Assembly: GCA_964016885.1 (NCBI GenBank)
Contig: OZ024741.1
Span: 224,874,001-224,938,000 of the forward strand
Direction of reading: 5' to 3'
Source: Eledone cirrhosa
Lineage: Eukaryota
DNA length: 64,000 nucleotides
Shown here: positions 1 to 64,000 of the stretch, piece by piece
Layout of the letters: each line of letters begins with the position of its first letter
How positions within the stretch are numbered: the first letter of the stretch is position 1
Program-made: the position numbers and the translations under genes
Notes under the pieces: generated by a model
Told to the model about the DNA's origin: nothing
Databases searched by the model: none
The model's input: only the letters and a program-made list of their open reading frames with translations

Positions 1-1180
1 TAACAGATGAGACCCAACGTAGAAATGTTGACTGGTTAGACACATTGTGAATATGTTAACAGATGAGACCCAACGTAGAAATGTTGACTGGTTAGACACA
101 TTGTGAATATGTTGACAAAGGAGACCCAACGTAGAAATGTTGACTGGTTAGACACATTGTGAATATGTTAACAGATGAGACCCAACGTAGAAATGTTGAC
201 TGGTTAGACACATTGTGAATATGTTGACAGATGAGACCCAACGTAGAAATGTTGACTGGTTAGACACATTGTGAATATGTTAACAGATGAGACCCAACGT
301 AGAAATGTTGACTGGTTAGACACATTGTGAATATGTTAACAGATGAGACCCAACGTAGAAATGTTGACTGGTTAGACACATTGTGAATATGTTGACATAT
401 GAGACCCAACGTAGATATGTTGACTGGTTAGACACATTGTGAATATGTTGACAGATGAGACCCAACGTAGATATGTTGACTGGTTAGACACATTGTGAAT
501 ATGTTGACAAATGAGACCCAACGTAGAAATGTTGACTGGTTAGACACATTGTGAATATGTTAACAAAGGAGACCCAACGTAGAAATGTTGACTGGTTAGA
601 CACATTGTGAATCTGTTAACAGATGAGACCCAACGTAGAAATGTTGACTGGTTAGACACATTGTGAATACGTTGACAGATGAGACCCAACGTAGAAATGT
701 TGACTGGTTAGACACATTGTGAATATGTTGACAGATGAGACCCAACGTAGAAATGTTGACTGGTTAGACACATTGTGAATATGTTGACAGATGAGACCCA
801 ACGTAGATATGTTGACTGGTTAGACACATTGTGAATATGTTGACAGATGAGACCCAACGTAGATATGTTGACTGGTTAGACACATTGTGAATATGTTGAC
901 AGATGAAACCCAACGTAGAAATGTTGACTGGTTAGACACATTGTAAATATGTTGACAAAGGAGACCCAACGTAGAAATGTTGACTGGTTAGACACATTGT
1001 AAATATGTTGACAAAGGAGACCCAACGTAGAAATGTTGACTGGTTAGATACATTGTGAACATGTTGACTGTTGAGACCCAACGTAGAAATGTTGACTGGC
1101 TAGACACATTGTGAATATGTTGACAAAGGAGACTCAATGTGAAAATGTTGACTGGTTAGATACATTTTGAACATGTTGGC
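1..1180. repeat. 56-bp tandem minisatellite (~21 copies), a dimer of two related 28-bp subunits
   Basis: Unit tgttgacagatgagacccaacgtagaaa + tgttgactggttagacacattgtgaata repeats with period 56 and decays at the right end; it runs off the window start. Confidence 0.95.
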
Positions 1181-1496
1181 TGCATTAACACATTAAAGAT
1201 ATTCATTATAGTCATGACATGTAGTTGATTATCGGGTAAATAGAGACCGTATGACGTTCAATGGATAGATAGGCACAGCATGTAAATCTAGACTGAATAG
1301 AAAGGTAACGTGTGCACATGTTAAATTTATAGATAGACACTGGGTGTGTACATGTTGATTGGAAAGCGGAAGAGCGTGTATTGGTGTAGTTGCTATTATT
1401 TAGTTATTAGTCAGCCTTGATGGATCAGGTATATGATCAAAGCCAATCAAGCTATTACTATTCTAACTTTCCCCTGCATTATACATTATAACCGAA

Positions 1497-1600
1497 AGAA
1501 TACAAGCGGCCGAAATGGGGTTCTTCCAAAGGATCTTTGGAGTAACGTTACTCGATAGAGTGTGTAGCTCAGAGATCAGAGTCACTCCAGGTACAGCCGA
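1497..1600 (+). pseudogene. RTE-clade LINE C-terminal fragment
   Basis: Translates as RIQAAEMGFFQRIFGVTLLDRVCSSEIR, resembling the conserved RTE C-terminal motif (IQAAEM.FLRRI.G....DRVRS..IR). Confidence 0.6.
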
Positions 1601-2464
1601 TCGGTCGCACATTTTGGCGTGGGAGACTATTCATTAAATTTAAGATGAATACTATCTCCCACAGTAACGTCACAACTGCCAGTCATGTTGAATAACTGGA
1701 TATTCTTCAAACTATATCTTCTGAAGACACCTTTTATTCGAATTCGTAGAGATATCCGACTAAATACACAATTTATTTTACAAGGATTTGCTACAAATAG
1801 CATGGTCTGACACAATATCAACAAAAACAATTTATCGAACACAAGGAGCGTAAACAATTTACAGGAGAAAACCAGTGAGAAAATCACCAACATTTATGCA
1901 TCTAATAACTGCATATACACTTGTACAGAGACAAAATATATGCACATGCACACATACAACTCAAAACATCCACATCCACACATACAATAACATCCATACC
2001 TGCACACACATGCATGCATACAGACATACATATCTACCTAGTTGATGTTGTTTAAATTCCAATGAGAGAGTCTTGTATCTATGTTAGAAACCGACTCTAT
2101 TGGCAAAAACCCGAAAATTCCTAAACAACACCAGACACTTCCACATCAACAGTGACATAGACCGCGTATCAGTCCAGACAAAATTTGAGTGTCGCATCAC
2201 ATCCCCCGACAACATCTACAAACCTCCAAGCGAAGGCGCCCATCTATTGAGCAAGTCTGTCTGCATGAGATAGATAAGATCATGAGAGTTGGGAAGGAAG
2301 TCATTGAAAGATATCCCCTGCATGATAATAAAAAATACTCACACCCAGGGAAATTTTCCAGCAATACCACAGTGAATCAGCAAACATCATCCAAGAGTAT
2401 GTTGCCAAGGAGGCTCCAAAGTGAGAGTAATATAGATAAGCAATGTAGTCTATTTTAGTAGTGT

Positions 2465-3450
2465 ATCAATACAAAATACCTGATCACAAAAAAAATGGGT
2501 ATGCAGGCAAAACACCTAGATTTAACAACAAATGCAGACTCTGCAGAAATAACATAGAAGATGTCACCTATAAGATAAGCAGCTGTTAAAAGATATCATC
2601 ACGGTACTATCTACCCCTGAGGCATACACACGTACATATACGTACATGCATACATGCATACTTACATACATACATGTATGACAGCACCTACATCATAAAT
2701 AGCTGTTCAAAGATGTCATCATGATATTATCTACTTATGGGGCATGATGCAATCCATATAAAGAAAGCTACTTTCTTGAGGATTACAATAGAAAAGGTTA
2801 CAGATATGGGTTCATATGTACACATTACAAAAGAGTACTGATGGAAAGTTCCAGTAAAGCCCCCTATAAAATGTAAACATAACAGATCAGACATAGGGAT
2901 ATGGGACAGAGAAAAGAAGGCATCCAGAGTAGTGGAGGTGGAACTGCAGAGGCGGTGGAACTTGGAGGAGGAGGCCAGGGGGGTGGGGTGGGGGGGGATG
3001 GCCTCCCCAATAATTCTATTTTTCTCCCCAAACTACCAAAACACACATCTGTTTGTATATGAGATACAATATATGTACATGTTATATTTATCTCATATCA
3101 AAGTTTTTTTTTTATATCTTGGTTGATATTTGATAATAACAAGCTAAACTAATCACTACAACTAAATTGACCAAATTTGGCCCCGCCCTCAATTCAGAAA
3201 TGCTTCCACCACCCCTGAACTACCAAGCAGATGTTAATATAGTATTAAAGATTAGCGACCAGGAAAATATTTGTGTCGAACTAATGAGGAACCTGCAGAT
3301 AATCAACCCTGATTTGGAAAAGTTACTAACTGCATTTGAAAATGTTACTAACTGCCTCAATACTAATCTTGTACTGCTGGGCTTCACAAAACAAGAAAGT
3401 GAACACCTAATTAGGGAATTACAGGTACAGTACATTAATGGGTTTTATAA
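2465..3450 (+). pseudogene. Decayed, interrupted copy of the RLE-type non-LTR element at 6990-7700
   Basis: Blocks similar to 7066-7640, e.g. aaatacctgatcaca...gcaggcaaaacacctaga...tgcagactctgcagaa; ORF 3167-3553 contains KISDQENICVELMRNLQIINPD. Confidence 0.75.
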
Positions 3451-4004
3451 AAATATGTATTTCAGAAATGTAGCAAGTAAAAACGACACATGTATAGACA
3501 TGGAAACATGTATTTCTACACATATACATATGTGTACAACTCAAAATATATAGATCATCACATGCAATGACATCCACACACACAGTGGGAACACACACAA
3601 ACTCATACAAACATACATCCATAATTACCGAGTTGATGTTATCTAAATTTTAATGAAAGAGTATTATTTCTGTGTTAGAAACCGTCTTTTTCTGTATTGG
3701 CGAAAGATAAAATGTTGAAGAACAAAGATACATACATACATCTACTTTTACATAGTTACACACACATAATCATACACTTACATATACACATACACATTTA
3801 CATTCACTCTGACACATGCACCCACAAACATGCAAATATACAGATGGACGCTTAGATGCATACACTAACACACACTCCCAGACACAGGCACACACAACAC
3901 AACCCCTTTCTTTTGTTCCCCACCTGTTTATGTCTGCAAGGGTTTTCTATTAGCTATTGTCATAGCTACTGTACTTCCCACCTTCCACCAATACGATTGC
4001 ATTA

Positions 4005-4740
4005 ACCACCACTACACCACCACCACCACTACCACCACACTACCACCACTAACACCACCAGCACCACCACCACCACACCACCACCACTACCACTACCACC
4101 ACCAACACCACCACCACACCACCACCACCACCACCACCACACCACCACCACTACCACCACCGCCAGCACCACCACCGCCAGCACCAGCAGCAGCACCACC
4201 ACCACAAGCACCAGCCAGCAGCAGCACCACAACATCACAAAACCACCAGCACTACCACAACCACCACACCACACCACCAGCAGCACCACCACTACCACCA
4301 CCAGCACCACCACCAACAACCATCACCAGCACCACCACGACCACCCCCACCATCACTACCAGCACCACCACTACCACTACCAGCAGCACCACCACCATCA
4401 TCACCACCACCACCACCACCACCACCACCACCACCACCACCACTATCACTACCAGCAGCACCACCACCATCACCACAACCATCACCACCATCACCACCAG
4501 CACTACCAGGACCACCACAACCAGCTATTCCTCACACCTACCCCCGCTTCAATCAGTGTAATGTTTTAGCAGATAATTACATTACAACACTTGTCTTCCA
4601 TTACCCTTACATACCTTCATCTCAGAGGGAGAGAGAGAGGAGAGAGGGATAGATAGAGAGGGAGGGGGAGAAAGAGAGGGAAAAGAGAGAGAGAGAGAAA
4701 GAGAGAGAAAGAAAAAGAGAGAGAAAGAAAGAGAGAGAGC
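4005..4740. repeat. (CAC/ACC)n low-complexity tract followed by a (GA)n tract
   Basis: Direct reading. Confidence 0.95.
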
Positions 4741-5289
4741 GTGTTAATATAGTAGTCAATCTGCGTGGTCACTTGACCTGTTAGAAATAACAGTCAAACT
4801 CTCACAAACCAGATCATACCGTCTTAAAAAACTCCACCACATTGGACAATGTGGTTCTATCTTCCTTGTACATAAGAAAAAAGACCGGATGGTTACGACT
4901 AGAATGCCTTTAAGCACAGGGCTATTCGAGCAGTTTTTGACCTGGGGCTAAACGTCAACAACAACACTGAGGGAGCCTCTACGTAGTGGCATGACATGTT
5001 AGAAATAGCAGCTAAATCTCTCTCATATCACATGAAATTGATTTTAAAAGAAAAAAAGGAACACAGCAAATAGTGTGTTCATAGCTTTTCTGCAGACAAG
5101 AGAAAAAAGCTTGATCATCGCTGGAATACCTTTGACCACAAGTCTACTAAAATAGGCTTGATCTGGGGTTAAAAAAAACAAACTTTTATGCCTTTCTTTC
5201 TCTTTCATACCCACCTCATGGCCTTCACATGTCTCCATGTTCCTACTCTCTCTCTCTACACACACACACATATATATATATATATAAGT

Positions 5290-5487
5290 ATAAAGTTTGT
5301 CTTAAGCTAGAAGACTTATTTGGCCGGTGCTTATCCCGGTTTCATGGCGTGAAGCGACTGAAAGTACAAGATTCCCCAGTGGACAGGACGCCAGTCCATT
5401 GCAGGGTTAAACTCCCAGCTATTGGTGGTACTCATTTTCAGCTGAGTATACTGGAGCAACATGAAATGAAGTGTTTTGCTCAAGAAA
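5290..5487 (-). mobile_element. tRNA-derived CORE-like SINE, 5'-truncated
   Basis: Close match to 36075-36275. Confidence 0.75.
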
Positions 5488-5829
5488 TATATATATATAT
5501 ATAATAAAGATGAAATAAAAGATGGTTATAAGAGTTCCATATATTTTTTTATACGTATTTTGAATACAAAATCATCCTGGGACAGATATTGTGATCTCTT
5601 CATATATATATATATATATGAAGAGAACACAATATCTGTCCCAGGATGATTTTGGATTCAACGCCTAAATCAATCAGCTTTAGTAATTCAGTGAAACTAC
5701 ACACCAATTGGTTGAAATACAGTTTGCAGAATTTAGCATTCTGTAGCCGCTTTTCACTGTATATAAGGTACAAAATTTAGCCAACTCATTACAGTTAAAA
5801 ATTGCAAACTTGACTGTCACCACAGAATA

Positions 5830-5868
5830 TGAACCTGAAGATTGCGAAAGCATGAAAGTACTTGTTCA
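5830..5868 (+). ncRNA. Minimal type I hammerhead ribozyme in a Penelope-like remnant (~5620-5975)
   Basis: tgaac-CTGAAGA-t.tgc.gaaa.gca.t-GAAA-gtac-TT-gttca: stem I tgaac/gttca, palindromic stem III GUAC, CUU triplet. Confidence 0.8.
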
Positions 5869-5976
5869 ATTAACACTTAAAATTTAATATTCTACCATAC
5901 TATTTCTAATACCATTATAAATTTTAAAGAATTGCAAATAAAACGAGTAAATCAGACAAAGTTGGAATTCCTTTTA

Positions 5977-6030
<54 letters not shown>

Positions 6031-6038
<8 letters not shown>

Positions 6039-6545
6039 CAAGGGAAAGCAAACAAAGAAAACATTTCAAAATAAATAAAAAAAAATTCACTGTACTTACT
6101 ATATGTGCCCTTACCGCGGTTTCAAATCCCAAACGAATAGATAATCCAGGCGGATTTCTATTGAGAAAGAGATTATCGTCAGAAGCATTTCTCTCTCGGA
6201 GAATATAAAATTCCCGAGTTAAAAATTTCAAACTGGCGCCAATCCAAACTGCCTCAGAATGAGAGCAAATGAATGATAAAACAGTTTTGTCATGGTACCA
6301 TGTGTAAAGGCGAAGCACGGTGGACAAGTCAATCTTGTACTGCTAAAAATAGCAGCCATTCAGACGACTAAAGGTTTCTCTACTGTTGGGGAGAATAATA
6401 ATAAAAGTATGTGATACTACATTTAATTAATACACATAGGGACATAAGTATCGTCCGATCATATGCAAATGTGGTTCAATGGCAAGTTAATAAATTAACA
6501 AGCCAGAACATATAAAATCAAGGGAAAGCAAATAAAGAAAAAATG
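6031..6545 (-). mobile_element. ~480-bp hammerhead-bearing non-coding element with terminal direct repeat (retrozyme/pLTR-like)
   Basis: 31-bp direct repeat at 6031 and 6511; hammerhead at 6106-6187; flanked by (TA)n. Confidence 0.6.
6106..6187 (-). ncRNA. Type I hammerhead ribozyme with extended stem II
   Basis: Minus strand: tgctt-CTGACGA-t.aatctc...gggatt.t-GAAA-ccgcgg-TA-agggca; palindromic stem III CCGCGG, GUA triplet; stem I has one bulge. Confidence 0.75.
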
Positions 6546-6637
6546 TCATATATATATATAACGAAGGAGTTGTGGTAAGGAACCAGATGGACCATAACGC
6601 ACCAGAGTACTCAATACTTAGGCTAGTAGAGTGGGTA

Positions 6638-6757
6638 ATAGGAAAATGTAAGACCCACGACGGCATGCTCAAGCCGTTTCGACGGCTATTTCTGGACTGA
6701 GTCCAGAAATAGCCGTCGAAACGGCTTGAGCTCTGCCGTCGGAGTCATACATTTTCC

Positions 6758-6760
<3 letters not shown>
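6638..6760. repeat. ~120-bp palindrome made of two hammerhead 3' halves
   Basis: Arms centred on 6699; each reads outward as GAAA-cggc...gccg-TC; partial copy at 10047-10110. Confidence 0.8.
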
Positions 6761-6842
<82 letters not shown>

Positions 6843-6989
6843 ATATATATATAATTATATATGTATATATATATATATATATATACACATATGTATGTGT
6901 GTGTTTGTATCATCATCACCATCACCGTTTAACGTCCATTTTCCTCTCTAGCATATGTGTATACATACATACATATATACATACATACA

Positions 6990-7700
6990 TAGTCTATCTT
7001 GGACCAACAACCGCTATATTGGCTCCCACTTTGAAGGATACGCTTTTGCAATCCAAGAACAGGAGATTAACATGAAATACCTGATTCACAAAAGAGATAG
7101 GGATGCAGGCAAAACACCTAGATGTGATAACAAGTGCAGACTCTGCAGAACTAACATCGAGGATATTACCCATGTCATCAGCAGCTGTCCAAATATGTCA
7201 TCGCGGTACTATCTACCTATGAGGCATGATGTAGTGGCCAAAACACTGTACAATGCAGTTCGTAAAAAAGATAGCACCGATAATAAACACATTAAAAGCT
7301 AAATGTGGAAGACATCCATGTACATAATATGAAAGAGAACTGGTGGAATGTTCCAGTAAAAACCACAATAAAATGCAGGTATAACAGACCAGATATTATG
7401 ATATGGGACAGGGAGAAGAAAACATGCACAGTAGAGGAAATTAGCTGCCCAGCAGATGCCAATATAATATCAAAGATTAGTGAAAAGGAGAATATTTATG
7501 CAGAACTGATGAGAAATCTGCAGATACTCCACCCTGATTACACCTTCAGATTTATGCCTGCGATTATTGGGGCACTGGGGTATGTTAATAACTGCCTCAA
7601 TACAAATCTTGAGAAGCTAGGCTTCACAGGAACAGAAAGAGTACAATAAAGCAATGCAGATATCGGATAAGAAGCACTGTACAGTTTGTAAGACTGGAGT
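6990..7700 (+). pseudogene. 3' fragment of an RLE-type (R4/Dong-like) non-LTR retrotransposon
   Basis: AIQEQ, CCHC knuckle CRLC..H..C, RHD, RPDI..EISCP..EK restriction-like endonuclease motif and IIGALG; broken frame near 7300. Confidence 0.85.
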
Positions 7701-7744
7701 ATACATAATATATAAGAACAAAAGATGGTTAAAAGAGTTCCATG

Positions 7745-7824
7745 TATTTTATTATGCGCATTTCAAAAACAAATATCATCATGCAAAATATGCAATAATA
7801 TTTGTGTTTTCATCAGCTAAAATA
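7745..7824 (-). ncRNA. Type I hammerhead ribozyme with long AU-rich stem II
   Basis: Minus strand: tattttag-CTGATGA-aaacacaaatatt...gatatttgttttt-GAAA-tgcgca-TA-ataaaata; palindromic stem III UGCGCA; first stem I pair mismatched. Confidence 0.75.
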
Positions 7825-7860
7825 GGAAGACATGATATGAAGGTTAAAAAACACTTGTGG

Positions 7861-7906
7861 ATAGTGCAGTTTTAAATCAACATATGTTGATTTAAAACTG
7901 CACTAT
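7861..7906. repeat. Perfect 46-bp palindrome
   Basis: atagtgcagttttaaatcaacat-atgttgatttaaaactgcactat. Confidence 0.95.
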
Positions 7907-8204
7907 ACCCCCGTATATATATATATATATACAACGTATATATATATATATACCCCGTATATATATATGGAAGTGTAGGACGTGAGGTCTGTTTGTCGGC
8001 TCCTCCCCAACACTCTCTCTCTATAGGTCTATCTGACAAACATTTTTTCTATCTCTCTCTCTCCTCATCTCTCCCTCGTACTCTCTCTCTCTCACCCACT
8101 CACTCTCTTTTTCTCACTCTTATATTTATCAATACTACTTCACTAGCCAGCCAGTCACTAATGGGCTACATTAATTAACACCTGCCTGTTGTTTATTGGC
8201 CTGA

Positions 8205-9990
8205 GGGTGGTTGTTGATGGTGGTAGTGATGGTGGTGGTGATGGTGGTAGTGATGATGGTAGTGATGGTGGTAGTGATGGTGGTAGTGATGGTGGTAGTG
8301 ATGGTGGTTGTTGATGGTGGTAGTGATGGTGGTAGTGATGGTGGTTGTTGATGGTGGTAGTGATGGTGGTAGTGATGGTGGTGGTGATGGTGGTAGTGAT
8401 GATGGTAGTGATGGTGGTAGTGATGGTGGTAGTGATGGTGGTGGTGATGGTGGTAGTGATGGTGGTAGTGAGGGTGGTTGTTGATGGTTGTAGTGATGGT
8501 GGTAGTGAGGGTGGTAGTGATGGTGGTAGTGAGGGTGGTAGTTATGGTGGTAGTGATGGTGGTAGTGATGGTGGTAGTGATGGTGGTAGTGATGGTGGTA
8601 GTGATGGTGGTGGTGAGGTTGGTTGTTGATGGTGGTGGTGATGGTGGTAGTGATGGTGGTAGTGATGGTGGTAGTGATGGTGGTAGTGATGGTGGTAGTG
8701 ATGGTGGTAGTGATGGTGGTAGTGATGGTGGTGGTGATGGTGGTAGTGATGGTGGTAGTGAGGGTGGTAGTGATGGTGGTAGTGATGGTGGTAGTGATGG
8801 TGGTGGTGAGGTTGGTTGTTGATGGTGGTGGTGATGGTTGTAGTGATGGTGGTAGTGATGGTGGTAGTGATGGTGGTAGTGATGGTGGTAGTGATGGTGG
8901 TAGTGATGGTGGTAGTGATGGTGGTGGTGATGGTGGTAGTGATGGTGGTAGTGAGGGTGGTTGTTGATGGTTGTAGTGATGGTGGTAGTGAGGGTGGTAG
9001 TGATGGTGGTAGTGAGGGTGGTAGTTATGGTGGTAGTGATGGTGGTAGTGATGGTGGTAGTGATGGTGGTAGTGATGGTGGTAGTGATGGTGGTGGTGAG
9101 GTTGGTTGTTGATGGTGGTGGTGATGGTGGTAGTGATGGTGGTAGTGAGGGTGGTAGTGATGGTGGTAGTGAGGGTGGTGGTGATGGTTGTAGTGATGGT
9201 GGTAGTGATGGTGGTAGTGATGGTGGTAGTGATGGTGGTAGTGATGGTGGTAGTGAGGGTGGTAGTGATGGTGGTAGTGATGGTGGTAGTGATGGTGGTA
9301 GTGATGGTGGTAGTGAGGGTGGTAGTGATGGTGGTAGTGAGGGTGGTAGTGATGGTGGTAGTGATGGTGGTAGTGATGGTGGTAGTGATGGTGGTAGTGA
9401 TGGTGGTAGTGATGGTGGTAGTGATGGTGGTAGTGATGGTGGTGGTGATGGTGGTAATGAGGGTGGTAGTTATGGTGGTAGTGATGGTGGTTGTGATGGT
9501 GGTGGTGAGGGTGGTTGTTGATGGTGGTAGTGATGGTGGTAGTGATGGTGGTAGTGAGGGTGGTAGTGAGGGTGGTTGTTGGTGGTGGTGGTGATGGTGG
9601 TGGTGATGGTGGTAGTGATGGTGGTAGTGATGGTGGTAGTGATGGTGGTAGTGATGGTGGTAGTGAGGGTGGTAGTGAGGGTGGTTGTTGGTGGTGGTGG
9701 TGATGGTGGTGGTGATGGTGGTAGTGATGGTGGTAGTGATGGTGGTAGTGATGGTGGTAGTGAGGGTGGTAGTGAGGGTGGTTGTTGGTGGTGGTGGTGA
9801 TGGTGGTGGTGATGGTGGTAGTGAGGGTGGTTGTTGATGGTTGTAGTGATGGTGGTAGTGAGGGTGGTAGTGATGGTGGTAGTGAGGGTGGTAGTGAGGG
9901 TGGTTGTTGGTGGTGGTGGTGATGGTAGTGGTGATGGTGGTGGTGATGTTGTTGTTGTTATTGTTGGTGGTGGTGGTGATGGTGATAATG
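8205..9990. repeat. 12-bp satellite (GGTGGTAGTGAT)n with variant units
   Basis: Direct reading; it accounts for the poly-T/H/P and V/M/G ORFs. Confidence 0.95.
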
Positions 9991-10289
9991 TGGATAGCCA
10001 AATCTGATGCCCTGGTAATCTCTCTCTCTATCTCTCTGAATACATATAGGAACCAGTAAGACCCCGACGGCTGAGCTCAAGCCGTTTCGACGGCTAATTC
10101 TGGACTGAATACATATATATATATATATGTAATATTATATTATATATATACCAGTAATGTACTGGGTACATTACTGGTATATATTTGCTAGCCTTGTGCC
10201 TAAAGTAGAAATAATTATATATATATTATATATGTAATATATGTAATATATATATATATATGTAATATATATATATATATGTCTTTGTC

Positions 10290-10333
<44 letters not shown>

Positions 10334-10540
10334 TATATACAATATACATGTATATATATGTAATATATATATATATATATGTAATATGTATATATATGTA
10401 ATATATATATATATATATGTAATATGTATATATATGTAATATATATATATATGTAATATGTATATATATGTAATATATATATATATATTACATATATTAC
10501 ATTTTAACCATCTTTTAATTTCTTGTTATATATATATATA

Positions 10541-10598
10541 TAAATGTAAGTATGTATGTATACGTACATACATATATGTATACAGACGTACAGTAGCA

Positions 10599-10674
<76 letters not shown>

Positions 10675-11125
10675 TACATACAGGTACACATACATATATG
10701 TACGTATCAGTTTTTGCGGACGCTTATTATAACGCCCGCTTTGTTCCTTTGTAAACAAACTGAACAGCCTGAATTTATGCCGTACGGTGTTAAGGCAACC
10801 ATGTCACCTTTTTGTTCAACACTGACACAGGAACGATGTACTAGTTTCAAGCTTGTTAGCTATCATCAGCACCGTATACCCTTCTGCCAGATGGTTGAAC
10901 GTTCGAAAGTATATACTTTCCTTATGAAAATTAACGGCTGAGCAGCCTAATTTGCATATCGAGTGAGTTCGGCCAGGCGTACCGAGAACGATAAGTTGTA
11001 ATAAAATGAAAACGAAATTTCATTTCTCACTCTTAGTACGGCACTTACTTAAATGTAAGTATGTGCCGTACTAAGAGTGCCGTACTAAGAGTGAGAAATG
11101 AAATTTCGTTTTCATTTTATTACAA

Positions 11126-11130
<5 letters not shown>
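10541..11130 (-). mobile_element. Hammerhead-bearing repeat unit (same family as 40041-40813) with an inverted terminal segment
   Basis: Reverse complement of the 40-kb unit; aaatgtaagtatg recurs at 10542 and 11051; 11074-11130 inverts 10991-11044; (TA)n on both sides. Confidence 0.8.
10833..10875 (-). ncRNA. Minimal type I hammerhead ribozyme
   Basis: Minus strand: acggtg-CTGATGA-t.agct.aaca.agct.t-GAAA-ctag-TA-catcgt. Confidence 0.85.
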
Positions 11131-11173
<43 letters not shown>

Positions 11174-11185
11174 CAGTATTATATC

Positions 11186-11302
11186 TGAGTTCAAATCCCG
11201 CCGAGGTTAACTTTGCCTTTCATTCTTACGGGGTCGATAAAATAAAGTACCAGTAATACACTGCGATAATTACTGCCCTTGTGCCAACAGTAGAAACAAT
11301 TA
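11186..11302 (+). mobile_element. Abundant tRNA-derived SINE (Meta-domain-like), truncated copy
   Basis: B-box-like gagttcaaatccc, core ttgcctttcat.cttacggggtcgataaaataaagtaccag, tail cttgtgccaacagtagaaacaatt. Confidence 0.8.
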
Positions 11303-11525
11303 TATATAAAGTACAACAAACCCCAATGACTGTAAAGGGTTGTTTTCTTGATATGTGTATTAGACAATTCACTGTTACACACACAGACACACACACATAC
11401 ACACATACACATACACACACACTCACACACTCACACACTCACACACAAACGCACGTATTGAGACACGCACACTCGTGCGCACATAAACATATACATGCAC
11501 AGACACCATTTTGTAATATAATTCC

Positions 11526-11651
11526 GTAGTAGTAGTAGTAGTAGTAGTAGTAGTTGTAGTAGTAGTAGTAGTTGTAGTAGTAGTAGTAGTAGTAGTTGTA
11601 GTAGTAGTAGTAGTAGTAGTAGTTGTAGTAGTAGTAGTAGTAGTAGTAGTT

Positions 11652-11696
<45 letters not shown>

Positions 11697-12017
11697 CTAG
11701 TAGTAGTAGTTGTAGTAGTAATAGTATTAGTAGTAGTAGTGCTAGTAGTAGTAGTAGTAGTAATAGTAGTAGTAGTAGTGCTAGTAGTAGTTGTTTTTGT
11801 AGTAGTTGTAGTAGTAGTTGTAGTAGTTGTTGTTGTAGTAGAAGTAATTGTGGTGGTGGCGGTGGTAGTAGTAGTAGTGTGTAGTGGAGGTAGTTGTAGT
11901 GGTGGTGGTAGTGTTAATGGTGGTAGTAGTAGTGGTAGTGGTAGTAGTAGTCGTAGTGGTAGTAGTAGTAGTGGTGATAGTGGTAGTAGTAGTAGTAGTG
12001 GTATTAGTACTAGTAGT

Positions 12018-12052
<35 letters not shown>

Positions 12053-12130
12053 TAGCAGTAGTAGCAGTAGTAGCAGCAATAGTAGTAGTAGTAGTAGTAG
12101 TAGTAGCAGCAGCAGCAGTAGTGGTAGTAA

Positions 12131-12169
<39 letters not shown>

Positions 12170-12223
12170 CAGCAGCAGCAGTAGTGGTAGTAATAGTAGT
12201 AGTAGTAGTAGTAGTAGTGGTAG
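11526..12223. repeat. (TAG)n microsatellite with TGG/CAG variants
   Basis: Direct reading. Confidence 0.95.
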
Positions 12224-12479
12224 TCTTGAGATAATTACGGAGTTTATTTTGTTTCGATGAGTTTTTTTTTACCTGAAAAATGAGAAAAAATGATTTCTTG
12301 ACTAGATACCTCTTCCCCGCCGCCACCTTCACACCCCAGCCTTCTCGAACTGCTGCTAAATACATCACACATTACACACCACCTCCACCACCCCTACCAT
12401 CATCATCACCACCATCATACTCACCCCAACCCCACCATCATCACCACCACCACCACCACAAATAGCATTAGCAGATGAA

Positions 12480-12554
12480 TACACATATATATATATACAC
12501 ATACACTACAAACATTTGCTATTCACACACTCATACATGCACAATCACACACAG

Positions 12555-12589
<35 letters not shown>

Positions 12590-12646
12590 CACATACACTA
12601 CAAACATTTGCTATTCACACACTCATACATGCACAATCACACACAG

Positions 12647-12685
<39 letters not shown>

Positions 12686-12743
12686 CACATACACAACAAA
12701 CATTTGCTATTCACACACTTATACATGCACAATCACACACAGT

Positions 12744-12777
<34 letters not shown>

Positions 12778-12833
12778 CACATACACTACAAACATTTGCT
12801 ATTCACACACTCATACATGCACAATCACACACA

Positions 12834-12913
<80 letters not shown>

Positions 12914-12977
12914 CACATACACTACAAACATTTGCTATTCACACACTCATACATGCACAATCACACACACACACAGT

Positions 12978-13033
<56 letters not shown>

Positions 13034-13074
13034 CACTACAAACATTTGCTATTCACACACTAATACATGCACAA

Positions 13075-13119
<45 letters not shown>

Positions 13120-13268
13120 CACATACACTACAAACATTTGCTATTCACACACTCATACATGCACAGTCACACACAGACACACACACATATATATATACAC
13201 ATACACTACAAACATTTGCTATTCACACACTCATACATGCACAGTCACACACAGACACACACACACAT

Positions 13269-13299
<31 letters not shown>

Positions 13300-13370
13300 C
13301 ACATACACTACAAACATTTGCTATTCACACACTAATACATGCACAATCACACACATACACACACACACAT

Positions 13371-13403
<33 letters not shown>

Positions 13404-13537
13404 CACATACACTACAAACATTTGCTATTCACACACTCATACATGCACAATCACACACAGACACACACACATATATATATACACATACACTACAAACATT
13501 TGCTATTCACACACTCATACATGCACAATCACACACA

Positions 13538-13581
<44 letters not shown>

Positions 13582-13639
13582 CACATACACTACAAACATT
13601 TGCTATTCACACACTCATACATGCACAATCACACACAGT

Positions 13640-13675
<36 letters not shown>

Positions 13676-13731
13676 CATACACTACAAACATTTGCTATTC
13701 ACACACTCATACATGCACAATCACACACAGT

Positions 13732-13765
<34 letters not shown>

Positions 13766-13812
13766 CACATACACTACAAACATTTGCTATTCACACACTC
13801 ATACATGCACAA

Positions 13813-13877
<65 letters not shown>

Positions 13878-13943
13878 CACATACACTACAAACATTTGCT
13901 ATTCACACACTCATACATGCACAATCACACACACACACACAGT

Positions 13944-13985
<42 letters not shown>

Positions 13986-14026
13986 CACTACAAACATTTG
14001 CTATTCACACACTAATACATGCACAA

Positions 14027-14073
<47 letters not shown>

Positions 14074-14118
14074 CATACACTACAAACATTTGCTATTCAC
14101 ACACTCATACATGCACAA

Positions 14119-14193
<75 letters not shown>

Positions 14194-14325
14194 CTACAAA
14201 CATTTGCCACTGCGATTCACACACACGTATATATATAGATAAGCACACATATAGACACATACACACATTCTTTCTCACGCACACACGCATACACATACTA
14301 CAAACATTTTCTACTGCTATTCACA
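12480..14325. repeat. Compound minisatellite: ~48-bp constant core separated by variable (CA)n(TA)n
   Basis: Core catacactacaaacatttgctattcacacactcatacatgcacaatc occurs about 17 times, plus 2 diverged copies. Confidence 0.95.
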
Positions 14326-14339
14326 TACACGTATACATA

Positions 14340-14375
<36 letters not shown>

Positions 14376-14760
14376 CACATACACACTACCTTCAAGAGCT
14401 CCCTCACCGTCATCCCACCTTATGTTCTTTATGAAGACAGGTATTGTTCAAGAAATACCATTAAGCACATGAATGGAGGGAGGGAGGGACAAGTCGGTGT
14501 TTTCCTATTCCTACCCCTCATCTCCCCTCAGGCAAACAAAATATATATCACAAGGTATATATATATATATATATATTATAGTTATATATATATATGTATA
14601 TGTATATATGTATATATACATATATATATACACACACACACACATATATATATATCTATATAATATTTTTTCCTCGTTGTGCTAATTTTGATATACCTAC
14701 ATATACAGCCCCCCCCCAATGTTTATATATATATTTTTTGTCCTCATTGTGTTAATTTTG

Positions 14761-14818
<58 letters not shown>

Positions 14819-15112
14819 ACACACACAAACACACATATATATAAATATAAATTCGTACACACATACATTATATATAAATACATATGTAATTAAACCTAAA
14901 ATTAACACACATACCAAATACAACAAACAGGAAACCGATTACAACTGCCAAGCTTCAAACGTTAGGGAATCTTAAACTAGGCTTCACAGATTTCCTCCCA
15001 CTCCCATGACACTTTACAGCCACTACTTAGTACGCCGCCTATGCCACTACTATGACCATACTGATTCTGAAGATGGAGCTGTGAAGACCCCCGAAACGTT
15101 TATTCAAACATT

Positions 15113-15293
15113 TGGTAGTATTGGTAGAACGTCCGACACTATGATTTGCAGTATAGAGTTATGGCCATTTACGTCTGTGTTCAAATCCTGCCGAGGTTAA
15201 CTTTGCCTTTCATCTTTACTGGGTCGATAAAATAAAGTACCAGTAATGCGCTGGGATAATTGCTGGCCTTCTGTCAGAAGTAGAAACAATTAT
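15113..15293 (+). mobile_element. Abundant tRNA-derived SINE copy
   Basis: Matches the 62680-63825 unit. Confidence 0.8.
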
Positions 15294-16146
15294 TTAGGAA
15301 CGCTACTGTTCCAAACTAAGCATACAGTACAAATAAAGAAATTGGAAAAATCTTTAATAAAAATGATCAAACTAGAGAACAGTCGTCTTTTCACATGTCT
15401 GAAAGAAACTCTGGTCCCTAATTTTTAGCAATTAAGCTACAACAAATACACATAGAATTTTCTGTGACGTGAGTGAAAAAATATGGTGCACAAGAGTCGT
15501 GAATAAAACAAAGGAAAAAAAAAGAAGAAAAAAGAAAGGAAGAAAAAACAAGAAGAAAGTAAGATAACGTATTAAAAAATGTTAGCGATTGAAATAAATG
15601 GGGGAGGGGAGAATAGATAACACATACGTCACATTAATATGGATAAACCCAAGATTAACAAAGAGAGGACAAGACAACGAACGGAAACAAAGCAAAACGA
15701 AAAACAAGTAAATGTTGAGTTGTTCTAAACACCAGCTTAATAATGGGACAGTTAAGTTATGTTACTATATACCCCTACATTCTTAATTATTATCAAAATT
15801 ACTTGAGAATCATTGGTTGTGCTGGTCATTAACAATATGGTTAAGTAAGGGTTAAAACAGTGAAGAGGCTGGATTTTGTCTACTGCAGTATGTTTGCACT
15901 TATGTGTGCCCGCTGCAATATTCCAGCACACTTAGTCTGTAGTTGACATCCTTAAATCAACTGTAGCTAACATTTTCTCCTGGGGCACTAACGCCAGAAT
16001 AATGATGTTTCATTAGTATCATACACTTGTTCTGCAGATAAATTATCATTATTATTATAGAAACAATTATTATTATTTTTATTATTATTTTTATCAACGA
16101 CGATCATTGTAATCTTATCAATTAATTCCTTTGTGGTCAGAAGATA

Positions 16147-16730
16147 TCAGGTTAAACAGAAAGTTCTCGCCGTGTTTCAAATTTTTATTGACTTTGGCGT
16201 TTTTTAACATTAGGAAAATTTTACAAGTCAAAATATTCACTATCATTTGCGATTACAGTCTGCCATTGTTTAGGAAGGCACTTGGTTCCATCCCTATAGA
16301 ATTCTTCTGGCTTCGATGCAAAGAATTCAGTCAGATACTTATTTAACTGGTTTTCATTGCATCGCTCATTGAGAGAAAAAAGTGTTAGTCTGTAGGTGCA
16401 GGGTTGGGCGAATACGGCGAGTGGGGCAAGACTTCCCAACCTAGCTTCAGCAGCTTCTCACGGGCCATCCTTGATGTATGAGCCCGAACGTTATGAAGAA
16501 ATCGAACAGGACCAAAGTTTGGGCGCACCTGTGCAATTTTCGCTGCTAATCTGTCAAATTGTTGGCAATAGATTTCAGAGGTTAGGCTGGTATTCAGTGG
16601 GAGCAGCTGGTATTGGATGACACCTTTCCAGTCCCACCAGACGCTCAGTAAGACCTTGCGAGGGTTGAAGCCAGCTTTTGCTTGCTGTTGTGGCACACTC
16701 TCTTTATTAATCCACGATCGATTGCACTTA
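16147..16730 (-). mobile_element. Mariner transposon 3' remnant (transposase pseudogene plus terminal repeat)
   Basis: PRKVLLSVWWDWKGVI...WEVLPHSPYSPNPAPTD (YSPDLAP motif) and FFASKPEEFYRDG..LPKQWQTVI; TA followed by a tcaggtt.. TIR-like end at 16145. Confidence 0.9.
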
Positions 16731-16734
16731 GCAT

Positions 16735-16925
16735 TAATTGTTTCTACTTTTGGCACAAGGTCAGCAATTATCCCAGTGTATTACTGGTACTTTATTTTAT
16801 CGACCCCGTAAGGATGAAAGGCAAAAGTTAACCTCGGCGGGATTTGAACTCGGAATGGCAAGGGCCGTAACTCTATGCTGCAAAGCATGGCGTCCGACCC
16901 TCTACTAATACTGCCAATCCAGCGC
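16735..16925 (-). mobile_element. Abundant tRNA-derived SINE copy
   Basis: Reverse complement of the 192-bp unit. Confidence 0.85.
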
Positions 16926-17093
16926 TTAACATTAATGTAGAGACATCATGTCTCATCACTAGTGACAATGGAAAGTAACCAGTTGGTTGTGCGATAGTAG
17001 GAGAACAGAAATCGCAGCTGCTGCCCGATTCATTATTGCTATACAAACTTTATTGTTATACTAACATTATTGCCATACAGGTATTATAGACAT

Positions 17094-17098
<5 letters not shown>

Positions 17099-17164
<66 letters not shown>

Positions 17165-17192
17165 TCTCTCTCTCTCTCTCGCTCTCTCTCTA
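17099..17192. repeat. (TC)n microsatellite ending in TCTA at the start of Tx1 element A
   Basis: Direct reading. Confidence 0.95.
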
Positions 17193-17414
17193 GCAGACGT
17201 GTGTAACTTCGCAGAGAAGTTTCCGTTGTTTTGTGTGAGAGAAAAACGTGAGTTTTCAGTTAAATTTTATATTATTGTATAACTTGACCCCCCGTCTGGA
17301 CCTTCAGGTGGTGGGTCAACTCATTTTCGCCCCTACAGGGGCGAAATATTCGTTTTAAAAATTTTTTTCTCCATCGAATTTTGGAAAAAATATATTAAGA
17401 AGTTTGATTACGTT

Positions 17415-19279
17415 ATGAACGCTGCGTTCAACGATAATGGTGGTGGAGAGTCGGTAAGACTACAAAGCTCGCAGTCAACATCGTCTTCTTCCCTAGATAC
17501 TATGGAGATGGAAAGACGAAATGAAAATGTAAAAACAAATTCATATCCAAACAACACAAATGACACCAAACAGTTCAATGACAACAAAAATAACAACACC
17601 AATAATGATGATAAAAACAACAATGACAACAACAACAAAGAAAAAAATAAAGACAACACCAATAACACCAGCATCAAAGACAACAACACCAACACCAACA
17701 CCAAGGAAAATACGAATAATATCAACATCAGTGACAACAAGAATAACAACAACAATAACAACAATAATGACAACACCACCAACACGGATAATTCCACAAA
17801 GAAACCAAAAATCTCCTTTGCACAGACCGTTCAAAAAAAGGAGGAACTGACATATCTCGACATAATGTCGAACAACTTTTAAAGGACGCTAGGAGATATG
17901 TCACTTTCGAAAAAAATGGTGCTTTCAGCATCAATTCTCCGGTAGAAATTCGCAAGGAAACTGCTCTCAAAACGATAGTTTTTAGGACAGTTTCCAATTC
18001 TACCCGAAAACCACTCCAATTGTTACAGAAAGAAATTGAACTGGTTTTCACAAATTCAATGAATGATATTGCATTCATTCAAAGAAGCAAACTTTTTGGG
18101 AGTATTTCGGTACTCATGAAGGATCAATTGACGGCCCAAAATTACTCTGTGTCGCCAATTGTATCCAACCTGTATACCGTTTTCCCTACATACATAGGAA
18201 AAAGGACACAGAAGATTAAAATCACGAGTGTCACACCAAAGGTGAACATATGATGGATACTGTGCGGCTTCATCAATTTTGATGAAGACAGAATACTGTC
18301 AGTAGGAAAGTCCCCCAGAGATGTATTCAATGGGACTAGCATTGAAGTTCTGGTGCAAATGAGCCCAGAGCGAATAGCTATGATCCCACAACGTGTACTC
18401 CTGGACGGACTCACCTACATAAACTTTTCGGTTGAGGGTAGGCGGCTTTCATGTTACCATTGCTTTAGCAGGGGTCACCCGAGGGCTTCCTGTCCTAAAT
18501 TAATGAGTAAAAAAAAGGCTCTTCTGCCGACACCCATCAAAACAACACAACCACCAACACCACCACAACAACAAAAACACCAACACACAAAAATAAGCAC
18601 AACAAACACAGTCGCACCCAACCCCACTCCACCTAAAACCACTGCAAAATCACATACAGACACAACAGATCCCCAAGACATACCCCTCCCCAATCACACA
18701 GACGATACAACAGATGAGGCTATCTCGCCACCACCCAGTGAACACGAGGTAGAACCCCATCGCTCAAAAAGAAAGAAAAGACATCACAAAAGCAAAAAAC
18801 CAGCAAACACTACCACAAACATACAACCACCAACACAAACAACAAAAACATCACAAACAAAACCCCCACCTCCTGAAAACAAAATACCTACAACAAAACG
18901 AAAGCACACACAAGAACTACAGACAAAAACAAACACAACACAAGAAAATTACACTTACACTTACATAAACACTGAAAACTTTCGCCCACTCTATTAAAAA
19001 TAACAAAAAACTGAACCTAAAACTGATTAGGGTCCCTATACAAACTTATAGGTCCCTAAAAGAAACATTTGAGAAGGATGTGGGGAATTCCTGCGTGAAA
19101 CCACTTAACCGCGTCCTTCTCAAATGTCTCACCACCCAAACACCCCCATCCCACCAGACCCCACCCCACCAAACATCTCCGTCCCCACCCCGCCGGAAAC
19201 CACCACCCATCCAGACAACCCCTCCAACACCCCCATGGAAATCGTGCAGCCTGGTTCCCAGGAGACGAAGGGTGAGTGA
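17415..19279 (+). pseudogene. Element A ORF1 (gag-like, zinc knuckle), disrupted
   Basis: Fragments 17415-17882, 18020-18253 and 18353-18997 are similar to B ORF1; CYHCFSRGHPRASC knuckle. Confidence 0.8.
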
Positions 19280-19312
19280 TCTTTTTTCCTCTTTTAACTT
19301 TTCAGCACCAAC

Positions 19313-22300
19313 ATGGCCAATATAAGAGTTGGATGTGTGAACGTACGCGGCCTGGGGATGCCCTGGAAACAGGGCAAACTCTTAAACGACCTCAGGTCAC
19401 ACAGTATGGAAGTGGTAGCCATTTGCGAGTCCAGGATCCACAGCGAGCGACAGCTGACCCCCATCTTCGATGACTTTGAGATCTACGCATCTCTCTGTCA
19501 ACCGGGGGGTGGGGCGGAGTTGCCGTTTTGCTGCGGAAACACCTGGGCCTCGTAACACAGACGGTACATCTGGACCCGGAGGGTCGACTGGTGGTCCTAG
19601 ACGTTGACGGTAGTGAAGGTGGAGCCTTCAGGTTGGTGGCCGCATATGCCCCATCCGGGACACGGCGGCCAGACTTCTTCAAACGTCTAGAGACTTTTCT
19701 GGGAACGTCCCGCTCCTTGCTTTTAGTGGGGGACTGGAATGGAATCCTAGATGCACGTAGGGACTATGTGGGAGCGTGTCCCGATGAAGGGGGGTGTAAC
19801 AGCCTCAAACAGTTAATCGAGCGATTTGACCTGGCCGATAGATATCGACTAGATTTTCCGTCTGCGCCACTGTGGACGTGGAGTAATCGCAGTGGAACAT
19901 CTAGATCGTACCTAGATAGGGTTCTAGTTAGAAATAAGGATAGGGACATGTTAAGCTGTCCACAAATGTTCATGGTTGCCTATTCAGATCACAAACTAGT
20001 GACCTGCATGGCCAACCTTGATAGAACCCATAGACAAGGACCCGGCTACTGGAAGCTGAACTTGTCGTTACCGACAAGCAAAGCCTACAGTAGACGGATT
20101 AGCACTTTAGTTAAACAGCACTTGACAGGGGCCATTGTCAACAACAGATGGTGGTACTCTCTCAAGAGGGCAGTTAGATTAGACTCGTTAGTTTTTAGTA
20201 AAGAATTAGCGTTAGATAGAAATAGAACCGAGAAGGAACTGGTAGATAAAGTAGAAGAGGCAATTAGAAGTGGCAACGTAGCCAGCGTGCTAGCAACGAG
20301 AACGGCCTTGGACCAGTCCTTCGACGCAAAGCACGAGGGCTGCGTTGTCAGAAGCAAAATACGTGCTCTGGGAAACGAGGGAGCCAAAGCTGTTAGCTGG
20401 GCCCGAGTGACGGAGGCAAAAAGTGGCAACAAGTTCACGATTCGGTCTTTGAAGGACCAAAACGGACGCGTGATACGTGAGCCGAAGCAGATGTGTGCGG
20501 CCTTTCAGCGGCACTTTGCTCAGCTGTCCGGGCGGGGCAGCGCGCCGGGAGGGGCTATGGATTTCGGTCCATACCTCGACGGCCTACCGCGACTCTCGGA
20601 CAGCGAGGCAAAGTTCTGCGAAAAGCCGATTTCAGCCGCTGAGATAGGGGACGCGCTGAGCCAATGCGGCAAACGCAAATTTCCAGGTCTCGACGGTCTA
20701 CCCTACGAATTTTACGTAGCAATGCCTGACTTATTCTCCGGTCTCCAGGAAGCGGTCTACTGCAACTGGCAACAGAACGGGAGAATTCCCAGTTCTGTAA
20801 CCGGGGGCGTAGTCACACTAATCAGGAAGGACGAGAATAAAGGGGATGACATAGGCAACTTCCGGTCCATAACTCTGCTAAACACAGAGTTACAGATTTT
20901 AGCCAAGGTGTTGGCAAAGAGGCTGGCGCTTGTCGTCGAGAACATGGTGGGAGAAGCGCAGACATGCGCAATCCCGACCAGGTCTATACACGACAACCTC
21001 CACCTCATGCGATACATCATAGAGAGGGTAGGGTGTAAACCCGGCTTCGGTGGGGCCCTGATCAACTTGGATCAGTCTAAGGCTTTCGATAGGGTTGACC
21101 ATCGTTACCTGGATTCGGTGCTCGAGGCGGCAGGCTTCGGACCCGTGTTCAGGGGCTGGATTGCTGCAATGCACAACAGCAACATCTGCTCAAGCGTCAA
21201 GGTGAACGGCTACCTATCGGAGCCGTTCCATATTACGCGATCCATTCGACAGGGATGCCCTCTCTCCTCCCTTCTGTACGTACTGACTCTCGAGCCACTA
21301 CTGCGGAAGTTGGAGCTATTGCAGAGCATCCCTCTGGAACTGGGACTGCGGAAAGCGGCGCCGGCCTACGCCGACGACGTCACAATAGTGGTGTCGAGCG
21401 CCTCGCAAATCGAGGAAGTCGGCACCTTACTGAAGGAATACGAAAGTTTCACAGGAGCGAAGCTGAACCGGGACAAGTCCATCGGTTTGCAACTCGGATC
21501 GTGGAGGGCCAAACCGATGCCTTCCGATGGCGTCGTCGGACGCTGGACCGAAGGACCGGTAAAGCTGCTCGGGGTCTGGTTTGGTCCGGACCTCCAGGTG
21601 GAGAAGAACTGGAACGAAGTGACGGCCAAGGTGTTTGCACTCACCCAGAAGTGGGCCGAGTGCAAACTATCCTTGAAAGGTCGAGCGGAGGTGGCGAACA
21701 CTTTTATAGCGTCCGCCATCTACTACCGCTTGACCGTCGTGCCTTGTCCAGCCAAAACGCTCGCCAAAATGGAGCGCGCGCTCTTCCAATTCATTTGGAA
21801 GAGGCGAGCTCCTTTGGTGAGAAGATCCATCTGCTGCCAACACCCTTCTAACGGAGGGCTGGGGATGCCGTGGTTGACGATGCGCAAACACGCGCTCAGG
21901 CTGCGGCATCTCTACGTATTCCTCACCGGACAACCGGTGTGGGCCCCGTTCGTGAGGCGAGCCTTCCCACGACTCGTCTCGCTGACCGAGCTGCAGTCCT
22001 GGGTCAAGCAAAGACCGAGGAAAATGGTCGACTGGCACATCGAATGTGCTCAGGCGCTCACAGCCCTCTGGCAGGCGGACCCGGCGATCAGTGGAGACTC
22101 CACTTCGTCATTCTATAGAGGGTTGATCCGCAGCAAGTGCGACGACGCGCTCGGCGAAACTCTAGGCGTAGAGGAAGATGAACTGGCCAGTCTGTTCGGT
22201 AGGACCTTCCGCCCGGGACCGATGGACAACTTCCAAAAGTCCCTGGCCTGGCAGTGCTACCGAGGAGCTCTACCAGTTCGAGACAAGCTCTACAGACATG

Positions 22301-22749
22301 GGCGCCTGGGCAGGGACCCTGCAAAAAAGATCTGTCCAAGGTGCGTGCGTAACGAAGAAACCGTCGCGCACGCATTCATACACTGCCCGGGCGTCACTGA
22401 TCTGTGGGGCTATGTAGAACGACTATTGTCGCGGGTGGGACCAATCCGGTTGACCACCGAGTCCATTGTCATGATCAAACCGCCACCCTCCTTCAAAAAC
22501 GAAGGAGAGGTGGTTTTCCTTTGTGTCATAGCTATGGCGAAAGAGGTTGTATGGTGGACAAGGTTGAAAGGGCTGAGGTCAGACACCTTTCTCTCCGGCC
22601 AACAACTGGTTCTTTTTTTCAAATACCACTTTGGAAGATGAATCAGGATGGAGAGAGAGGTGCTGCACCCCAGCAAGTTTTATGAAAGGTGGGTGAAAGT
22701 GGCGAGAATGGCCCGAGTGAATGGGCCTTCTCTCTATATCAGCCTGTAG
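19313..22749 (+). pseudogene. Element A ORF2 (APE endonuclease, reverse transcriptase, Zn domain)
   Basis: NVRGL, GDWN, SDH, LDQSKAFDRVDH, QGCPLS, YADD, CPRC..H..HC; frameshift near 19510 and premature TGA at 22639. Confidence 0.92.
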
Positions 22750-23199
22750 GTTGAGGAAAAGGAGGAGGAGAGGAAAGGAGTACAAACTCTTCGTACTCCT
22801 GCACATTTTTTTCGGGGATATGTGTTACCCATATGAACTGTCTCCCCCTATTGGGGAAAATCGACTAACTTTTTAAATTGCATTTGTGATAACATTTTAC
22901 ACGTTTTTATTGTATGTAAACTTCCCCCTTTGTATTTGTCCCATTCTTTTGTGCCCCTGTGGCTAATAAAGAAACATATCTATCTATCTATCTATCTTGA
23001 TAGAGTAAGACACGCTTCGCATCGGCTCCGCTATTCCATCGGGATTTACCCTTACTATTGTAAGTACCGGATAAATTTTTTAGTGCAACACATTTGGAAC
23101 ACTAACCCCTGTTATTTAGGGAAACATTTTTGCATTTACCCCCTTTTTAGGGGGTAAAATAAATATCTATTTTTGCCGAAAAATTTCTTTCTTGGCAGC

Positions 23200-25037
23200 A
23201 TGGCGGAAAAGATGGCAGACATGTCTGCCATTAGCTCTGCCACGCCCCCCAAGTCTGAAGAACAAAAAATAATTACAACAAAATTAGACATTGAAACAAA
23301 CAAAGAAAATGAAAAAACAAATGTTAAGGAAAATGAGCAAACAGAAAACAAACAAACAGAAAATAATACAAATAACGACAGGGCAACTTTCGCCCAGAAA
23401 ACAAAACAATCCATTACATACACACCAATTGACCTAACTGCCGCCAGAGAAAAACTGGCCGAAGCAAAGAAACACATTGTTTTGGGGGAGAACGGAATGT
23501 TTTCCATTAACTCCCCCCCAGAATTCAAGAAAGCCAGAGCAGAAAACACAGTTCTCTACAGAACTATACTGAACCAGACAAGAAAGCCAGCACAGCCCAG
23601 CCAAATGGAAATAGAGTTAGTCCTAAAAGACTATATGAAGAATATTCTCTTCATACGAAAGGACCGACTCTATGGCAGCATTTCGGTCCTAACAAGAGAC
23701 AAAGAAACGGCGGAGAAGCTTTCCCTAAGCCCACTCTCATCGACAACATATAGCTTCTATCCCTCCTACATGGGTAGAAGAACACAGAGAGTAAAAGTAA
23801 AAACAATGCTGCCCACAATGGACTTCTGGTGGGCTATTGCTGGCTTCATTGATATGGGCGAAGACACAATGCTGTCAATGGGGAAGGCAACTGGAGATGC
23901 GTTCCTGGGAATGGGCCTCGACATACTAGTCCAAATGAGGCCCGAAAGAATAGCACAAATCCCGGATCGCATCTGGCTGGATGACCTTACCCCAATAGAC
24001 ATAATTGTAGAGGGGAGAAGACCAGCATGCTATTTATGCATGGAAAGGGGACACGTTAAGGCTAACTGCCCGAAACGTATCCCTCAAAAAGGACTATTGC
24101 CCACACCCACCACAAACAGTACACCAACACCACCCACCTCCAAAAATACACTAATACCACACACAGCAAACAAAATACAGACACCACCAACCACAAACAC
24201 AACACAAACATCACCACCACCAGCACCAAACACAAGCACGACACAAAAATCACCACCACCAACCACAACACAAACATCACCACCACCATCACCAACCACA
24301 AGCACGACACAAACATTACCACCACCACCACAAAACCCATTCCAAACAAATAATAAAAAAAACAGTAACAAATCTACCCCTCCCGCAAAAAAAAAAACAA
24401 CCACACAACACGTCCCTCCCACCTAGCGCTGAAGAGTTTCCCCCAACTTCTGAAGAAGAAGGAGGAGAAGCCTTCAGACAAGTTAAAAGAAAAAAAAGAA
24501 AACACACACCCAGCACACCACAAATAACCCACACACAAACACCAACTCCAATCAAAAACACCCCACCCTCAACAAACAAAAATAAATCTGCGCCTCCCCT
24601 CTCCGAAACATTGACAGCATCACAAAAAAAGACGTTGCAATACACATATATAAATAAAGAAAACAAAAAACTGGTTAAATTAATAAACAATAACCCTATG
24701 GTGCAGACCGAAGGGCCAAACTTTATCTCAACAGAGAACTTCACCCATTTAAAAATGATAAAGGTCCCTCTGGACCTTTATCGTTCCTTAAAAGAACAAT
24801 TTAGACGGGACGTGAGCCCCCCCCCCCTGTTTAAAACCGTTGAATCGCGTCCTCTTGAAAGATTTCCCCATAACCGCCCCTCTCCCTGACACAACTCCAA
24901 ATACCCCAACCCCACCACACACGTGTACCCCCACACCACCACAAAACATCCCTCCACCCAACACACCTGATGCCATGGAAATTACGCAACCCGGAGAGGT
25001 AAGTGCTTTTCTTTCTTCACTTTCAACACCAAAATAG
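23200..25037 (+). CDS. Element B ORF1 (zinc knuckle, Pro/Thr-rich), with two apparent frameshifts
   Basis: ATG at 23200, CYLCMERGHVKANC; homology continues in frames 24611-24889 and 24840-25037 (NRVLLK..MEITQP). Confidence 0.75.
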
Positions 25038-28000
25038 ATCAATTGAGAGTTGGCTGTTTGAACGCGCGTGGCCTGGGCTCAGCTTGGAAGCAAGCAAAGC
25101 TTCTAAGTGACCTCAGGTCACAAAGTATAGATGTGATGGTTGTTTGCGAGAGTCGGATGAGCAGTGTGAGACAGCTGGCGCCCGCCTTCGATGACTTTGA
25201 GATGCACGCATCTCTCTGTCAACCCGGAGGCGGGGGGGGGGGAGTTGCCGTACTGCTGGATAAACGTCTGACTCTCGACGTACAGATTGTTCACTCGGAC
25301 CCGGGGGGTCGATTACTGGTGCTGGACGTCGGAGGCGGTGAAGGCGGGGCTTTCAGACTGGTCGGTCTTTATGCTCCCTTCGGGGCGGAAAGAGCCGACT
25401 TCTTCCAGCGTCTGGAGACTTTTCTAGGAACGTCGCGTACCCTGCTTTTAGTGGGGGACTGGAATGAAATCCTAGATGCGCGTTGGGACTATGCAGGGGC
25501 ATGTCCCGATAGAGGGGGGTGTAGCAGCCTCAAGGGGTTACTCGATCGATTCGACCTGGTCGATAGATTTCGACTAGATTGTCCAACTGCGCCAACCTGG
25601 ACCTGGGCAAACCGCAGTGGACAATCTAGATCGTACCTAGATAGGTTTTTGGTTAGGAGTAAGGATAGGGACGTATTTAGTTGTCTAGAACTGATCATGG
25701 TTGGCTATTCAGATCACAAATTAGTGACCTGCGTGGTCAACATTGATAGAACGCATAGACAGGGTCCCGGTTACTGGAAGATGAACTTGTCCTTACCGAC
25801 AAAGAAAGATTACAGAAACCGGATTAGTAGCTTAGTTAAGATGCGGTTGACGGGAGCGATCGTCAACAGTAGGTGGTGGGTATCTCTAAAGAGAGAGATT
25901 AGAGTAAGTTCGATAGGTTACAGTAAGGAACTAGCGGCGAATAGAAATAGGAAGGAAAGGGAGTTAACAGATAAACTAGAAGAGGCGATTAGGAGCGGAG
26001 ACGTAGCCAGAGTGTTAGCGACGAGAACGGCATTGAGCCAGTTCTTTGACGCGAAGCACGAAGGCTGCGTTGTCCGAAGTAAAATACGTGCTTTAGGAAA
26101 CGAGGGGACCAAAGCTGTTAGCTGGGCCCGCGTGACAGAAGCCAAGAGTGGGATTAAATCCACCATTCGGTCTTTGCGAGACCAGGATGGACGGGTGATC
26201 CTTGAACCTGAGCGAATGTTCGAGACCTTTCAAAGGCACTTTGCTCGACTGTTCGGAGGTGGCGGGGGGCCGGACGGGGATGTGGACTTCGGTCCATACC
26301 TCGACGGTCTACCGCGTCTTTCGAGCGGCGAAGCGGAGTGCTGCGAAAGGCCAATCACAGCCACTGAAATCGGGGAAGCGCTCAGCCAATGCAGCAGACG
26401 CAAATCCCCGGGTCTCGATGGTCTACCATACGAACTTTATTTAGCTATGCCGGTCTTGTTCTCCGAACTCCTCGAGGCTGTCTATTGCAACTGGCAACAG
26501 AACGGGAGAATTCCCTGTTCTGTGACCAAGGGCGTGGTCACGCTAGTGAGGAAGGACGAGAGCAAGGGGGACGACTTAAGTAACTTTAGGCCCATAACTC
26601 TGCTGAATGCAGAGTTACAGATTTTGGCCAAGGTGTTGGCGAAGAGGTTGGCGCTTGTGGTGGGTGGTTTGGTGGGAGACGCGCAGACATGCGCTATCCC
26701 GTCCAGGTCCATTCACGACAACCTCCACCTCATGCGATACATCATAGAGAGGGTTGGCTACGAACCCGGCTTTGGTGGGGCCCTGATCAACTTGGATCAA
26801 TCTAAGGCGTTCGATAGGGTCGACCATGGTTACCTGGATGCGGTGCTAGCGGCGGCGGGCTTCGGACCCGTTTTCAGGGGCTGGATTTCTGCCATGCACA
26901 GTGGCAACATCTACTCTAGGATTAAAGTAAACGGCTACCTCTCGGAGCCGTTTCAAATCACCCGATCCATCAGACAGGGGTGCCCCCTCTCCTCCCTTCT
27001 GTACGTATTGACTCTCGAGCCACTGCTGCGGAAGTTGGAGTTGCTGCGGGGCATACCCCTGGAACCGGGATTGCACAAAGCGGTCTCGGCCTATGCCGAC
27101 GACGTAACAGTAATGGTGGCGGACGCCTCGGAAATCGGGGCGATCGCCACCCTACTGGAGGAATACGAAAGGCTGACGGGGGCTAAGCTGAACCAGGACA
27201 AGTCAGTCGGTTTGCAACTCGGAACGTGGAGGGGCAAACCGATGCCGTTAGACGGTGTCGTCGGGCGGTGGACGGAGGGCCCGGTGAAGCTGCTCGGGGT
27301 CTGGTTCGGACCGGACCTCCAGGTGGAGAAGAATTGGGGCGAGGTGACGAGCAGGGTGTTTGCGCTGACCCAGAAGTGGGCCAAGTGCAAACTATCACTG
27401 AAAGGTCGGGCGGAGGTGACGAACGCTTACATAGCGTCCGTCATCTACTACCGCCTGACCGTCGTGCCTTGCCCCAAGGAAAAGCTCACCATCATGGAAC
27501 GCATGCTCTTCCAGTTCCTCTGGAAGAAGCGGCCTCCCATGGTGAGGAGATCCATCTGCTGCCAGCACCCTTCGAAAGGAGGGCTGGGTATGCCGTGGCT
27601 GTTGATGCGTAGGCACGCATTGAGGCTACGGCATCTACAGGTATTCCTCAACGGTCAGCCGGTGTGGGCCCCGTTTGTGAGGCGAGCCTTCCCACAGCTC
27701 GTCTCGCTCACCGAACTGCAATCCTGGGTGAAGCAAAGACCGAGAAAACTGGGCAACTGGCACACCGAGTGTGCCCAGGCGCTCACGGCTATCTGGCAAG
27801 CGGACCCGACTGTCAGTGGAGAATCCACCTCGACATTCTATAGAGGGTTGGTGGCTAGCAGGGGCGATGACACCCTTGGAGAGTCGCTAGGCATGGAGGA
27901 GGACGAACTGGCCAGCCTGTTCGGTAGAACTTTCGGCCCGGGACCCATGGACAACTTCCAGAGGTCCCTAGCCTGGCAGTGTTACCGGGGGGCTCTGCCC

Positions 28001-28474
28001 GTTCGAGAAAAGCTCTACAGACACGGGCGCCCGGGCAGGGATCCCGCGAAAAAGATCTGTCCCAGATGCGTGCGCGACGAGGAAACCGTTGCGCATGCAC
28101 TGGTACACTGCCCGGGCGTTGCCGATCTGTGGGGCTACGTCGAACGACTGCTGTCGCGTGTGGCGCCGATTCGATTAACCGCCGAGTCTGTGGTGAACAT
28201 CAAGCCGCCTCCTCCCTTCAGAAATGAAGCAGAGGCGGTCTTTCTGTGCGTAATAGCCATGATGAAAGAGGTTGTGTGGTGGACGCGCCTGAAAGGTCTG
28301 AGGTCGGGTGACTTTCTCTCCGGCCATCACCTGGTTTACTTCTTCCGATACCACTTCGGAAGAAGGATCAGGATAGAGAGAGAAGTGCTTGGTCCCAGAC
28401 AGTTTTATGAAAGGTGGGTGAAAGAAGCGAGAATGGCCCGTGTAAATGGGCCTTCTCTCTACATTGTTCTGTAG
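25034..28474 (+). CDS. Element B ORF2, uninterrupted APE-RT-Zn polyprotein (~1145 aa)
   Basis: 1143 open codons from 25043 with all endonuclease and RT motifs (YADD); the position matching the A and C start codon reads ATA at 25034. Confidence 0.93.
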   Translation: MDQLRVGCLNARGLGSAWKQAKLLSDLRSQSIDVMVVCESRMSSVRQLAPAFDDFEMHASLCQPGGGGGGVAVLLDKRLTLDVQIVHSDPGGRLLVLDVGGGEGGAFRLVGLYAPFGAERADFFQRLETFLGTSRTLLLVGDWNEILDARWDYAGACPDRGGCSSLKGLLDRFDLVDRFRLDCPTAPTWTWANRSGQSRSYLDRFLVRSKDRDVFSCLELIMVGYSDHKLVTCVVNIDRTHRQGPGYWKMNLSLPTKKDYRNRISSLVKMRLTGAIVNSRWWVSLKREIRVSSIGYSKELAANRNRKERELTDKLEEAIRSGDVARVLATRTALSQFFDAKHEGCVVRSKIRALGNEGTKAVSWARVTEAKSGIKSTIRSLRDQDGRVILEPERMFETFQRHFARLFGGGGGPDGDVDFGPYLDGLPRLSSGEAECCERPITATEIGEALSQCSRRKSPGLDGLPYELYLAMPVLFSELLEAVYCNWQQNGRIPCSVTKGVVTLVRKDESKGDDLSNFRPITLLNAELQILAKVLAKRLALVVGGLVGDAQTCAIPSRSIHDNLHLMRYIIERVGYEPGFGGALINLDQSKAFDRVDHGYLDAVLAAAGFGPVFRGWISAMHSGNIYSRIKVNGYLSEPFQITRSIRQGCPLSSLLYVLTLEPLLRKLELLRGIPLEPGLHKAVSAYADDVTVMVADASEIGAIATLLEEYERLTGAKLNQDKSVGLQLGTWRGKPMPLDGVVGRWTEGPVKLLGVWFGPDLQVEKNWGEVTSRVFALTQKWAKCKLSLKGRAEVTNAYIASVIYYRLTVVPCPKEKLTIMERMLFQFLWKKRPPMVRRSICCQHPSKGGLGMPWLLMRRHALRLRHLQVFLNGQPVWAPFVRRAFPQLVSLTELQSWVKQRPRKLGNWHTECAQALTAIWQADPTVSGESTSTFYRGLVASRGDDTLGESLGMEEDELASLFGRTFGPGPMDNFQRSLAWQCYRGALPVREKLYRHGRPGRDPAKKICPRCVRDEETVAHALVHCPGVADLWGYVERLLSRVAPIRLTAESVVNIKPPPPFRNEAEAVFLCVIAMMKEVVWWTRLKGLRSGDFLSGHHLVYFFRYHFGRRIRIEREVLGPRQFYERWVKEARMARVNGPSLYIVL

Positions 28475-28705
28475 GTGAAGAAGTGAAGAGGAAAGGGGGA
28501 GCGCCTCCTCTCTGGGCTTCCCCCGCGAAAAGAGTTGCACACTTTTCGGGGGTATGTGCAATCCCCAACACGCCCCCTCCTTTTTGAGGACTTTTTATTG
28601 TTATATTATTATTGTTATTCCTTTTTTCTTTACTCGATTTATGTAAACTCCCCCACTGTGTAAATGTCCCCTTCTTTTGTGCCCTCGTGGCAAATAAATA
28701 GAAAT

Positions 28706-28742
<37 letters not shown>

Positions 28743-28918
28743 GGACGTGCGGTAGATCGCTGGTAAGTTTTTGTAAAATTTTCCATACAAAAACAGAATT
28801 CATTGTGTAAAATTTTATATTGTTTGTCAGCTGGGTGGTAATCTCAGTTTTCGCCCGACAGGGGCAGAAATTTAATTAAAAATATTGACAAGTTTTAAAT
28901 ATTTTCCTAACTTTAATA

Positions 28919-30738
28919 ATGTGTGACTTACAACGAAAGCTAGACTGCGAGAAGAGAGGGAAAGAGACAGATATAAGCGTTATATCTCCCTCTATTTCCA
29001 TAGAAGTATCTATGGAGACAAACAACAACAAAACTTCATTTCGTAAACAAATGGATATTTACACAACAAAAGATGAAAATAACAGCCCACAACAGACACA
29101 AAAAAAATACAGAAAATGCAGAAATTGAAACAATTGACACAACTACACACGACAAAACCGACAACAACAACAACAAAATTGAAAAAACAACATTCGCACA
29201 GACTGTGATAAATAAAACAGAGTACAAACACATCGACATAAGCAACTCCAAACAAATGTTGACCGATGCAAAACAATTCATAACCTTTGAATAAAAGGGT
29301 GGGTTTTATATAAACTCACCCTTGCAAATTAAACGAGAAACAGTTCGGAGGACAGTAACCTTCAGAACTGTTTCAAATCAAACGAAAAAAACCGGTATTC
29401 CTCAGTCAAGGAGAAATTGAAACAACCCTGGAAGAGGCTCTGCCGGACATTGATTTTATGCAGAGGGCCAGACTATATGGAAGTGTGTCAGTACTTTTTA
29501 AAAGCGAGGCCCTCGCACAAAAACATTCTGTTACACCAGTCATCACAAAAACACACACCTTTTTCCTTACTTACATGGGAAAAAGAACTAAAAAAATTAA
29601 AATAAATAATATACCACCAAACATCAACATTTGGTGGATCTTGGCCGGTTTTATAGAGTCAGAAAGTGATACAATTTTTTCGGTCAGGAAATCGACCAGA
29701 AAAAGGTGGGCAGGGACAAATTTGGAAATTCTGATACAAATGACACCAGAAAGAATTTCCAAAATCCCCGAAAGAGTGCTGGTCGACAACCAGAACTACA
29801 TCAACATTGTCACTGGGGGGAGAAAGCCACACTGTTTTCGATGTGCAAGCATATCACACCTAAAAGCCTCCTTCCATTTACAAACAATTCTTAAAAAAAA
29901 AAAGTACTTTTACCAACACAACACCAAAACAATCACCACCACCACAACCACCACCACCACCACCACCACAACAACAACAACAGACGAAACGAGCAAACAC
30001 GCCAAAACAAACAGCCACTCAACCAACACCAGAAAAAGCAGAGACAACACCCCTGAAGAACACAGCCCCACCCATCCCACTCCATCAAACACTACCACAA
30101 ACACACACATCGAAACACCACCACCACACAACATACCCCTACCCCACACCCCTGACGATGATTATTCATTGACGGATGAAGCTGCTTCTCCTTCTTTAAG
30201 TGAAGAAGAGGGAGAGCCACGGAAATCTAAAAAACAAAAAAATAGACACCACAAAACCCCCTAAACTCCAATCACCAACACCAACACACAACCACAGACA
30301 CAAACAACACAAACAACACCACAGTCAAACATCCCCCTACCAGGAAAACCAACACCAACACCACCCCAAACACAAGCACCCACCATAAAAAGAAAACTCC
30401 CGGACGAACAACAAACTAAAACAACACTACAAAAACACAAACAACAATACGCATACATCAACACAAACAACAAGAGTTTGATGGAGGTCATCTCCCAAAA
30501 CCCCAAGGTGGAGACGGAGGGCAAAACTTTCGTCAAGGCAGAATCGCCTCCACACCTTAAACTTATAAGGTTTTCTATGGATAATGACCTGAAAAATAAA
30601 TTTTCGCAGGACGTGGGCAACCCCTGCCAGAAACCCATCAACCGCGTCATGTTAAAACGTTTCCCCACCACACCCAACACCCAATCCAGCATCCAAATGG
30701 AGGTTGAACAACCCGATTTCCAGGAAACGAAAAGGTAA
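28919..30738 (+). pseudogene. Element C ORF1, disrupted
   Basis: TFAQTV, LYGSVSVL, YMGKRT, degenerate knuckle CFRCASISHLKAS, NRVMLKRFP. Confidence 0.8.
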
Positions 30739-30779
30739 GTGCACCTTTCGTCCCTTTTCTCCAACTCTTCTTCATCAAC

Positions 30780-33700
30780 ATGGCTAGTTTACGAGTTGGA
30801 AGCGTGAATGTGCGTGGCCTAGGGATGCCCTGGAAACAATGCCAACTTTTAAACGACCTTAGGTCACACGGTATGGATGTGATAGCCATCACCGAGTCCA
30901 GGATCCACAACAGGCAGCAACTAACCCCTATCTTCGACGACTTTGAGATCTACGCATCTCTCTGTCAGCCAGAAGGTGGAGGGGGAGTGGCTGTCATGTT
31001 TCGGAAGTACCTGGACGTCGAAGTACAGCAAGTACACTTGGACCCGGAGGATAGACTGGTAGTCCTAGACGTGAACAATATTGGAGGTGGAGCCTTCAGA
31101 CTGGTGGCCATTTATGCCCCGACCGGGCAATCGCAATCACGGCCAGACTTCTTTAAGCGTCTAGAGTCTTTTCTGGGAACGTCTCGTTCCTTGCTTCTAG
31201 TGGGGGACTGGAATGGTATCCTAGATGCACGATGGGACTATGTGGGAGCATGTCCAAGTAGAGGGGGTGCAACAGCCTCAAAACTTTAATCGGCCAATTC
31301 CAACTGGCCGATAGGTATCGACTGGATTTCCCGACTGCACCACAGTGGACGTGGGCAAACAGCAGCGGGACATCTAGATCGTATTTAGATAGGTTCTTCA
31401 TTAGAGAAAGGGACAAGGAAATGTTAAGCTGTCCACGAATACACATGGTTAACTATTCAGATCACAAATTAGTCGTCTGCTTAGTCAACCGTGATAGAAT
31501 ACATAGACAAGGACCCGGATACTGGAAGCTGAACGTGTCGTTGCCGGCACGTAAAGTTTACAGTGAACGAATAAGTAGACTAGTCAAGCAACAGTTAACG
31601 GGAGCCATCGTCAACAATAGATGGTGGTACTCTCTCAAGAAAGCAATTAGAGTAGAATCGATAGGGTTTAGCAGAGAGTTAGCTTTAAAGAAACACAAAA
31701 TAGAAAGAGAACTAGTAGCCAAGGTAGAGGAGGCACTTAGAAGTGGCAACGCGGCTAGAGTGTTAGCGTCGAGAACGGCACTGGACCAGTTCTTCGATGC
31801 GAAACACGAAGGCTGCGTGGTCAGAAACAAAACACGTGCTCTAGGAAATGAAGGAGCGAAAGCTGTCAGCTGGGCCCGAGTGGCGGAGGCGAAAAGCGGC
31901 AACAAGTCCACGATTCGGTCTTTGAAAGACCAAAACAGACGCCAAATGTGTGCGGCCTTTCAGCAGCACTTTGCGCGACTGTTTGAGCAGAACGACGGTG
32001 AGCCGAACTGGGGAATGAACTTTAGTTCATACTTCGACGGCCTGGCGCGTCTCTCGAACACGGACGCTCTGGGCCGCTGCGGGAAACGCAAGTCACCCGG
32101 TCTAGATGGTCTACTCTATGAGTTTTACATAGGCATGCCGGACTTGTTCTCTGGTGTCCTCAAAGCCGTCTACTGCAATTGGCACCAGAACGGGAGAATT
32201 CCCAGTTCTGCAGGCAAGGGCGTAGTAACGCTGATCAGGAAAGACGAAACAAGGGGGACGAAATTAACAACTTCAGGCCCATAATTCTGCTCAACACAGA
32301 GTTAAAGATTTTGGCCAAGGTGCTAGCGACGAGGTTGGCGCTTGTCGTCGAGAACCTGGTAGGAAAAGCGCAAACGTGTGCAATCCCGACCAGGTCCATA
32401 CACGACAACCTCCACCTCATGCGATACATCATAGAGAGGGTGGCTAGTAAACCCGGCTTCGGTGGGGCTCTGATCAATTTGGATCAGTCTAAGGCATTCG
32501 ATAGGGTCGACCATCGATACTTGGTCCCATCGATACGGTTTCGGTCCCGTTTTCAGAGGCTGGATCGACGCGATGCACACCAGCATCTGCTCGAGAGTCA
32601 ACGTGAACGGCTACCTATCGGAGCCGTTCGCAATCACGCGTTCCATTCGACAGGGGTGCCCTCTCTCCTCCATTCTGTATGTATTGACTCTAGAGCCACT
32701 ACTGCGGAAATTGGAGCAGTTGCTGGGCATCCCTCTAGAACCGGGACTGCACAAAGCGGCGTCGGCTTATGCCGATGACATGACGGTAATGGTGTCGAGC
32801 ACCTCGGAAATCGGGGTGATCGGCAACTTACTGAAAGAATACGAAACGCTGACGGGAGCAAAACTGAACCCAGACAAGTCTGGTTTGCAATTTGGTACGT
32901 GGAGAGGAAAACCGATGACGTCCGACAGCGTCGCTGGATGCTGGACGGACGGACCGGTGAAATTGCTCGGGGTCTGGTGCGGTCCAGACCTCCAGGTGGA
33001 GAAAAACTGGAACGAGGTCACGGCCAAGGTGTTTGCGCTCACCCAGAAGTGGGCAGAGTGCAAACTGTCCTTGAAAGGTCGAGCGGAGGTGGCGAACACT
33101 TTCATAGCGTCCATCATCTACTACCGCTTGACTGTCGTGCCTTGCCCCCGTGAACACCTCGGCAAGATGGAGCGCATGCTCTTCCAGTTTCTGTGGAAGA
33201 AGCAGGCTCCGCTGGTGAGGAGATCCGTCTGCTGTCAGCACCCTTCCAACGGAGGGCTGGGAATGCCGTGGCTGATGATGCGCAAACATGCGCTGAGGCT
33301 GTGGCATCTCCAGGTATTCCTCACCGACCCCCAACCAGTGTGGGCACCGTTTGTGAGACAGGCTTTCCCACAGCTCGTCTGGCTGACGGAGCTGCAGTCC
33401 TGGGTCAAGAAAAGACTGAAAACGATGGGCACCTCGCACATTGAATGCGCTCAGGCGCTCACAGTCCTCTGGCAAGCGGGCACAGCAATCAGTGGAGACT
33501 CCACTTCGACATTCTATAGAGGGATTGTACGTTACAAGGGCGACGACGTGCTCGGAGAGACTCTGGGCGTCGAAGACGATGAGCTCGCCAGTCTGTTTGG
33601 TAGGACTTTCCGCCCGGGACCTATGGAAAACTTCCTGAGGTCCCTGGCCTGGCAGTGCTACCGAGGAGCTCTACCGGTTCGTGACAAGATCTACAGGCAC

Positions 33701-34116
33701 GGACACCCCGGCAGGGATCCTTCCAAGAGGACGTGTTCAAGATGCGCGCAGGGCATTGAAACAGTCCTGCACGCAATTGTACACTGCCCGGGAGTAACTG
33801 ACCTGTTACGCTATGGAGAACAACTGCTGTCGCGTATGGAACAAATCCAGTTGACTGCCGAGTCCTTAGTAAGGATCAAACCGCCAGCCTCTTTCAAAAA
33901 CGAAAGAGAAGCGGTTTTCCTCTGTACGGTGGCTATGGTGAACGAGATTGAGGGGACTGAGGACAGATGCCTTTCTCTCCCTTCTTTAAGTATCATTTTA
34001 GACGGAGAATCAGAGTAGAGAGAGAGGCACTGCACCCCAGTAAATTTACTGAAAGGTGGGTGAATGAAGAGGAAATGGCCCGAGTGATTGGGCCTTCTCT
34101 GTTTATAAGCCTGTAG
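30780..34116 (+). pseudogene. Element C ORF2, frameshifted
   Basis: Fragments 30780-31289, 31421-32284, 32179-32778 and 32573-34018 are collinear with A and B ORF2. Confidence 0.9.
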
Positions 34117-34372
34117 GTTGAAGAAGAGAGCAAAAGGAAGAAAGGAGAACTTACACAACACGCTCCTGGAGGTGAGGGTTGTTCTATCGACGGGGTATTA
34201 AACAACCCATTTGTGGCGCTTCCCCCCTATTGGGGATTTCGATTGTTGTAATTGTTTGTTTTTATTTTTTTTATACGACTGTATGTAAAATCCTCGGCAT
34301 GACTTTGTATTGTCCCCTTTTTTTGTGCGCCCTTGTGGCAAATAAAGAAATCTATCTATCTATCTATGTATG

Positions 34373-34417
<45 letters not shown>

Positions 34418-34489
34418 GTCTATGCCGACGGCCATGTTGTCCACCTGTCTTTACACGTGCTCACCAAAGCTTTCAATCTATCACCAACG

Positions 34490-35465
34490 TTCAAATATTA
34501 TTGCTATTCAAATATTATTGATATAGAAACATTTAGACATACAAACATTATTGACATATACACAAGTCTGACATACAAACATTATTGACTTTGCCTTTCA
34601 TCCTTACGGGGTCGATAAAATAAAGTACCAGTAATGCACTGGGTAATTGCTGGCCTTGTGCCTAAAGTAGAAACAATTATTGCTATACGAACATTATTAC
34701 AATATAAACATTATTGACATATAGACATTATTGACATACAAGCATTATTGATATACCTTTCATCCTTACGGGGTCGATAAAATAAAGTACCAGTAATGTA
34801 CTGAGTAATTGCTGGCCTTGTGCCTAAAGTAGAAACAATTATTACAATACAAACATTATTGACATAAAAACATTATTGACATACAAACATTATTGACATA
34901 TACACAAGTTTGACATACAAACATTATTGCAATACAAATATTATTGACATACAAATTATTGACATAGAACCATTTAGACATACAAACATTATTGACATAC
35001 AAATATTATTGACATATACACAAGTATGACATACAAACATTATTGGCCAAAAGTAGAAACAATTATTGCTATACGAACATTATTACAATATAAATATTAT
35101 TGACATATAGACATTATTGACATACAAGCACTATTGATATACAAACATTATTGACATACATAAAATATTGACAAACAAACATTATTACTGAATTGGCAGT
35201 ATCGGTAAAGGGTCAAACGCCGTGCTTTCCAGCATAGAGTTACGCCCCTTTATGGTCTGAGTTCAAATCCCGCTGAGGTTAACTTTGCCTTTCATCCTTA
35301 CGGGGTCGATAAAATAAAGTACCAGTAATGTACTGGGATAATTGCTGGCCTTGTGCCAATAGTAGAAACAATTATTACAATACAAACATTATTGATATAC
35401 ACACATTATTACAATACAAACATTATTGATATAGAAATATTATTGATATAGAAATATTATTGGCA
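34490..35465. repeat. ~17-bp minisatellite (acaaacattattgacat)n interleaved with SINE pieces
   Basis: SINE segments at about 34586-34680, 34756-34842 and 35192-35375. Confidence 0.85.
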
Positions 35466-36074
35466 TACATGATGCTGGCGATCATGATGATAATAATGAT
35501 GATGACGATGACAATAATAAATTAGCATAGCAACGAAAATAATTCTTTATGCACACATACACACAAACACACATACTCATACATACACATACACAAGCAC
35601 ACACGAAGATACAAACTCACATGCACACACATACATAAACAGTTGCCCTCTTTCTGTCTGTCTGTCTATCAGTCTCTCTTTCCCCTTTTCTCTCTCTTTA
35701 CCTCTCTCGTCTCCCTTAGCTATATTAATCAAACAAACTATTGCTCATTTCAGTCATGGCATGGTGTCATAACATAATATATACTGTGTGCCAAACCAAC
35801 ATGCTTTTGTCCCCACTTTCAGTCCCACCCCGCAGTTCAATCCTTAATCTATCCTAATGACACATAAAACAAATGACTGTAACATTCACCCATGTCTTTC
35901 TTCAATCTTTTAAATGTTATTTTATTTTCTGGAAGGTTGTCGGATTGGCAGGATCGTTACAGTGTCGGACAAAAGCATAGCAGTATTTATTCCGGCTCAA
36001 ATCCCATCAATGACCACTTTAATTGTCATCCTTTTGGAGTCGATAAAATAAAGTACTAGTCTCATATTTCTAAG

Positions 36075-36352
36075 TCTAAAGTCTGTCTTAAGCCAGAAGG
36101 CTCATTTGGCCGGTGCTTATCCCAGTTTCATGGCGTGTAGCGACTGAGAGTACAAGACTCCCCCTGGACAGGACGCCAGTCCATCGCAGGTTTAAACTCC
36201 CAGCTATTGCTGGTACTCATTTTCAGTTGAGTATATTGGAGCAACGTGAAATGAATTGTTTTGCTCAAGAACACAACATGCAACCCAGGAATCGAACCCA
36301 CGACATTATGATCGCATGTTCAACACCCTCAATACTAGGCCACGTGCCTCCA
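36075..36352 (-). mobile_element. tRNA-derived CORE-like SINE, near full length
   Basis: Minus strand: A-box-like tggcctagtattg, B-box ggttcgattcc, CORE-like gtgttcttgagcaaaac, tail cctgcgatggactggcgtcctgtccaggggg. Confidence 0.75.
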
Positions 36353-36639
36353 CCTCGTCTCATATTAAGGTCAATGTAGTCGACTTTTCTATCCCCACAA
36401 ATTATTGGCCTTATGCCTGAATTAGAAATCATTTTAGCTTCTATAAATATTTCCTCCACCCAACAACTACAATTCAAGTTTTATAATTTCACCTAAGTAA
36501 TTAGTATTCTTATTGTTTAGTTCCAGGTCAGTTCTGATCGAGCAGACCTATGGACCATTATGTTCTACCATTACCATATTAAAAATGGATTGGTAGAGTT
36601 GTTAAGCCATCGGACATGTTTTACAGCATTTGTTCTGGC

Positions 36640-37510
36640 TCTTTACGTTCAGAGTTCGAATTCCGCCAAGATCAACTTTGCCTTTTATCCTTTCGGTTTC
36701 GATAAAATAAAGTATGGGTCAAGTGCTGGGGCCGATTTAATTTCGTGACCTAGTGCCTGAGTTAAAAATCATTATAGAAGTTCGGATAACAAAATAAAAA
36801 TAAAGGCTAACATGGTATTGGCTAAGCTAGAACAGTAGGGCATAACAATAATAAGCCTAGGATAAGTACATAGTACAAGTGAACATATCAGTAGTTAATG
36901 TAGGGCAACATAGCTACATTATGTCCGACGCCCCCCCCCCCAAAAAAAGACCCCCCCCCCCCCCAAAAAAAAAAGAAAAAAAAACCAACAACAACAAAAG
37001 AAACAAAAAAACAAACAAACATGTAAAGAGGAAAGCCCAGATAGTGGCAGCTGGAATTTTGATTAAGTATCTGTTTGATCAGGGTTGATATGAAGAGTGG
37101 GGTGAAACCACAAGTGCAACCGAAATATACGACGTCAAGATTTGATTCCTTAGTAAAAAGTAAGACCCAACGTAACTAGTGATGGTCTATGTCAGTTATC
37201 CGAGAACATAACGAGGTGTGACAGAATCGTGAGAGCGCCAAGCTAAACATTTGCTGTTTTTTTTCGGGCTCTCTTGACTCTGAGTTCAAATCCCGTTGAA
37301 GCCAACTGTGCCTTCTATTCTCTCGGGATCGATAAATAAAGTATCACACTAGTCCAGGGGCGGTGGATTGCCGGATTCATTAGGGAGTTAGGGAGTTGAA
37401 GGGGATGTTTTGTGGTATTAATCAGAGTTTCTGTGCATTGAGTTCAAATCCCGTCGATGTCAATTTTGCCTTTCATCCTTCCGGGGTCTATAAATAAAGT
37501 ACCAGTTGAA
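36640..37510 (+). mobile_element. Three old, diverged copies of the abundant SINE
   Basis: gagttc.aat.cc...gcctt..atcc....gg.tcgataaa motifs near 36652, 37282 and 37440. Confidence 0.65.
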
Positions 37511-38261
37511 GGGTAGTGGATTAACGGGATTGTTAAAACGTTGGACAGGATGCTTTGTGACATCTCTTCCGACTCTGGGTATGTGTATGTGCTCTTTTGA
37601 GTTTGAAGTCCGTCTCCAGTCACTGAAAAGGCTATGACGCTTCTGCCAGGAGTTACAATCGACAAATAGTAATAGCATTAGAAAGACCAATGGTAACATA
37701 GTTTTCTTCGGCCAAGCTGATGCTTGGCTCCTTTCCTAAAGATTGCGAAGCTAATTTCTTTACTAATTAGTAAAGAAATGATCGATTATAATCGATCATA
37801 ATGCGCCCATAGAAAGAAAGAAAGATAGAATATAAAAAAAGAAAAAGAAAAAAAGAATTTAGTGGATCAGATACAGCAACTTTTATTTTAATATTGAGTT
37901 TACAGCAAACTTGTCAACTCTCCCCGTCCGACAGGGAGATCTCCCATCCACTTTGGGGTTGGTGAAAGATGTCTACTCTTGTGAAAATGGGTATAGCTTT
38001 CCTTATGTAAGATTTCCCCATTTTGCCTCATTTCTCTCCGTTTTGGAGCATGTTTTTTCATGATACTCCCCCGTAGGGTTTTTAAAGGTTGGCATGTCTG
38101 TTACAATGAGGAAGATGAAAAAGAACTCGCCTCCTCTTTAAAATCCCTTAAAATTTCGGGTAAATTGCCTTCGTCGGAGAGTATATTTTCTGATAGTTCT
38201 GATTACATATTACGTGTTTCTTCTTACCTCAAGGTTCACCTTTCAAACTGATTTCTCAGTA

Positions 38262-38512
38262 TGATGTTAATGAAGTAATAGACACATGTTAATAATGAAG
38301 TAATAGACACATGTTAAAAATGAAGTAATAGACACATGTTAATAATGAAGTAATAGACACATGTTAATAATGAAGTAATAGACATGTTAATAATGAAGTA
38401 ATAGACACATGTTAATAATGAAGTAATAGACACATGTTAATAATGAAGTAATAGACACATGTTAATAATGAAGTAATAGACACATGTTAATAATGAAGTA
38501 ATAGACACATGT
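38262..38512. repeat. 25-bp tandem repeat, about 10 copies
   Basis: gacacatgttaataatgaagtaata. Confidence 0.95.
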
Positions 38513-38634
38513 AGGAAGACCTGCTTTTATAAAAGAAAAAAAAACGAACTTCGTGAACTTTACTTTAGAACATCAACAAAGTACATAGTTCAGAGAACAC
38601 TAGGGCGTGTGTGTGTGTGTGAGTGTGTGTGTGC

Positions 38635-38666
<32 letters not shown>

Positions 38667-38981
38667 ATGTATGTATGTATGTATGTATGTATGTATGCAT
38701 GTATGTATGTATGTATGTATGTATGCATGTATGTAAGTGTGTATGTGGGTTTGCGTGTGTGTGTGTGTGTGTCTGTCTGTATGTATATATGTATGTATGT
38801 GTGTATGGATGTATGTATATGTAAGTATATATTTATGTATGAGTATGTGTGAATATGTATGTATATATTATATATATATATATAGTGGTGGAACACTGGA
38901 AGGTAATATCCGTAGTGGTAGAGCACTCAGTCCAAGGGACGAGTTAGGTAGAAGTGGTTACACAACAGTTAGTTCACCATG

Positions 38982-39021
38982 CCGAGAACAATTGTTTCAC
39001 CTTCGCGGATCTTCAGCTCGG
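38982..39021 (-). ncRNA. Minimal type I hammerhead ribozyme
   Basis: Minus strand: ccgag-CTGAAGA-t.cc.gcgaa.gg.t-GAAA-caattg-TT-ctcgg. Confidence 0.85.
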
Positions 39022-39774
39022 GATGTGTATGGTTATAGGAACAGGAAGGACAACCGTACGAACGCGCATGCGCAGAAACTCGTTCACTTCACACAGGCAA
39101 TACTAGACTGCGTGTGGGAGGTGTAAGGGAGATAACTGCGAAAGTCCGGAAAGTTTTTAGGTTGAAAATAAAATAAAAAAAATTAAAAATAAAATTACAA
39201 AGAATCAGTCCGGAGCCCTGTAGTTATGCAATAGATGTTTGGTGACGTGTGGACAACGTGTGAAAAATTCACTTCTCGTGTTTAGGCAATCACTATTGCG
39301 TAATCTCTTTAGGATAGTTATTCGTTCGTCAATACATAAGCCACACGTCGGATTTCCCCTTTCGTAAGGCTTGGACTTAGTGATGGCTTTCCATTGAATG
39401 GAGTAGCCTATACGTGGCTCGCGAGTTTCGTGGATGAACGAAAGCCGACGTGTGGTTTATGTATTGACGGACGAATAACTATCCTAAAGAGATTACGCAA
39501 TAGTGATTGCCTAAACACGAGAAGTGAATTTTTCACACGTTGTCCACACGTCACCAAACATCTATTGCATAACTACAGGGCTCCGGACTGATTCTTTGTA
39601 ATTTTATTTTAAATTTTTTAAATTTTATTTTCAACCTAAAAACTTTCCGGACTTTCGCAGTTATCTCTCTTACACCTCCCACACGCAGTCTAGTATTGCC
39701 TGTGTGAAGTGACCGAGTTTCTGCGCATGCGCGTTCGTACGGTTGTCCTTCTTGTTCCTATAACCATACACATC

Positions 39775-39814
39775 CCGAGCTGAAGATCCGTGAAGGTGAA
39801 ACAATTGTTCTCGG
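39775..39814 (+). ncRNA. Minimal type I hammerhead ribozyme
   Basis: ccgag-CTGAAGA-t.cc.gtgaa.gg.t-GAAA-caattg-TT-ctcgg; palindromic stem III, GUU triplet. Confidence 0.85.
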
Positions 39815-39854
39815 TATGGTGAACTAACCACTTCTATATATATATATATACACA

Positions 39855-39965
<111 letters not shown>

Positions 39966-39969
39966 TGTG

Positions 39970-40044
<75 letters not shown>

Positions 40045-40406
40045 GTAAGTATGTATGTATACGTACATACATATCTGTATACAGGCGTTTCTGTGTCAGT
40101 GTTGAACAAAAAGGTGACGTGGTTGCCTAAACACTGTACGGTTTAATTCGGGCTGTTTGTTTGTTTACAAACAAACCGAGCATTATAATAAATGTTCGTA
40201 AACCGATACGTGCATATATATATGTGTGCGTGTGTATATATATATATATATACATACTACTGTACGTCTGTATACATATATGTATGTACGTATACATACA
40301 TACTTACATTTAAGTAAGCGCCGTACTAAGAGTGAGAGATGAAATTTCGTTTCATTCTATTCCATTTATCGTTTTCGGTGCGCCCGGCCGACTAAACTCA
40401 CTCGAT

Positions 40407-40414
40407 ATGCAAAT
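40407..40414 (+). promoter_or_regulatory. Octamer motif ATGCAAAT upstream of the hammerhead
   Basis: Conserved in the diverged copy (ATTTGCAT at 10950-10957); function not shown. Confidence 0.35.
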
Positions 40415-40488
40415 TAGGCTGCTCAGCCGTTAATATGCATAAGGAAAGTATATACTTTCAGACGTTCAACCATCTGGCAGGAAGGTAT

Positions 40489-40531
40489 ACGATGCTGACG
40501 ATAGCTAATAAGCTTGAAACTAGTACATCGT
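40489..40531 (+). ncRNA. Minimal type I hammerhead ribozyme
   Basis: acgatg-CTGACGA-t.agct.aata.agct.t-GAAA-ctag-TA-catcgt; 6-bp stem I, GUA triplet. Confidence 0.88.
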
Positions 40532-41438
40532 TCCTGTGTTAGTGTTGAACAAAAAGGTGACGTGGTTGCCTAAACACTGTACGGCGTAATTCGGGCTGTT
40601 TGTTTGTTTACAAACAAACCGAGCATTATAATAAATGTTCGGTAAACCGATACGTGCATATATATATGTGTGCGTGTGTATATATATATATATACATACT
40701 ACTGTACGTCTGTATACATATATGTATGTACGTATACATACATACATACTTACATTTAAGTAAGCGCCGTATTAAGAGTGAGAGATGAAATTTCGTTTCA
40801 TTCTATTCCATTTATATATATATATAGTAGTAATATCTTGATGAACTGTGATACGGTTAAATGTTTATAGAGTAATAAGGTAGGAGAAATAATTTAATAA
40901 ATAAGGTAAATCTAATGGGAAATAACATTTGGTTATTGAAAATAAAATTACTGTTCTTTCAATGTTATATATGTTTCATCTAAGAAGACAGGTTGGTGTC
41001 ATCGTCGTTGATGTCTTTGCTGTTGACATTGTCGTTGTTGTTGGCATTGTCGTTGTTGTTGTCGTTAATCTATCTGCCAAAGAAATAGATCGAGGCTCTG
41101 TCTAAAGGGGATATGTTAAAGTAATGAAGTCGTTATATGAAAGATTTTTCATTCACACACATACAAACACACAACACGCTCTCTCTCTCTCACACATATA
41201 CATACCTATATATATATATATATATATATATATACTATAACGTATGTCCATAGAATCATTTGATAATATATATACACCATTTCCTATATGTATATACGTA
41301 CACACACACACACACACACATATACATACCTATATATATATACTATAAAGTATGTCCTTAGAATCATTTGATAATATATATACACCATTTCCTCTATGTA
41401 TATACGTACACACACACACACACACACACACACGCACG

Positions 41439-41480
<42 letters not shown>

Positions 41481-41827
41481 CACATACATGTATACTTATA
41501 TTTACATATCCACCCATCCATACACACACACACACACCCTCTCTCTCACACACACACACATATATATATACATATGTATACATATGTATTCACACACATA
41601 TACATACTTATATTTATACATCCACCCATACATACACATCCACCATACCTATACATATATATACATAGAGGTACATGCACACATATAATACAACAACAGT
41701 GTATGAATAATCACAGCTAGTGTTATTAAACAGTTATTGTTATCAAACACACTACAGGTCATTGTGTCCTCTGCTTAATGTTATCAATCGTTTATTGTTA
41801 TCTAAAGACTCCGTCTCAATCTGTCTC

Positions 41828-42225
41828 CTATAGGCACACGGCCAGAAAGTTTTGGGGAGGGAAAAGTCGATTAAATCGACCCAGTACGTTACTGGTGCTT
41901 TATTTTATCGACCCTGTAAGGATGAAAGGCAAAGTTAACTCGGCTAATTTGAACTCAGAACGTAAAGGGACATAACTCTATGGTTAAGCATGTTGTCCGT
42001 TGCTCTATCGATTCTGCCAATCCACCGCCTCAATCTAATAATTGTTTCTACTTTTGGTACAAGGCCAGCAATTTCCCTAGTGCATTACTGGTACTTTATT
42101 TTATTAACCCCATAAGAATGATAGGCAAATTTTACCTCGGCTTGATTTGAACTCAGAACACAAAGGGCCGTAACTCTATGCTGCAAAGCATGGCATCCTA
42201 CTCTCTACTGATACTGCCAATCCTA
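41828..42225 (-). mobile_element. Two tandem copies of the abundant SINE
   Basis: Reverse complement of the SINE unit, twice. Confidence 0.8.
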
Positions 42226-42803
42226 AGCCTTAATCTAATAATAAGCTGCAACAATACTAAATAATTTGTATTAAAATTACGACTATGTTCTAGCTTTATC
42301 TTTTTATTACGTTTTTTAATTTCATATTTTCGTGTGAGACATTTACACTTCGTTTGGATCAATACATAGCCTAAATCTATCATCAACGTTTCTAGGTTTT
42401 CACAGTCTCATCTTCATGATATTCAGTGATATTGATTTGCGCTGCTTCTTTATAGCAAGCGAACATGCAATTATGCAGACTTTATGAAATAGGTCGATGA
42501 AATAAAGTAGCAGTAATATACTGGTTAATTTCTGGCCTTGTGCCAAAAGTAGAAACAATTATATTTATACGTCATCAATCATGTGTATAGTTTGTTTATG
42601 AACTAAATGTACATTAACTACAGAACATTACAAAGACTTCATAAAACGTAATTCAAAATACATCACACTAAAGTATAAACTAATATGAATAATATATTGT
42701 AATATATATTATAGCAGTGTTCGAAGAGGCATTCACCGAAACTTTGAAGTCATTGCCACCATTTTATTCAGAATATGCACACACACACACATATATACAT
42801 GCA

Positions 42804-42938
<135 letters not shown>

Positions 42939-42957
42939 TCACACACACACACTCACT

Positions 42958-43011
<54 letters not shown>

Positions 43012-43599
43012 CCGTATATATTCGTATATAAGCCGCGAAATATGTGACAAAAATTCGATAGTGAAATGGGGACGTCTTATATTCGAGGTCAATACTTTGC
43101 CGATTTTCATCAACTTCAAAAATTATATTTGCTTTGGAGGTGAATATTACACCAGTTTCATTTTCAACATGAAATTCGTATTTCTTATTGTTTTTTTTAT
43201 ATGTTTGAATGAATATGGCCTTGAAAACGGTCTAAAAGTGGTAAAAAAAAAACGTTATGTAATGAAGTTACGAACACAAACTATACTCTAAACAACACTT
43301 AAAACACTTTAAATATCAAAATACTAAAACTTCATAAATATATATTTGTTTCTACTTTAGGCACAAGGCCAGCAATAACCCAGTTCATTACTGGTACTTT
43401 ATTATATCAACCCCGTAAGGATGAAAGGCAAAGTCAACCGCGGCGGGATTTGAACTTAGATCGTAAAGGGACGTAACTATGCTAGAAAGCATGGCGTCCG
43501 ACCCTCTACCGATATCGGGTTTGGAACTTTGCTTATTTCTCAGACATCATATAGTGGTTAGGCATATATTCCGATTGACTTATATTCGAGTATATACGG
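43012..43599. mobile_element. Non-autonomous Tc1/mariner-superfamily (Tc2/pogo-like) element with a nested SINE at ~43345-43515
   Basis: TIRs ccgtatatattcgtatataagcc / gacttatattcgagtatatacgg, TA flanks. Confidence 0.75.
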
Positions 43600-43626
43600 T
43601 ATATATACACATACATCACTCATATA

Positions 43627-43738
43627 TGGCTGAGTAGTTAGAGAATTGGATTCGCAATCGTGCGGTTGTGAGTTCGATTCCCGGACCGGGCGATGCATTA
43701 TGTCCCTGAGCAAGTCACTTTATTTTCACGTTGCTCCT
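43627..43738 (+). mobile_element. tRNA-derived SINE head plus CORE-like domain
   Basis: A box tggctgagtagtt, B box gagttcgattcc, then gtccctgagcaagtcactt. Confidence 0.7.
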
Positions 43739-43865
43739 TCTACCTGGATTTGCGACCGATAGATAGTATTAGCAATTGGAAAGACCAATGGAAACATTGT
43801 TTCCTCGGTCCGATTTGACGAAAGTCGATCGACTGTCGATATATATATATATCGACAGTCGATTA

Positions 43866-43924
<59 letters not shown>

Positions 43925-44019
43925 TTGTGTGTGTGTATAGATGAATACGTGTGTATATCTACAGATAGACAGAGGGAGGGAGAGAAAGAGAGAGGCATAT
44001 ATATATATATATATATATA

Positions 44020-44143
44020 TATTTTATAGAAGGAGCTTCTACAGGACTAGTACTGTTTCATTCAGATGAAATCTTCAGGAAGCTCCTGAAGATTTCATCT
44101 GAATGAAACAGTACTAGTCCTGTAGAAGCTCCTTCTATAAAAT
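44020..44143. ncRNA. Palindrome made of two back-to-back hammerhead motifs
   Basis: Minus 44086-44032: ggagcttc-CTGAAGA-t.ttca.tc.tgaa.t-GAAA-cag.tactagtc.ctg-TA-gaagctcc; the plus copy 44080-44132 has an imperfect stem I. Confidence 0.8.
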
Positions 44144-44215
44144 AAAAAAATTTACTCTGCCATGTATTGAGTACCTTACTTACTGTGGTTATCCCCGACT
44201 CAACCCGGGACCTAC

Positions 44216-44289
<74 letters not shown>

Positions 44290-44715
44290 AGAGAGAGAGG
44301 AAGTAAGTATTTAAGTAGTTCAGGACTTATGAAACATGTCTGTAGTCTTTTTTTTTTTTTCACTTTCGAATTTTAAAAGTCTCTGAGAGTACAGTGATAT
44401 ATGGACATTTCTTTCTATCGGAGTCAGATTCCAGTTACATCGTATTCAATTTCTCTCTTCATACATTGGAATTTCTGTTCCAAGTTCATGTCATAAACAA
44501 CATGGAATTGAAAGAATTTCTTGCTACTCACGACATGGTACACACACATATATATATATATATACATGTATACATGTATACACTCATCTCCATATAGAAA
44601 TCCACTCACAGGCATTCACGCACAGCTACATACATATATATTTTATGCACACACACACACACATTCTTCCACACGCAAGATATACAGCCAAGATATACGT
44701 ACATACATACATACA

Positions 44716-44746
<31 letters not shown>

Positions 44747-44779
44747 GTATATATATTCTATTATTCTATTACGTGTTCC

Positions 44780-45408
44780 AGCCGACATGCTGAGGCCATG
44801 CTGGGGAACCGCCATTGATGTTACACCCTCTACAGCCAGCTTTACTTGGTTGGCCATTGATACAAAAGGGAGTTTGTTGCTGCCGCCCTTATTTGCGATT
44901 CGCCTCATGCTGTGGGTTCATTTGGGATCTTGGTCAGCAGAATGTGGAGAGGTTTCTTGAAAACATCTACATGCACATCATGTAGATCTTTCAGAATTTT
45001 TAAATGCTGGAGTCCTTTGAACTCCAGGCTATAGTAGTATGTGGTCCATATACTTACTGCGATGGATGGCACCTTTGGCACTTCACACTGGCGTCTTGTT
45101 CGTGGGCTGGTCCTGCCTTCAATGCCAAAATTTGGTGCTAACTATTCCAGGATCTTCCATACATATATCACTGCAAATCTCTCTCGTCTTTGCTCTAGGA
45201 AGTAATGCTTTAGTTTTTTCAGCCTCTCCCAGAAGCTCATCTCTTTCATTGAGGCAACTCTCTCAGAGTAGCTTCGCTGGATTGCTTTAAGTTCTGCAGT
45301 TAGTTTGACACTGTGGGGCGACCACAGCTGAGAACAATAGTCCAATCGGCTGAGGACGGAAGTCGACCAGAGGACCAACATGGTCTCCGGGTCTCTTGTC
45401 CTGAAGGT
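44780..45408 (-). pseudogene. CR1-group LINE 3' fragment
   Basis: SRLDYCSQLWSP...LKAIQR...WERLKKL..LEQRRER..IYVWKIL matches the CR1 post-RT C-terminus; the right portion is best supported. Confidence 0.8.
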
Positions 45409-45409
45409 T

Positions 45410-45725
45410 GTTCAATCAACAGAACAACTTGCTCATGAAATTAACTGTAAGTTAATGTCTGAGCATTCCACAGACACATGTACCCTTAACGTAATTCTCA
45501 GGGATATTCGGTGTGACACAGAATATGACAAGACTGGCCTAATGTTGAATTACAGATACAGGGCATTCGACAGGCTTCCAAACAGTTTCCGTGTATCCAA
45601 TTCCACTCACAAAGCATGGGACGACCTGAGACTATGATAATCAACACTCACCGAAGATGCTATGCAGAAGGATCGAACTCGGGACCTAATGATTACGAAG
45701 TAAACTTCTTAACCATTCGACTATG
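45410..45725 (-). mobile_element. Third SINE family copy (also ~47270-47605 and ~50005-50310)
   Basis: Shared block gaaattaac....gtggctgagcattcca.a.acac.tgtacccttaacgtaattctc and a tRNA-like head (gatcgaactcggg). Confidence 0.6.
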
Positions 45726-46110
45726 TTGCGTCAATATACTGTGTAGCTATCTTTCCTATCCCCTTATATGAGGTGAGCATTCGACTTTATAATAATTTAG
45801 GAGGGAGCCTGTTACGCGTTTATTCTAAATGCTAGAGGTAGCAGGCACATTTCCCTCAAATCAGACTTCCATCATCTTAAATGCGGAGAAAACACATGTA
45901 ATCTTACAAACCATTAAATATATGGTTGGAATAACTTTCATCATAGGCCGGCTCGAGCAAGGTTGATCTAGGGCTAAACACCACCAATACCCCCCATCAC
46001 TGCAATCACCCCATCATCATCGTAACCACCCCACCCACCAGCACCGCCACCACATTCACCATCACCAATTAAAACAAAAACAATAATAATAACAGCGATA
46101 ACAACATATC

Positions 46111-46145
<35 letters not shown>

Positions 46146-46793
46146 ATTAATGAAAGTTAATGCAAAGTTAAATGAAATGTTATCATCTCCGGAAAGTAAC
46201 GATCGTTGCACCGGCAAAATATTATTTTACTAGGAAGAAGAGGAGTCTAATGTTTCAGACAGTGGTCTATTATCAAAGAGAGATGAAATGTGAATGTCAA
46301 GGTTACAGTACCTTTCTTCACCCCTCCACCCCAAAAGAGGTAGAAATGTCACTATATATGCCCGGAGCTTGCTTTTAGTTTGATATTCAAGTACCCAAGA
46401 GCTAACCATTTCTCTGTTCTGTTTGCAACGATCCATGCTTATTAATTCGAATTTCAATCTAAAAACATTCGAATTCAATTGCTTTGTTCACATTCCTGGA
46501 AGTAATGTGTTCTTTGTTTTTGTTTAATTGGAAAACTGAGAAAATGGAGAGAAAGTAAAGAAGTTAAGAAAGAAAGAAAGGATGTAGGAAAGGAAGGAAA
46601 TAATGGAACAAAAATTGTAAATCAATAATAACGACGGAGGAAGAAAGTTATTTACCCCAAAAGAAGAAAAAATGGCCCGAAAGGAAGAAGAATTGCTTGA
46701 AAGAGAGAAGAGTTACTTAAAAGAAAGAAAACATTGCTTGAAAGAAAGAAAATTGCTCGTAAGAGAGAGAAAGAAATATATATATATATATAC

Positions 46794-46891
<98 letters not shown>

Positions 46892-46934
46892 CTAAATAGA
46901 ATGAAAGGAAGATAAAAAGAGAAGGAAGAAATTT

Positions 46935-47150
46935 TGATAACTAATTTAGGTACAAGATCAATAAATTTTTGGGGAAGGTCAAAGTTGATCAAATTAACCC
47001 TCAATACTTGACTGGTACTATATTTTATCGACTCTGGAAGGATGAAAGGTAAAGTTGACCTCGGCGAGATTTGAACTCAGAAAGTAAAGTGCCGGAACAA
47101 ACACTGCGAAATATTTGTCCAGCGTTCTAACGACTTTGTCAATCCACTGC
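46935..47150 (-). mobile_element. Diverged copy of the abundant SINE
   Basis: ctggtactatattttatcgac...ggatgaaaggtaaagttgacctcggcgagatttgaactcag. Confidence 0.7.
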
Positions 47151-47892
47151 TCTCAAAAGGAAGAAATAATGGAGAAAAAACCCCAAATATATTGAACTGA
47201 AAGAAATGAAAGTAAGAGAAAGAAAAGAAGTGGAGAAAGACAGCTAGAAAGAGTAAAATGGACTTCTGTCAGTTTCGACGATGAGTGTTCCAGTTGTTCC
47301 ATTATAGAATATCCTGTTCATGAATTTAACGAGTAAGTGGCCGAGCATTCTGAAAACACGTGTACCCCCAACGCCATTTTCAGAGAGATTTGGCAAGACA
47401 CAGGAGTGAAAAAAATTGGTCCTTTCAATTACAGGTAGGATTACTGGTACAGACCATCCGACGAGCTTCCAAACAGTTTCCATCTAACTAATTTCATTTA
47501 CAAACCGAGGATATGGTAAATCACACCTGATAAAGATGCTACTCAGTGGGATCGAACTCGGGACCTAATGACAGCGAAGTGAACTTCTTGGCCCTTCAGC
47601 CATACTACACTCATAAAAAAAGTTGTATGAAAAAAAAAAAGATAGTAGGGAACAAAGAGGATATGACTGGAACTTTATTATCGACATCGAAATAATTAAA
47701 GGTAAAGTTGGCCTCGGTAGGATTTGAGTTTGGTGGGCAGAGAACTGGAACAAATACCGAAAAACCGATGTTCTAAAGAGCATGCCAATACATCGCTATA
47801 AAGAATATATTGGAAAAATGCTGTAAGAAGGATTGAATCAAAGAACTATAAAAAGGAAGAAAAGACGGCAATGAAAAAAGATTAATGCGCCT

Positions 47893-47971
<79 letters not shown>

Positions 47972-48011
47972 GATATTAACAAATGGAAACTATATTTATA
48001 AAACCATATTT

Positions 48012-48074
48012 ATTTCATTATACATATTTCAAGGATACCAAGTTAAATTATGGTATGCCTTCATCAGACAAAAT
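48012..48074 (-). ncRNA. Type I hammerhead ribozyme
   Basis: Minus strand: attttgt-CTGATGA-aggcatacca.taatttaact.tggtatcctt-GAAA-tatgta-TA-atgaaat. Confidence 0.7.
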
Positions 48075-48224
48075 ACAATATATACCAGTTTTATAAATAA
48101 ACATTGACGTACCCTTTCAAAATGCGACCATTACTTTTGAAAGACATCAGGATAGTGGTTTGTTTATTTTAGTAAATCGTAGTGTTAAGGATAAGTAAAA
48201 AGACGGAGAGAGAGAGAGAAAGGT

Positions 48225-48470
48225 GGAGAAAAGAAAGGGAGAGATAAATAAAGAAAAAGTGGAAACAAAAAAAAAAAAGAAAAAAAAAGAAAAAAGAAAA
48301 AAGAAAAAAGAAAAAAGAAAAAAGAAAAAAGAAAAAAGAAAAAAGAAAAAAGAAAAAAGAAAAAGAAAAAAGAAAAAAGAAAAAAGAAAAAAGAAAAAAG
48401 AAAGAAGAAAAAAGAAAAAAGAAAAAAAGAAAAAAGAAAAGAAAAAAAAAGAAAAAAAAAGAAAACAGGA
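48225..48470. repeat. Purine tract (GAAAAAA/GAAAAA)n
   Basis: Direct reading; it accounts for the poly-K and poly-F ORFs. Confidence 0.95.
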
Positions 48471-48650
48471 AAACAACAGAGAGATATCAAACCACCAGGC
48501 AGAGAGAAAAAAACTCAAGAGAGAGAAATATAGAGATAGAGAGAGGGGGAGAGAACGAAAACCTGAAGTCATGTCATATTAAGTTGAGTTAACAATTGAG
48601 ATGAAATGAATAAATAAAATTAGAAATATTAATATTCATGAATGATATAT

Positions 48651-48738
<88 letters not shown>

Positions 48739-48764
48739 ATATATATATATATGTAGATTAATGC

Positions 48765-48809
<45 letters not shown>

Positions 48810-48843
48810 GTATATGTATATATATATATATAAAACCATATTT

Positions 48844-48906
48844 ATTTCATTATACATATTTCAAGGATACCAAGTTAAATTATGGTATGCCTTCATCAGA
48901 CAAAAT
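48844..48906 (-). ncRNA. Type I hammerhead ribozyme, identical copy of 48012-48074
   Basis: 47996-48111 is duplicated at 48828-48943 (offset 832). Confidence 0.7.
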
Positions 48907-48940
48907 ACAATATATACCAGTTTTATAAATAAACATTGAC

Positions 48941-49007
<67 letters not shown>

Positions 49008-49046
49008 TATAATATATATACATATATATATATATGTGTGTGTGTG

Positions 49047-49079
<33 letters not shown>

Positions 49080-49332
49080 GGTATATAGGTATATATATGT
49101 GTGTGTGTGTATATATATATATATATAGGTATATAGGTATATATATGTGTGTGTGTGTATATATATATATATGTGTATATGTGTATATATATATGAATAT
49201 ATGTGTGTGTATATATATAAATAAATATATATATATATATATATATAGTAATAATAATAAATTTGAAGACTAAAATCAAAGAGGGCTCGATAAGGATAAA
49301 TATATATCAAATATATAAGAACCGTAGAGCAA

Positions 49333-49712
49333 ATATTTATTAAAATAACAGATTAAAGTTTAAGCAAAGAATCGCCTCTTTCACCCTTAACGGGATCTTC
49401 TGAAACTAACAAAGTCAATCTGTAAACGCAGAAGTAAATATTTCAAAAAACGTTGCAACCGAAGGAAGACAGGAAGACGATACTTTGGTTCGTGGAAACG
49501 TTCCCTGGCAAAGAACGGGAAAAAACGAAGATAATACGTCATTGCCAGGGAACGTTTCCACGAACCAAAGTATCGTCTTCCTGTCTTCCTTCGGTGGCAA
49601 CGTTTTTTGAAATATTTACTTCTGCGTTCACAGATTGACTTTTTTAGTTTCAGAAGATCCCGTTAAGGGTGAAAGAGGCGATTCTTTGCTTAAACTTTAA
49701 TCTGTTATTTTA

Positions 49713-49720
<8 letters not shown>
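49333..49720. mobile_element. ~180-bp-arm inverted duplication with variant hammerhead-like motifs
   Basis: 49333-49511 versus 49542-49720, 30-bp spacer; agttt-CAGAAGA-t.ccc.gttaa.ggg.t-GAAA...TT-aaact at 49646-49696. Confidence 0.75.
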
Positions 49721-49773
<53 letters not shown>

Positions 49774-49776
<3 letters not shown>

Positions 49777-49872
49777 GGTGTCCCAAAAAATGTATGCCCA
49801 CTTCAACAACATTCCAATACATATTGCCTGTACAGGTAATCAAAGTATCTATACATTTTTGGGGACACCCTG
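49774..49872. mobile_element. 99-bp Tc1/mariner-type MITE
   Basis: TIRs cagggtgtcccaaaaaatgta / tacatttttggggacaccctg inside (TA)n. Confidence 0.8.
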
Positions 49873-50311
49873 TATATATATATATATATGTCTGAATTAC
49901 TGTCGGCTTCTTGCTTACATTAATTTCTCTATTTTCATATATATATATATATATATATATATGAAAAAACGATGATAAATGAGTGTTATTGTGTTGGATA
50001 TCCACCAGTTTCGACGATGAGTCTTCCAATTGATTCGATCAACAGAACAGATTGAACGTGAAATTAAAGTTTATGTGGCTGAGCATTCCAGAAATATGTG
50101 TTCTTTTAACGTAATTCTCAAGGAGATTCAGCGTGACATAAAGTGTGACAAGGCTGGTCTTTTGAATCATAGGTACAACTCATTTTTGCAATCAGAATGG
50201 AAAGGGACAACGTGAAATAAAATGTCGTACTTAAGGACACAACACGCTACCGGGGTACGAACTGACGACTTTACGAGCGTGAACAGAACACCATCTAACC
50301 GCTTAGCCAAT

Positions 50312-51045
50312 TCTTACGGGGTCGATAAAATAAAGCACCAGTAATGTACTGGTGTCGATTTAATCGACTTTCCCCTTCCCCAACATTACTGGCCTTGTGC
50401 CTATACTAGAAATCATTATTATTTGATTGGCAGTATCGGTAGAGGATCGGACGCCATGCTTTGACGCATAGAGTTACGGCTCTTGCCATTCTGAGTTCAA
50501 ATCCCGCCAAGTTTAACTTTGCCTTTCATCCTTACGGGGTCGATAAAATAAAGTACCAGTAATGTACTGGTTAATTGCTGGCCTTGTGCCTAAAGTAGAA
50601 ACAATTATTAATATTATTATTATCCTTAAGGGCGGTGGATTGGCAGAATCCATAGAAGGTCGGACGCCATGAATTGCAGCATAGAGTTATGGTCCTTTAC
50701 GCTCTGAGTTCAAATCCCGCCGAGGTTAACTTTATCTTTCATCCTTACAGGGTCGATAAAATAAAGTACCAATCACGCACTGGAATCGATTTAATCGACT
50801 TTCCCCTCCCCTGAAATTGCTGGCCTTGTGCTTATAAAAAAAACAATTATTATTATTGGGCGGTGGATTGACAGTATCGGTAGAGAGTCGGATGCCATGC
50901 ATTGCAGCATAGAGTTACGTCCCTTTATTGTCTGAGTTCAAATCCCTACGAGGTTAACTTTGCCTTTCATCCTTACGGGGTCGACAAAATAAAGTACCAG
51001 ATAAAAATAAAGTACTGGGATAATTGCTGGCCTTGTGCCAATAAA
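50312..51045 (+). mobile_element. Head-to-tail cluster of four abundant-SINE copies
   Basis: Copies start near 50312 (truncated), 50426, 50631 and 50858. Confidence 0.85.
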
Positions 51046-51409
51046 TGAGTATTCGAATATATAAACGAAGAAAAATATAAGACGGAATATATAATATAAT
51101 GAATATAGAAATTATTAAAAATAAAACGGAAAAGAAAGTCATTTTCCTACAAGTTTCTGTTCGAAAGATTCCTTATTACAGGTATAGCAATAGGATTTAA
51201 AGCAAGGCTTTAACAGGAAACCCCAACGAGAAATCACGGCAGAAGCAGACGACAAGAAAATCTAATTTTGACAGAAGTTACTCACCGATGAAATGGATTT
51301 CTTTCATAGCAGGAAATTGAGTTGGTCGCGCGTACGCGCAAAGATTGTTTCTTCTTTCGTTATGTGACACAAGAAAATTGCGTGTAGACCACGTATATTA
51401 CCATATAAA

Positions 51410-51481
<72 letters not shown>

Positions 51482-51619
51482 TATATATAATATATATATA
51501 TATATAATATACATGTACATATATCAATATATATAATATACATGTACATATATAAATATATATAATATACATGTACATATATAAATATATATATATGTAC
51601 ATGTATAAATATATATATA

Positions 51620-51673
<54 letters not shown>

Positions 51674-51743
51674 CATGTACATATATAAATATATATATAA
51701 TATACATGTACATATATAAATATATATATATGTACATGTATAA

Positions 51744-51774
<31 letters not shown>

Positions 51775-51823
51775 AGTGCGCATATATATATATATGCGCA
51801 CTCACACACACAAACACACACTG

Positions 51824-51855
<32 letters not shown>

Positions 51856-52194
51856 ACCTACAAACACCCACCTACACACACATACACATACAGACAGACA
51901 CACACACACACAGACACCCACACACGCACACATACACACACGACCACCCACCTACACCCACCTACACAGACCCCCCCCCCATATATATATCTATCTTCTT
52001 TAGATGGTTGTTGAAGTGGAATGGAGACAGCCAACAGCAAAGCCAGAGCGAGTGAAACGCGTCATTAATTTGCAAAATGAAAAGAAAAGAGAAAAAGAAA
52101 AAAAAAAGAAAAAGAAAAAAAAAAGAGCCGCCGAAAAGTGTGAGAATTAACATACTTTCGCCAATGGCGACTTGGCTTTATATTTAATATAACA

Positions 52195-52863
52195 CACAAG
52201 ATAGATAGAGGCACATACACACACACATACATTCACACACACACACACATATACACACATATACACATGCACACATACACATATATAGATATATGCACAC
52301 ATACGTACACACACACACTGACATGCCCACACACATACATAGATATATGCTCACACACATACACACACAAACACACACAAACACATAGATAAATATATGC
52401 ACACACACACAAACACATACACACACACAGAGATAGATATATGCACACACACACACATCACACACTCATACACACACTAACATGCCCACACACATACATA
52501 GATATATGCTCACACACATACACACACAAACACACACACACAAACACATAGATAGATATATGCACACACACATACACACACAAACACATACACACACACA
52601 GAGATAGATATATGCACACACACACATAGATAGATATATGCACATACACACATACACACACAAACACACGCACATAGATAGATATATGCACACACACACA
52701 TAGATAGATATATGAACACACACACATACACACACAAACACACACAAACACACACACAGAGATAGATATATGCACACACACATATATAGATATATGCACA
52801 CACACACAAACACACGCACATAGATAGATATATGCACACACACACACACACGCATAGATATAT

Positions 52864-52900
<37 letters not shown>

Positions 52901-53170
52901 GATATATGCACACACACACACATATATATATGCACACACACACATACATTCACACACATAAAAACACACACACGGATAATGTATGTATCTATAAATGTAT
53001 GTATGTATGTATGTGTGTATGTGTGTGTTTATGTGTATGTGTGTGCATTCGTGTTCGGGTACTCACACACACACACAAACACACACACTCTCTCTCACAC
53101 GCACACACTCTCTCACACACACAGACACGCTCTCTCACACACACACAGACATACACACACACATACACAA

Positions 53171-53202
<32 letters not shown>

Positions 53203-53540
53203 GCAGACGCACGCACACACAAACGCACACACACACAAACGCACACACACACACACACTCTCTCACACGCACACACACTCTCACACGCACACATACACAA
53301 ACGCGCACACACACACATACACACACACACACACACATAAACGCACACACACACACAAACGCGCACACACACACACACTCTCTCTCTCACACACAAGCAC
53401 TCTCTCACACACAGACACGCTCTCTCACACACACACAGACACACACACACACACATACACAAACGCGCGCACACACACACATACACACGCAGACGCACAC
53501 ACACACAAACGCGCACACACACACACACCATATATATGAA
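52195..53540. repeat. CA-rich minisatellite and microsatellite (agatagatatatgcacacacac units)
   Basis: Direct reading. Confidence 0.9.
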
Positions 53541-53685
53541 GTCAATATTTTTATTTTTCGTGTCATTGCAACATTCCAGAGGTCTCTGAAATGAAGTCAA
53601 GCGGACGGAGAGCTCCACCGCAATCATCACCACCAACGTCTCTTTGCCTGCCCCAATTTTCCTCATCGCCATAATCCGCAAGCAT

Positions 53686-54272
53686 TGGTGGATTGGCAGT
53701 ATCAGTAGAGGGTCGGCCGCCTTGTTTTGCAGCATAGAGTTACGGCCCTTTACAGTTAACTTTGCCTTTCATCCTTACGAGCTCGATAAAATAAAATACC
53801 AGTTATGCAGTGAGATAATTGCTGGCCTTGTGCCAAAAGTAGACACAATTATTATTGGTAGATTGGCAGTATCGGTAGAGCGTCAGACACCATGCTTTGA
53901 CGCACAGAGTTACGCCCCCTTTACAGTTCAAATCCCACCGAGGTTAACTTTGCCTTTCATCCTTACGGGGTCGATAAAATAAAGTACCAGTCACGCACTG
54001 GGGTCGATTTAATCGACTTTCCTCTCCCCCATAAGTGTTGGCCTTGTGCCTATAGCAGAAATCATTATTATTTTAATGTGGCGGTGGATTGGCAGTATCG
54101 GTAGAGGGCCGGACGCCATGCTTCTGACGTATAGAGTTACGGCCCTTGCCATCCTGAGTTCAAATCCCGCAGAGGTTAAGTTTGCCTTTCATCCTTACGA
54201 GGTCGATAAAATAAAGTACCAGTAATGTACTGGGTAATTGCTGGCCTTGTGCCAATAGTAGAAACAATTATT
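53686..54272 (+). mobile_element. Three head-to-tail abundant-SINE copies
   Basis: Copies start near 53687, 53857 and 54080. Confidence 0.85.
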
Positions 54273-54681
54273 TTAATGTCGGATTTTCTCACGTCCATGT
54301 GTTGGCAGTACTTCTTCTGCGCATGTCTTTTTTATCTTTTTTATCTTGCTTTTCTAAAGTTAAAAAAAGCTTCAACTTTTTTTTTATAAGTCCGGCGCCA
54401 GCAGTTTATATTAAGTCTTACTTCGTCTAACAATGAACACGAGTAAGTATCATTGCGAGTGGAAATCTGGTATCCCTTAAGGCAGGAAAATCTTCAACAG
54501 AATTTGTATTAAAACCAGGCATTCTACTATTGAGAATTTCATTACATCTTTGGCTACAAATTCTTAAGCAGGAAGGGTAAAATCACTTGCCTAGCCGATC
54601 TTTCACTGTTATCTAGTCGCATAATCCTTGAACCACATTCATCCTAAAACTGTAACCAGAAATCCCGGGTTTCGTACGAGC

Positions 54682-55533
54682 TTTTAGTGATAGCTTTTTC
54701 GCTATTTCTCTTGTTTATGGGCATTAACTACCCTAACAAAATCATCAGTTACTTTCCTAGTCCTAGAAATATGACATTTAACTCTCCATGACTAAATAAT
54801 GATTTCATTTATTGGCCACAAGGGCCGACATATAGAGGACAATACAAAAGACTGGGACAGTGGGGTTTTACAGGTGCATTTTTCAGTGGGCATTTACGTC
54901 AATGTCTCACGAGAAATGAGACTCTCTCGTTTTGTCCTTCCGCTCATGTGGCGTCGGTGTTTCTTTTACTTCCGATGCACCCCCCCCCCCAACAAAAAAA
55001 TCGTACGTCCTTAACAATTGTCAACATCATTGCAAATATAACTGTATAAATAATTTATCTATCTGTACCTGTGTATGAGTATGTATAGATATGTGTTTGT
55101 TGTCTATTAAGACACAGTAAATACTCTGACATAACTCACACATGATTTGGTTGAAGTAATTTATCACCTGTGGTTGGAATTAATTTATCTTGCTTCAGCA
55201 CGTAATAATTAATAGCATTTCATTGATTACACTGTTATATTAGTATAATTATTGCATCGATGTCTCATTCGTATCATTATACAATTAATTATCAATATAA
55301 TCAGTTACATCATTAATTTAACACTTTTTTATATACAATGTTTTTAGTGATAGCTTTTTCGCTATTTCTCTTGTTTATGGGCATTAACTACCCTAACAAA
55401 ATCATCAGTTACTTTCCTAGTCCTAGAAATATGACATTTAACTCTCCATGACTAAATAATGATTTCATTTATTGGCCACAATGGCCGACATATAGAGGAC
55501 AATACAAAAGACTGGGACAGTGGGGTTTTACAG
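54682..55533. repeat. 192-bp direct duplication (offset 660) spanning the 3' end of Tx1 element D and its flank
   Basis: 54682-54873 equals 55342-55533 with one mismatch seen. Confidence 0.9.
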
Positions 55534-58500
55534 AAAAATCGAGCAAACAATATGAATAACAATAACAAAGTAACAAGAAAAATACAAGAAAAATTCCCAA
55601 TAGGGGGGGATGACCACCCAGGGTTCGCTCAGGTACCCCACCAATCCTGAATGACCCGACGCTTCGAGAGCACCCTGGAAGGGCACCCCTCTCCTCCTCA
55701 AATTTACCCACCTACAGTGTATGACCAGAGTAGGCCGACTCACACGGGCCATTCTCGCCACATTCACCCACCTTTCAACAGATGTACGGGGGGAGGGGGG
55801 GGGGCACTTCTCTCTCCACCCTCATCTTCCTTTCCAAGTGAAACTTGAAGAAGTTGATGAGGGATTGGCCGAAGAGAAAAGTGTCTGTCTTCAGTCCTTT
55901 TAACCTCATCTACCATACAACCTCTTTCGCTACTGCCACCAGACAGGAAAATTGCCAGCCCTTCCTGGCCAAAAGAAGGCGGCGGGTCGATCTTCACTAT
56001 GGACTCGGATCTATTCTACACGCGACAACAGCTGTTCGACATAACTCCACAAGTCAGTAATGCACGGACACTGGACGCGTGCGTGCAGAACGGTTTCGTC
56101 GCTCTGCGCGCGTCTCGGGCAGGTCCGCGCCTGTAGAGTTTATCTCGAACCGGCAGTGCCCCTCGGTAGCACTGCCAAGCGAAGGATTTTTGGAAATTAT
56201 CCATCGTCTCCGGCTCGAAAGTCCTCCGGAACAGACTGGTTAGTTCGACTTCGTCAACTCCCAGAGCCTCTCCGAGTGCGTCGTCGCACTTTCGCACCAC
56301 TAATCCTCTATAGAACTCGAGAGTGGAAGTTCCACTGACCGCATTGCCCGCCTGGTAGAGGGCAGTGAGTGCCTGGAAACATTCCAGATGCCAGTCACCC
56401 AGTCTCGGTCTCTTCAGGACTGCAGTTCAGTCAAAGAGACGAGCTGCGGAAAGGCCCGTCTGATAAACGGCGACCACACCTGTTCACCGTTTAGGCAGAA
56501 TATCTGGAGATGCCGCAGCCTCAGCGCGTGTCTGCGCATCATTAGCCACGGCATGCCCAGCCCTCCACGTAGAGGGTGCTGGCAGCAGATGGACCTCCTC
56601 ACCAATGGAACCTAACCCCTCCACAAGAATTTGAAGAGGAGCCGCTCCAAGATGGCGAGGCGCGAACGGGGGCAAGAGACAACGGTCAGACGGTAGTAGA
56701 TGACGGACGCGATGTACGCCTTCGCTACCTCCGCCCGAACTTTTAGGGATAGCTTTCTCGCAGCCCATTTCTGGGTGAGACTGGCTACCCTTCCCGTCAC
56801 CTCGTCCCAATTCTTATCCACCTGGAGGTCTGGCCCGAACCAAACCCCGAGCAACTTTACTGGTCCGTCCGTCCAGCGCCTAACGACGCTGTTTCACGGC
56901 ATGGACTTGCCTCTCCAGGTGCCGAGTTGCAAGTCCGCCGACCTTTCCGGGTTAAGTTTTGCTCCCGTCAACCTTTCATATTCCTCCAATAAGTTGCCGA
57001 CCACCTCGATTTCTGAGGTGTCCGACACCATCACGGTGATGTCGTCCGCATAAGCCGACACAGCCTTTCCGCGTCCCGGTTCGAGGGGGATGCCCTGCAA
57101 CAGCTCCAACTTCCGCAGTAAAGGCTCGAGAGTCAATACGTACAGAAAGGAGGAGAGAGGGCACCCTTCAAGGACCGATCGCGTGACCTGAAACGTTTCC
57201 GAGAGGTGGCCATTAATTTTGACCACCGAGCAGGTGCCGCTGTGTATTGCAGCGATCCAGCTTCTGAAGACGGGGCCGAAGCCAGCCGCCTTAAGGACAG
57301 CCTCCAGGTACCGATAGTCGAACCTATCGGATGCTTTCGATTGATCTAAATTGATCAGAGCCTCACCGAAGCCAGGTTTACACCTTACCCTCTCTAAGAT
57401 ATATCGCATCAGGTGGAGGTTGTCGTGTATGGACCTGGTTGGGATTGCGCAAGTTTGCGCCTCCCCACCCAAATTCCCGACGACAAGCGCCAACCTCTTC
57501 GCTAACATCTTAAACTCTGTGTTGAGCAGGGTTATGGGCCTGAAATTGTCTAATGTGTCCCTCTTGTTCTCGTCTTTCCTTATCAGCGTCACTACGCCCC
57601 GGCTCACAGAACTGGGAATGCTCCCGTTCTGCTGCCAGCTGCAGTAGAGCGCTTCGAAGAGATTGGAGAACAAGTCTGACATATTTACGTAAAGCTCGTA
57701 GGGTGACTTGCGCCTCATGCAGCCGACAAGGGCATCCTGAATCTCGGCTGAAGTAATCAGCCTTTCGCAGCGCCCAGCGTCGGCCGTCGAGAGTTGCGGC
57801 AAGCCATCGACTGAAGTCCGCCACCGTCTCTGACCCGCCACTTCCCCCGAACAATCGAGCAAAATGTTGGCGAAAGGCCTCACACATCCTCTTGGAATCG
57901 CTCAGCTCGTGTCCATCTCGGTCCGTCAAAGACCGAACTGTGGTTTTATTACCACGCTGCGCTTCTGCCACGCGGGCCCATCGAACAGCTTTTGTTCCCT
58001 CGTTTCTCAGAGCACGCACCTTAGCTCTGACAATGCAATCTTCGTGTTTCGCATTGAAGAAATGGTCTAATGCCATTCTCGCCGCTAGCACGTTAGTTGC
58101 AATGCCACTACAAATAGCCTCGTCTAACTTATCTACCAACGTCCCCTATTTCTATTTTTCTCTAACGCTACTTCTTTGCTAAACTCTCTCGTCATTACCC
58201 TAATCTCTCTTTTGAGAGCCCCATACCATATATTGTTGACGACTCCCCCTGTCAACCTTTTCTTAACTAAGTTGTTGACCTGGTCCATATAAGCCTTACG
58301 TGCCGGAAATGACATGTTCAGCTTCCAGTAACCAGGTCCTAACCTACCCATCTTATCTAGGTCGACCATACAGATCACAAACTTGTGATCTGAATAGGCG
58401 ACCGTTTTAAAACGCGGTCAGCTTACACTATTTCTGTCTATTTTCCTAATGAATATCCTGTCTATATACGATCTAGATGACCCTATGCGGTTAGCCCAGG

Positions 58501-60580
58501 TCCACACTGGCGCATTAGGGAAATCTAGTCGGTACCTGTCAGACAGTTGGAACTGGCTGATCAGGTTCTTGAGGCTTTTGCACCCCCCGCTCCTATCGGA
58601 TACTCCCACACAGTCCCAGCGTGCGTCTAAGATGCCGTTCCAGTCCCTCGCTAACAGTAAAGGGCGAGACGTACCCAGAAATGCATCCATGCGTCTAAAG
58701 AAGTCCGGCCGTCTTGCCCCAGTAGGGGCGAAGACGGCCACCAGTCTAAAGGCACCACCTTCGTTATTGTTCACGTCCAGGACCACCAATTTCCGGTCCG
58801 GGTCCCAGAAGATCGACTTTACCTCGAGATCCAGGCCTTTCCTAAACAGCACTGCCACCCCGCCTCCCATTCCCGGCCGACTAACAGATGCAAAGATCTG
58901 AAAATGGGGTATAGTGCGCGCGTGTCGGAAATCCTGGTCTCGCTGACGGCAATTACATCCATTTCTAGAGACCTGAGGTCATTGAGCAGGTGACTCTGCT
59001 TCTAGGACGATCCCAGACCTCGAACATTTAAACTTCCTACTCTTAATACGGCCATGCTGGCAGGTTAAAAGAGAGAGAGAGGAAAGGTTTACTTACCTTC
59101 CGGGCGCTTGTGAAGGTCGGGTGATTCGACCTCCATAGTTGGTGGGGTTTCTTTTGGGAACCCCTTTAAAAGTCTTGAAGTGGATTTTACGTTCGGGGTT
59201 CCCACGTCCCGAGGAAAGCTGTCTCGTATCTCTTTGTATAAATCGAGCGACATTCGCACCAGAAACAAATCTTCCGGCACGCGAAATGTGCTCGATTTAA
59301 AAATGTCCTCTTCTTTTTGAATATCTTCACTTCGTGCTACGAGCGCCATCAGTTCCTTGTTGGCCCTCCTGACGAGCACAAAGTTTTGTATGTTTTGTTG
59401 GTGTGATTTTATTTGTTTGCGTGGCTGTGGTGGTGATGGTTTTGATGGTGTTGTTTCGGTTGTGTCTGTGGTTTCAGATGTTTGTGTGTATTTGTTCTTG
59501 CGTCTGTTTAGGTTGTTTGCGTTTGTGGGATTCTGGAGATGGTGATGGTGGTGTTGATGTTGGTGTTATTGGGGAGATGTTTGCGTGGGTGGTGTCTGCA
59601 CTTTTTATAGTGGGTGATTTTGTGCTTTGTTGAGCTTTTTTTTCTTTTCGTGTTTCCTTTTTTTGTATTTTGGGGGATTTTCGTTTCCCCTCATCTTCAC
59701 TACTGGTAGATGAGGGGTCTGTGTCTGTAAGTGTGTCTGTGTGTGTGTTTATGTTTTTATTGGTGTGTGTATTTTGAGGGGGAGGGGGAATTTGACAACT
59801 TTCCTCTCTGGGTGGTCAATGTTGGTGGTGGTCTTTCTATTGGTGTTGTTGCTGGTGGTTTTGCTGGTGCTGGTGCTGCTTGTGGTCCTCGCCCCGGCGT
59901 CGGCAGCAGTAGAGCCCTTCGACCCCTTGCATCTTTCAGCAGTTGAGGGCAGAAGATCCGCAAATGGGCTTTTTCCCTACAAACAAAACACTGCGGCCTT
60001 TTGCCGTCGGTCATAATGTGAATGACCGTCCCATTCTGAAGGCGGATGTGGTCCGGGATTGTCTTCATATTCTCGGGCCTGATCTGGAGAAGTATCTCCG
60101 GTCAACTCCGGACCAGTCCTCTCTGGTAGTTCTTGTTACTTATATCGGGAGGTATCCGTCCCCTCCACAATCACACATCCCAGAAGCCACCACATGTCAA
60201 GTCCTGGTGGGATTCTTGGAATGCGGAGACGAGCCGTTCTTTTTCCCATGTGGGAGGGGTACATTATGACCTTGCTGGTTTTGCAAGGAGTCATAGCGTG
60301 TGTCATAGCGAGGGCTTCTGACTTAAACAGCACCGAAATGGTGCCGTACTGTCTGCCCCTCGCTATGTATTCGGTGTCATCTCTGATGCACCTCAGCACG
60401 ACGTCAACATCTGCTTGTGGAATTAAAGCTGCCCTTTTGGTTTGTGCTGAGATGCATCTATAATGCACGGTTCTGCGCTCCACTGCCTCAATAGCTTCTA
60501 TCAGGACAGTTAAGTTGGCCCAGGTTTGCTCTTGCTTGATGAGCTTCCATCCATGACTAAGTTGTTGCAAGTAAACTCTT
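55455..60580 (-). mobile_element. Tx1/L1-clade element D, 5'-truncated and decayed
   Basis: ORF2 fragments 59055 to 55712 (LDQSKA, GCPLS, YADD, SDH); ORF1 fragments 60570 to 59089 (CFVCREKAHLRIFC); 3' end gtggccaataaatgaaatcattatt. Confidence 0.9.
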
Positions 60581-60627
60581 AGCTTATTAACATTTTGACA
60601 CTGTTTTATTATTAATTGTCATACAAG

Positions 60628-61970
60628 GGCGGATGATTGGCACTATCGGTAGAGAGTCGGACACCATGCTTTGCGGTCTCAGTTCAAATCCCGCCGAGGT
60701 TAACTTTGCCTTTCATCCTTACGGGGTCGATAAAATAAAGTACCAGTAACGTATTGGGATCGATTTAATCGACTTTCCCCTCTCCCCAAATTACTGGCCT
60801 TGTGCCTATACTAGAAATCATTATTAATAAGCTAATCTAACTGGAATCTGAGTTTGTAAAAGGTTCAGTTTAGTAGACGACAGTTAATTGCACTGAAGTA
60901 CATGTGTTAAATTATTGGTTTCTGATTTAGGCACAAGGCCAGAAATTTTTGAGTGAGGGCAAAGCCGATTAAATCGACCCCAGTGTGTTACTGGTACTTT
61001 ATTTTACCAACCCTGTAAGGATGAAAGGCAAAGCTAACCTCGGCGGGATTTAAAATCAAAACTAAAAGGGACGTAACTCTATGCCATGAAGTATGGTGTC
61101 CGACGCTCTACCGATTACTCCCACAAGCGTTAAAATCTATATAAAAAAAAAATTCGATGATAGTCAAACCCACAACAAACACCGCCACGTCCATTAACCA
61201 ATATAGCTAGCGACACTGTTTTCTAATTTAGGCACAAGATCAACAATTTGTGGGGAGGGGGAAAGACGATTACATCGACCTCAGTACGTGACTGGTATTT
61301 ATTTTACCGACACTCGAAGGATGAAAGGCAAAGTTGACCGCGTAGGGATTTGACCTCAGAACGACAAGGTCAGGAACTATATACCACGTAACATCGATTA
61401 AATCGACCCAGTGCATTACTGGTGCTTTAATTATCGACCCCGAAAGGCAAAATTAACCTCGGCGGGATTTGAACTCAGAATGTAAAGGGCCGTAACTCTA
61501 TGGCGCGAAGCAGAGTGTCCGACGCTCTACCGATACTGCCAATCCATCGCCCTTTGTATCCCTACCAATAATAGTTTCTACTTTTGGCACAAGGCCAGCA
61601 ATTATCCCAGTACGATACTGGTACTTTATTTCATCGATCCCGTAAGGATGAAAGGCAACGTCAACCACGGCGTGATTTGTACTCAGGCCGTAAAGGGACG
61701 TAACTCTATGCTGTAAATCATAGCGTCCGATCCTCTACCGATACTGCCTACCGATAATGGTTTCTGATTCAGACATAAGACCAACAATTCTGGGGAGGAG
61801 AGAGTCGATTAAATCAACCCGAGTAGATTACTGGTACCTTATGTTATCGATTCCATAAGGATGAAAGGTAAAGTAAACATCGGCGGAATTTGAATTTAGA
61901 ACGTAAAGGGACATAACTACATGCTGCAAAACATGTCCGACGCTCTACCAATACTGCCAATCCGCCGCCC
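60628..61970. mobile_element. Dense SINE cluster (one plus copy, about six minus copies)
   Basis: Repeated SINE core on both strands. Confidence 0.8.
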
Positions 61971-62082
61971 TATATCTTTACCGATAATGTAACTGTTATA
62001 ACAGTAAATATAGGGCCAAGTACACCCCTTAGGTGTGTGTGTGTGTATGTGTGTGTGTGTGTGGGTGTGTGTGTGTGTGTGA

Positions 62083-62123
<41 letters not shown>

Positions 62124-62280
62124 TGAGTGTGTGTGTGTATGTGTGTGTGTGTGTGTGTGTATGTGTGTGTGTGTGTGTGTGAGTGTGTGAGTGTGTGTGT
62201 GTGTGTATGTGTGTGTGTGTGGGGGGGGGGGTGTGAGTGAGTGTGTGTGTGTGTGTGTGAGTGAGTGTGTGTGTGTGAGA

Positions 62281-62325
<45 letters not shown>

Positions 62326-62679
62326 TGTGAGTGTGTGTGCACGATTATATATCTGTAAGTAGCGTTCCCTCTTACCGTTACTGTTTACACTCCCGCCCCG
62401 ATAAACACTTTTCTCTTTCTCTCATTTTACTTCTTCCACCAAACTCGTAACACACGTATGTACAAAATACTACACTCTACTACTGGATTGGCAGTATCGG
62501 TAGAGGGTCAGATACCATGCTTTGATGCATAGAGTTACGGCCCTTTCAATTCTCAGTTCAAATCCCACCGAGGTTAACTTTGCCTTTCATCCTTACGGGG
62601 TCGATAAAATCAAGATATCAATATATTATTAGATATAGGGATGTATATATATATAGATAATATTAGGTATTATTGTTTG

Positions 62680-63825
62680 GGATTGGCAGTATCGGTAGAG
62701 GGTCGGACGCCATGCTTTCCAGCATAGTTACGTCCCTTTACGCTCTGAGTTCAAATCCCGCCGAGGTTGACTTTGCCTTTCATCCTTACGGGGTCGATAA
62801 AATAAAGTACCAGTAATGCACTGGGGTAATTGCTGGCCTTGTGCCAAAAGTAGAAACAATTATTTAAAGGTGGATTGGCAGTATCGGTAGAGGGTCGGAC
62901 GCCATGCTTTCCAGCATAGTTACGTCCCTTTACGATCTGAGTTCAAATCCCGCCGAGGTTGACTTTGCCTTTCATCCTTACGGGGTCGATAAAATAAAGT
63001 ACCAGTAATGCACTGGGGTAATTGCTGGCCTTGTGCCAAAAGTAGAAACAATTATTTAAAGGTGGATTGGCAGTATCGGTAGAGGGTCGGACGCCATGCT
63101 TTCCAGCATAGTTACGTCCCTTTACGATCTGAGTTCAAATCCCGCCGAGGTTGACTTTGCCTTTCATCCTTACGGGGTCGATAAAATAAAGTACCAGTAA
63201 TGCACTGGGGTAATTGCTGGCCTTGTGCCAAAAGTAGAAACAATTATTTAAAGGTGGATTGGCAGTATCGGTAGAGGGTCGGACGCCATGCTTTCCAGCA
63301 TAGTTACGTCCCTTTACGATCTGAGTTCAAATCCCGCCGAGGTTGACTTTGCCTTTCATCCTTACGGGGTCGATAAAATAAAGTACCAGTAATGCACTGG
63401 GGTAATTGCTGGCCTTGTGCCAAAAGTAGAAACAATTATTTAAAGGTGGATTGGCAGTATCGGTAGAGGGTCGGACGCCATGCTTTCCAGCATAGTTACG
63501 TCCCTTTACGATCTGAGTTCAAATCCCGCCGAGGTTGACTTTGCCTTTCATCCTTACGGGGTCGATAAAATAAAGTACCAGTAATGCACTGGGGTAATTG
63601 CTGGCCTTGTGCCAAAAGTAGAAACAATTATTTTAAAGGTGGATTGGCAGTATCGGTAGAGGGTCGGACGCCATGCTTTCCAGCATAGTTACGTCCCTTT
63701 ACGATCTGAGTTCAAATCCCGCCGAGGTTGACTTTGCCTTTCATCCTTACGAGGTCGATAAAATAAAGTACCAGTAATGCACTGGGGGTAATTGCTGGCC
63801 TTGTGCCAAAAGTAGAAACAATTAT
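62680..63825 (+). repeat. Tandem array of six near-identical 192-bp SINE units
   Basis: gattggcagtatcgg starts at 62681, 62873, 63065, 63257, 63449 and 63642. Confidence 0.95.
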
Positions 63826-64000
63826 AAATACTCTGACTCAGACACAACTTTATCCAAATATATTTAGAATATAAAACTCAGAAATTTACATGTTTATATC
63901 ATATGCAAAATTCGTTGAATTTCCAAGGGTTTACAACGGAAGAATATTAGCCAGATCTACTTTAAAAAAAAAAAAAATAAAAAATAAAGCCCCAAAATTC

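What the first reader, a model, noticed from the sequence alone, without database searches (positions are those of the whole stretch)
17099..34422. Three different full-length Tx1 retrotransposons chained head-to-tail through (TATC)n
Seen: (TC)n-TA | A | (TATC)5 | B | (TATC)9 | C | (TCTA)n, all in the same orientation with no other spacer. ORF1s and UTRs differ strongly, so this is not a tandem duplication. Established: some Tx1-clade families (Kibi, Koshi) target microsatellites. Inference: a group specific for (TATC/GATA)n, or elements whose TATC tail creates the target for the next insertion and so builds arrays. Relative D lacks TATC and ends in ATT repeats.
Basis: partly seen in the sequence, partly recalled or inferred. 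Interest (0 to 1): 0.8.

Follow-up and report, generated by a model that had tools for sequence, protein, structure and literature searches.

The report
Jumping genes that target TATC repeats
Three related jumping genes sit nose-to-tail because their families insert almost only into TATC repeats; sister families use other repeats, and full-length copies carry a short copy of their own target at the front end, which likely helps them join the chromosome precisely.

Summary
A, B and C are three different L1/Tx1-type LINE families (ORF2 DNA 74-80% identical) joined by (TATC)5 and (TATC)9. Genome-wide, 529 of 568 exact B 5' ends follow TATCTATC (chance about 1e-4), and 60 of 60 paired B copies have TATC at the 3' end. 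Some 5'-truncated copies show 14-19 bp target duplications that start at TATC and run into non-repeat DNA, so TATC is mainly target, not tail. Arrays come from serial insertion into tracts on either side of older copies: B, the youngest, sits between A and C. No preference for element-adjacent tracts was shown. D is also specific, for (ATT)n. A further family, E, targets a minisatellite. Full-length copies begin with a family-specific, target-like leader (E: the same 15-mer in 18 of 19 copies), and B is 54 of 59 full-length on contig C1. The mechanism resembles melanogaster-type R1 and Kibi/Koshi. The targets and target shifts were not found in seven paper searches, but Repbase/Dfam could not be checked. 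Kinship to named Tx1, Kibi or Koshi is untested.

The parts
17099..17190 (+). (TC)n tract, left flank; likely the left part of the original compound microsatellite
17191..17194 (+). TAGC, variant end of family A's target-like leader (usually TCTCTACC or TCTCTATC)
17195..22976 (+). Element A, full-length and damaged: DPE-like AGACGTG 17195-17201, donor-like GTGAGT 17248, hairpin 17325-17346, ORF2 ATG 19313, stop 22747-22749, AATAAA 22965; about 2% from nearest copies
22977..22996 (+). (TATC)5: 3' target tract of A and 5' leader/junction of B
22997..28706 (+). Element B, youngest family (0.3% from nearest copies); 568 exact 5' ends in the genome; AATAAA 28693
23200..24426 (+). B ORF1, cut short in this copy (408 aa; 611 aa in intact copies); two RRM-like folds and a CCHC knuckle
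25034..28474 (+). B ORF2 (APE endonuclease, RT, zf-RVT), open; ATA stands where A, C and D have ATG and overlaps the ORF1 stop of intact copies
28707..28742 (+). (TATC)9: 3' target tract of B and 5' junction of C
28743..34352 (+). Element C, oldest of the three (about 5% from nearest copies), several frameshifts; GGACGTG 28743, donor-like GTAAGT 28763, ORF2 ATG 30780
34353..34416 (+). (TATC)3 (TATG)2 (TATC)11, right flank
55456..60549 (-). Element D, 5'-truncated copy of the sister (ATT)n-targeting family; 11-bp duplication at 55445-55455 and 60550-60560

Best explanation
A, B and C are three families of one L1/Tx1-type retrotransposon lineage that insert at TATC repeats, and the array likely grew by separate insertions into the TATC tracts beside earlier copies, B last. 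Shown: insertion sites, orientation, clustering, relative ages, target duplications at some truncated copies, and family-specific 5' leaders. Inferred steps: (1) The endonuclease nicks the GATA strand at the start of a TATC unit and the other strand about 14-19 nt downstream. (2) The RNA ends a few bases past AATAAA inside the repeat, pairs with the nicked primer and so leaves no poly(A). (3) Transcription starts upstream of the element body, inside the target tract (a DPE-like motif lies only 0-11 nt inside the edge), so full-length cDNA ends in target-like sequence, anneals to the upstream target and makes a precise junction that usually hides the duplication; truncated cDNA joins by microhomology and shows it. 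(4) Each insertion leaves a tract on both sides, so arrays form on one strand. The target has shifted within the lineage: (TATC)n in A, B, C and others, (ATT)n in D, and a TATATC minisatellite in E.
For: B 5' ends: 529 of 568 follow TATCTATC; chance 1e-4. B 3' ends: 60 of 60 start with TATC, 1-20 units. A: 26 of 30 5' flanks and C: 26 of 29 have TATCTATC within 40 nt. Truncated A-family copies: 34 of 41 have TATCTAT within 30 nt upstream; duplications run into non-repeat DNA at L290, L293, L287, L288. Both informative truncated B copies (L354, L363) show 16-19 bp duplications; among 22 informative full-length A/B copies only 2, from one locus, do. Leaders are family-specific: TCTC in the last 12 nt in A 25 of 30, C 15 of 29, B 0 of 59. 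E carries the same 15-mer in 18 of 19 5' junctions, while only 6 of 19 3' flanks and 14 of 116 other flank units have it. D: 10 of 10 5' heads follow ATTATT. Clustering: 55 of 100 family 3' ends have a neighbour within 7 kb (2.9% expected), and 32 of 32 adjacent pairs are on one strand. Ages: B 0.3%, A 2%, C 5%. Trees: TATC rows 100/99, ATT rows sister; E nested among TATC families.
Against: There is no biochemical or RNA evidence, so steps 1-3 are inferred. The duplication asymmetry is only suggestive: exact matches in 5 of 20 informative truncated A copies against 2 of 22 full-length; allowing one mismatch, the test loses all power (7 of 20, shuffled mean 4.1; 13 of 22 full-length). 39 of 568 B 5' ends lack two perfect units. 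Some A copies, including this one, have only (TC)n on the 5' side, so A's target may be looser. Some arrays arose by duplication: L121/L122 are identical with a 240-nt duplicated flank, and L154/L155 share a truncated-A unit. The C-terminal DNA tree does not make the TATC families one side of a branch, because E is nested among them, and its deep forks are weak. One row labelled TATC in the protein tree (L004) was labelled from its 5' flank only.
Confidence: 0.8

Rival explanations
1. Targeting is set mainly by RNA-DNA pairing: a loosely specific endonuclease nicks widely, and only nicks where the RNA's 3' repeat and 5' leader can pair become insertions. Changing the captured flanks would then change the target.
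For: Leaders match each family's own target. E differs from A by only about 14% in DNA yet uses another target. Targets can be as short as 1-2 units (L293, L194).
Against: Truncated copies, which lack the leader, are still at TATC (34 of 41), so the 5' leader is not required. The nick register is very constant. Published APE-type targeting is attributed to the endonuclease (passages of PMC4494074 and PMC3812793). The endonucleases of the ATT and TATC families differ (55-58% identical). 3' pairing is not excluded.
Confidence: 0.25
2. TATC is a tail synthesised by the element, insertion is untargeted, and arrays arise because tails attract later copies.
For: All 3' ends begin with TATC. At least 9,528 (TATC)3 tracts begin at a family 3' end.
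Against: Isolated copies have TATC on the 5' side. Only 4 nt are invariant at the 3' end. Duplications include non-repeat flank. In the window, A lies upstream of the older C.
Confidence: 0.05
3. Insertion is random, and copies survive or accumulate only in TATC-rich, low-selection regions.
For: Family ends are clustered along C1.
Against: Junctions are in exact register with the repeat in a family with 0.44% median divergence. Selection cannot give single-base register or one strand.
Confidence: 0.02
4. The array is a tandem duplication or an assembly artefact.
For: A few B-B pairs elsewhere are duplications (L121/L122).
Against: A, B and C are 74-80% identical in ORF2 with near-unalignable UTRs. 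Each belongs to its own dispersed family.
Confidence: 0.02

Closest known systems
Kibi and Koshi (Tx1 clade, teleost fish) and crocodilian Tx1 families
   Same: APE-type elements inserted specifically into microsatellites: (TC)n, (TTC)n, (TTCC)n/(TTTC)n (passages of PMC4494074, PMC3812793).
   Different: Targets here are (TATC)n, (ATT)n and a minisatellite, in an invertebrate-like genome, with several families interleaved in arrays. Kinship is untested.
Melanogaster-type and tandem R1 elements (Stage and Eickbush 2009, PMC2718515)
   Same: Tandem arrays by insertion into the regenerated target. Full-length copies have precise junctions explained by target sequence on the transcript 5' end, while truncated copies show about 14-bp duplications. 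Target sequence at the transcript 3' end.
   Different: R1 targets one 28S rRNA site and is co-transcribed with it. Here the targets are dispersed repeats, the best solved relative is L1, and the leader likely comes from the element's own start site lying in the target.
Double-insertion TE dimers (bioRxiv 10.1101/158386)
   Same: Head-to-tail tandems with the target site in the junction.
   Different: There, dimers mostly involve one family. Here 44 of 60 B copies adjoin a relative, often of another family.
Dong, Waldo, Mino
   Same: Microsatellite-specific non-LTR elements (TAA, ACAY, AC; passage of PMC3812793). D's (ATT)n is the same repeat class as Dong's TAA.
   Different: Other clades (clade assignment recalled, not tested); convergence.
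Tx1, Tx1-Mar and Tx1-9_AMi
   Same: Targets inside other dispersed repeats, like family E.
   Different: E is nested within a microsatellite-targeting group and keeps a 15-nt copy of one repeat unit as its leader.

Membership tests
L1 group / Tx1 clade | ORF2 with APE endonuclease, RT and C-terminal zinc motif | tested here: met
   Pfam Exo_endo_phos, RVT_1 and zf-RVT (zf-RVT at or just under cutoff)
L1 group / Tx1 clade | RT/EN closer to L1 than to R2-type elements | tested here: met
   Best solved relative is human L1 ORF2p, E 1.6e-50; R2 7e-23. Only 11 sequences matched, so other clades are barely represented.
L1 group / Tx1 clade | Type I ORF1p (RRM plus CCHC) rather than Transposase_22 | tested here: met
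   Model pLDDT 84.8; RRM hits at Foldseek E 1.7e-4 and Z 9.5, rmsd 2.5 over 81 residues; CX2CX4HX4C visible; Pfam zf-CCHC weak, E 0.019; feature taken from passages of PMC5203782
L1 group / Tx1 clade | RT groups with named Tx1 references | tested here: inconclusive
   No named Tx1L, Kibi, Koshi or Keno sequence was retrieved. The tree has only unnamed relatives and tunicate pol-like proteins.
L1 group / Tx1 clade | Target preference (over 20% of flanks in one repeat type, criterion in PMC4494074) | tested here: met
   93% of B 5' ends
Kibi/Koshi lineage | (TC)n or (TTC)n target | tested here: not met
   B: TCTC in 0 of 59 junction-proximal 12-mers; TATC ends 58 of 59. A has a TC-containing leader and some (TC)n flanks, but its 3' flanks are TATC.
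Kibi/Koshi lineage | RT monophyly with Kibi/Koshi | not testable with these tools
   References not obtained; Kojima and Fujiwara 2004 not held
Melanogaster-type R1 integration (works-like) | Element-borne target-like sequence at full-length 5' junctions | tested here: met
   E 18 of 19; family-specific leaders in A, B, C
Melanogaster-type R1 integration (works-like) | Duplications at truncated but not full-length copies | tested here: inconclusive
   5 of 20 against 2 of 22 exact; 2 of 2 informative truncated B
Melanogaster-type R1 integration (works-like) | Target sequence present on the RNA 5' end | not testable with these tools
   Needs transcript ends

The most novel reading that the evidence does not exclude
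This lineage specifies and re-programs its target partly through RNA. Its promoter starts transcription inside the target, so each family inherits a copy of its founder's target as a leader. In B, C and E that leader can pair with the element's first bases (a 9-bp stem in E, changing with the target). The leader would give near-uniform full-length insertion (B 54 of 59) and allow quick switches between (TATC)n, (ATT)n and a minisatellite. The youngest, intact family also makes ORF2 without an AUG.
Probability: 0.3. Interest if true: 0.82.

Novelty: new variant of a known kind. Interest (0 to 1): 0.6.

Why it matters
What sets the target of APE-type retrotransposons, and how targets switch, is open (PMC3812793 says the mechanism is not well understood). 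This genome holds closely related families with three different targets, one of them very young with intact copies (17 of 60 keep both ORFs), so endonuclease-versus-RNA swaps become direct tests. A LINE family that is about 90% full-length, with a target-like leader, bears on the poorly understood 5'-joining step, which limits retrotransposon-based gene insertion. The lineage also shapes the genome's repeats: at least 9,528 (TATC)3 tracts begin at a family 3' end, against 53,610 counted tract starts.

Tried and rejected
Preference for tracts next to older elements: not shown. By a lenient test 29 of 60 B copies have a family 3' end upstream, but by the same strict pattern used genome-wide it is 11 of 59 against 17.8% expected, p = 0.48. 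Spliced ORF1-only retrocopies, suggested by donor-like GTRAGT at the ORF1 end and acceptor-like CTGTAG|G at the ORF2 stop: 0 matches for B; one donor and one family were tested. An in-frame ORF1-ORF2 splice works by inspection only in C, so it was rejected. Expression: no RNA holder listed. Empty alleles: no read or contig data were laid, so this is open. Ribozyme or known RNA at the 5' ends: 4 weak Rfam matches, all far below gathering score. Named Tx1/Kibi/Koshi references: two protein searches and a cluster look-up gave none; the Atlas gave only unnamed RT clusters. Earlier scan findings: three look-ups, none found. The 719 exact B-type 3' 20-mers are not a B copy number: at least 31 of the 91 on C1 belong to other families. 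Two papers were not held.
Full report
OBSERVATION. The window is G000:C2:224874001-224938000 of a 3.0-Gb animal genome. Its SINEs look octopus-like to me; that is recalled and untested. The sequence reads (TC)~46, TAGC, A (17195-22976), (TATC)5, B (22997-28706), (TATC)9, C (28743-34352), interrupted (TATC)n to 34416, all on +. ORF2 regions are 74-80% identical, and the UTR and ORF1 windows about 40-64%. D (55456-60549, minus strand) is about 70-71% identical to each.

WHAT THEY ARE. ORF2 has APE endonuclease, RT and zf-RVT, and its best solved relative is human L1 ORF2p. ORF1 of an intact B copy (L129, 611 aa) has a CCHC knuckle. A model of ORF1 residues 71-300, from a 12-row alignment, has pLDDT 84.8 and matches RRM domains. 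RRM plus CCHC is the type I ORF1 described as consistent with the Tx1 clade (passages of PMC5203782). No named Tx1, Kibi or Koshi sequence came back from two homologue searches. The closest outside relatives are unnamed proteins at 74% and 50-54% RT identity. Tx1 membership is therefore supported by architecture only.

TARGET. Exact whole-genome counts give 568 B 5' ends, 529 of them directly after TATCTATC; reversed controls gave 0. In 20 arbitrary 10-kb stretches the chance is 1.0e-4. Of 60 B copies with both ends (59 fetched from best-hit lists on C1, C2, C10 and C24, plus the window), all 60 start their 3' flank with TATC, 1-20 units, and 58 of 59 5' flanks end in TATC. A and C agree: 26 of 30 and 26 of 29 have TATCTATC within 40 nt of the 5' end; one C copy was not matched by the probe, and L113 lacks the repeat.

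TARGET, NOT TAIL. Only TATC is invariant at the 3' end. Truncated A-family copies have TATCTAT within 30 nt upstream in 34 of 41 cases. Several show 14-18 bp duplications that start at TATC and run into non-repeat DNA (L290, L293, L287, L288). The two informative truncated B copies show 16-19 bp duplications (L354, L363); a third joins by microhomology with target loss (L364). No poly(A) follows the AATAAA that lies about 10 nt from each 3' end.

ARRAYS. 29 of 60 B copies have a family 3' end within 200 nt upstream, 33 of 60 have family sequence within 200 nt downstream, and 44 of 60 have either. Among the first 100 family 3' ends on C1, 55 have another within 7 kb (2.9% expected), and 32 of 32 adjacent pairs share a strand. 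Divergence from the nearest fetched copies is B 0.3%, A 1.8-2.5%, C 4.6-5.5%, so B likely entered between A and C, and A likely entered the tract on C's 5' side. Against a special preference: 9,528 family ends precede (TATC)3, against 53,610 tract starts counted after a non-C base, and the strict pattern finds 11 of 59 B copies (p = 0.48). Arrays therefore follow from target regeneration and abundance. A minority are duplications (L121/L122).

TARGET SHIFTS. D-family 3' ends begin TCATTA in 25 of 30 copies, 10 of 10 5' heads follow ATTATT, and D relatives also chain head-to-tail (L302, L306, L318). L188 has a 17-bp duplication. Family E is 85-87% identical to A: 25 of 31 non-B ends fetched from C1 begin TATAT, within a degenerate minisatellite. 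In the RT tree the four TATC rows group at 100/99 with the two ATT rows as sister (C and E absent). In the DNA tree of 46 of the ends found (up to three per cluster, singletons left out), E is nested among TATC families with weak deep forks.

LEADER. The last bases before the element body are family-specific: TCTC within 12 nt in A 25 of 30, C 15 of 29, B 0 of 59; TACC in A 18 of 30, B 0 of 59. In E the same 15-mer precedes 18 of 19 copies, whereas 6 of 19 3' flanks and 14 of 116 other flank units carry it. It is therefore inherited with the element and is not a local duplication. Full-length copies rarely show the duplication (2 of 22 informative, one locus, against 5 of 20 truncated, exact match); the one-mismatch test is uninformative, so this stays suggestive. 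A motif like the downstream promoter element lies 0-11 nt inside the edge in A, B, C, D and E. DPEs of insect LINE promoters sit at +28 to +32 (passages of PMC4748587), which would put the start site inside the target; this is inference. B is mostly full-length. Of 91 B-type 3' 20-mers on C1, 49 pair with a B 5' end. Of the 42 unpaired, 40 were fetched: 5 full B, 3 truncated B, 1 chimeric B, 31 other families. The other two are a B chimera (L210) and a 33-nt remnant. That gives 54 of 59.

ACTIVITY AND ORF2 START. B copies differ by a median 0.44%, and 17 of 60 keep both ORFs. In all 59 copies where the site was found (1 not matched), ATA stands where A, C and D have ATG, overlapping the ORF1 stop. 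ORF2 translation coupled to ORF1 is reported for SART1 and L1 (passage of PMC2881922); AUG-independence in human L1 is recalled, since that paper was not held.

COMPARISON AND NOVELTY. Microsatellite-specific Tx1 families are known for (TC)n, (TTC)n and (TTCC/TTTC)n (passages of PMC4494074; PMC3812793). Arrays by repeated insertion and transcript-borne target sequence are known for R1 (PMC2718515: outline, first part of section 11, sections 15 and 18) and for TE dimers (passages of bioRxiv 10.1101/158386). Cephalopod papers list L1-Tx1 as abundant or recently active without targets in the passages seen (PMC13282606; PMC8967140). Seven searches (listings only) found no TATC-targeting element. 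No supplements were read, and Repbase, Dfam and subscription journals were not searchable; they may already record this target.

VERDICT. Real, and a new variant of a known kind. Targeting and serial insertion are very well supported (about 0.95). The full mechanism including the leader step is put at 0.8, with the split between endonuclease and RNA pairing open. Interest 0.6.

Noticed in passing
window 25031-25040; 59 B copies: ORF2 begins with ATA instead of ATG, overlapping the ORF1 stop, fixed in the youngest family, which has intact copies.
   Followed up: partly
window 17248, 23060, 28763; 19272, 24999, 30735; 22744, 28469, 34111: Donor-like GTRAGT near each 5' end and at each ORF1 end, and an acceptor-like pyrimidine-rich CTGTAG|G at the ORF2 stop, in A, B, C and D. 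No spliced B retrocopy was found.
   Followed up: partly
window 17325-17346, 23135-23158, 28849-28870: A 5' UTR hairpin kept in otherwise unalignable UTRs, with changed stem letters between A and B; also seen in family E.
   Followed up: partly
L355-L388 (e.g. L357, L382, L385): Family E inserts at TATATC in a degenerate minisatellite that is part of another dispersed repeat; its leader pairs with the element's first 9 bases.
   Followed up: yes
L164, L166, L169, L175, L178, L179, L183, L186: D-family copies often lie just before the same SINE-like repeat, at its ATT-rich end.
   Followed up: no
L210, L353: Chimeric copies switching between B and a relative inside ORF2.
   Followed up: no
window 54785-54880: A second copy of D's 3' end with the same downstream flank, about 660 bp away.
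   Followed up: no
window 62680-63830: Head-to-tail tandem copies of a SINE-like unit of about 180 bp.
   Followed up: no
L128, L140, L216, L230, L231, L295 (downstream of the indexed copy): Several further distinct 5' heads follow TATC tracts, each with a donor-like motif; more TATC families exist than A, B and C.
   Followed up: partly
L274: An A copy followed by (TACC)n instead of (TATC)n.
   Followed up: no

Follow-up and report, generated by a model that had tools for sequence, protein, structure and literature searches.

What could a 5′ splice site be doing at the end of ORF1 in a LINE? The question is raised by a window of 64,000 nt from Eledone cirrhosa (GCA_964016885.1, contig OZ024741.1, positions 224,874,001–224,938,000, forward strand), in which four LINEs, A to D, carry G|GTRAGT at the ORF1 end (19272 in A, 24999 in B, 30735 in C and 59096 on the minus strand in D), followed in each case by a pyrimidine tract. 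The original prediction described a conserved splice-signal cassette of donor and pyrimidine tract, with a CAG acceptor besides in A and D. Across 19 subfamily representatives in the genome (L322, with no ORF2 start, and L330, L331 and L333, with no 3′ end, were left out) the donor half of that claim holds, G|GTRRGT being found in 18/19 as well as in 4/4 window elements, whereas the acceptor half does not, 4/19 having an AG in the spacer ahead of ORF2.

The elements and their family

Elements A (17194–22996), B (22997–28742) and C (28743–34423) are full-length two-ORF LINEs on the plus strand, and D (about 55470–60570, minus strand) is 5′-truncated. Both ORFs are broken in the window copy of A, which ends with a poly(A) signal at 22965 and a (TATC)n tail, and the ORFs of C are broken too. 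The ORF2 frame of B is open (24971–28474) and has no ATG at its start; in subfamily B as a whole ORF2 starts with ATA instead of ATG in 20/20 copies, and ORF1 (611 aa) is intact in 3/20. ORF2 encodes an APE endonuclease, an RT and a C-terminal zinc-binding domain of the zf-RVT group (Pfam PF03372, PF00078 and PF13966), and its best match among solved structures is human L1 ORF2p (E 1e-50). ORF1 is separate from ORF2 and shows a CCHC knuckle in its translations; a Pfam search with it gave no match.

The family has thousands of copies in the genome. Copy depth climbs towards the element 3′ end, fitting 5′ truncation, and a poly(A) signal and simple tail are present. Sequence of the (TATC)n type precedes 60/60 subfamily B 5′ ends, and D, K and M elements are inserted after (ATT)n, a preference for microsatellite targets as in the Tx1 clade. 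From their architecture we take the elements to be probable members of that clade.

Splice signals at the ORF junction and in the 5′ UTR

The motif of the junction donor is maintained in reading phases 0, 1 and 2. It is in phase 1 both in A (19272–19277, plus strand), where the ORF1 stop TGA is at 19277–19279 and the ORF2 ATG at 19313, and in D (minus strand), where the stop is at 59091–59089 and the ATG at 59055. In C it is in phase 2, with the ORF1 stop TAA inside the donor and the ORF2 ATG at 30780, and in B it is in phase 0, with ORF1 continuing through the donor to a TAG at 25035–25037 that overlaps the ATA at 25034 (both plus strand). A feature not noted in the original prediction is that donor and ORF1 stop coincide in most subfamilies (AGG, then TAA, TAG or TGA, then GT), the stop occupying donor positions +2 to +4.

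The motif is found at the junctions more often than expected by chance. GGTRAGT occurs 11 times on the two strands of the window, and four of these matches are the LINE junctions. When 30 copies were chosen by ORF2 N-terminal codons alone, 27 had GTRRGT at the junction and the remaining 3 were one base off. Moreover, the junction donor is the best-scoring sense GT among ~260–300 in 16/17 full-length copies, as ranked with a generic donor matrix. In 18 representatives (M omitted), the only columns without variation among 34 anchored at the donor are −1, +1, +2, +5 and +6, and +3 and +4 are always purines; as a neutral baseline, 39/177 fourfold sites are unchanged across 12 representatives. One subfamily M copy has A at donor +1 and no 5′ UTR donor. 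In metagenome relatives, mostly of 22–33% identity, the donor was not seen at a fixed place.

A second candidate donor is present near the element 5′ end, at 17248–17253 in A, where U-rich sequence follows, at 23060–23065 in B and at 28763 in C, all on the plus strand. The donor-like hexamer was found in 11/11 aligned 5′ UTRs (37–76% identity) at two different offsets, with a shuffle probability of 0.05–0.38 each, and is weak in some subfamily K copies. This site is likewise an orphan, with no conserved acceptor: it is unspliced in 60/60 subfamily B copies read. A 5′ UTR intron was rejected, as candidate AGs lie 60–126 nt past the donor in some subfamilies but not all and 0/472 subfamily B copies are spliced there. 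An acceptor before the ORF1 ATG was also discarded, the apparent tract being coding and the true ATG further upstream.

The AG acceptors first described in A and D do end at 19305 and 59057, with gaps of 34 and 40 nt, and recomputing the removal of these gaps again left ORF1 and ORF2 unfused in frame. Fusion of the ORFs by splicing or by stop read-through was rejected as well, because spacer lengths give mixed frames. Where an AG is present the donor-acceptor gap is 34–40 nt, and the CAG of A (19303–19305, plus strand) is unconserved across subfamilies and lies within the helix predicted below. For a GT-AG intron between the ORFs, the donor is conserved (18/19 representatives), but a branch point and an AG acceptor at a workable distance are not.

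The original prediction had suggested that donor and acceptor are used separately, for example to make a spliced ORF2 mRNA. Here, the tract and AG before ORF2 would serve as the acceptor for an upstream donor such as that in the 5′ UTR, which is indeed present; human SpORF2 is a precedent (PMC2896524) and the family A AG scores well (5.6). However, the AG is missing in 15/19 representatives, subfamily B offers no ATG, no family A copy was found joined at the pre-ORF2 AG (both acceptor-side matches are local deletions) and the tract varies in concert with the beginning of the 3′ UTR. These observations do not support a separately used acceptor, and we consider an ORF2-only mRNA of this kind very improbable.

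Alternatively, regulated splicing at the junction donor may remove ORF2 to leave an ORF1-only mRNA, as for GAG of Ty1/copia elements (PMC5580714), with the predicted helix setting the spliced/unspliced ratio. The strongest donor of the element sits exactly at the ORF1 end, and in 16/19 representatives a pyrimidine-rich run leads into an ORF2 stop of the form YNTAG|G. However, this acceptor ranks just 1–33 of ~260, its context is poor in subfamily M, and subfamily K (62–67% amino-acid identity to B) retains both donor and helix, although its ORF2 ends in TAA with no AG there. For ORF2 to form one copia-like intron, an acceptor would be needed at its stop codon or beyond, and none is conserved across the 19 representatives. 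Genome searches recovered 0 spliced retrocopies, versus 234, 6327 (junctions) and 472 (5′ ends) unspliced matches; the comparison of 0 ORF1-to-3′ UTR joined copies with 6327 unspliced ones comes from search patterns that are blind to some subfamilies. A single ambiguous deletion (L093) turned up in these searches. Over 17290–22975, four sequencing runs of unknown kind gave no joint at the junction donor among the 15 joints listed, there being 191 others besides. mRNAs carrying ORF1 or ORF2 alone may fail to be retrotransposed, RNA without ORF2 perhaps escaping copying into the genome, so that the missing copies are no decisive argument against such mRNAs. In addition, the donor and the first bases of the second exon would be hidden within the helix. 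We regard ORF1-only splicing as doubtful.

Predicted pairing between the junction and the 3′ UTR

The last ~20 nt of ORF1, together with the donor and spacer, are predicted to form a helix of 24–49 bp with the first ~60 nt past the ORF2 stop, the arms lying ~3.4 kb apart with ORF2 between them. On the plus strand, the 5′ arm of A (19259–19306, comprising ORF1 end, donor and spacer) faces a 3′ arm at 22749–22801, directly after the ORF2 stop TAG (22747–22749); in B the arms are 24990–25030, including the donor, and 28474–28516, after the stop at 28472–28474; in C they are 30720–30776, again including the donor, and 34116–34170, after the stop at 34114–34116, the latter with a segment that complements the donor sequence. 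On the minus strand, the arms of D are 59059–59108, donor included, and 55669–55712, after the stop at 55714–55712.

Pairing energy in the 19 representatives averages −51.2 kcal/mol for arms of the same family versus −41.0 kcal/mol for swapped arms (z −7.5), and 0/100000 permutations were as extreme in a test that ignores kinship. Four control pairings were null (p 0.21–0.87), and pair swaps were negative in 7/7 cases, two of them sharing a branch. With the extended 5′ arm, the 3′ arm is the best partner anywhere in the element in 19/19, against 6/13 only when the spacer alone is used. Moreover, sense-strand pairing exceeds antisense pairing in 17/19, G-U pairs make up 99/758, and the helix is also predicted in subfamilies K and M, which were retrieved after the hypothesis was formed. 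Judged from these sequence comparisons, the complementarity is family-specific beyond composition and is on the sense strand. Because the pyrimidine tract of the spacer covaries with the 3′ UTR start, it can be accounted for without an acceptor role, and is more readily understood as belonging to the 5′ arm of the predicted helix.

Whole-RNA minimum-energy folds (~3.85 kb) contained the helix in 1/3 elements and lacked it in window copies A and B. No A>G excess of the kind left by ADAR was detected in the arms, at low power, and a search of 7 loci against Rfam gave no match at gathering score. At the DNA level the arms were not among the five longest inverted repeats in five regions, as expected for a bulged helix with G-U pairs.

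Within the predicted helix, donor +1 is paired in 18/19 and −1, +5 and +6 in 16/19, and +2 to +4 remain unpaired in 10–13 of 19. Since +2 to +4 are the ORF1 stop in most subfamilies and −1, +1, +5 and +6 are paired, the invariance of the donor is partly explained by stop codon and helix. Alternatively, selection may be on the helix for a role in translation, through stop-restart or closed-loop initiation of ORF2, through ORF2 repression or by offering the RNA 3′ end to newly made ORF2 protein; the donor letters would then be kept as a stop codon and as paired bases, with no useful binding of U1. The pairing statistics agree with this, as do the location of the ORF2 start codon (unpaired in 19/19) and stop codon at the helix base, the accommodation of all three stop codons by the motif, the subfamily B arrangement in which ORF2 has no ATG and the ORF1 stop overlaps its start, and the one M copy that retains the helix despite A at +1. 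However, the remaining helix pairs turn over freely and five donor positions alone are fixed, the motif is kept in the phases of B and D, where it is not a stop and is partly unpaired, and a donor unrelated to it occurs repeatedly in the non-coding 5′ UTR. We find it unlikely that a role in translation is the explanation for the motif.

Orphan donors, U1 and known systems

We tentatively favour the reading that the donors bind U1 snRNP without routine splicing and that the junction pairs, as predicted, with sequence past the ORF2 stop. Binding of U1, the other option of the original prediction, fits the invariance and top rank of the junction donor, the presence of a further orphan donor within the 5′ UTR and the lack of spliced copies. 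A 5′ splice site can block Restrictor without splicing (PMC12211998), and in EVD, U1 at the donor at the GAG end prevents premature termination (PMC5580714). We propose that U1 would sit on the free donors during transcription of ORF1 and of the 3.4-kb ORF2, and that it would hold back early termination and the use of cryptic poly(A) sites. The emerging 3′ UTR would then zip onto the junction and cover donor −1, +1, +5 and +6, releasing U1 and blocking splicing, after which full-length unspliced RNA would be polyadenylated ~200 nt downstream and exported. The ORF2 start and stop codons would be left unpaired side by side at the helix base, and the helix may also gate ORF2 translation. Poly(A) hexamers cluster upstream of the junction donor and few lie within ORF2, which leaves little there for such protection against cryptic sites to act on.

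In its fullest form, which we consider questionable, this proposal would describe a self-timing switch: the junction donor would hold U1 for exactly the time of ORF2 transcription, the 3′ UTR would be a built-in anti-U1 strand, ORF2 would be closed into one loop with start and stop adjacent, 3′ end formation and export of unspliced RNA would be licensed, and ORF2 initiation would be controlled, also where, as in subfamily B, there is no AUG. These elements touch on the open debate over how intron-less LINE RNA evades early termination and splicing yet makes a little ORF2 protein; whether the second cistron of bicistronic LINE RNA uses an IRES or reinitiation is also debated (PMC5381506). A six-base donor and a predicted long-range helix of ~40 bp are two short, separable handles, with naturally compensated variants in many subfamilies, so that single-base changes and exchanges of arms can address the question. 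They may also be relevant to compact sequence-specific LINE vectors.

Tx1-group LINEs that target microsatellites (Kibi, Koshi and crocodilian Tx1; PMC4494074) and 'L1-Tx1' of Octopus vulgaris (PMC13282606) likewise have two ORFs, APE, RT and zf-RVT domains and microsatellite insertion, here into (TATC)n or (ATT)n; the available portions of those accounts mention neither a donor at the ORF1 end nor pairing of the junction with the 3′ UTR. Inter-ORF spacers of vertebrate L1 are T-rich before ORF2, as here, and IRES or reinitiation has been proposed for them (PMC5381506); that study found no local structure shared among them, its main text does not mention splicing, and the portions available do not describe pairing over long range with the 3′ UTR. 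EVD and other Ty1/copia elements have LTRs and a genuine short intron, whose splicing is coupled to termination (PMC5580714), whereas the Eledone LINEs have no conserved acceptor, no spliced copy that we found and a helix predicted to mask the donor. Human L1, like these LINEs, retains a 5′ UTR donor though most of its RNA is unspliced, and donor occlusion had been suggested there (PMC5860796, PMC2896524). About 1.8% of human L1 copies (116/6609) have a spliced 5′ UTR (PMC5860796), versus 0/472 in subfamily B, and a donor at the ORF1 stop is not mentioned in the portions available of the accounts of SpIREs and SpORF2 (PMC5860796, PMC2896524). Splicing-independent protection by 5′ splice sites is known from genes and reporters of mammals and flies, not from LINEs, and masking by a later-made RNA arm does not feature in the available text (PMC12211998). 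Nevertheless, in U1 telescripting and in the Restrictor/Su(s) system an acceptorless donor on the sense strand shields nascent RNA (PMC12211998), as we propose for these LINEs.

The LINEs and neighbouring repeats

Three of the LINEs stand head to tail, namely A (17194-22996), B (22997-28742) and C (28743-34423), and the fourth, the 5′-truncated D, lies on the minus strand. Their ORF2s carry endonuclease, RT and zf-RVT domains and are 70-79% identical to one another. The group is large: an ORF2-start pattern has 6116 exact matches within this 3.0 Gb genome; 19 single copies were used as representatives of subfamilies A-M. Mixed head-to-tail arrays, with subfamilies inserted into one another's (TATC)n tails, occur in the window (17194-34423) and at G000:C1:4232348-4255699 and C1:26573002-26590648. 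Here the 5′ UTR donor of the new element sits just downstream of the poly(A) signal of the preceding one. Two target types exist within the group: (ATT)n precedes D, K and M (L316-L321, L193, L334), whereas (TATC)n precedes the others (A, B, C, E-J).

Subfamily B is young and abundant (472 5′ ends). Its ORF2 start lacks an ATG in 20/20 copies (L266-L285), and ORF2 is entirely open in several copies. At 25034-25037, following a run of A, the TAG that ends ORF1 shares bases with an ATA in the -1 frame; ORF2 may be expressed by restart at a non-AUG codon or by a -1 shift. The 3′ end of D is duplicated near-exactly over 192 nt, ~660 nt downstream (54682-54873 and 55342-55533). Other repeats comprise a 192-nt SINE-like unit dispersed over the window (e.g. 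60640-60830, 53690-54240), with 7 tandem copies at 62484-63825; a 56-nt minisatellite of 21 copies (3-1178); and a 12-nt array of 144 copies that yields long open frames (8202-9948).

Donors at the ORF1 end and in the 5′ UTR

The original prediction, a conserved splice-signal cassette at the ORF1/ORF2 junction of A-D (donor and pyrimidine tract, with an AG in A and D), captured a real and conserved signal but misread it as a donor-acceptor pair. All four donors (GT at 19272, 24999, 30735 and, on the minus strand, 59096) lie where it placed them. The AGs of A and D were likewise recovered, 34 and 40 nt from their donors, and excising the gap leaves ORF1 and ORF2 out of frame, as had been claimed. 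However, only 4/19 representatives (A, A3, D1, D2) have any AG between the donor and the ORF2 start, and the cassette is therefore not conserved. The ORF2 stop, tested as an acceptor, fits poorly: it reads TAG|G in 16/19, but ranks only 1-33 of ~260, and the more distant subfamily K ends ORF2 with TAA while keeping the donor.

The donor itself is conserved beyond the window, with GTRRGT ending ORF1 in 27 of 30 genomic copies picked solely by their ORF2 codons (the remaining three are one base off). This does not extend to 80 distant metagenome loci (mostly 22-33% identity), in which, judged by eye, there is no fixed-place donor before ORF2 and stop codons are mixed; from these sequences the feature thus looks lineage-specific. 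A literature search found no description of it, though subscription journals, Repbase reports or supplements could hold one.

By a generic donor matrix, the junction donor is the top-scoring sense GT among ~260-300 in 16/17 full-length copies, and first or second in additional copies scored. Only -1, +1, +2, +5 and +6 are invariant among 34 surrounding columns, with purines throughout at +3 and +4 (18 representatives, M left out); as a baseline, 39/177 fourfold ORF2 sites are invariant (12 representatives). Most subfamilies combine AGG, a stop codon and GT, all three stops occurring, and this overlap with the ORF1 stop is a confound for the invariance. However, the motif is in phase 1 in A and D and phase 0 in B, where an intact 611-codon ORF1 reads through it (3/20 copies).

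In 11/11 aligned 5′ UTRs (identity 37-76%) there is a second donor-like hexamer, at a distance of 20-125 nt from the 5′ end and at two distinct offsets, with U-rich sequence and hairpins after it. Its shuffle probability is 0.05-0.38 for each 5′ UTR singly. The hexamer scores below the junction donor (GT rank 2-27), is weak in some K copies and is absent from the single M copy read. All 5′ UTRs examined carry a GC-rich hairpin between T and A runs upstream of the ORF1 ATG (~17325-17350 in A, 23135-23160 in B, 28848-28872 in C; L177, L185, L193), its sequence being different in D and H, and often a second hairpin further upstream; no Rfam match at gathering score was found for these hairpins.

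Predicted pairing of the ORF1 end with the 3′ UTR

The pyrimidine tract before ORF2 probably belongs to a predicted long-range helix with the 3′ UTR, and we consider it very likely that this helix is real and selected. Spacers pair better with the first 45 nt past their own ORF2 stop than with those of other families (p 2e-5, 13 representatives; 130/362880 with 9), and better than shuffled spacers do (z -1.5 to -3.6). In subfamilies K and M, retrieved after this test, pairing holds with other letters. The predicted duplex, of 24-49 bp, runs through the donor into the final ~20 nt of ORF1. For this extended arm the own-family mean is -51.2 versus -41.0 kcal/mol when swapped (z -7.5; 0/100000 permutations, kinship uncorrected), and the exon-plus-donor portion by itself gives z -6.1; four control pairings show no family-specific excess (p 0.21-0.87). 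Pair swaps between subfamilies were negative in 7/7, two of these pairs being on a common branch. The 3′ arm is the best 70-nt partner within the element for the extended 5′ arm in 19/19, and predicted pairing is stronger on the sense than the antisense strand in 17/19. G-U pairs make up 99/758 in the predicted helices. Counting against the helix, whole-RNA folds form it in 1/3, in K only.

Donor position +1 is paired in 18/19, -1, +5 and +6 in 16/19, +2 in 9/19, and +3 and +4 in 6/19; the ORF2 start codon is unpaired in 19/19 and the ORF2 stop lies at the helix base. The feature is best described as an orphan donor within a predicted long-range helix enclosing ORF2. A literature search for long-range pairing together with ORF2 translation gave no match. 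L319 (G000:C10:26847100-26853900), of subfamily M, keeps the helix, yet its donor +1 is an A that pairs with U, and it lacks a 5′ UTR donor; 39 further copies at 96-97% identity are present.

Spliced copies and a possible role for U1

LINE copies are reverse transcripts, and spliced RNA can therefore be recorded in the genome; for human L1, 116/6609 copies are spliced (PMC5860796). In family A, 234 exact matches retain the unspliced junction, while 6 + 6 copies departing directly after the exon end differ by point changes or small indels, apart from a single deletion. This deletion, in L093 (1500-1530), begins at the junction donor and stops one base away from an ORF2 AG (window 19404), which is ambiguous between microhomology and an imprecise splice. 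Acceptor-side searches returned 2 and 5 matches, each a local deletion or duplication. Across subfamilies there were 6327 unspliced junctions. ORF1 joined to a purine run gave 5 matches, all +6 point changes; this pattern cannot see 3′ UTR starts of D or F type. No match joined ORF1, within 5-97 nt, to a 3′ UTR motif common to A, E, F, H, I and J. Any-acceptor probes, estimated to detect ~40% of joints, returned one match for F/H/J (a 2-nt insertion) and none for E. The most telling test is the 5′ UTR donor of B, because that splice would retain both ORFs: among 472 matches, 60/60 copies read were unspliced, and a probe able to detect both candidate acceptors found no spliced copy. RNAs with ORF1 or ORF2 only may perhaps never be copied into the genome.

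The sequences show the donors, the lack of an acceptor, the complementarity and the absence of spliced copies. We put a role for U1 without routine splicing at roughly even chances, and a combined model of U1-binding donors and a masking helix slightly below that. Free donors would be bound by U1 during transcription, preventing early termination, and the 3′ arm, last to be made, would then cover the donor. Once bound, U1 represses poly(A) sites in its vicinity and promotes retention of the RNA in the nucleus. The poly(A) hexamers cluster in ORF1, i.e. upstream of the junction donor, a placement that suits the 5′ UTR donor better and is a weak point of the junction-donor model. The U1 protection that we infer at the LINE donors parallels two known systems: acceptor-less donors, which counteract Restrictor (PMC12211998), and EVD, in which a GAG-end donor protects against early termination via U1 (PMC5580714).
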